A stretch of DNA of 64,000 nucleotides from Atractiella rhizophila (Eukaryota), in NCBI GenBank assembly GCA_021432655.1, contig MU271366.1, positions 1 through 64,000 of the forward strand, read 5' to 3'. Position numbers and translations under genes: made by a program. Shown piece after piece: positions 1-64,000 of this stretch. Each line of letters begins with the position of its first letter. The stretch's first letter is position 1. The notes under the pieces are model-generated. The model made no database searches. It was given only the letters and a program-made list of their open reading frames with translations, and was not told the origin of the DNA.

Positions 1-12957: not shown

Positions 12958-14063
12958 CAAAGATCGCCTGACACGTCTCCACATCCCTGAACCTCAGGTG
13001 AAAGGGTTCCTCTGTCGTGCGCCTTCTGCTTGAAGCGTACACGCTTCAGCACAGCACCTTCCCAGTCTTCTTTGCGAGCGACGACAACTTCAACTTGCAT
13101 TGCACTCCCGATATCCGAATATTGAAGGATTCAAATGATGTGGTAGAAGTAGGAGGAAATGGACCAATCTAACGTTACAGTAGATGAGAGGTGTTGTTCT
13201 CCTTTGCTTGCATAGAGTGGTATGAACAGCTGCTCAGACACATAATCCAAACCCTCTCTGATGCTTTTCCCATAGTCTTGTTCAGAATGATGATTGTAGC
13301 GAAGGTAAGGTGGGTTGTCCTGGCTCTGACAAATGATCGTTAACCGACATGACGGTGGGAGGGAGGTATGTCCATCAGGAAAATGTCCACTCCCCACTGG
13401 GGGGTTCTAGAACCTCTGGAAAGGATAGAGTCATGGAGGGAAAGTTCAGCTCCTCAAATCGACGCCTCTCTCCAGAGTGGTCTAGTCTAACCCTTCCTCT
13501 CCCTCCAGTCCTCCCCTCCCTCTGGCACGCTCTGAAGCCTCCAGAGGTAATAAGACCCTCTCCCATCCTCCAAGTGCCTCCACCGGCCTCCCAGTTCCTC
13601 CGATGCCGCGTATTAAATACAGGGAATCCCTTTTCCGCTTTAGCTTGTGCTCCATAGAATAATGAAGCAATGAATGTAATTGAAAGAAGAGTAGTTTATA
13701 CAACTTTGCTGCACAAGAAGCAGTAAAGACTAATGCGTCAAGCTGAAATGAGCACACTAACAATAAAGAGGAGTGGGAAATCAACGTACTTATAGAGTTA
13801 TCCGCCTAATAACCTATAAATGTGCAAAGGAACCTAAAGGAAGTGAGGATGAGGTGCGGGTTGAGACAGACGGCGTACCAAGTGCAGCTAAAGCTACCAT
13901 GATGATCTGTGCAAAGAATCTAAAGCACTCAGGTTATGGAATGACAGTAAGCAACGCTTGATGGACTAACATGAAAAATGGACGTTGAACTTTTAAATCG
14001 GGGATGGGGCTGGATTGAACGTATTAACGCTGGGAAGTAAGAAGTGGAGAAAGGGACGCACAA

Positions 14064-15100
14064 TTAGTAGTCAGAGTCCGCGTCCTCGGACGACGTGGTA
14101 CCCCCGACTTCGAGCAGTCCTCCATGCTCCATCGCATATGTGTAAGCCTCCGTCCTGATAGTGTCGTAATCCTGATGCCGCTCTAGTGACTCAAGGAATT
14201 TGGTGTACTTTGGTCTCTGTCTTCGAGTGAACGGCGCTTGTGATGGATGAATTTGAACACCAGTACTCCAGTCTTTCAGTCCAACGTAGATCTGCAGGCA
14301 TAGTGTATGCATAAGCATGGGCGATCGAATATCGAGGAGGACATACCGCCGTGAAGGTTAACGCAATAATCGGGGCGGGAATCGCATGTTCGTGATGCCC
14401 AAACGGATCTTCAACATCTTCTTCATCCACCTTTCTCCGACAACGGTCTTCCAAGGCATTGGGATGATAGAAATAATCGGCAATGATAGATTTTGCAGCG
14501 GGATGTTGGAACTTTCCTTTTTTTTGCCGCCGCCCTGTGACATAGCAGAAAGTCCAATTAGGTTTTTCCTAGCAAAGAGAACCTGAAACTCAACCGGATC
14601 AATCCGTGCAAATAAAAAATATCGATCCTGTAGCCAGAAATCGACATTCTTCTTGATTTAGGGATCAGTGGACCCCAAGTTGTACGCGGTTTTCACCTGA
14701 CTTCGAACATAGCTCACATAATTACCTCGGGCCTTTGTCAGATTGTCCTCAATCTAACCATGCCATTATTGTGATAACGCAATAGAATGAATGAGGAACT
14801 CACCATGTCCCTGTACAATTGACGGATTCGAGACATGCAGCGATGCTTCGTCCATCCGTCAATCTATAGGATGGTGTCTGTGGGGGTTGGAAAGCGCATG
14901 GTGGTGAAGAGATAGCACTTGATAGCCAAGAGAAACTCGCCGTGGGTGGAGTTCGGATGCGTGATTTCGTGCTCATATATTTCGTTAGCGAGGAAATCGG
15001 CGAAGACTTTCAACCCGATTCAACCCTTTCTGTCCATATTCGACTCTTCCTCCACAGACACACCTTGGTCGTCGTTAACATCCTGAATTCGTGCATCCTC
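14064..15100 (-). pseudogene. DUF6532-like protein (intron-containing, frameshifted), likely the companion gene of the Plavaka element
   Basis: IPAPIIALTFTA/IYVGLKDWSTG...PF...PKYTKFLESL and upstream RGNYVSYVRSQVKTAYNL; same strand as, and just downstream of, the Plavaka transposase. Confidence 0.6.
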
Positions 15101-16504
15101 TGGATTTTCCTACCCAACCCTTTGAATCAGTATTGCAGACAGAGAAGCTGTCGAAACCACAATGCTCAGCACCTCATTTCGTCAGTGCTCTCCAGTTCTT
15201 CTAGTACTTGGTCGTGGAGGGGCAGTGGCACGAGGGGCGGCAGCGGAGGACTGTGGTCCTCTGGATTGTTGACAAGACAGAACTGCCTATAGTATTCAGG
15301 GTCAAATCCGGTAACAGCGAAAACAGTGAAACAACACACAGTGTTGGATCTTGTTCCGGTGGGAGGTGTCGAGTAGTATGATGAAACCCAAACTATCAAG
15401 ACGTTAGTCAATCCAGAACTTCAGCGGAGCACAGGAACACATACCTGCCTGGTAGGAGAAGACATGGCATCTCCAATAGTGCCTGAAGGTTCGTGTCCCA
15501 GCAAAGGTACCGAAGAGGTTCAAGTACATACGGAGAGCTCTATGGCTGTCACCAGTGGGAAGAGAGGGTGAGTCCTGGTGACAAACAGTAAGTGAGGTGG
15601 CTATCATGACAAAGGAAAGCAAGGGTACTTCAAAAGAGAAGAACCCTCTGCGGTGTGCATAGAAGTCTGGGAGCTGAACCATCACTAAATAACAACAACC
15701 TGAGCAACCTTCACCCGCTCACATTGAAGAGTAGAGAGAGAATTACGCAGTACTCATCATTATTTGCACTCAAACTTCCTTCCCGACTATACATTTCTTC
15801 CATTAAGTTGTTTTCGCCTATTCCTCTCTCTTGCACCTCACTGCGGACAGGATTGTAATCTCAAAGGTCACTAGGATATCCCGAAGGCTGCTGACGAGTC
15901 GAACGGGGCAATGGTGGCGGCTGGAGATGGTTGACAGCGGGATGCGTGTAGTTGAAGGACTAGGGATAGGATAATGAGACATTTGAAAGACTGATGAATG
16001 TACAGATTTATGGCATAAAGGGTCATGATAGTCGTTTCGCTGTAATATGCTTGTATGAACTTGGTGGTTTCTTTGCTGGCATCAAGGCAGCGAATCATCA
16101 CTCCTCATCAACCTTCTCTTCATTTTGAAAGCAACCAAAACGCATCCAGGCAGCGTGGAAAAATGGAAGGGGCGAAGGAAGGAACTGTGAAGGGATTATC
16201 TAGCATGATTGTGACAAGATTTTTAGGGAAGGGGCTGGGTGGAGCGATTGGGGACGGAGATATGAAGGGAAGTTTCTCTCGTCTATTCAAAGTGACGCTA
16301 TTGTAAGAAGTGCTACATACTAGTATGTCATACTCCAGGGTAGTTCAGCTAATGAATGAACAATGGACTCGTTTCTTGAAATTTCACAATTTGAAGCAAA
16401 GAGAACTGTTATTCTTTTCGTACCCGAATAGATATTTGTTACATCTCAAAACACGGTTGAAAACATATGAACATCAATGGTCACATCCAAAAAGAACTTG
16501 TTGA

Positions 16505-19500
16505 AGTAGTCGAGTGCATCACAATGACGTAGACCTACTGGAGTCTCCCTTTCAAAACGGGGGATCAGCAAACATGTCGGATGATGCTACTTGCACGAAT
16601 GACGGAAGTCACCAACTGCCCATCAGCCTTCATTTTCTTTCGAAGTTTGAATAGCCCGGTTAAGGAATGTGCCACATTCCCTCGATCATCGCCCTCCTTT
16701 CAAACCATTCCACGAAGGCAAGGTCTTGAGTCTTCCCCTTCCAGTCAATCTTGAACAACTTTACTCGATGTACCTCCATGCCGTCGTACCCTTTGCTAGC
16801 ATCAGCGCCATGGAACGTGACCAAAGCAGTGTCATAGCGAGGGTAGAGATCCGTAGAATCGTCTCGATAAGATTCGTCATCTTTGGGTCTCCAATTCAGA
16901 TTGGCTCACAAAACCTCCTTCAGGTGTGGGACAGATCGATCCGGTCGGGGAGGAGGGAGATGTGGGAGTGGGAAAAGGCAGGTCAGTGAACGGGAAATGG
17001 TAATATCTTCAGTATCAACATAAAATGGAGCAAGCTGTACTGAGTCGAACGGTCGATTGTGGGGAGTTTCGGGAAAAGCTTGAGTGAAGAGATATTTTGC
17101 AAGCTGAAACAGAAGTTGGATAAGGTCTTGCCTGTTGTTCAGTTCATTCAGAAAATAGCTGTCATGAGCCGCTATGACGGTGTGAAATGAGCAACAGGAA
17201 GCATTTCAGATAGAGATACAATGCTAACATTTTGAAGGAAGGAGTGTACGAACCCCTCTTACAAAAGCATCGTGAATTGATGACCGTGTCTTGACCTCTT
17301 TCTTCCCCCGCTTCCTTGCACTCCTTTCAGATAGGCTGGGATGGTCATGAGAAGATAACCAGAGCGAATGAGAATTCATTCGATAAGCTCAATCGGACAT
17401 GGCACAAATTTGACGCTCGACATCTTGACGGTTGGTCCTTCTGTAAGGGATTTTGACGAAAACAATATGGAGATGCTCCGACAAGTCGGTAGATAAACCG
17501 ACAAGATTGCCTAGTGAGCAGATAAAGTCTGGCCAATGTTCTCGTGCGTGTTTGAGGGGTAGCTTGTAACCGAGAAATTTCCCTTTGTCACTTCCTCTCA
17601 CGGTATCAAACACCTTTCGAAATCGATAGTAACTGTCAAGGTTCTCTCTTAATTCTTGCAGAGACTGTTCATCATGTCGCCTGAACTGAATAAGTAGACC
17701 AATGTTGGCCTCAAGTCGATGCATGTTTAAAATGTCATCAGGAAGTCCTAGATTATACAGGATGGCCATGAATATCTGCGGGTAAAAGCCAAACCAGTGA
17801 ATATTCGTGAGCACTAGGAAGTTGGAAGTCACAAACCTTTCTCAGCTGATGTGCATCCGAGCCTGTCCACCGATTGAAGTCCAGACCATTGCCAAAGTAA
17901 TGACATCCTGAGAAAGGAGGAACAAGCTTCAACCTTTCCAAATTGTAAAGGTTAATAATTGTAAACATGTTTTGCTGAATAAATAGACAAACCGTCTTTC
18001 CATTTCGTCTTGACCTTCTTCGATCCCCGATTTCGAGCGTCCACAGCTGAGATGAAATCCAATGTCTACTTTACAACATGGTCAAGGTACGGTTTGTCGT
18101 TCCGGTGCAATCGGTCCAGAGTAAGCATGCAATGTGGATCACCCAGAATCTCCAATCCAGAAGGAAGTTCTATATTTCACACTCATGAATTCAATTCAAG
18201 AGAACAAGAAGAACGTACGAAACCTGGAAGCAAACCTGATTTTGCAAGATGCGTTTTGCTTAGAGTTGTTCTTAGCATGTTCGAATGCCGTCCGGTATGA
18301 AATGGGCCAATGCCAGGAAGCTCCAGCGAGTTGTGGTCCCGAAAGCAGACAGCACAATGACCGTAAATAATCCCGGCAAGGAGAATCTGATCAAGATAAT
18401 CCGCCATCCATGAGGGAAGACCCAAGACGACCTTTCTTGTCAATCCATCAGGTCCAAGCATCAATCTTCCCGTCACTGAATCTTGCAGAAGCCTCCAGAA
18501 AAGAAACCTCATGCATTCGTGAAAAACCTCACGCAAAAATTGCTGATAAAGAGGAGTCTTCTTTTCAGAAGAAGGAGCTAGCAAACGGGTATGAAGAGCG
18601 TAGTACTGCAAGCAAAATCACTTACCTTTGGGAATTGGTATCAAACCAACAAGCTGGTTTACACCCCGTGATGTTTCCATGCGCAACTCCGTTGAATGGT
18701 TGAGAAGACGCAGCCCTGGAGGCCACATTGCCAATTACCCTTTTGCACACTGACAACTGTCTTGTCCGACGAGAAGCACAACACAATAATAGTCAGTCTA
18801 GCAGCAATTTGAGCCTAGATTGAGGTTCAGCACTTGATCATCATTTCAGGTCAAGCGGCAGACTTACTCGTTTTTCCCACCACCATGTTCCAGTGAACGG
18901 TTCTGAAAAATCCGGTTCCCATTATGATCCAGCTCAATTACTGGGGCATGGGCCATATCATTCACGAATGTGGGGTTTCCGTACAAAGCTTGAACAATGT
19001 CGATAACATCACGGAAGTGAAAGTCCAAGTCTTTCTTCCATGATGGAGGGACCTTTGGGACAGTGGGAAGCTTCTCGATTGAGATGGATGTTTTATGCCA
19101 TGGGATAGGAGGAGCTGCAGTTGACGAAATTTTTGGATAGATTTGCTCTCTGTTGACGAAAGGAGATACGAAATTGGGGACAAGTTCGAATATTTGAAGA
19201 AGCCATTTGATATTCTCTTTACTAAGCCCAATTTCATGAACAAAGTAACTTAGCTCGAACCTCTAGCTGGTTTGCAAATGGTGTATAGGGATTGGAGAAC
19301 CATAATTTGTCTTGGACCTCTTTAGATTGAAGGAGGTGAGAGGGAGTTACATATGTTGCACCTAAAATGCTATCATAAGTTGTCAAAGTAACACCAAGTA
19401 TGCACAGGACAAACCGGCTTCTGGAAAAGATATTCGCCGTGCCAAGCTTGGGTCACAGGAGGTACTGTAGCAGCTTGATCTACTACCCCCTTTGCTTGGT

Positions 19501-19801
19501 GAACCTCAAATAACTGTGGTGGAATCAACAGAAGAGAGTCTGATGCAACAGACATACAATCATAACCAAAACCCATCAGTCGAACCGATTCAGGCTCACC
19601 TTGTATATCCACAATACCTTCTAAGCCAGTAGCCATGTCCTCCTGTATTCTGGCCACCCTATCCTCCCTCTGTTCTAACCGACGGATTGTTTCAGCTGCA
19701 TGTTCAGCCTTATAATGACGGAGGAGGCCAGCTTCTGTTCGAATAGGTTTGTGATGACATCCACGGAATTTGCATAGATATTGTGGGCTTTTTTGTTGCA
19801 T
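16505..19801 (-). mobile_element. Plavaka-type transposase pseudogene with N-terminal C2H2 finger
   Basis: CKFRGC...GLLRHYKAEH; QQFLREVFHECM...GPDGLTRKVVLGLPSWMADYLDQILLAGIIYGHCAVC; FGNGLDFNRWTGSDA; PLKHAREHW...GLSTDLSEHLHIVFVKIPYRRTNR. Multiple stops and frameshifts; termini not found. Confidence 0.88.
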
Positions 19802-22800
19802 ATCTGCTGTCCTTCTGTAATTTGGAGTTGCAGTGGGGTATTTGAGCTGATGCTGTCCAAAGGAGGCGACGCATCAAGCAAAAACAACATCTGCTGATCA
19901 TGATGTCATGTTCAAGCAACATCTAACAACACTTCGGAAGGAGGAGGTGTCTGCCTTAGAAAAGAGTGGGAGGAAGGAGACTTGGAGGGTATTAGTTTGC
20001 ATATTATCACAACCACAATTCGGTGTTCTCAGCAGCTGAGTGGGATTGTAGAGTCCGGGAAAAGGTGAAGGAAGTGAACTGTGATGGCTTCATTGTTGTT
20101 GAGTCAAGTTCTAGTCTATTTTCTCACTTCTCAATCTAGTGCTAGTAAATATCTGCTGAGCTGATGCCATCTCTTGAGATTACTTGAAATCAATGCATTT
20201 CAAAGCACCCGACATCGAAGAAAGCGAGTACATAATGCACTCATTCACCGGAGGACACTGAAGGCTTTGAGCCAGCAAATAGAGCCACTGGAGTTCCTGC
20301 CACATGGCAGAGAACTCTAGCAGTCCTCTATCCTCCAGAGTGATCTGGTGCCTCCCACGGTTATCGCTCCTCCGGAGGTAAGCTCTCCTTCTTGGTGGAG
20401 GCGCCATTTTGCTGATGTGGTGCTGGGAGCATTGTGGCGACTCCAACCCTGATGCGCCATTCTAGTCCCTTCAAGAGGAACTTGGTGAACAATCGAGGGC
20501 TCAGGAGGCCGGTCGTGGGTGGAAGAGCCAGTGGTAGAGGAGGTGACAGGATGCAGAGGCTCATGGCTGGACATGGAGGAGAGAGGGTTGGGGATTGAGG
20601 GGTTCTAGGCTCGCAATTTCTTTGCATGTGTGCCTGACGGAAGATGCTGATTTGTCTCCATCTTTGACCTTCCATCAGGCTCGAAAGTGATACACTCGTA
20701 AATGTCTTTTTTTGGTTTATCTGTTCCTTTTCATTCTTGCCTTCGTTCCTCGAACCACATAATCACTCTTCATCTCATCCTGACGTACAAATCTTCAGCT
20801 ATCCAAGAATCAACTCAGCGACATCTGAGTCAAGGACGCATCGAAAAGTCCAAGATTTCTTGTCTCAATTTCCCTCCTCCGCTTCCCTATGTATATTGTT
20901 TTTGTTTTGGTCCATATTACTGCTTGCCAGATCCTCAGACCCAAACCCTCAAGCCTCAGAAGAAAGGACATTGTCGTATATCCTATTTCTCGTCGCCTCT
21001 TGTCTCCTTTCCATGTTTTCGGGTTGGTAGCCTTCGCCCTCAGGCCCCCCAACCCACTCGTAATCATGCCCCTTGAACCCACGCTAGTGACTCATGTGAG
21101 TGAGAACAAACATTTTGTTACTTGTTCAAATAAGCTTTTCTTTACATGCTTTTCAAGACGCCAAACCGCGTGTCCTAATGGTATGCTCGCCTTGTCTCTG
21201 TGGTAGCTGTAGATTGAGATATAAGGGTTCAAAGTAATGTTAGGGTCAAACTTAGGGTTCGGGTTAGCAAGGAACCCCTCTTTTTTGCTCCACTATCTTG
21301 ATGTGAATGAACGGCCTGCCTGAAAAATCATTGGGCTCAAGCAAGGGGTGGCCAGAACTGCAATATCCTGACAAGCCTCCCTTGAGGGGCTTTCATGTGT
21401 ACAACCCCTAAGCTCCAGGGTATGGTTAGGGAGTGTTGCTGAGGTGACCGACCACAACTCGACGACGACTTCATTACGTCAGGAACAGCATCAGGGAGAA
21501 CGGTCATCTCACTTTCCTTGAGGCCAGGTGATCAACTTACCACAACATTTTGTTTGGTACGTCGTCCTTTTCTCATACAAAAAGGAAGTGCCCATGACTC
21601 ATCAGCGTCTGCACAGTGGTATGCCCGAGGTATGGCAGCGGTACACTCAAAAAATATTCTTTGAAAGAGTTTGGCTTGGTGTGACCCCCTAAATGACCCC
21701 CTACGGTGGCTTGTCAGCCTGTCAGCAAGGTTCTGGCCGCCCCTTGGCTCAAGTGATATGAATTAAAAGTGTGATATTGCAATGAATTTGAGATAAAAAC
21801 AAAGGCATCACAGACAGGAGGTTCATGGAGGAAGCTGGAGGAAGCTGCACTTCCTGGAGGAATGACAGCCGGAGCACATGTCTCCTCGAGGAGGGGACAA
21901 CCGGAGCGCATGCCTCCTGGAGGAACTTGGAGGTTACTATTGCAGCTCCTTGAGCCTCCGAGGGTCGAAAAGAGAAACACTTACCTCCAAGGGAGAGTGT
22001 TTCTCTCCCTGATTACCCGCCACCTGAAGGAGACGCTCATAAGGCGACGCTCATAAGGCGACCCATGGCCAATCCTCCTCTCTTTCCACACGTCCTAGAA
22101 ATCATGAAAGCGATTTGGTGCGAGAGAATCTCTCCCCATCAACAAGTCGAATGTGAAATGGAATCCAATATATCTGTGCATTTTTCACCACCAGATGGAG
22201 AGATAAGGTTTAGGATGATATATAAGCCAATGACGGGCGATGGAGGAGACTGGATGGAGGTAGATGAAGAGGATGGGAGACTCCGAGGAAAGGTGCATTT
22301 CCGTTCTGTTCGAGGTTGCGAGTTTAACCCTATCACTGTGCCAGAACGATGTTCTTCAAGGGCCTGCAAGCGTGACATTTACAAACATCGGCTTTACGTA
22401 AGTCTTGCCTCCTTGCCTTCTTAATCCTCTCATTCATATTTTTTCAGTGCCGTCGTCCTCAAAGCTAGGCCGCATGTAACCCAGTCGTCCACCGAAGACT
22501 CCGAACATGACTCTGAATACACCGAAGAGCCTGGAGAGGATGGAGGGGCAGATGTAGATGGTGAAGCAGAGACAGTGGGCAAGGAACAAAGACAGATGCC
22601 TTACCACCCGTTCAAGTCGCGGAAGCCTGATTTAGCATCGGACCAGAAGTTCAATGTTCCCCAGCCAGCCACTGTGAACTTTGCAAACACTGCCTCTACA
22701 TTTGTCTTGTCTCCTGCACCCTTCATTTGTCCCATTGATCTATTGCAGTGCTCTCATCTCCTCCACAACATGCATAGGAACTGAATCCTCCTCAGTAGCC

Positions 22801-23123
22801 GCCAAAAGAAAGGCGATGGAGGAACAGGACGGGTCGAAGAGCGAATCGAACAAGCGATATCGTCAGTGATGATGCTTTTATTCCTCATTTCGAACTATCT
22901 CTTGAGATTTTCCAGGCTCAGTGCCAGTTTGTTATGAGGCAATGCGAGCATCCAACAATTCCACTTTCAGGTGAACCACGTGATGGTGGAGAAAAAACCA
23001 GTGCGGCTCCCTGATGGTCAAAGCTATGTGCAGTCAAAACATGAATGGCGTTGAAGCGACGAACTTAAACATATTCGGATATGGGCTTGATGACTTGATG
23101 GCGTGCATGCTAGTTAAGGTTGG

Positions 23124-23373
23124 TGACAGAATCGTGCGCCTCCTCCTTTCGCCCCTTGCGCACTTGCGCGTTTAGTTTCCTTCGAGCACTTTCTGGAACT
23201 GTGGCCAACCTTTTGCCACAGGGATCTCTCTGTTATAAAAGCTTGTAAACCTGCAAGTGCGAGACTTATACTCATTGTTATCTCGCACTTTGCAGGTAAT
23301 GTAGTTCCCTTACATACTGAATGCAACTTATACTCATTTTATCTCGCACTTCGCAGCGCTAATACATTTGTCA
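23124..23373. mobile_element. Solo LTR, family A, copy 2
   Basis: TGACA...TGTCA ends with 5-bp TSD GTTGG (23119-23123, 23374-23378). Confidence 0.92.
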
Positions 23374-24296
23374 GTTGGAATCCTAGAATGTCATGAAGTG
23401 TTCGGATTTCTCGAATTGAAAACGTCGTTGATTGTAATTTCTCTGGTGCTCCAACGAACAATTCTCGCACCCCCGTGGAAGAAGACGATACGGCATAATG
23501 AGACGTGGTGTTGAAACTGTGCAGCATCGAACAGATAGTGAGAACTTGGCCCAACTCCACAATTCTCGTACTCCATGTCGAAAGGATCATCGTTCCAAAC
23601 TTGGCATCTGCCACCTCTGTCACTGAATTTCCTCCTGAAATTGGCAGGCTCCTTCGTAACACCTTCAGCATCACTTTGCCAGCGCGGCCGGCCGTTGAAG
23701 GAAATTGGCTGGGGAGCGCAAATTTCGAAAGTGTATGTGCCCCTCTCTGACTTCAAAGCGAGAAACAAATCAACTATGTCCTTCCTTCTGTAGGCCAATC
23801 CATTCGAATCCTCTGCATGCTAGAACGAGATTTGCAAGTAGGGAGGGGTAGAGTTATATGGGAGGACTAACGCCCAAGTCACCGTGCGTTTCTTCAACTG
23901 TTGGCCCTTCCCTTTAAACTGACAAATGTTTGGCCCTTATGTCGCTTACTGTATACCTCAGTGCTCAATATCATAATGGCCGTTCACAATTCTCTTCGCC
24001 ACTCTTGTTGCGCTTTTACGTTTACGTCGGACGAGCGATGGCGAATTATACATCAACAAGACCTTTGTCCTTGAGGTCATCGTAGGCCTTGTTGGCTTTG
24101 CTTCTTCCTCCTGATTGGAACAAGGTTATCGAATAAATGGCTGGCAGCATCCACGAGTTGTTTGCTTCTCTTTGCTTTCAGGTCTTCCACGGACCTAATC
24201 TTAGCCACTTACCACTGTTTCCTTATCACAACCGCGCAAATCTCCTTCCTTTGTCAGACCCATCTTATATAACCAACCCTTGAACTCATCTGCCCT

Positions 24297-24502
24297 TGTT
24301 GTAAATCGACGGGCTGAGGAGCGGAGCTAAGTACGACTTGGTTACGTTTGGCTGAGCTCTTGCAAACGCATGAGCACCAGGAAATGGAATTCTATGTGTT
24401 TATATAGCTTACAGCAGTGGCAACTAGAAAATAGTGGAACATTCCAGAAAACTAAAGGACTTTGCCACTGAGTGGCACGAAACTAGACTGCAAAATCCAA
24501 CA
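24297..24502 (-). mobile_element. Solo LTR, family B (Copia-like TGTTG...CAACA), copy 1
   Basis: 206 bp, TSD GCCCT on both sides; TATATAAA on the minus strand; near-identical in inverted orientation to 50761-50966. Confidence 0.92.
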
Positions 24503-27500
24503 GCCCTACTTCATCACTCCATTGCCAACCAGGAATTTGGCTTCACTGCTATTCGATATGGACCAAAAGTATATAGGCAGAAAGGACATGTCCCCCGTTA
24601 CCCCTACCTCACCACTACACCTAGTCCTTCGACTTCAGAAACCATGGTATCCAATGGCCACAGTATCATTGTTTCACATCACTCCGCCCTTTCCATCGCA
24701 GCCTACATCGATTCACTTTTACTCCCTGCCGTCCGTCCCCGCTTCTCGATGCAACCACGTCTCCTGCCAATCTCAAACTTCGACCAGACCCCGCTTTCCT
24801 GAGGAAGAGGAGAAACGCGATTGTGGACGCGTTGGAAGGAAATAGTGTCTTTGTCGCTTGGCGGAAACCAGTGGGTTTGGAGGAGAGAAGGAGGATGCTT
24901 AAACTGAGAAGGGAAAGGAAGATGCGGATTTGAGGACCAAGGGTTGCGTTGCTGAAATGGTGAAGAAGGTTAAATGTGCTAAATGAGTATGGTAAAGGGA
25001 AGACAGAAGGCAAATTGATGTCAGTCGAATCGGTCGGTCTGCCTGGCCAAGGGATGCTGATGCCCTCTGTGTTACAGATATCGTTACTCCACCACAATTT
25101 GTGTATATTGCCAACCCACCCCCATCCCATTCCACATCGCGATTTCTCCATCTACAAACACGCTTGATCACTTTTCTATTCTGTTCTCATCCTATTTGTG
25201 CAGGCCAATATTTCCCATACATACCTGCCTCTTCTGAAAGAGTCAATTTGCACGATTCATTATTGATATTATCTGGAAGCAGCGATGGAAGTCAGAATTC
25301 TGAGAAGGTGACTCCATATGCTGGAGCCAAACCAGTCCCCTTAGTTTCCCCGCAGGTTTGTGAGTTACTCAAAGCACTCCCACTAACACAATGATCTCTC
25401 AGCGTCGTATCAAAGGGTATTGGACATGAATGGCGTGGAGTACTTTCCTTCATCGAGTGATGGACTCGTGTGTGGTCAGTACTGGTTTCGCGTCTGGTCT
25501 GGCATTGCCATGCAGCATCTCTCAGTTCCTGGCCGGATTAACATATGTGCGGTGGTTGTTAGGTCAAGCGTTGGTTTCCCACTTCCAACGCATCATTGAG
25601 TTATTCTGATGAAGTCGAGGGAAAACCTGTGTCTGCCAAAATTTCGACACTCAAAATAAATGTGAGTTACAGCCTCTGCCTCTGGCTTGCTGTGATGATC
25701 CATATGGATGTTGATGGGTAAATACTTTAGACAAGCGTCCTGCCGTCATCAGAAAACACTTCATTTCTTGCAGACTCAGGGCACAACTGGTTGGTGACAT
25801 CGACCCCATCAAAATGTGTTGCTTGTTATGGGACACTATGTGATATCCGTGATTCCAGCGGTTTCAAGCCCCAAAATTTCATTATCAAATCTTTCTGTCT
25901 CAGAACCGCTTCCTGTTGCGTTTCTTTCTCCCTCAGCTATTTGTGCACATGTGCCTACGGAAGTTTGGCGCCATCACAAGCGCGATTGTCCATTCTACTT
26001 TCATCACGATATCCTCTGGCTACAATACCTCCGAAATCTCAGTCGTCCTCTTCAGTGATCCAATACTTTGGCACATTTCTCCACGGTCCGCTTCAGGCAT
26101 CGTCAAGTCGTTTGGTCACTATTTGCCAACTTTGGTCGTCATCGGCACTGACCAAAACGGCGGCTCATCGAAACCTGGGGGGCGGAACAGTCCTGCCTCG
26201 AAGTAATAAGTAGTCTGTTCAGAAAGCACGATACAGAACCGACTGGCAAAGGTTTCTACTGGATATTAGTTCATTAAATGACACTGAACTTATTCCTTTT
26301 AATAACTATCGACATTGTCAAACGACCAAAATGTTCCCTCCATTGATAACGTTATCGGACACTGTACAATGCACAGTCAGTCGAGGTTCACATGGATGAA
26401 TCGAATGAGGAAACGCAGTGACGCTGACGATACAAGCGAGAAAAAAATGTAGTGACGTCCACAATGCACAGTCTTGTCCATTCAGAAGGTTCAAGTTAGG
26501 ACTGGGAAAGTTATAATTCCGAGAATCGATTGGATAAACTGGGTTGTGCCTTTCTTCCCTTTATCAGCTCATTCTAATGGAGTGAAGAACTGGCTCTCAA
26601 TATCAAAGTTAACGCCGACGAACCCCTCGGCCTCCACATCCAGCCTCACAATGGGCAAAACATCACGGACAGTGGGAGCTGAGGTGACTAGGATTTCGAT
26701 TGTCTTCAGATCGTGGAGGAGAAGAAACATACACCATGCCATTATGGGTACAGCAGGATCGAGGCTCACAGGACAATGACATCCTTAATCTCGCTTGGCT
26801 GATCAGGTTAGGTTCTCAATCCCAGAATTCGGCGCGTGACCTGTTTTGATAACAGACCCAGATCCTTAACACCACATATTAATGTCACTCAAAATTCGCT
26901 CCAGCCCTTAGATATTCCGGATTCAAGATCTTCGCACCTGTATGCAGATTTTGCCTCCAAACAGCGAGACCATTGCTTGTAATCTCTCAGAGATATCAAT
27001 GAAAATATAGTGTTTCATAAAATCTGTGTTTTTCAAGTATCTATATGCAATTACTGTATTTTTTTTTCGCAATCTCAAGAATGAGGTTGAGCAATCATAC
27101 CCTGTCAAAAGTCCTTTCCGACATTTTCCCTTATTCCTGGCTTTTCGCGGCAAATTCAGACAAAGTTCCCGCATTTTCCTGCATACACATAGTCCGATAA
27201 CTATGAAGAAATATTTTCTCATGCTGAGCTGGAAATTGATGGAATTTCCTTCCCTTTCCTTTCAATGTCGTACTACATCGCAGACGACGCGCAGAACTCT
27301 GATTTTTCAGTTCTGAGTCACTTTCTCGAGTTCTCGAGGATATTCAAGAAGCAGTCACCGTCAATTGCGATCAGCGCAAAACCTAGGGTGCAGAGGAGGT
27401 GCTTTACAATTCTTTCTGGTTTGTTGTCTCTTCTATTCACGATGTGGAATGGACTGCTAACCAACACGCTTCTAGTGGCAGCTTCCAGCAAAGCGATCGC

Positions 27501-28004
27501 ACGGCTTTTCATGACATAGTATAGTCCCTAACAACTTGATGACAGATTCCCTCAACCATCTTCCTCCTCTTGGCCAATCTCCGCAAGGTCTCCCTGTCCG
27601 TCAGTCTATAAGGCTTGTTAACTCCAACTCCACCTTAGCTTTCCAGCAAAGTCAGCCCATCAATCCGACCCCTCGTATCAAACGAATGAAGGACAGCTTT
27701 ACTGCCCATCTGATGGTTCCAAGGTGTACGTGTGAATGGCAATCAAACGAAATTTGCATGTGCATGCTGATTCATTACTTAACAGGTTCTTTGGCTACCG
27801 GTCAGTGTCACATACTACCTTAAGAACAACCTTGCATAGGAAAGCCCCGGTCAGTCTCCCTCTTGTGTCTAATGCTGCACTAAAGTATTTACTCCAAGAG
27901 TCACATTGTATGGTGGAATGGAGTGGAAGATGAATGACTTCTCGACGGTACATGATCAGAACTTATGTTATTATCAGCAGGCCCCGAACTTGTGGATGAT
28001 AAAA

Positions 28005-31000
28005 TTAATCACTTTCTACATCCAAACCTAGTTTATGCACAATGAACCAATCCTCAAACCATGGTCTGGGAACCACCGCAACCATTTCAGTAATGTTATG
28101 AACAGGAATCACAACAAGTACACCTGCCGGTGCAGGCTTACAAGTCACCACAACACCGTAACGATCACGGCTCTCATACTCTTGGAATGGTCGAACTAGA
28201 GCAAGATGGTGGGTAACTGAGGCCGTGGTCAGTTCCAAGAAGTAACTGACCTCGCCATATTCAACTTCCATTTTTGAGGTAGGGGAGCTGCGTCGTGTAT
28301 ACATGATGTTCCGACTGATGCGAACCTCATTCTGAGGGCGTTGCAGTTCCTTCCATCAAGTACGCACTCGCTCCCCATTTGGCAGTTGAAGACGTGCCCA
28401 TTTTGTAAAGTTACCATTCCATGCCGACAGCTCCACTTCAGTGTGAAGCTGTCGCAGATAATTCAAAGTGACATCCCTCTCAGGTCCATCGGTAAAGACC
28501 GCAGGTTCAGAGGCACGTAACAATGCAAAGGAACCACCTAATTCGAGAGCGCCTTTAGGGAGTGTACGGAGCATTCGTTTCTCCATGAGTGTGGTGTCAA
28601 TGGAGCGTAATGCTTGACACTGTGCTTGCTGAATACACTGCTTTGAGAGGTTCTGGTAAGGCTTTGATGGTTGACGTATTCTTGAGCCCAAAATGCCGAT
28701 AGTTCGCTCGAGAGTCCACTGAGTGACGTAGATAAATGGTCCAACTCGACGAGTTTGAGCCGCAAGATGCAAAAACTTGTGCAGAGACATTCAACAGAAA
28801 TTGACACGATGGATGTCCTTTTGATAATACAGCTGTTCAAACTCTTTAACGTATTCAATAATTAGTCCCTCAGCTAAGTCCAGCTCCCTTCGAGAGATTC
28901 GACGCTTTCGCAGAATTCGAATGCAGTAAACGATTTTGACGTAGTGTGAGTAGAACGGTTCAGGAATGTACCCTTCGAGCAATCCTGGTCCAAGTCCATA
29001 GAAATAAGTCTCCCACTCCTTCGCCTTATAATCAGAGTACTTGATATCAATGTTCCGAAGAAATTTGTCCCATGACGAAGGGATGTGTGTGTGAGTATTC
29101 GCAACTTCAATACCGTGCTGTTGCCAAGCTTCGCCCAAAAGAACCTCCCATTCCTGTCAATCTTCTGGCAGGATAGATGATTGAAAAGGTGCGTCCTTTC
29201 CACGTTTGCGTTTGCCTGTTTTCGCTCTTATCATGTTGGACGGATGAATCATGCCTCGCCAGAGACCCAGCATCAATTCAGGAAAATTGAGATTTGGGTG
29301 ATGCATTCCATCAACAATGAAACAGAAAGGAGGACCGTCACCAAACGTGGGTATTTCGGCGAAAGGTGTATCACGGACAATGCCATATTTTCGCTGGAGG
29401 GCTGCTGCTTTTCGAAGTCGACCAGCACGGCGCGCTGCCTGAAGTTCTTCCAAATGGGTTCGATATTCCTGGGCAGTTTCGGTGGGAAGATTATGAGGAT
29501 CATAATCTGGTCGCTCAACTTCAGACTCTTGATAGTTTGTCAGCCGGCTGAGAGGATAATAGTAGATTGAATGTCCAGGCTCATGTACTCCGATTAAGGC
29601 ACAGCCGTTAATATGACAGCCTCGACGACCTGTATGGCCAACTTCTCCCGCCATCTCACTAGCACAGATGGTATCGAAAAGTCCAAGTGCGATAAAAGGA
29701 CGAGAACGGAACCAGATATTACACTCAGAGTCGTGGATAGGAAAACCACTGATAGACAGCTTTTTGACACGTTGGAAAATTGGATAAAGAAAGGAATTCT
29801 GGTCCCAAGGTTTGTTCGGTCCTGGAATAATTGCGATAGGAATAACATATTGCTGTTTGTAGCGGATCTCTGGTGGAAGGTTGTAGTCGATCATGACGAT
29901 AAATATTGCATCTGAAGGTTTTTTGTTATTGAACACCTGAGCACCATCGAGCGAGAAGGCGAGCAGTGTGTCAGAAGGGAGAATCTTTTTCTCGTGTACC
30001 AGCTTCAAGTAATCTGAACCACAATAAATATCGTCAAACTCGTCTGGAACCATTCCTGGTAATGGATATTTCGTAAGCAGAGCTTTTGTCCGTCTCGCTC
30101 GATGCTTCGAAGCAGAAGATCCTTGAGGTGTTGCCCAACGTGCCTGAAGAGGAGTCTCAAAAGGAACAAGGAAGAACTGTTGCTGGGAAACATCCTTAGT
30201 TCGTCCACTTCGCATAGTCTTTTGTCGATAGCGAGGAAGATGGCATTTAGGGCACTCTTGAAGATCAGATCGACTACCGGTATAAGCAATGCAGGTGTTT
30301 GGACACATATCGAAAGCTTCAGGAATGATACGGCTTTGATTCCTAACAAGGCGCTTGATTTGGTCAAGAGAGAGGGTAGGAGTTTGAAATCGATCCTCGA
30401 TCCAGAGACGCAGATCGTCATAAAGGCATCCAGCAGCACGACCATGGCACATCATGAAAAGCTCGAGGGATATGATTTGTTCACGAGATAAAGGTGTATA
30501 TCCGTACTTTTCTTCGTCTTTAACGTCGTGAACTCAACACTCAGCTTCCTGAACCACTTTCTGCTCATGCAAAAGGCGTACAAGCTGCTCGTCACTCAGC
30601 AAGAGGTTAGAAACCATATCATCCACTGTTCCGGAACAATCAGCAAACTTCAAGATTTTATTCAGTTGATCGGCCCACGCTCATCCATCTCTCCGACTCC
30701 TGCCAGGCCAGTTTCCTCCTCTCCATCTGAAGAGTCGTCCTCTTCTAGATCTGTTGAGTCTTTTTCCGATAAGTCGTCCTTAGGTTCTTCCTCTCCTTCA
30801 TTTCCAACAGTTGGTCGTGCAAAGCCATCACGCACAAGTCTTCGCAATTCGACCCGCTCCACCTCAGCAAGAATGGCCTCAATAGGGTCCTGTTCACCTT
30901 CGGGAGCTGTAGTGGGAGCATCAGTGGAATGAACAGCCTAACAGAGGATTTAGGCAAGGGTATCTTTCAGTCAAATCCTTACGCTGGTTCCTCTATTGAA

Positions 31001-31213
31001 CGTGCGCGCATAGGAATCTTGCTCCTCCTCACCTTCGCTGTTACTCGCCATCTCTCCTTCCTCCTCCTCCTCATATCCATCAATCCCACCAAGATCTGCC
31101 TCACGATATCGTGCATGCCGATCAAATGTCCTCTTCGCTACTCTTCGCCACTCCCCCCCACAGTATCTGCCACAGTTGCACGCCCAATCTAGTGCATCTT
31201 CTGCACTGTCCAT
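28005..31213 (-). pseudogene. CACTA (Tnp2/Transposase_21-like) transposase with four in-frame TGA stops and a probable N-terminal frameshift
   Basis: DMCPNTCIAY...CPKC; AFSLDGAQVF...NLPPEIRY...IIPGPNKP...SFLYP; GHTGRRGC; VDGMH; KAKEW; SLHKFLH...GP...QWTLERTIG. ORFs 29157-30455, 28791-29138, 28356-28790 and 28005-28304 are all in one frame. Confidence 0.93.
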
Positions 31214-31356
31214 GACATGACTTGAGGCAGTGAGAGGAGTTGTGGAATGGATACAAAGTGAACTTGCTCACGTGCGTTGCCCACTTCCCTACTTCATTTT
31301 TTTTCAACTCGACAATCTCCTTCGTTCTGACATATACCTTTAAAGCTGAGAAGTAC

Positions 31357-33832
31357 ATGTCTGCTGCTAAACGCTCGAATACTATATCCCTTTCAGATGA
31401 AGAAGAAGAAATATGGAGTGATAACAATGGCTTGGATGATTTAGGGGAAGGTATGGTATTTTATCACATTCTCTTCGTATCATGAATTAATTGGTAGAAT
31501 GTACAGGTTATGACCCATATGAACATCTCACCGTCCTAACGCCAACACAATCTTCCCTGGCAGCCATTACGCCCCACAGCCATCTACCAGACTCTGCCAT
31601 CGTGCCACCCTCCATCAATACAACAGTCTTACGTGTTCAGACACCATTAAGGCACTTATCTCATTCTGAGATAACGTTGGTCGGAAATGCGGACGAGCAT
31701 ACCTTGGGAATATCTGGAAATGTGGTATATCAACGTTTAGTCAAGGAGGTGGAACGGTTGAGAGGACTTAATGAATCTCTACAGTACGTGTCAACAAATC
31801 TTTTCTTTCGTTTAATCTGTGGGGCATAACTATGGGTTGAAGGATGGCTATCTGTAACCTAACCTCCAATACTTCTCTTACACCTCCAGTTTCCTCCACT
31901 ACATCGCTCCAGATGCCCAAACTAAATAACTTCGACATTCCGCAACAGTATCGTGACTTCCAACTGCCTCCGCCTGCCCGAGAAAAGCCTGCTCATATTC
32001 CCTACTTCACTTTTGACGATTTCAAGAAATGGCGGACACTGTTCCCAAAGCTACCTCCTGGAGAGAAGGAAAAGCGCAAGTATGAATGGCTCAAGACTAA
32101 GAGTGGTGCACAGGTCACTGCGGAGCGAATAGCTGATCTGAAGCGGGAAGCGAGGGAGATTCTTGAAGGAAATGTATAACACTCCGCTATTCTGCCGGAA
32201 GACATGGTCTAAGATCCCTCACGTACATCGGATTCATGGAATCGCCGTACTCGAGTGCAAGTTTCCTGAGCTTACACAGTGTCAAGGACATGCCATGGCG
32301 GACCACGTCTTTCGTGAACTGAAGCATCGGCAGCTCGAGAACCTCAACGCGGTGGATAGGCGGGCAGCGAAGCGGGTTAAGGTAGAAGAGCAGGTGGAAA
32401 GTGTGACACAGGGGCACGATGGCTGCATGTGCGACGACCAAACAACTGTGCCTGGAAGAAAGGAAGTGGAGAAGAAGAAGGTAGCGAAGTTGAAAGTCAA
32501 AGAGAATAAAAGAAGAAAACGTTGAAGTCTTTCCTCAATTGTGTGTCTTCTCTGTGAAACTCTTCCAATTTTCTGACAAAGTATGTAGAAGAACTACTTC
32601 TGAGGACATTCTAGATCCTACCTTACGGAGCGCTGCCAGGTCCGCAGTCCAACCTCAAAATGAGCTTGCGAAGAAATCTGAAACCAGTAAGGTTTCCACC
32701 CTCCGCTTGACCGCTGTTCAAGGTATCATCAGCTATTCTGTCTTGCGATTTAAACGATAATCCCGCATCTCCCATGACCTCCATCGCCAGTAGCTACAGG
32801 TTACAGAATCCTACTGTCCCCGATGCTAATGGTTTGTCTACTTCTCCTTGATCGCAAGCTCACAGTGACAGCTAAAGTACCTTTGCTTTGAATAGGCTCG
32901 TCACGCCTAAGTCGGATTCAGTCAGGACCGACAGGTGGCATTTCTACTGAAGGTGTCAAGGGGATGTTGAAATCAGTTTGTCTTTTCCCCTAGCTCAACC
33001 AAATGCCATTCTGATGTTCTCGAAAGGCGTTAACGGACAGCGGGTCTGTCAGTGTGTGGAATGTCGAGTTGGAGATTCCTGCTCCTGGTAGGACTTTGCA
33101 TGCCATTTGACTAAGTCGATGTACGCTAACTCATGATGCACAGGCAGTCCTGTTCCATCTTCTGCAGTGCCATTCACACAGAAAACTGTGCTACCGGCGC
33201 GGTCATTTGGCAATGCCATGGCAGTCAACAACGTCGCTGCAGCTTCAGCTTCTCTACATGATAAGGTTCATTATTTCTTTGATTAACACGCGGATAACAG
33301 GCATGTGTAATGTAGGCAAATACGGGAGGAGCTGCCGTCTGTGCACCACCATCACTCAAGCGGATTCAAGGAGGGCGGTCAGGTCCAGCTTCGTCTCAGG
33401 GCACATGAGGCTAACAGACCGCATTGTTCAGTGAGATGTATCGGCGCTCTCGAATCGAACAATTGGAAAAGGAACGTGCTGATGGCAGCAACATCTTGGA
33501 ACCGAACTGGAAAGAGGAGTACAAGCGACTTTCTCAATCTGAAAAGCAGGTGAGGTATTGTTACTATCCCACAAATCTATTCGCTTACCAGTAACCGTTT
33601 CAGATGTGGAACAAGCGATACAAAGACCTCAACGCATCACTTCATGATCATAGCACGACTCCTGTCATTGTCCCCTCGACGACGGAGGGACAGTTATAAT
33701 ATGCTGCAAGACAGACTTGTATGGAAAAGCGTAGAAGAGCTAGGAAGATGGGTTTCAGAGGTACCTGCAGGGGATCTGATGACGGAGGAGGTGCGCACGG
33801 CCAGGAAAGAGGGGGGAGGAGGTGCAGGATAA
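31357..33832 (+). CDS. Accessory (ORF2) gene of CACTA no.1, multi-exon, disrupted; 3' limit uncertain
   Basis: Starts MSAAKRSN, about 145 bp from the transposase start, divergently; short GT-AG introns; motif KTWSKI...VLECKFPELTQCQGHAMAD; frameshift near 32165. Confidence 0.65.
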
Positions 33833-34890
33833 TACAGGGAAATGCAGCTATTCACAATCTATACATTTGATTTAATTCTATTATACATTCTCAATATGTT
33901 TTCTGCTTCGCGAAAATCCAGGAAATAATCAGCAACCCAGGCCATAATTTTCGGTGTCTCCTGCATATTCCAGCAGGACGGAAATTGTTGTAAAAAGGTC
34001 GGGAAATGTCGACAAACGACGGAAAGGACTTTTGACAGGGGATAACCCCTGGTACAATTTGTAGGGTTGGCCCTACCCGTAAGTTTAATCAATTCAATTC
34101 GCAATTCATTCGCAATTTGCGGTTTTAGTTTCGCTTCCGCAATTGCCGCGGGGACCAACTTGTTGGCTCCGTTTGAGTAGTTGCTCGACCCTTATAGGGG
34201 TAGGGTCGACCCTAGCCGATGGTTGAACGGTTCGACAACAGCGACACACCATGACTCATTGATGAAGGTTGATGAATGTCAGTCCAAAGTTTTTTCGAAT
34301 TTTTTTTGGTTTGAGCTTGGTTTGAGGCCCTGGAACCTTGCAGGGCCGTCCTAGTGCTGAGCTGGTGCTGAGCTAGTCACCTAAGACACCAGGAAGGCAC
34401 TGTCACTGAGGTTAGTGCCTGGCTGGGGCTGGTTTAGAGGCGATTTTTGGCTCCGCAGCAGTGCCTTGCAGGTGCTTTCAGTACCTTCGTGGTCACTCCC
34501 GAGTGCTTTTGCTCAAATCGAAAATTTATGCTTTCAGTGCACAAAAGGAGCGCTTGAGGAGCATTGGCAGTGAGGGATTGGTGGCTAGTTTTAGTGCATG
34601 GATGGAGCTATTTAGTAACTACATAGTGCTTAACTTGAGCGCATGTTTAGAGCCGCTTCAGTGGCGGTCCAGTCACTCGATAGATATGACGGTATTGGAT
34701 TGCAAAAGGTAAGAGAAACCGTAGTGTTCCATCTCTCTATCCCTCCACACCAATATCCCCCACAACAACGCCACTGGTAACGAGTCCGCCACTTCCATTC
34801 ATCCCATTCTGCCTATCCCCATGCATCTTGAGGAGCCTGAGAAGCTCCAGAATTTTTTTATCGATGGAGCTGAATTTTGTGATGATGACT

Positions 34891-36222
34891 TCAGGCGCGA
34901 AGTCCTGACAAGTCTTGAGATGAGATACTGCTCCATGGAAGAAAGTGAATGCATACCTGGTTTTGCAACATCTTTTTCCAGTGCTCCGCTGTCCAGCAGT
35001 TGCTCTTTGCCATTTTTTTGGCCTCCAAGAGCTGAGATTTTCTATCCGAAAGATCCAGAAGTGGTTTGAGCTTGTCTACGTCCATGCACAACCCTACGAT
35101 CTCCTCTGGAGACAGAGCAGCGGCGGGATCATTTTGCTTATTTGACCTTCCCCTCTTCTTTTTATCTATGCCAGCACCATTAGCCCCGACAGCAGGTGCC
35201 AGCTTGAGTGGAGTGGGGCGAATATCGAGCAGATCGATGGATTGTGGTGGTTCCTGTGCTAGGCGGAGCGAGCTGGAACTGTGAGGTAGGTGAGGGAGAT
35301 TGTTGAATGTAGTGAAGGGGTTCTGCGACGTCGGAGGGGGACCGAGGTCAGCGAGAGGCTGATTATCGAGTTGAAGAGGTGGAGGATTGAGTTGGTGCAC
35401 CTTTTGGGGGACGGACAAGTTCGTATTGATGTGGTTTTCGTGATGAGGGGGTTCGTCTCCCATGGGAGTGTGTGGAGGCCAGTCGTTGGGAGGAAGAACA
35501 GGGCCAGGAGACGGGGGAAGGATATTGATGGCGGTTAGACTTGGCTGCTTTCTGGTTTGGTCTGCATCTCTAATGTATCCTTCCAGTCGCAGTCTTTGTA
35601 GCAAGCTTTCCGAGTAAGTGGCTGGCACCATCGTGTTTTTTAGTGCTTTTGCTGATCGGGTGTCCTTGCCATGTTTGGTTAACCTCCAGCAAAGGCATGA
35701 GAACATAGCACTCACGATTACGGAATTGCTGCCACCGCCTTCTAGCCAAGCGTCGGCCAGACTCTCCGCAAGTCTTCCTACGCAGGTAAAACTCAACAAC
35801 ATTGGCGTCGTCTCCTCCCAATCAGGATGTGCATTCTTCCACCGCCTGCCTAACCGTCGTGCGACATGTGCACCTCGTACGATGACTCGCAGCAATTCCC
35901 CAATTGCATCTCGCGAGCCAACATTCTCCCATCTCTTTAAGTGAAAAAGGGTATCTTCTCCAAGGCTATTGTGGCCCAACATATCCCCTCGAGCGCTGTT
36001 CTGCAGATCTTCAGAGCTGTAATCGTCCTCATCAGCTTCGATTGGGAGATTAATGTCGTATTCTGCTTGCGTGATTGATTTGAGAAGGCGTTTAGTGGCT
36101 GCATTCGCGACGGTCTCGCCTGCACTGGAGTGGGAATCGGCATGCCACAGGGGCAATACTCCTTCGACGATAAACGTAGCCAGTACATCAAGATTTGTGA
36201 GAGTGTCATGGTCAACAACCAT
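34891..36222 (-). CDS. 443-aa open frame inside CACTA no.2, probably downstream exon(s) of the accessory gene; function unknown
   Basis: Long open frame with a helical-looking N-part and a Pro-rich disordered segment; same strand as 36543-37478. Confidence 0.55.
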   Translation of the reverse strand: MVVDHDTLTNLDVLATFIVEGVLPLWHADSHSSAGETVANAATKRLLKSITQAEYDINLPIEADEDDYSSEDLQNSARGDMLGHNSLGEDTLFHLKRWENVGSRDAIGELLRVIVRGAHVARRLGRRWKNAHPDWEETTPMLLSFTCVGRLAESLADAWLEGGGSNSVIVSAMFSCLCWRLTKHGKDTRSAKALKNTMVPATYSESLLQRLRLEGYIRDADQTRKQPSLTAINILPPSPGPVLPPNDWPPHTPMGDEPPHHENHINTNLSVPQKVHQLNPPPLQLDNQPLADLGPPPTSQNPFTTFNNLPHLPHSSSSLRLAQEPPQSIDLLDIRPTPLKLAPAVGANGAGIDKKKRGRSNKQNDPAAALSPEEIVGLCMDVDKLKPLLDLSDRKSQLLEAKKMAKSNCWTAEHWKKMLQNQVCIHFLPWSSISSQDLSGLRA

Positions 36223-36542
36223 GGCTCGAAGCTCATCTAGCTATGGTTAGTTGTGGATCTGACATGGATGGGGAACACAAACTAATTATGGCAGGAATGG
36301 TGTTAGATGTGCCAGGCAGATCTTTCTGCTCTGTAGCCACCGGATTCTGATTAATCCTCTTCTCTCTTAAGGGATCAGTGGGTAGGTCTGCCTGCATAAA
36401 ACATAAAGTACTATTTGGAGATCAAGAAGAAATGACACACCATTGCTCTAGACTTCTTCCCATTTCTGTTCCCCATAATTGGGACCATTGTTCCGCTGCT
36501 CAAAGCATGCCCTCCGCTCCCTGCACCCTATCTCAAACCCGG

Positions 36543-37478
36543 TCATATCCACCATAAAAGGTGCATACCTTGTTCTCCGTCGAAGCTTTCCACTCTCTTT
36601 CTCTTCTCATTCAACCTCTTCACACCATCAATACCACCCTTTCTCTTCGGTGCTTCCTTAAGAGCTAGAGTTCCCCCGCTATCTTGATCTCCGCCAACAC
36701 CACAAGGAGTTTTGTCGTCATCGTCATGATTGCTTCCGCTCGCATTTCTAAGAACTGCTGTGACAAATATGCGAGCCATCCAGTCGTTCTTTCCGAGACA
36801 AAGTACCGAGCTGTAGTCATCTTCAAGCCTGCGCAGTATGTTGGGAAGGTAGGTAGTCTTGCAGATTCCTTCCTGGTTCTTGATTGACCTCGACGTGTCC
36901 AGGTAGGATCTGACGTAGACAGTAGCGTCGTTGCGGATAACATCGGCAGTTCCCTTTGATAATGGTATCGAGCCAGTGACAGTATCGTCCAATTGGTCGA
37001 AGACAAGCTGCTGCAGAACTCGCAATGGATCGAGGAGGTTGTTCTGAGCGCCAGTACGGGTCGCAGCTACAGCGTGCTTACGTTCCCAAAAGACCTCGAG
37101 CCTCTCAGCCTCTTTTTCATCGATAAGGGATCTGTAGGGTCGTACTGGCTTCGTGACCCAGTCCTTTGTATCTGAATCAGCGACAGGATCGGTGGACAAG
37201 ACAGGGGTGCCTTTGATGCGAATTTGTGCAGTCGAGTTTGCAGACAGCGGGGGAGGTTGTCTAATCTTCTCGAATTCCAGCTGCAACCGTTCCACTTCCT
37301 CATTCTTCTCCGTGTAGAACTTCTTCCACTTCTCTTTGTCTATTCTTTCTCTCTCCAAAGATGTATCTAGATCAAACACCTTGGATTCCAGCTCCCGCAC
37401 GTAAGGATTTGAAGAGAGGTCGCGTCGAGTGGCAATTTGGATGTAGTCGATAAAGGAAGCGTCTTCTGGGGTGATCAT
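36543..37478 (-). CDS. Accessory (ORF2) gene of CACTA no.2, first exon
   Basis: 311-aa ORF with a coiled-coil-like N-terminus and motif LRRLEDDYSSVLCLGKNDWMAR; divergent from the transposase. Confidence 0.7.
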   Translation of the reverse strand: MITPEDASFIDYIQIATRRDLSSNPYVRELESKVFDLDTSLERERIDKEKWKKFYTEKNEEVERLQLEFEKIRQPPPLSANSTAQIRIKGTPVLSTDPVADSDTKDWVTKPVRPYRSLIDEKEAERLEVFWERKHAVAATRTGAQNNLLDPLRVLQQLVFDQLDDTVTGSIPLSKGTADVIRNDATVYVRSYLDTSRSIKNQEGICKTTYLPNILRRLEDDYSSVLCLGKNDWMARIFVTAVLRNASGSNHDDDDKTPCGVGGDQDSGGTLALKEAPKRKGGIDGVKRLNEKRKRVESFDGEQGMHLLWWI

Positions 37479-37780
37479 GTTGCAAATATCTCTAAGAGGG
37501 TTGCTGCAGGGCGTTATTCGAGCAAGAAATTGAGAGGCTTGCAGAGTTTCTAAGGCGAGAGTCTGGAGCAGGCTACGTCGTCGTCAATCTTCGGCCACAA
37601 CGAAAATACAAGTTTGTTTGGACTTTGCGCATGCGCAACTTGGAGTGCATGCACCAGAAGAAGGGAAGCATTAGAACTTCTCTTCACAACACAGAAAAGG
37701 CCGACATTACCTCGACTGAGACCCAGATGCATTACGTCCATCTGAACACCTTCGTGTTAAGCATCCTGACCCTCCTTTTC

Positions 37781-40700
37781 ATGACATCGGGGTCTTCCAA
37801 GTCGAGTTCTTCCCATCCAATTCCTTCTTCCAATGTCATAAGATCCACCAGAGCCTCTTCTACACCTTATCCTCCTGTTCGAGCTCGTGCGAAAAAGAGG
37901 AGGCAGGAAGAAGATGAATTGCGCTCCGCAACACGTGCCGCCCTACGCGTTGACACCATTGCGACTTGGGGCCTGTCCTTCAAAGACCGCACGATTCCTC
38001 TGGATCCAGAGCGCCCAAGGAGTCTGCCATATTTCTCAAAGGTTCAGCTCAAGCTCCAACAATCTACTGAGCAATCACCTAGTCTTCAACATGAAGCCTT
38101 CAGTTTTCCTCTTCCTCTTCCCGAACTCCATCATCGAGATCATCCTGGTGGTGGAGAGCAAGTGGAAGACGATGTTGAGATGGGCGAAGGACAATGTATC
38201 TTGGATGGAAGAGAACTGAGAGAAGGGGAGGAGGGGATGGAGCCTGACGTCGTTGACCCGGAACCTGAAGAGGAAGCGTATGACAATCCGAATCCTGAAA
38301 ATACCACACGACCTGTTGGAGCTGAAAAACTCACCCATAACACACATCTCTAGTAAGTACAACTCAAATTAAAGATATATGTTGTAGGGACTTACATGCT
38401 GGTTTGTAGCAAGGTCCGCGATATCCTCATGCCACTCTTTGATGACCCTTCTGATGATCTCCCTACTCTTCCGCCAACCTATGAGGACAACATCCTTCCA
38501 TTGAGCGACAAGGAACAACTTACTTTGGATGAATTCCGGGTCTGGCATCGAAACAATGAGAAGGAGGCTAGTTATGAAGGTCATCACCAGAACTGGACAT
38601 CACGGAATCACAAAATGTATACCCTTCCAGAGGCAAAGAAGATGATGGCGGAGCTTAGTGGGCTTGATGGGGAATGGTTGCCAATGTGTGTAGCATCCTG
38701 CTGCTCCTATCTTGGAAAATATGAAGGATTGGATCGGTGAGCACAATGCAAAAGCTCAGATCAAAAGTGCTAACAGATCATAAAGATGCCCACATTCGCG
38801 CAAGATAAACGGCGTGACTGTGGCGTGCAATCAACCTCGCTATTCTCTTTCTTATGGACGTTCTCCGATCCCAGGAGATCCAACAACTGGAAAAAAGCAG
38901 AATCAGAAAATGTTCCTATTTTGTAACCCGCTCCCTCGAATCAAAGCAATGTTTCGAGCACCACAGAGTGCAGAGAAGATGGGGTATTTTGGTAGGAAGC
39001 TGGGGGAGACTCTGGCAAAGACTGAGTTTCTGTTGGACAAGCTGAAGATGGGATACACGTACAACGATTTTCACCACGGTACGGTAGTCCAGACACTTGC
39101 CAAGGACGACATTGGCTTTATGGAAGACAAGCGTGAATCCGTTTTTATCGCTTCAACGGACGGTGCAGCCATCCACGCTACCAGAGACTCCAACATGTGG
39201 TTTGTCATTCTCACCTTTCTTGGATTCGACATGCGGGTCAGAGCAAAGCGGCTACACACTCTCTTTACGCTTGGTGTTCCTGGTCCAAATAATCCGGTCG
39301 ACATCCAATCCTTCTTTCTACCATTCTATAAAGCGATGGCGAAACTTAGTGGAGGCTTGTAGATGTGGGATGCCTCTTGCCGAACATGGTTTCTTTGGAA
39401 AGGATGGTTGATCAACAAGTTGGGTATGTTGCACGGCTCTAACGCAGTTAGTTCATGCTGATAGTAAACGAAGGGGATATGTTGGGTTCTGCCAAAGCAA
39501 ATGGCTGCACTGGCCATCAAGGCAAGTGCGGCTGTCATTTTTGCAACATTATCGGTCAGCTTCTTGAACAGCACTACTACTTCCCTTGCATCTCAATTCC
39601 GCTTGACGATGGCAGCCTTCCTAATTACCGACCAGCTATATACGACCCTCTCAACCTGCCTATGCGCACTACCACTGAGTACACTCAGACAGCAAAAGAT
39701 CTCGCCCTCGCTACAAGCCGGAAGATGCGAGCGGAGACAGCACGCGATCGTGGTGTCATTTCAATTACTCCAGTTTCAGGATTGAGAACTTTCCGTGATC
39801 CTTGGACCTTTTTTGCAGGAGATCTTGCCCATCTTCACTGGAAGAATGACGCAGAACTTATTTTTGACTCCACAATGGGCATCAACAAGCAAGAATCTCT
39901 TCCCGAACCATGGCATCCGACACAGGAAGTACGAGAAGAGTTTGGAAATATGGTCGAGCGCTCGAAGGTCGACATTCCTTACGATTTCTCCCAGGCCACT
40001 CCTCGAAATACTTATCGTTTCCGAAACACTCAGTACAAAATGCACGAATGGTGGGATGTGCACGACTGGTTGCTTATTCCCTGTCTTTCTCTTCTTGGAT
40101 TTCCAACCAAAATCCTGGAAATTCTCGACACATTTATTTGTGGCTGCCGGCTTGCATGGCAGCACAAGATCACAGAACAGGAACGGCTTCAGATTCGGGA
40201 GCTGTTTGCTTCGTTTGTTGTCAACTGGGAGAAAGTTTACGTGCATGGGGAACGCTCTCGTCTTAGCCGCATGCCAATGTGTATTCACCACCTCTTGCAC
40301 ATCGCCGATTGGATTCTCTGGTGGGGTCCTGGGATTCTTTATTCTCAGTTTCCGATGGAGGGTATGATTGGATATTTGAAGAAACACATTAACCAAGACA
40401 ACAAGTATCAAGAAAACCTTTTGAATCAGGCACTCCTTCAAGAACAAATGAATATTGTCGATGTCCTATATCCGCCTCGAAGTCTGATCCACGAGAAAGC
40501 TGGCGCTCGCTTTCGCCGATTTTCTTCGAGTTCCTCTCACAATTCAGTCTATTCACCTCGCTGGGCATCAATCCCTCTCACCAAGCTCGCCAGGCTGCAA
40601 GGCACCGTGCATACCGAGGAATGGATTCATGAGCTCAAATTGATTCGAGATTACTGCGCTTCCCGTGGCAAAAATCTTGATGGTGTAGAGTTGGAGCAAA

Positions 40701-41230
40701 TTGTAGCAAAGTGGGAGCACTGGGGCCGATGTGCCTTGGTTAATGGAGATGTTATTCGCTCTCGGAAGCTTGAAAGATCTTGGAAGTTTGCAGCTCGGAA
40801 AGCTTGCAGGTTTGAGGTGAGCTAGAGACAAAAGATTGGTGGTTTTGGTCTGACCGACGAGGTACTAGGGCGTTAACAAGGACGGAGATGTTTTCTACGG
40901 CAAAGCCATCGTCTACATTCGCGTCCCAGAGTCTTTCTTCGAACCCACCGCTAACGGGGCTGCCGATCATCTTTTCGCTCTCACCCAACTTTTCCGAAAG
41001 TACCGGAGCCGCTTCAGCAGCGAAATCCTTTGCCAATGGAGCAACACTTTCTGCCTCGTTCCTATTGACCAGATACGGCGCTTGATTGGCATTTTTCAAG
41101 CGGAAGACGGGGAGGGAAGAAGGATTGTTTGGATTCTTCACCATCATCACTCCGATACAATAATTGATCCAATACCTGAGCCGAAGGCAGACCAAGCTCT
41201 TGTTGAAGGAGATGCAGACCAAAGTGATGA
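37781..41230 (+). pseudogene. CACTA (Transposase_21-like) transposase, multi-exon, near intact with one in-frame TAG at 39360-39362
   Basis: PMCVASCCSY; IASTDGAAI...GVPGPNNPVDIQSFFLP; GDMLGSAKANGCTGHQGKCGCHFC; GDLAH; YKMHEW; CIHHLLH...WGP...QFPMEGMIG; short GT-AG introns. Confidence 0.93.
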
Positions 41231-41734
41231 AATGTATATACCTGACATAGACTCATTATAACACTCGTACCCACTCTATTTGGTTTATTCCTGAATTCAT
41301 GAAGTATTTGAGTTGTATGCATTTGTATTTACTTTTTTATTCACATATTTATAATATGACCATGAGATTGTATTAAAGCAGAACCTCGAAAAGATACTCA
41401 AGTGACAGTATTCAGAAATTTTCCTCAGATTGCGATGGCAATGGCATATGAGTCACATTTTGCTCAGTCCAACCGACACTCTTCCTTTTCCTTCAGGCAC
41501 TGTACGGTCCTGTTATTCAGCTCTATCCTGGCACTATTTGCACCAATCGCTCTCTATCTCAGCACTAAGCCGGCCCTGCAAAGTTGCAGGGTTTGAGGTG
41601 TCATATATTTGTGATATACAAGGAGAAAGGTAGAGGTTTATGAGACAGGAATACATTAGTATCTGTAACTAAATTATAGAGCAATAGTTTGGTACTATTC
41701 AACATTTAAAAATCTTCATGAGATGCTCATACCT

Positions 41735-41835
41735 CCAGAACCCTGCGATGTGAGCAGTATTGCCTTGATACTCAGCATCAACAGCAGTTTTTCCATCCTT
41801 GTAAGCTTGAATCCAACGGTGAGTCCGGTGTTCAA
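41735..41835 (-). pseudogene. Very short remnant resembling the C-terminus of fungal IS630/Tc1-type transposases
   Basis: RTHRWIQAYKDGKTAVDAEY, then after a frameshift RQYCSHRRV, similar to the R..R.M.AY..G...KY.SHRR tail. Confidence 0.35.
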
Positions 41836-42199
41836 TTTACAGTTAGTTGAGAGGAGCACTGAGCATATGAGCAGATAGTATAGCTCTAATCTCAAAAGAA
41901 GGCAGCATATACTCTGCAGAGAGGCTAGAAACCGTCTTCTTTGACATCATTGCACGGTCCGCTCCATCATCAGAACAATCGTCCCATCTTCCTATGAAGG
42001 ATGACAATGTCGCAGATCAATGCAGAACTTTCATTGTCTCAAGATACGAATCAGACACCGTCGTTTCAACAGGGGTGTGCATGTATGACATCCGCCATTC
42101 ACCTCACTTTGCTGCTCAATGTGTGGTATGGAAGGTAGCAAGAGCACCTTCCTCTGATCCTGACGTCTTCCATGCTATCGTCATTCGCCATGGGAAAAA

Positions 42200-43625
42200 A
42201 TAACCAAGCAGTATCAGCGATTGAGGAGTCAAAGAGGATTTAGGGATAAAGAAGCCAAGTAATCATAAAGTCCTGCCATGTTATTTCAGCTTGATGATGA
42301 AGAAGGTGCATATTCATGGTAAGAGGGAGGACTTGAACTGTGGGCCAGAAAGGACTGTTGATAATGCATGCACTGACAATCTGTGCCTGTGAAGCTTTGG
42401 GAATCACTGATAGGCATTGTCACATATCACCAGAAAAATTATTAGAGCTGAACTCTTTGGCTTGATTCACTCACACCAAAATTAACTCCATTAAAAGGGG
42501 CATCTACTTTGCACATGTCTCTAAGCATCTGGTCGACTGCTTGAAAGCACCATCGATGGCTCATTCCTACTTCATCCCAAATTATCAATTCTGCCTCACA
42601 GTAAAGTTGCCCATGATCACTTTAAGCAGTAATACTACAGACTGAGTCGGCATCAATGTCCAGTGGGATCCGGAAGCGTGTATGGGCCGTTCGTCCTCCT
42701 TCCAGCAGGATAGCGGCAATACCTGAAGAGGCCACTGCTAGTGCAATTTTCCTAGATGACCGAACCTTGGCAAGGAGTAAATTTTCCGCAAATGTCTTTC
42801 CGGTCCCTCCTGGTCCATCGACAAAGAACAATCCACCATTTCCACCTTGTCATGCTGCTATGATCGTGTCATAAGCGTGACGTTGATCTTTGTTCAATAG
42901 TGGCAACTCTGTCTCAAGGTGTGTCTGAAGTAATGATCAATCATGTGCAAGCTCTTCACCAATAATCCTTGTCTCCCCTCCTCATCTCTCAAACCTCTCT
43001 GTCATTTGTGGTAGTCCAAATCAGTTAGAGTTTTACCACAGGCCTGGAGAAGATCTTCAATTTCAAGGAGACTGTTGTTTTTCTCTGCTGCTTTTTTAAC
43101 CTCAAACAAATGTATTATGTTTGGCTGAGCTCTTGCAAATGCATGAGCAGCAGAAACACCAGAACAGGTGTTTATATACCTGAGAGCTTGTGGCAAATAG
43201 AAATTTCCAGAATGTTCATGAAGAAAGTATTACTAACATTTTACACATCTCCAACAGAGACAAAGACTGATAGTCTGCTCCTGTGTTGGATTGTCTGTGC
43301 TATGCTTTGTTTGTAGAAGGTGTTTACAATTGTCGCTGAGCTGCCCATTATGGCTATCCCATAGTCTTCTGGGTTCTGGGTTCCACTGACAACACCAAAT
43401 AATAGAATATAGACGAAGAGAGACCACATTGCAAAGCCATTCTTTGGCTTCATCAAGGCAATAATCCAATTCTTCATCACTTTCTAACAACCCAAGAGCC
43501 ACACATGCAACCTTAAAGTCTCATGGATGGTTCCATCTACTGTCCGGATATATTCAAAAGATTTTGGGCTGACAACTTTATGGAGGAGCATTTGGAGATA
43601 GAATTGTTCCCTTGTGGAGATCGAC
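42200..43625 (-). pseudogene. Helitron PIF1-like helicase region, disrupted
   Basis: EQFYLQMLLHKVVSPKSFEYIRTVDG; ALGLLESDEE; FFVDGPGGTGKTF...AVASSGIAAILLEGGRTAHTRFRIPL; LIIWDE; QCLSVIPKAS; LPLTMNMH. Confidence 0.93.
43073..43256 (-). mobile_element. Solo LTR (family B-related) inserted in the Helitron helicase
   Basis: TGTTG...CAACA, 184 bp, TSD GAGAC; removing it restores the Helitron frame ISLCLLEIEDLL. Confidence 0.9.
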
Positions 43626-43689
43626 ATGACGCTAGATAACATCTCTGCTATGGCATCCGAGAAATTTAGCTTCCAATTTTCGGCAAGGA

Positions 43690-44381
43690 GAGATATAGGA
43701 AGTGCCCATACGTATATCTTTGAATCCTCTGCCACCTTTAAGAAATACTTATCCAGAATTCGTTGGCCAATTGCGGTGCCACCTTGAATTGCTGCATGTT
43801 TATCGGGGACGTGAATGTTGCTGTCAAGTTCATATGTTTCATAGAGGCGAGAAAGATGGACACCAATATTATTGAAGAGGGGGATGACACAAGCTATATT
43901 AGCGAAGCTGGTCTTGGACATCAAGTCTGTAGCCTGTTGGAACAGCTGAACCAGATATGTCAGAAGATCAGTGGCGAAAAACACAGTATCACACCTGGAG
44001 AGTTGAGTTTGCTTGCTCCATGATCTCCTACTCTGCTCTGGTCAATCTGCAGCGCTCAAGCTTTAAGCTTGGTTTACTACATATATTCGTTAGTGCATGT
44101 TTTAAGCCCAAGGCTCCATCAATCATTGCGCCTTCGCCATTTACAACATGTGGGCAAGCCATGACAAGGTGGATGGGAGGAGACAGATGTTTGAGGGGAT
44201 CTTCGGGATCATCCTTCTTAAGAGCGACAACCTCATCATCTAGTTTACTCCTCAGTGCATCATTCAGCGCCACCCTCTTTTGTCAGATTTGCAAGCTGTT
44301 TCATCAGTCACCAATGATAAGCGAGTAATTGTAAAGTAGACTGGGAGGACTACATTAGCGAGCATAAACTGAGCCTCCGAT
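43690..44381 (-). pseudogene. hAT transposase C-terminal-half fragment
   Basis: AMIDGALGLKHAL...LTRAE; LFQQATDLMSKTSFANIACVIPLF...ILDKYF...SKIYVWA. Confidence 0.75.
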
Positions 44382-47360
44382 TAGAGGTGTCTACGAGTAC
44401 GGGATTCGCGGGTACTCACGTTGCGGGTACTCACCCACAACAAGTTACGAGACGGCCGTTTGGCTTTTTTCACGAGACGGGTACCTCTTGTGCCGTACCC
44501 ACACTGTACGCAAATCATCCAAGCATCAGCCTGGGTATCCCTGCTGTGCTAGGCTCCTCCGCTGCCCCAATGGTCCAATCCAACCAACCCTTCCCAACCA
44601 CAAACGTCCAGCTGCTGCATGGACATCGACAGGGCTCTCTTAGAGTCGCAACTGCTCGCCTCTAGTTTTCTTTCATCTCAATTCGAATCCAAACAAGTGC
44701 CCTTTTGTCCCCTCCTCTTCACGACCAACAACGCTCGACACCAACCATCTATCTGTGATATTCTACGTGTACGATTCCCGTGAGCATCATCTGATGGCTT
44801 CTACGCCAGACTTTGAGATTCTTTCCTTGTTCTTTTTGTCAAGTTATTTCTGTAGTAAGTCTTCCTTTAAAAGTTGCTTGTTGGACTAGTAGCTAACACC
44901 ATCTTCAATCCAGAGTTGAATTCGCACTACAACATCATGTCTGAAGCTGAGGCAGAAGGCCCGGTTTTGCAGAACAATCCTCACTCCAAATCCTTCTCCT
45001 CAACCCCAATCAGCTCTCAGAAGGATGACCTTGCCCCTACCATCAATGCCCCGAAGAGAAAGTTGGTGAAGAAGCCTCATGATCCCGCTTTGGATTCAGA
45101 TTCAGACCTTTCTGATGATGAAAATGATTTCCGTAAGTCTACTTCGCTCATATTTCAAGAGCCGTATGTTTACTACTGGTGCAAGGTTGCCGTAAGCGCA
45201 CCTGGGTCTCCTAGAAGACAAGGGAGCTCTATGCTCATTTTTGTATTGAAAAAGCGCAGGGATATGAAAGGTTACAATCGGAGGACGCTTCAAGGAGAGT
45301 TATACATTGCATATTATTGCAAAGAGTGTGTTACTGCCTACTCATTTCCTTTCACTGACTTTCTGCTGTCCAGATCACCAGAAAGTCCTCCCCTTCTTCG
45401 CGCCATAAGCGATGTTACGACTACCAACCTGCGCAAGCACTTCAATAGGTGCATCCTCGAAAGAAATCCCAATGCCAATAACGACATTTGCTGTCCTCTC
45501 AGCTGCACATACACTCGCGCCGCCTTTCGTGTTCTGTCAACACAGTGGATTGTTGAGAGCAGACGGCCGTTCTCGATTCTTCAAGCTTCAGGACCGAAAA
45601 CTTCAAGAGATTCTGCGCGTGCTCTACAATGGAATTAATATCCATGGCCGGACGACTGTATCACTGGACATTAAGCGGTATTACGAGCTTTCGAAGGCAA
45701 TTGTTGTGAAGGAACTCCAGGTTTGTTCTTTTTCACTCCAGGAATCAGTTAGCATAGTACTTATGATTGTATTGGCAATGGGACAGACTCAACGGGGCGC
45801 ACTTCATTCAACAACTGACGTCTGGACTGCTTCTAATCGCACAAATCTCCTCACGTTGACGATACATCGGTACAAAGATGACATGCTTCAGCAATTCCTC
45901 CTGGATTTAATCCTGTAAGTTTCCGCCCCGTTCGTGGCTTTGACGAAATACTTATTTTGCTCATGGTCAGTTTACATGGACGGCATACGGGCGAACTGCT
46001 TGCGAGAACGATAGCAGCGACGTGGGATGAGTTTAAGATTTGTGGAAAGGTATGCAATGTTTTATCTTTGTTCACCTCCAGCGCTGAATCCGATTTCCTA
46101 GGTTATCACACTCAGCGGAGACATTGCTTCCAACAACCTCTCAGCTGCTGAAAGACTTAGAACTGAGATAAAGTGGATAACGGGGAAGGACACATTTTTA
46201 GGCAAGAATGCCTACTCTCGGTGCTCGGGGCATGTTGTGAATCTTGTTATGCTGGTAAGCAACTCTTTGTTAGAGATGTCAACGAGTTTGGTACTCGTGG
46301 GTACTTGTGCCACAGGTACCCATGCACAACAAGTTACAAATCAGCTACAGAGGGTAAATTTTCATCAGGGGTACCTGTTCGTATTCCCTGCTAAGTATCT
46401 AAGAGTACTCATGAGCATATGTCCTGAAATGGCAGGTACATGTGGGGTACTCGTATGAAAGAGTTAGAGAGAGTTTTATATCAAATTTTAATCTTTTTCA
46501 CATTCAAAATGGCTCTATCTGGATCTGAGATACAAGTAATAGTGGTGTTTAAGTCATAAGTAATGTATAATAAGTCATCTATCTAAACTAATATGTCTAA
46601 ACTGTAAAATTATGTTGATGAGTAGAGTCTAAGTCAATATAAGGGTACCCGTGAGTAGTACTCGTGAGTACAAGGGTACCTGTGTCAAAGGTCACAACAA
46701 GTTACAAATCAGGCTTTAAGCTGATCGATACTCGTGAGTAAGGGTACCCGTACTCGCGAGTCCTACTCGTTGGCATCTCTACTCTTTGTTTCTTTATTTG
46801 ACTTCAACTGCATGCTCATTCTGATACAGATGTGAGCAGGCTATGTACTCACTATTCCTCTATAAACGTGGCAAAGGAGAAGGTGATATCGACGAAGAAG
46901 AAGTGCTCTTTGGCGCAGTTCCAGAGAATGAGGTTGACGAAGGAGAAAACGACGCCGATGTGGAGGCTCTTCTCAACCAAGTCGGCGACCTTTTGAGCAA
47001 AATGGAAGCTGAGGAAGGAGTCGAAGAAGAGTCGGAGTCGGAGGTGTTCAAACCCTTGGCCAAGTTAACAGAAGACGAAAAGAAAGCAGCGAAATTTCTA
47101 TTAACCAAGGTGCGTTATCTCAACCCTTTGCCTGAGCGCTCCCTCCTATTCACACTTAATGATGTTGACTTAGGTTGTACACATGGCAAAGGGGATTCAT
47201 TTTTCCACACCGAAGGCAGAACTGCTAAAGTCGTTGGCGAAAGAGAATCAAGTCGAATATAAGGAGCTAGCACGGGCAGTAAGGTGTGTTAAAACTTGTT
47301 GTCGTTACAAATTCTAACGTCTTCTTGGTGCAGGCACCGCTGGAACGCTTACCATCTTGC
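44382..47360 (+). mobile_element. hAT element: left TIR plus 5' two-thirds of the transposase, truncated at the RW motif
   Basis: TIR TAGAGGTGTCTACGAGT at 44382 with GGGTAC subterminal repeats; TTNLRKH; WIVESRRPFSI; STTDVWT; HTGELLA; DIASNN; RCSGHVVNL; HRWNA. No right TIR seen. Confidence 0.9.
46271..46781. mobile_element. Non-autonomous hAT (MITE), 511 bp
   Basis: TIR TAGAGATG(T/C)CAACGAGT at both ends; 8-bp TSD CTCTTTGT (46263-46270, 46782-46789); many GGGTAC/GTACTC and ACAACAAGTTAC repeats. Confidence 0.95.
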
Positions 47361-47385
47361 GTACGGTGTCAGCAAGGAAACAAGG

Positions 47386-48798
47386 TCATGGAAAGTGGCA
47401 GAAGGGGCCATCTGGTGAATCCTTCAGGGTGCCGATGTCGAGTTCTTGGATGTTGACGTTGTCCAATAGGCTACCGACGGCCGCAAAGGAGGATCCTATG
47501 AAGGATAACTTCGAAATCCACGGCATCATTTCGAGAAGCCAATTGATGATATGTACGCTGGTCGCATGCTGCGGTTCCACGGCGAGTTCCTTGAGCGGCG
47601 GAAAGGTTATATGTTGGGGTGACTCTCCTTTCTCGTCAGAGTCGATCTCGTGAACCGCACGACCTTGGAGACGTTCGATCGTCATGTTTTGAAGATGCGG
47701 GCAATTGATGCATAGAAAGAGGCTAACTTCTGACAGTCCCCGTCTAAGGTGCATGCATTTGAGACCACGCAAGGCGCGAAAAGCTAATATCATCTCAGCT
47801 CCGAACATAAAATCGTGTCCCTCCTTTTGGTTAAAGTGCACCATATCCAATTCGTCGAGATACTGTCCTAATTTCTCCAAAACTTTGAAGAATGTTGTGA
47901 GGTACAAACTGTGCTCGACCTGAGCATTGCCGGACAAAGTGGAGTGTAAATCGTAATGTCGCAACGGGACTACGGTCATTCTCAGCTTCCGTACCATACT
48001 GCTGAGCGATGCAGTCATCGAAAGCACAAAGAGGAGAGGACAACAAGCAGTTGCCTTTGATATCTTGATCTGAGAAAATATCGCTTGATGGCACGGATTG
48101 ACGAAGCGTTTGCTGGTAAGTTGCAGATTTCGCACGCCCTTCACGTCCAGGCATCCAGCAACCCTTACAAGCAGTTCAACCGGTAAAGCCATCAAAGCAG
48201 AATTGCAGGTTGCCGTCACAAAGGAGGTTGCAGTCAAAATCATGCATGATTCACCTTCTACCAGAAACGTGTCACAGAGCAGAACGACAGGTCTCGCCGT
48301 GGAGAGAAAGGATGTGACGAGAGAAATCTCGCTGATCCACAAGTGAAAAATCGGACATAAATTCTGCAGTAAGAGAATACGAACCCTTCCATCACTTCTA
48401 AACCATAATCCATCGTAACAGGTGTCATCCTCCAGATCGTGAGGAATATAACGATTGTGAGGCGAAGGAGGGACAGGAACAAAAGGGAAAATGGGCTGGG
48501 CTCGTTCAGGAGGTTCCGGAAACCACTGACAGAAAGATTGCTCAAACTGCAGACCACTTTGGGTGAACATAGTTTCTACCAGTGATGTACCCACTTGGTT
48601 GAGGAGAGACACCTTGATGCAATATTTGGAATCTTTTGGAATATCCCGCTTCACAGTGTTCACAGCCGATTTGATTGCAGCCAGACATGAAACTCCAGCT
48701 CGCAGATGTTGTTGGATAGCATCACGAAGGCTGCACAGGAAGGTATAAACACGTGCATGCCTTGATTTTCGCGGACACTGCGCCAATATCACCAACAT
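47386..48798 (-). CDS. F-box domain protein (470-aa open frame; probably more exons upstream, to about 49.7 kb)
   Basis: LMALPVELLVRVAGCLDVKGVRNLQLTSKRF...CHQAIFSQIKI followed by LRR-like repeats (CPHLQNMTI, PPLKELAV). Confidence 0.7.
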   Translation of the reverse strand: MLVILAQCPRKSRHARVYTFLCSLRDAIQQHLRAGVSCLAAIKSAVNTVKRDIPKDSKYCIKVSLLNQVGTSLVETMFTQSGLQFEQSFCQWFPEPPERAQPIFPFVPVPPSPHNRYIPHDLEDDTCYDGLWFRSDGRVRILLLQNLCPIFHLWISEISLVTSFLSTARPVVLLCDTFLVEGESCMILTATSFVTATCNSALMALPVELLVRVAGCLDVKGVRNLQLTSKRFVNPCHQAIFSQIKISKATACCPLLFVLSMTASLSSMVRKLRMTVVPLRHYDLHSTLSGNAQVEHSLYLTTFFKVLEKLGQYLDELDMVHFNQKEGHDFMFGAEMILAFRALRGLKCMHLRRGLSEVSLFLCINCPHLQNMTIERLQGRAVHEIDSDEKGESPQHITFPPLKELAVEPQHATSVHIINWLLEMMPWISKLSFIGSSFAAVGSLLDNVNIQELDIGTLKDSPDGPFCHFP

Positions 48799-49868
48799 TT
48801 CACGCTGACATCACGAAATACCTACCTTGAAACTGAAATTCGCAGGTGGGATTAATGTCCTTCCGATTAGAACGCTGGGATTTAAATCACACTTTAAATT
48901 GAAAGACATGGCCAGCAAATCCCCTGCTATATTTTTGAACGTCATTAGGAACGATGGCCAGCTACGAAGCAAACCTACGAAGAACACCCCGTCCTGTGTC
49001 GTCAGAATCTGAGTCTCAGGGGTCGTCCCGCATATTATACAGGTCTTCTCCAAAGCGTTCATAGCTGCTGTATGCTAAAGGAAGCGGATCAAACTACCGA
49101 GCATTAGACAGATTGGACCGACAAATAGAATACAAACAGGTATGTCACCATATCAAGTCAACGACAAAGTTGGTTGCCACGCGTGCAATGTCAAATGTTT
49201 GTTGGTACGCATGAAAATGTCAGAAAAAACATTTTTTAGTCTTTCGACGATATGATTGGCAATCTTTCCAGTGTGAAGAAGTACCTCCTGTACAATGCCT
49301 TCAGAAGAACAATCACTTTCAAGAGATAGCGATAGAATACTCACTCGTGATAGCGATGGTTTCCGAAATAGTTGAACAGTCTGCACACGGTCGACTGGGA
49401 GTCGAAGGAATGCGCTGAATGCTTTCACGAGGGGAAGAATGATGGATGATGACTCCAACTCATCCGAGAAAAGGCGGGGGCCTTCCAGCCATGGTTCTAG
49501 GTCGTGATGTAGGAGATGGTGACAGAATTGGTCAAGGTCAGCGGCCCCCATAGTTGCCGCAATTGTGGCCACGCTGGCGACATCGGCCACTGCGACTTCA
49601 ATTCCTTGACCTTGGATCCGTCGCAAAATTGTAGAGGTGGTTTCATCGGCGTAGATATGAAACTCCCACGGTGTAGCGACGAGGAGGACAGCTTCACAAT
49701 GGAGCTCGCCAAAAATATAGGACTATGGGATCATGGTTTTGACACCTGCTCTGGAAACAGTTGAGGAGATTACATACCTGAAAGTGAGAAACATTTGCGC
49801 CAGGTAGTCGAGCCGAGAATATCCTGTCAGTGACGTGTAGTTTGATCATGTTGAATAATAGAGCTGTC

Positions 49869-50745
49869 TGTTCGGCAAACTGGTCGCCCTGAGGGTTTTG
49901 CGAACGCGGCCGGAGGCCACCAGCTCAAAATGGTTTTGCACCTCAGTTAGGCGAGGATTTGCACAAGAAACTGGTCCACCAGTTTTGGAGCAGTTTTAAC
50001 GCCGACATCGCCGACCCCAGTCGCCCCGAGGGTCTGGTGCCTCTCGCCCGATGCAAACGACGCAACAGCTACGATTTAAAAGCCAATGTCCAAGGAGCTG
50101 AGCTGCTGTTATTCCAACGAGCATCAAATCTATTTCAACAAGTTTACCCCCCATGGATGTACTTCTTGGAATCCTTTGTTTACCCATACCAACCTACCCG
50201 CATCAGTAAACTCAGCAAATGTTGAAGACAATCAAGAAGAGATTGAAGACGATCAGAACCTCGAAAACCGCCTCATTCAGATGGATTTGTTGCTGAGTCT
50301 GATGGAGGAGATGATAGCGCCTCCTTCAACTGCGGAAGAAACGCTGGATCCTTCCGTTCTAGCGACAGTTGAAGCCAATAGCTTCGCATCAGGGAAATCA
50401 TGAAGGATTGGCGAGAGTCTAAGCAAGAGGTACGTCTGCATGTTATTGGATCATGCGATTATTTCAACAGGCTTCTCGCTAGGTCCAATATCGCGCGTGG
50501 GGGAAATGGGAAATGCTGGAGCTGCTCGAACAAGGTGAGTCTTGGAAGAGTCTTAAGAGTTCATCAGCTTATCTGCCGGAACAGACAGCAGACACGTCGC
50601 TCCAGGGGTCGGCAATGTCGGCGTTAAAACTGCTCCAAAACTGGTGGACCAGTTTCGTGTGCAAATCCTCGCCTAACTGAGGCGCAAAACCATTTTGAGC
50701 TGAGCCGCTTTCGCAAAACCCTCGGGGCGACCAGTTTGCCTAACA
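49869..50745. mobile_element. Non-autonomous element with ~150-bp terminal inverted repeats and an internal gene-like fragment
   Basis: 49869-50018 is an imperfect inverted repeat of about 50605-50745 (GGCAAACTGGTCGCCC...AAACTGGTCCACCAGTTTTGGAGCAGTTTTAACGCCGACAT); no convincing TSD. Confidence 0.8.
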
Positions 50746-50760
50746 TCCTGCCTTTTTATC

Positions 50761-50966
50761 TGTTGGATTTTGCAGTCTAGTTTCGTGCCACTCAGTGGCA
50801 AAGTTCTTTAGTTTTCTGGAATGTTCTACTACTTTCTAGTTGCCACTGCTGTAAGATATATAAACACGTAGAATTCCATTTCCTGGTGCTCATGCGTTTG
50901 CAAGAGCTCAGCCAAACGTAACCAAGTCGTACTTAGCTCCGCTCCTCATCCCGTCGATTTCCAACA
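50761..50966 (+). mobile_element. Solo LTR, family B, copy 2
   Basis: TGTTG...CAACA, 206 bp, TSD TTATC on both sides. Confidence 0.92.
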
Positions 50967-52367
50967 TTATCTTCGTCCCATGGGCTAATCGAGGAGTCCG
51001 TTCGTTCAGCCGTTTACACGTGATGGACGAGACGTTGTTTGAACTTTTAATTATGTTGAGTCGAAGAGTTGATGAATTCAAAACGAGACGGAGAATAACC
51101 AAACGTTGCGCTCGGTGCATTCACTTAGTCAGCGGTCATTCACTGCACGCACGAACGCGAAGATTCTTTGGACAGGTTGCCCACTAGTAGATGGCGTTCG
51201 ATTGGAGTATATAGGGGATTGGACAGACTGGAAAGCGCTAATCAGAGCTTAACTTATTTTCGCCAAGGTTTGCTGCGGAGCCGACGGTTTCGCCCGATCA
51301 GTCCGGCCATAACATGGAAAAATCCGTAAGCCCGACATGTCGGTCGGAATCTCGTTGTACACGCGTGTTCCTCGACGCTTGCGTCGTTTCATCTTCTCGC
51401 AGACCGCCATCCATCCTCTCTCAACTATTGCAGAAAGTCTCCCTCTCTGTGTAATTCAATGTTTTTCACCCCATATTACTGCGCAAAGCTCTTCCTGCAG
51501 GCACACCAAATCATAGAGCCTATGACTTCAACGGAACAGGTTCCAAGGGGAGCGGATTCGGAGGAGGACAGGAGGGCAGATCAGCCAGGATCAGCATCAT
51601 TTCCTGCATGTTACGGTGTGTATATGCTACTTCTCTTGAATGGAAGGGTGTGTGAGCAGGGGAAGCCAGTTTGAGTTGCAACTCCCCGTCTTCTAGCTGC
51701 CTGGCATGCGCACCTGGACTCTTCTGTCTCCTTGCTAGATCGTGTGATGTCGTGTCTCTGTGGTATAAAGACTCCTCTTTGCCACTTTATTCCACTTCCC
51801 TATCTGTCTACTTCACCCACTCCTTTCTCCCCTCTCAAAAGCATTACAGAATACCTATGCCCATCACTTCTAATTGTCAACCTCTTCGAGTGATCAAGAT
51901 AGGCAGGGTTATGGTAAAAATGGTATGTCTTTTCTCTTGCTGCTATAAGCTCATTCTGATTGCAAAGGAACTAGCTGCCGCAGCTTTGTCAGACAACGTC
52001 AACTTCTGGCCCGTGTCTGGTACGAGGGTACGTGCCTCCTCTCCTGCTAGCTCTTCTTCGTGATTGAAAGTCTTCGTTACTGATCATTGATGCATAGGCT
52101 CAATCCTCCTACGCGGATTCTGAGGTTGCCCTTTCCATTTTTCGAAGAGATCTTGAATCACACCACCATCAACATCAACAAGTTGCTTCCGACCGATCCT
52201 TTGCCCAGTCCCTTCAAGATTACTTTGATCAAGAATCGAAGAACTCCGAAAGCGCCTCGTTGACCACCTCCGGCTGTCCCCAACCATCCATCACAACTCC
52301 TCGCATTCCTCCTAGCGACATTGAGAACTTGTGACAACGGCTCTTCGAACCCGACTTCCTCCCCGAT

Positions 52368-55300
52368 GTGCAGGACATCTTGAATGCACAGGAGTACTGC
52401 CTTGAAGAATGGCAGGCCTATCTGGATTCGCTGATCATGGCCCAACCACTTTCTTGCCCTCCCGCTTCCGTTGAGCACACGTTGCAACCTCAGGCTCTCT
52501 TTCCGATGACGCACATGCGCACATTTTGTCGTCCATTCCCTCCTCCCCTCCAATGACCACTCCTCCTTCTTTCACTTCTTTCACTAATATTGTTGCTCAT
52601 CCCTATCCCCTGTTTGTCTCGTCTGTTTCTGATCATCCCATTTTTTATTCTCATCCATCAAAAGGACTTTTGTATATTACTCGGGAGCGACAGGCATCCT
52701 CGATACAGTTTCATGGCGATGTACTGCAAGAATATCCATCATCTGCTCCAGATGAGCATGGTGTATGGCATATATTTGATTTCCGTGATTTTGCATTATC
52801 TTTTGAAGCGGCAAAGCAGCGGGTTTTCAGTTCTGTTCAATATTCATTCGTCTTTCCAAAAGGGCAAAGCTCGAAGAGGCTTTAGTTTTTCCACTGTGAA
52901 GGTCTTCAATCTGGATGCCTCAACCGCTGATACTGCCAAGACACCTATTCCTTGTCGGCATGATGAAGCAGTTTGCCAAAGTGGGCTCGTTTGCCCATTT
53001 CTCGACTATTCTCTACACATGCCTCATACCAAAGCGGATCCAGAAGCCATACAGACTGTTCGGATCTCACAGCTGATACAACAGGGCAATGACAGGAGTG
53101 ATCCGGTTGTGATTACGTTAACGCAGGTCTCTCTCTTATTCGTAATTCTGAGGTGCTTATCCATCTTGCTTGTGTACAGGAGCTACTTATCATTTGTTCA
53201 AATGGTGTTCCTCACATAGATGAGAATGGACGATGCTGTGACGGTGAGCTTGTGGTGCGAACAGTGCGTGTATATGCTGCTTGTCACTTTCAAAGACAAG
53301 GCTAATCTGACTACTAGGCCGCCAAATCGTCTAAAAGGTTCTTAGGCTGTTCGAGCTGGCGTCACGGTGAAGAACATCGTTATCAAGCTATCCCCCACGA
53401 CGTGGATAACGACCTCTTTCTTCACCTCGTTGCCAAGAACGGCGAGCTACCGCCAAACATCTTGATGGGTCTAGCAGCATTGAGCGGCTCCTGCTCGACA
53501 CTTGTTAATTCGCGTAGTGGCTTGAAGTGGTGCCGTAGGTCTTCTTCAGTGTGGTTAACGTGCGCTGACTGCAGTTTGAATGGCAGCCTTTCCCCACATT
53601 GTTGACACAAAGGTTGTTCAGGTCGAGCTACAACGAAATGCCTGCGATGTAACAATCCGTCGATTCTTTCCAAGCGACGGGAGGACTAAGCTATTCGCTT
53701 ATCTCCTCAAAGGAATTCACAATCATCCGCCTCCTGCCCCTTCAAAGATTACACCTGGGGCTCGAGAACAGGTGGAGAAGCTAGTTCGTGCACGAGGGGT
53801 TGCTGGTGCAACCGTTTCCAATCTGAAGCGAGGTTTGTGTGCATTGTATCGTCATTGTTACGCTAACTAACACTTTGTGTAGCAGCAATAACGAAGCAAG
53901 CCCTTGGCCATCGCACAATGGCTGAAGCCATTCACCCATCGCTGAATAACAACGCAACACTTGCCAGGATCATCCGTGATCTGAGAAAAGCGGAGTATCC
54001 TATGGGAGAGGGCATTGAGGGTGCGCTTGCCACATTCACAATTGTGTACTTGAATACTAATAGGAAAACATCAGGCATTCGTCTCATTTGGCATCAACAA
54101 AGGCGGCTACCTTCCGAACAGCGTTATGTGCAAGATGTGCAGGACTTCGTATTGGAGGGAGGACGCACGCAGACTGTTGTCACCTGTTTTTATCAGGACG
54201 CCGCTTCCGCCCTTCTCTCGGCTCGCTATGTTGTATTGGATCGGTCTTTCAAAGGTGTTGAGGGTGGACAATGGCAGGAGCTTTCTGGGGGCACACTCAT
54301 GCAACAGTTCCAACGCTGTTCGTTCTTCAAATACATCCCCGCTCCACTTGTCCGATGGCTGATTCTGCAAATAGTTCTGTGTGCCTTTCGCATCTTTAGC
54401 AATGCCTGGACTCGTCAAGCTTTCTACAACATCTTTTCAACTCTTTGGAAGCTGCTACAAATGGCCACTGGACAGAAGGCTCGGTTCTTCTTCGACTCCT
54501 TCGGCATCCTTCTCTTTCTACTTGATGCCGAGGCAGCCCAATTGGTGGGTCTGGCGGACTCTTTAGTTGAACTTGCACCACCAATGGAGCGTGCTCCGGA
54601 GTGGTTGCAGCCTCTGTATCCGCTATCAGCTGAGATACTCATTGACATTGTTGGATTTTTCAAGTTGTGCACTGTGCATGCAAACCGGTGAGGACTTTCT
54701 GTTGCTGCTGTCACCTTACTGACTTGTTTTAGAGGAATTACAGAAGTTGCCAGATTTCTGCCAGAAGTAGAGGCAACGGAATTCATTGGACGTGCAAAAG
54801 GATTCCGCCAGCTGTCAGATTACCGTGACCGGGAGGACTTCATGCAATGGTGCCGTGTCCACCATCATGTAAAGGTTCAACGTTTGTCTTCCCCTTACGT
54901 CTTCCCCTTTACTATACCAATGTTTCCATAGAGTGGCAGCAAGACAAGGACAGATTCCCATGGAAAGAATTAGGTTACAACAGATTCGCATCCAATGTGC
55001 CTCTCGACCACTGGATGACAACTCCAAATCATATGAATGAAATTGAAAGCTCTCATCATCGCACATATCACCTGTGTGGTACGGGCCTGAGCTTTATTCA
55101 TGCTGTCATCAGGTAAGCACTTCTTTCTCCGTAGCTTATCCTTGCACTTTTGACCCGTTTCTTCAAATACTAGCCGTGCTGAAGTCGATAGGGAGCTCCT
55201 TCAGGAATTCATGTTGGACTCACTTTGTGGAGTGGCTTCTCGTCCCTCAAACACTCACCTTCAAGCTGCTATTCGCAACAATCACCGAACCGACTCTCGC

Positions 55301-55561
55301 AACTACAGAGCTCAAGCTGTTGCAGAGAAGAGGAAGGCAGCGCAATTGGAGGATCGCCTGGAGGTATTGGAACAGGACCGCGCTTCCCTTCAACAGCTTC
55401 TGATAACGAATGGAATCGATATCCCCCTCCCTCACTCTGTCCCACTCTCTACAAATACATCTTCCTCTAGCTCTCGCATCAAGAAGTCACAAACGTGCAG
55501 CAAATGTGGTGGGGTTGGACACAATAAGAACAACCGTTCTTGTCCTCGTTACGGTCTTTAA
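52368..55561 (+). mobile_element. Mutator/MULE-like DDE transposase gene, multi-exon, partly disrupted
   Basis: Cys-rich N-part, GIHNHPPP, VLDRSFK (D), LLDAEAAQ (D), LCTVH (CxxH), NEIESSH (E), C-terminal knuckle CSKCGGVGHNKNNRSC. TIRs not found. Confidence 0.78.
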
Positions 55562-57161
55562 CAACTCCGCTCTCTCTTTGAACAATTCCTTCCACTCGTA
55601 GTTCCTTCCCTCATTGCTACCTTCCGTCAAGTTGGTCCTTGCTTCTTTCCTTTCCGTCTTTGCGTTGCTTCGACATACATTACTTCATAATCACATAGAC
55701 CACGTGAATCATAATGCACTCAACAAGTACTTGATTGTGAGCCCTTTCTTGTCCTTTCGGAAAGCACATGAGCATCTGGCGGAAGCGAGCTTTATCGGAA
55801 GGGCAGGAAATGTTTCAGCTTCCCCTGCTTCCTCACTCCCGCAGGTAAGCCGAGTTTTGGATCTGTCCAGTCTGCCCGCACCACGAGAAAACATTAACCT
55901 CTCGTACAAGAAAATAACCTTTCGGACGAGAAAATAACCCTCATACGAAAGTAGGGGTTAACTATTATGAAGTGACTTCACAATTCGCAACAGATTGGCT
56001 GCGTAATTTATGCATCATCGCAACATCCCCAGCGAAGGCTAATGCAACTTTGAGCTCATTTGAAGCTCTTGTGATTGACATATGCGAATTGTAAACACGC
56101 ATGCCTGCTACATGAGTCGGCACCATCTGCTTCCGTAATTCCTTCCTTATTTCTGTTTTTCTAGGATTGGTATTATCAGCAGAACTCGAGAATATATGGC
56201 TCTTCCATCGGATCCCTGAGAAATCTCCATGAAGAGCCTGTGACTGAAGAGACCAATCAGTCGTCTACCCATTCGCAAGCCAGGTCTGCCTCGACGTCCC
56301 CCTTTGCTAATTGTCGAATGGATCCATCTGCAACTCGCAACAGTACTACCTGCCAGACCAAGTGTCAAGAAGAAGAAGCATGATGTTTCCTTACCGTCTG
56401 GCATCCGTGTTGGAGTAGGTTAAGATGGTCTTCGCCCTCCCCTCATGAAGTCACTCCCCAAAGTTAAGCCTTTCTGAATCCTTCTCTTTCCCTTCAAATT
56501 TTGGACTTTTTCACCGCTTTCCTTTCTTCCTTTAAGTCTGCACTTTCTATCTCCCACAGTGACTTTCTTGTATTCATTGTACTTCTACTTATTTTATTCC
56601 CTTTTACAGAACACGCATCTAACATTCTTTTACAATAGCCGCAATCAAGTATCGCGTCAAAGCCTTCCCTTCAAGGGAGCTTTGTCTCTCACCCAGCCAT
56701 CTTAGACGTCATGCAAAACCCAGGAGAACACTACACCTTGCGAGGGACCGTGAGATCGAAGAAGATTAGGAGGGAAAAGTCACTAGAGGAGGAGGAGGTT
56801 GATGGAAGAGGTCGTTGAAGGGAGAAAAGGAGGTGAAGGTGATAGGTTCTGTGTCGCGGTTCCTTGTTCATACCTATCAGCTTCATGGCCTTCTGGTCGG
56901 AAAAAGCTCGTTAATATAAAAAAAAGCCCACAGAAGACACTATCACGAGATTAACGAACTTATCGCAATGATTTCAAATATTCTCTCTCAGACCGTCTCA
57001 TCAGCGTCGCGAGGAGACAACCGAAGTCACGTTATGGCGAGGGATGACTCCATCAGCTTCATTCCAGTATTATCTACTTCCGAGTGAGAGATCATTTTCT
57101 TCATCCTCTGATTAAGCTTGCTCACAATTAGTGTAGTGACTTATGGAGCGCGGATTCCGTA

Positions 57162-57580
57162 ATGGAGAGCTTCGCTTCACCTCTCACAGCGGCTTCCATT
57201 GATTTGTCGCGCGTGTACGCCTCAGGCTACTCTCTCGGGGGCTCTGGGGCCTGGGATTTGATCCTGTCCTATCCTGCCAACTTCTCTGTGGCACTCATCA
57301 GCTCTGGGGAACCCATCGGCGTTTCAGATAAAGATGATAAGGCCGTAGCTACAGCTAGACTTCCTGTTTGGGGATTCGCTGGGACTGAAGATAAGGGAAC
57401 GTTCGAATCTGACGTGAGGAACGCCATGGACTCTTTGAATGCCCAAGGTGGGAACGGAACTTTCACTCTCATCGAAGGAGCGGATCATTACGTCGAATCG
57501 TTCGCGCCTTGGGAGTATGACAATGGAGCCGGATTCGACTTCGTCCTCGCTAATTCGAAAATGGCTCAACCTCTCCTGGT
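57162..57580 (+). CDS. Alpha/beta-hydrolase (esterase/peptidase-like) C-terminal half; possibly a gene fragment
   Basis: IDLSRVYASGYSLGGSGAW (GxSxG), PVWGFAGTED (Asp), GADH (His). Confidence 0.75.
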
Positions 57581-58477
57581 AAGTGTTCTCTCACGATGCG
57601 ACGTTTCATGGAGAAGCCTTGTAATCGGTATCGTTACTACTTCCCCTTCCAGTCTCGAGGATCTCGACCCTGATGCTAATCCTCACATCTGTCTCCAGCA
57701 GTTGCTCCTGTTCCCCGACGGTATTCCCAGCGAGCATTACTGTGACGCTTTGATCACATTGATTTCGTTCGTTTTGGCTTGTTTTAGGACTTTGATCTCA
57801 AACCCATACTACCCAAACAGTACAAAATCATCAAATTCGAAAAAAGAAATTGACATATTTGTACCTGTGAAGAATTAGGGAGAATTACTTTCGTTAACGG
57901 CGCATTGCTTTGTGTAGCTGCTAGGCTTTATATTTTGAAAGAAAACACGACAATCATTCTTTCCTGTTGTACCATCTTGCGATCTCAGCAATGCTCTCGC
58001 TTCAGAATTGTAGAATAGTCCAACAGTTGATGAAATATAGTGTACGAAGGGTATAAACCGAAACGCTCCATTATGCAATCGCAGAAGGACCTAGTTCTCA
58101 AAATCTTGTTGCTAACACCCATGTTCAAAATGCTGATAGGCGCCGTAACCACAGGCATATCATGGACGCGACGTGGATCTTTTCATTCCCGTGACATGCG
58201 GGACACACGAATATTCGAACGCGCATGAACACGTATCCCATATTTTTAACATGGCACGCTGGCACATCACTATGGGGATTGATGGCAATATCAACATTCC
58301 TAACTGCTCTCAGCCCGCCCCAAGCCAAGGCTGTTGAGGCATGGACGGAGCCGAAAGATCGCATTCTTTTGGGTGAGAGAAAGATACTGAACGACCGCCT
58401 CCCTCCCCTGTCAACTCGGCTCGTCATCAGCACCTTACCTGAAAGCTCCTCGCCATGGCACCCCCATAGAGATCACC

Positions 58478-59560
58478 GACCTGAAGGGCAAGTCGCTAAT
58501 TCAGCGTTCTTATCGAGAAGACGTTCCCTCTTCCGCCATCGAGCGATTTGTTCCACTGCTTTCGGAAATGGAAGAAGAGAATCAATTCGTTACGCCTTGT
58601 TTACGAGTGAAGGAATCAATTACATGTATATTAGGCATAACAATCTTCACCGTGAGTCTTGCCTTTTCTCCAGAAGACGGATTGAGTACAATGGGAATGA
58701 AATGCTGAATCGTCGTGGGTCATCATGCCACGTACTGAACCCTACCACTTACAAATTTCTGAACCACAGTCCTTGCAATCTCTAAATTTAACTCGAATGC
58801 TGCTTGAGGTCCTCGCCTTCCTTCATACATTAGCCAGCATCAGTCACCTTCTCCTGTGCCTTCGCTGTGCTGACGGCCACTCCTGGTGTAGGTCCTCACC
58901 GAGTATTTCAAAGAACTTGAGGTCGAAGCAGTTGGAGATAACTTCGTGATCATCTATGAGGTAAGTCAATTCGGTTCCCGTTTTTGCGAAATTTTGAACA
59001 TCCATGCTCAGCTACTAGACGTGATGATGGATTTCGGCTATCCTCAAACCATTGAGTCCAAATCCTGCAAGAATACATCACGCAGGAATCGCACAAGCTC
59101 GAGATCCAACAAGTTCCGGTGCCGGTTAGCGTGACGAGTGCTGTGTCATGGAGCAGTGAAGGCGCTCGGTATCGGATGAACGAGGTGTTCTTGGATGTCA
59201 TCGAAAGAGTCAACCTCTTGGTGCGTACCACATCTCTCTCTAAGAGGCCACTATGTTGGGCGTTGATTTGGTCTCGTTGAATAGGTGAATATGGCGGGAA
59301 ATATGGTTCGTTCAAGATGAAGTGCTACCTATCGGGTATGTCGGAGCTACGACTAGGATTGAACGATAATGTGATGTTCGAAAGTACTTGGCGGAGTGCG
59401 TTCTCAGTGCTTTAATTCTTCATCCATACGCTGATAAGTACTGTTCGGTAGCATCTCGAGGCAAAGCCATTGAGATGGAGGACGTCAAGTTCCATCAATG
59501 TGTTCGTTTGGCACGTTTCGAAAATGACCAGACGAACTCTTTCATCCCCCCAGATGGAGA
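58478..59560 (+). pseudogene. APM1: AP-1 adaptor medium (mu1) subunit pseudogene, N-terminal 60%, introns retained
   Basis: DLKGKSLIQRSYREDVP; TSEGINYMYIRHNNL; LTEYFKELE...DNFVIIYE; MMDFGYPQT; NEVFLDVIE; KMKCYLSGM.ELRLGLND; EMEDVKFHQCVRLARFEND..SFIPPDG. Frameshifts, an internal deletion, no start codon. Confidence 0.92.
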
Positions 59561-61900
59561 TACCACCTTTACCGGGGCACTTTTTCCATAACCTCCTCTT
59601 CCGACCTTCCGTCTTCGTAACTACCTACGCTTACTTTCTAATATGGTTCTTTTCCCCCAATATTGCTCATAAGTTTCCAGGAAAACGCCTTCCTGTACAA
59701 GACGAGTTCGACTTGACAAGAAGCAGAGAACCACGTCTCACTTAACTTAACTGTAGTCTTGTAGTTCGAGTCATTGGTAACCGAAGACAACGGGATTTCT
59801 TATCAGAACTGACTTTTTGTTGGTGGCTTGGACAGGAGTTACACTTGACTTGCGCTTGACGCAGTCGTTCTTCCTATGCGTTGTCCCGAAAAATGAGAAG
59901 AGGAAACCCAGAGTGACTTACAGTCTAGGTCTAGATGAGCGGAACGCCGGTTCCTTCCTAACTCGAAAGTCGAACAGTTCGGGTTGAACCATGTTCCCCA
60001 AGTCCAAAACCCAATATTGACTCACGGATGTTCATTAGAACGGTAGTGTTGTGCAAGCACACTAACCTCTAAGCAATACTTATTATTATTATAGTATACG
60101 AAGCCCAGGGAAAGCGTCCGTTCTCGTGGTCAGTCCTTAATACCTCATAGTACAACAAACGGAGTACGATAAACGTCTTCTTGTTTTGTACGTGTAAGGT
60201 GTTCTTAGGGTTTGGTTACCGAGTTTTACAAAGGTGCTGACGGCGGACGAGAGCTGAGACCAAGCAGGATTCGCTTATTAGTAGCGGCCCGACAAATAAA
60301 CGTGTTTGGGTAGCCTAAACGTTCCATTAGCTCTCTCCTACCACTTCCTTTTTATGCCTGGACCCCACTACATAGATTGGGTGCCGTCGCGAACTATAGG
60401 CGAGAAGAGCTGCTAAAACTCCATAGCTTGAACCTAGGGCCTATGTCACTTTATACCTTAGAGTTTGAACTGTGACTAACCTCGTGCCAAGAGATTCAGA
60501 AGACAACAGGGTTTCTTTTCGTTTGTAGTCCACTACGATCACGTAATTTGCAATGCTGCTTGGAGGAAACTGTCTACCTTCGGGCTTTACACGTGCGTAC
60601 TCCTTAAGGAACAAAGGAGGGTTGACGAACTAGGAGGTATGTTTCGGCTGAAAAGTCCATTCATAACATGGCAAGGATGCCGACGGACCTAGCTACGGTT
60701 GTGAATCGGTCCCTCTTCTACTCCACTTCGCCTTGTATGCGCCTTAGCACCGCACAGACGTAGTAGCCCATGCCCTTACATGTGAAGTTGCAATAAACGG
60801 TAGCTAGCAACAAACTTGACACGAGACTGGACAACATTGTAATTAGTCGATTGTGCCGGTGTTTCGGACGTTGCATTGTGCGCTTTCTCCTTTCCGATTG
60901 GAACTGTTATATAAGATGGGAACTAGGGACGATCGGAGACGGGTCTACTCTCCGAACTGAACACATAAGTCTACCATCGAGTACTCGAGCCTGNNNNNNN
61001 NNNNNNNNNNNNNNNNNNNNNNNNNNNNNNNNNNNNNNNNNNNNNNNNNNNNNNNNNNNNNNNNNNNNNNNNNNNNNNNNNNNNNNNNNNNNNNNNNNNN
61101 NNNNNNNNNNNNNNNNNNNNNNNNNNNNNNNNNNNNNNNNNNNNNNNNNNNNNNNNNNNNNNNNNNNNNNNNNNNNNNNNNNNNNNNNNNNNNNNNNNNN
61201 NNNNNNNNNNNNNNNNNNNNNNNNNNNNNNNNNNNNNNNNNNNNNNNNNNNNNNNNNNNNNNNNNNNNNNNNNNNNNNNNNNNNNNNNNNNNNNNNNNNN
61301 NNNNNNNNNNNNNNNNNNNNNNNNNNNNNNNNNNNNNNNNNNNNNNNNNNNNNNNNNNNNNNNNNNNNNNNNNNNNNNNNNNNNNNNNNAACTACAATAC
61401 TTACTAAGGGCCTTGACCGCTTGCTTGGAAGAAAAGATATTGAAGCTCAATAAATTTATCCTCGGGAGTAGTAGCAGACAGCTTCCGCTCAGTGTCATAT
61501 CTACAAACATTACAAAGGTTGCTGGCGCCATACCGACGAGCTTACTTGTCTGCCAGATAAGTAATGATAGCACATGACTCCCAGATCGTAAAGTCGTTGT
61601 TTTTGTGATCTATCAGCGTCGGTACGCGTCCGTTTGGATTTAGTTTCGTGTGTTCCGGCCCTTTGTGCTCCCCTGAGTCTGCAATTGTAGCCAGAACTAG
61701 ACGACACAGAGAGGACGCAAACCCTTCGTGAAGTCCATATATATATGCTGGTAATCAAGTCCCAAGCATTCCAGGACGATTGCGACTTTCCAGGGCTAGA
61801 AAACGCCATGCTATGTCAGTTGTACGTGTCAAGAGGACCCAAAGACCATACATTTGGTCCAGCATCGTGAGAATAGAGCGTAAAGTCAACCATTTGGATC
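59561..61900. other. Segment that appears complemented without reversal (mirror sequence), flanking the gap; right limit approximate
   Basis: TA/AC/GT-rich as written. The base-wise complement read left to right shows GT-AG introns at 60658-60707 (GTAAGT..TTAG), 61736-61790 (GTATAT..GCTAAC..AAG) and 61847-61887 (GTATGT..TTTCAG). Confidence 0.75.
60994..61389. other. Assembly gap (396 N)
   Basis: Run of N. Confidence 1.
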
Positions 61901-63679
61901 TGCTATTCTTATAAATCAACCGGATTCGATTTATTGGACGCTTGAACTCACCAGTACTCGCCTCCCTCCTTTTATGTTCTCACCGCGAATCTAATGTGGA
62001 CCCTCTCATCATCTGCGTAGAATGTAGGATGCCTGTCTAAATGAAAAGGTATCCGATCACGCAGTTAGCTGCCCGTATGCAGCAGCGGGGAGAGGTGGGG
62101 ATGAGCGAGAAAATAAGCCTAACACGCTCTATCACCCCCGTCGGTGTAGCTAGGATATCGACTTCCAAGAACTGACATTTCATCGTTTTCCAAAATGATC
62201 ATTGAACCAAAGGCCTCCGGCTCGTTTTCATCATCCGGGTCGTGACAGAGTTTCGTAATGTAACTTTGCCTTTTTACGATGAAGCTGACCCACGCTGAGA
62301 AATTGCTTACTTTATGCACATCTCGTTGCAGGCCGGGAAAGGTGTTAACCCCACACATCCCCGAAACAAGTCAGCAGGATGATGCACGAAGCTTACCAAG
62401 CCGGAACCACTCTTTCCTTTATCATCGCAAAATATGGCGTTCAGGTGGCCATTCAAAGTTTGTGGTTATCAAATTGCAGATCTTTTTTCCCGCGACATCG
62501 CAAACACTAACCTGAAGTGGCGTCGGCTCGGTGACGCCTGGTATCTTCCGGAGCTTTTCTAGGCCAGGTTATCAACTCGCCCTTCTTTTGGAGATTGGTT
62601 TGTGGAGCAGCAGAAGGACGCTGCGGAAAACGGCACTGTCTAGCGTGATTCCACATTTCGTTTCGTTGACCGAGTATCACAATCCTCAACACAGCCCCCC
62701 CATGCACTTTCATAAACACTTCATGTCCGAAGAAGCTCAAAGCAAACTCAAACGCGACTTAAAAAGCGGCCTCCCCTGCCGAGGGTTGCACCTGCCTCAC
62801 GATTTTCCTGTCACAAAGCAGCTGCTATGTCTTCAGCAAACCTGAGTTTTTACTGTGGAAGAACAACTCGATCTCGCCGTGCAACGTACAGCTTTAGAAA
62901 ACTCTCTTTCTGCTAGTCGGACCTATCTCACAGGTTCGATCTCCTTGCTCCCCATGTAAGCTTCACTGAACTGGAGCGCAGCTTGCTTTGCAGTTTTCGG
63001 TTGGGACTTCATCCTCACTTTCCCAGATGAATACAATTCTATGTGGAAAGCGCAGCGTTGGACACCAGTCCGAGCCGCATTCTTCTTCAATCGGTATCTC
63101 TCTCTTTCCATTCGCCCTGGCTTACATGAGAAATGTGAAGTTACTGGAGCCTCTTGCACTTTGTCATCTCGATGTGTTTTGTCTGGATCGAATTCCAACC
63201 GAAAACGTGCGATAAGGTTCATTTCTTCAACCTGTCGCCGCTATAATCCTGTTCTGTGCATCTCCTCCCGATTCAAGTATCCATGGGACTGAGATAATAT
63301 GACACAGTGAACTGCGAGTTTCTATTAGGCGCAAGAGTGTGGGTAATGTGGAACCGTCGTAATTGGATTGCTTACTTCTTCGGAGTCTTTGCCATTGCTG
63401 GTACGGCTGTTCAAGTTTGGTCAGTTGCTCAGAACGAGGCGTTGCATTTGTACGCCACTGTGCACAAGGGATAATTGATGACATGTCCAACAGACTGCCT
63501 GGTTTGAGGGGATGCATCTCTGTCGGAAGGGTCCAAAAGTGATTCATCCTTACCTCAATCTGGCAGGAACCAAGCTGACACTTCGTACAGCCGTCAATGG
63601 GTTTATTGGTTGGGTTTCATCGATACACGAATCAAACTAGCTGATGGAAAGCATAGGGTCCCGCTTCTCCTTTACGATA

Positions 63680-64000
63680 CGACGGCAACAATGTTCACGC
63701 TTGTGTCAGTCACCTCTTCTTTCATCTGACTGAGGCCAAAATCGTTGAAAGCCCTATCATCACACACTGGAACAACACACCGCCGACACGTCTCCTCTCA
63801 ATCTTTATACGCGACGGCGTCCTCTACTTCATCATTGTATTCATCTGCAACCTAGTCAATGTAATTTACTTCAGGTCCGTAGAATCTGCCCGGCTTCACA
63901 GCCAGACCCTTTCTGAACTGACAGAAAGCCAATCAGTGTCCCCAGAGTTCTCATCTCATCTTTGAATTCGCCGCTCGCCGTAGCATTCACAACGATGATG
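63680..64000 (+). pseudogene. Fragment of a basidiomycete multi-pass membrane protein with an RDG motif
   Basis: TRLLSIFIRDGVLYFIIVFICNLVNVIYF hydrophobic helix followed by an intron; upstream part disrupted. Confidence 0.5.

Follow-up and report, generated by a model that had tools for sequence, protein, structure and literature searches.

A transposase frame that is broken four times by TGA, each time directly after a T, raises the question of whether a genome defence aimed at one trinucleotide has been at work or whether a more ordinary process has left this pattern. The frame lies in a 64,000-nucleotide stretch of the Atractiella rhizophila genome (contig MU271366.1, positions 1 to 64,000), referred to here as the window. 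It runs on the minus strand from 30623 to a TAA at 28005-28007 and is interrupted by TGA alone. An earlier sequence-only reading had described a single frame with four TGA codons, no TAA, TAG or frameshift and a T before every stop, and our own reading of the frame agrees. It had also proposed that TpCpG-specific hypermutation knocked out an otherwise intact element, and had guessed that the host belonged to the Pucciniomycotina. The lineage was guessed correctly. An RPB2 piece (373 aa) of this genome matches P0122 of A. rhizophila at 100% identity, with the next matches at 83-87%, and NCBI taxonomy places this species in the Atractiellomycetes, Pucciniomycotina, the subphylum of the TpCpG group. 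It is therefore fair to test the TpCpG idea here. The RNA polymerase second-subunit family has two near-equal matches in this genome (G000:C800:12058-13176 and G000:C338:26420-27538, equal in score and length), which are either a gene duplicate or two haplotypes.

The frame belongs to a DNA transposon with the following parts.

27100..34040, no strand assigned: Tnp2/Transposase_21 (probably CMCT clade) DNA transposon copy with CCC...GGG ends, 6,941 bp, delimited by inverted arms and sister copies
27100..27126, plus strand: left terminal inverted repeat, from arm comparison and end alignment
34014..34040, minus strand: right terminal inverted repeat, from arm comparison and end alignment
30983..31213, minus strand: predicted transposase exon 1, ATG at 31213 (inferred gene model)
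30938..30982, minus strand: predicted intron 1, 45 nt, GT-AG, with both splice dinucleotides retained in 5 of 6 covering copies
30679..30937, minus strand: predicted transposase exon 2, containing an acidic stretch (inferred gene model)
30626..30678, minus strand: predicted intron 2, 53 nt, GT-AG, with both splice dinucleotides retained in 6 of 6 covering copies
28005..30625, minus strand: transposase exon 3, the catalytic core with the four TGA codons inside, from frame reading and homologues
29616..29963, minus strand: Transposase_21 match (Tnp2, PF02992), E=6.2e-09, 35.8 bits against a cut-off of 28.6

The inverted arms of the window copy cover 27097-27126 and 34014-34043, and sister copies align from 27100 and end at 34040-34043. 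A search of the genome DNA with the element gave at least 60 matches (40 of 62 candidates were scored), and the near relatives comprise 11 other copies or pieces that are 88-99% alike. Two of these, C1L and C1R, are separate partial copies, which differ at 15 sites over the roughly 550 bases that they share. One relative, G000:C25:2898-4388, is a non-autonomous copy of 1.5 kb with an internal deletion, 98.6% alike and bearing a 7-bp duplication.

In the predicted gene model, splicing out both GT-AG introns would give a single frame of 1,036 codons from 31213. Exon 3 has 25 homologues at 26-37% identity, basidiomycete and metagenomic, among 5,966 candidates; PF02992 is found in 23 of them. D226, D317, a GCxxNGC motif near 340, DGMH at 438-441 and E639 align with invariant or consensus columns, the canonical CMCT spacing being inexact in the window copy. 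Elsewhere in the genome, a distant relative on C602 (L029) aligns across exon 3 residues 71-872 without a stop at 56% identity, and another on C149 (L015) is free of stops but has frame breaks; both are possible sources of transposase in trans.

The four stops were compared with the sister copies.

30534..30536, minus strand: stop 1, CGA>TGA, after TGT; TGA also in C1R, CGA in C5 and C88, CAA in C2
29157..29159, minus strand: stop 2, CGA>TGA, after GAT; CGA in C1L and C88, CAA in C2
28791..28793, minus strand: stop 3, CGA>TGA, after TGT, at a conserved Arg; TGA also in C88 and C2, CGA in C1L and C203
28356..28358, minus strand: stop 4, CGA>TGA, after ACT; TGA also in C1L and C2, CGA in C88 and C203

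The comparison that the sequence-only reading recommended thus showed that each of the four sites has CGA in some sister copies and that two also have CAA, the CAA codons reflecting mutation of the same CpG on the opposite strand. The four stops are real C-to-T mutations at CpG, as had been supposed. Arginine as the original residue holds as well, from the CGA codons and from the 28791 site, where 13 of 15 aligned homologous transposases have R. The codon that precedes stop 1 also arose by a CpG transition (CGT>TGT), in a G-CG context. Only stop 2 (29157) is private to the window copy. The codons at 28791 and 28356 each read TGA in three of five copies, which belong to different branches, and this is more sharing than a uniform rate predicts; CpG hot spots, gene conversion or mosaic assembly may account for it. 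In the deepest paths of contigs from sequencing run X1, positions 29159 and 30536 have the base of a CGA codon; because rare variants are lost in such contigs, they cannot serve to confirm the stops of the window copy itself. Runs X3-X5 (wetland, root, rhizosphere) each contributed one shallowly covered piece of 234-243 bases and were left out.

The cause of such mutations should be visible in the wider C>T spectrum. Private C>T changes in 12 copies number 46/626 at TCG, 35/427 at ACG, 31/271 at CCG, 46/280 at GCG and 162/11,981 at non-CpG cytosines. In the repeats C>T at CpG runs at 4-8 times the non-CpG rate, on both strands and in all 5' contexts. We also made a consensus-free count of nearest pairs, unpolarised, over 189,069 columns in four transposon groups: the element's own family, the second Tnp2 family described below, 30 of 123 RVT_1 matches and 30 of 151 RVT_2 matches. 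Changes number 870/6994 at TCG (rate 0.124), 757/4436 at ACG (0.171), 527/3425 at CCG (0.154) and 716/4572 at GCG (0.157), against a non-CpG rate of 0.041. In pairs at least 97% alike the rates are 0.044 for TCG, 0.065-0.074 for the other CpG contexts and 0.014 for non-CpG. The spectra come from Atractiella repeats alone, without a Microbotryum positive control; a consensus that favours C inflates all rates, and rates of that kind were not relied on. Since the copies share ancestry, the p-values given here are optimistic. CpG observed/expected is 0.66-0.68 in the two Tnp2 sets and 0.88 in gene-rich DNA (237 kb). The retroelement sets lack CpG depletion (1.14 and 0.89) yet show the CpG excess in their pairs; the higher value belongs to the RVT_1 loci L083-L112 (Ty3/LINE-type), which are CpG-rich despite CpG transitions between pairs, while the Tnp2 elements are CpG-poor.

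This pattern is very probably ordinary CpG decay: a dead Tnp2-type copy in which methyl-CpG has been deaminated in a silenced repeat, without a 5' preference. Host enzymes of the DNMT1 and DNMT5 types would most likely have methylated the CpG sites of the transposon, and 5-methylcytosine on either strand would then have become thymine by deamination. None of the 5 sequencing runs listed is a bisulfite or nanopore run. The several-fold rise of C>T at CpG is seen whatever the 5' base, the nonsense outcome is mostly CGA to TGA, and T-TGA follows from the codon make-up of the gene. A search for DNMT1, DNMT5 and RID homologues had been suggested, and it succeeded for the first two. A DNMT5-like gene lies on C133, where one exon is about 50% identical to proteins with PF00145 and SNF2, and a DNMT1/Masc2-like gene on C27 has an RFD above the cut-off, a BAH below it and methyltransferase motifs I and VI recognised by eye. 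No RID-like gene was found in the genome with the PF00145 search, which is insensitive and missed even the DNMT1-like gene. A genotype with DNMT1 and DNMT5 accompanies CG methylation in Basidiomycota, according to the available part of PMC7862722, and the accessible text of PMC12210899 gives Pucciniomycotina both enzymes and neither RID nor DIM-2. The baseline CpG excess is attributed to 5mC deamination in PMC3318451, as far as the available text goes.

The closest competitor, which we regard as unlikely, is a CpG mutator that acts on repeats whatever the 5' base ('CpG-RIP'), for example deamination aided by the DNMT1/Masc2-like protein. In its favour, CpG transitions in repeats stand at 4-8 times background, and the portion of PMC4352252 available links CpG signatures in Pucciniomycotina transposable elements to a Masc2-like DNMT1. 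In one old copy, C12, changes switch strand 14 times against 19.9 expected, as such a process might leave them. Against it, no same-strand runs were found in the other 4 of 5 copies tested, and over the identity bins CpG changes increase in parallel with transversions and with changes outside CpG, which is clock-like and shows no burst. A RID-like gene was not seen either, though that search is too insensitive for this to count as absence. As judged from sequence alone, an active context-free CpG process is indistinguishable from passive deamination.

TpCpG-targeted, RIP-like hypermutation, which would have killed the element as in Microbotryum, rusts and Rhodotorula, is very improbable. What speaks for it is that the host belongs to the Pucciniomycotina, where 4 of 4 species in the available part of PMC3318451 carry the signature, and that all four stops are T-CGA>T-TGA. 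Within the element's family, window copy included, TGA codons opposite Arg follow T in 11/17 cases against 98/201 for surviving CGA (OR 1.9, p=0.31). The context spectrum points the other way. Private changes in the 12 copies give TCG 46/626 against VCG 112/978, an OR of 0.61 (95% CI 0.43-0.88), and nearest pairs give 870/6994 against 2000/12433 (OR 0.74). With identity bins pooled, the four groups range from 0.61 to 0.86, all below 1, the RVT_2 (Copia-type) set alone being not significant (OR 0.86, p=0.17). The OR is 0.70 at synonymous third positions and 0.75 outside open frames, and TCG stays lowest overall when T>C changes are roughly corrected for. No subset had a significant TCG excess, the highest OR being 1.09 (p=0.84). 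In a site test modelled on PMC3318451 TCG never ranks first: its z is 1.29 against 2.15 for GCG, and 1.44 in a second alignment, below the outlier threshold of z>2.5. Long attack should also deplete the target, whereas TCG is over-represented in repeats (rho 1.05-1.18, against 1.02). The Microbotryum RIP-like index, positive where the process operates, is -0.45 for the element, -0.26 to -0.43 for the repeat sets and -0.29 for gene-rich DNA; its formula follows the accessible part of bioRxiv 10.1101/2022.08.03.502670, with TCGA used as the overlap term. Same-strand runs are absent from 4 of 5 copies. Among private changes the CpA rate is 0.017-0.022 against 0.073-0.164 for CpG, which is not the CpA/CpT target of ascomycete RIP. 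The central claim of the sequence-only reading, a TpCpG-specific preference, therefore fails in seven tests: TCG is the least or nearly the least mutated CpG context, and in no test did C>T at CpG favour a preceding T, the outcome which that reading itself had said would count against it.

Why, then, does T stand before all four stops? The chance of 1/256 that had been quoted uses the wrong null. The family's in-frame CGA codons (n=31) are preceded by T in 19 cases, G in 8, A in 3 and C in 1, and with these contexts four of four stops after T has p=0.123. As 61% of the gene's CGA codons follow T, four T-TGA stops arise without a special target, and as CGA is the sole codon made into a stop by one CpG transition, TGA predominates among nonsense changes. 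If CpG decay alone is assumed, the probability that the four stops all come from CGA and all follow T is about 0.03, a rough figure for an element picked post hoc among many decayed ones. The T before CGA is itself in excess (p=0.002 against a third-position T of 35%), which is the reverse of the trace expected from prolonged TpCpG attack. Of the CpG cytosines in exon 3 of the window copy 29 are mutated, 10/118 after T and 19/175 after A, C or G (p=0.55). In other copies TGA opposite Arg follows T in 17/58 cases, against 399/1,133 for surviving CGA, and stops there include G-CGA>TGA and A- and C-preceded ones. The CGA codon counts, exon 3 counts and site-test z-scores treat C1L and C1R as one; the 12-copy spectrum with both split gives the same result.

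Selection for nonsense changes was considered and is not needed, because four stops among 29 CpG changes is the expected number (p=0.37).

The weakest explanation, readthrough or recoding of TGA (as Arg, Trp or Sec) in a working transposase, had already been judged less likely and can be dismissed, since, although the frame is interrupted by TGA alone, the stop sites are polymorphic between copies (CGA, TGA or CAA), other copies have TAA and TAG stops and frameshifts, homologues have Arg and not Trp at the conserved 28791 site, of the 111 long frames in gene-rich DNA 56 end in TGA, and no TGA fixed at conserved Trp or Sec sites was seen.

The sequence-only reading also reported a fifth stop of the same kind in the accessory gene and took the element to be otherwise intact. 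Neither statement stands, as the second gene and the flanks show.

31357..33699, plus strand: putative accessory gene, probably spliced, limits approximate, from frames and indels
32523..32525, plus strand: the supposed fifth stop, an out-of-frame TGA behind a 1-bp insertion near 32516-32519
27093..27099, plus strand: left 7-bp flank AATCATA, equal to the right flank of copy end G000:C16:71944 and not to the element's own right flank
34041..34047, plus strand: right 7-bp flank GATAACC, equal to the left flank of copy end G000:C1:63404

In the accessory gene the window copy has extra bases near 32167 (1), 32439 (3), 32519 (1) and 33463 (1). At the supposed fifth stop, all six near copies covering 32523-25 read TTGAAG, and upstream of 32523 one base of the window copy is absent from all four aligned near copies, of which three read GTT GAA (Val-Glu) and one ATT GAA. 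The TGA is thus a frameshift product with no CGA>TGA change, and the 1-bp insertion upstream rules out a point mutation. Perfect intactness fails on the insertions near 32167 and 32519, and also on the flanks. Of the 5 elements whose two ends lie together, 4 have target duplications of 7 bp (C25, C246, C5 and window 34328-41591). The fifth, the window copy, lacks a matching 7-bp duplication, and its flanks match those of two other ends. These cross-matching flanks indicate a mosaic of the left end of one insertion and the right end of another, which may have come about through an exchange of sequence between copies or through an assembly error; no N gap lies inside the window copy.

The element at window 34328-41591 is the second Tnp2-like one. 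It has CCC...GGG ends, its terminal 18 bp are palindromic, and its 7-bp target duplication, TTTGAGG, is perfect; its transposase pieces lie at 38784-40825 on the plus strand, with other genes on the minus strand, and it has many relatives in the genome at about 70-75%. Directly behind the first element, window 34047-34327 shows by eye another, partly palindromic CCCTG-type end, and the second element seems to be nested in this third, CCCTG-type one. Elsewhere in the window are Helitron-like pieces at 1231-3293 (by eye), a tandem array with a 20-bp unit at 7140-7265, a hAT-like stretch with a weak Hermes DNA-binding match at 44381-46337, an F-box-like frame at 47386-48810 and an assembly gap at 60994-61389.

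The element resembles the EnSpm/CACTA and TRC elements of the CMCT clade (PF02992; PMC1636069 and PMC12730594, in the parts available), with Transposase_21, a transposase predicted to be spliced, a second gene and terminal inverted repeats, and with candidate C(2)C and H motifs that lie among the acidic residues at inexact spacing. Animal TRC elements have CCC ends like those found here, in the accessible text of PMC1636069. It has the Transposase_21 domain of strict EnSpm/CACTA elements but lacks CACTA termini, its ends being CCC...GGG. The target duplication of the family is 7 bp, against 2-3 bp in strict EnSpm/CACTA and 2-5 bp in the CMCT clade as given in the portion of PMC12730594 available. 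No target-duplication length for Lanisha was found in the literature searched, the available part of PMC8245031 giving none; one supplement of PMC12730594 has no Lanisha or Atractiella match, and 7-bp CMCT families may stand in its other supplements.

The decay itself resembles methyl-CpG decay of Basidiomycota repeats in its several-fold C>T at CpG on both strands, its want of a trinucleotide outlier and the DNMT1-like and DNMT5-like genes present. It differs in that the accessible part of PMC3318451 describes this pattern from Agaricomycotina, whereas Atractiella belongs to the Pucciniomycotina and its TCG is mildly spared (OR about 0.6-0.75). With the TpCpG hypermutation of Microbotryum, Puccinia, Melampsora and Rhodotorula (available parts of PMC3318451 and PMC5381629) it shares the subphylum, C>T at CpG in repeats and four stops in TCG context; it differs in having no TCG rate excess, no TCG depletion and a negative RIP-like index. 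The same portion of PMC3318451 finds TpCpG in all four Pucciniomycotina tested and terms it conserved, a view repeated in the available text of PMC5381629 and PMC12730594, while that of PMC4352252 gives a CpG signature only. Our literature search, outside which most subscription papers lay, found no paper that brings Atractiella together with methylation, transposable elements and genome, and the papers listed for the species contain nothing on repeats in their titles or the opening lines of their abstracts. As far as that search reaches, Atractiella is a counter-example to TpCpG hypermutation conserved across the Pucciniomycotina. Neither a TCG-specific defence nor a recoded TGA holds at this locus; the cause is ordinary, with a modest side result. 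On balance we lean towards A. rhizophila being a Pucciniomycotina lineage whose repeats decay at CpG without TpCpG preference, with TCG spared by about one third; in that case the signature would not extend to the whole subphylum, and a flanking-base preference of DNMT1/DNMT5 that varies from class to class would be a more probable source of it than a distinct RIP pathway. The contrast between Atractiella and the TpCpG lineages thus bears on the question of whether that signature comes from a RIP-like pathway or from methyltransferase preference.
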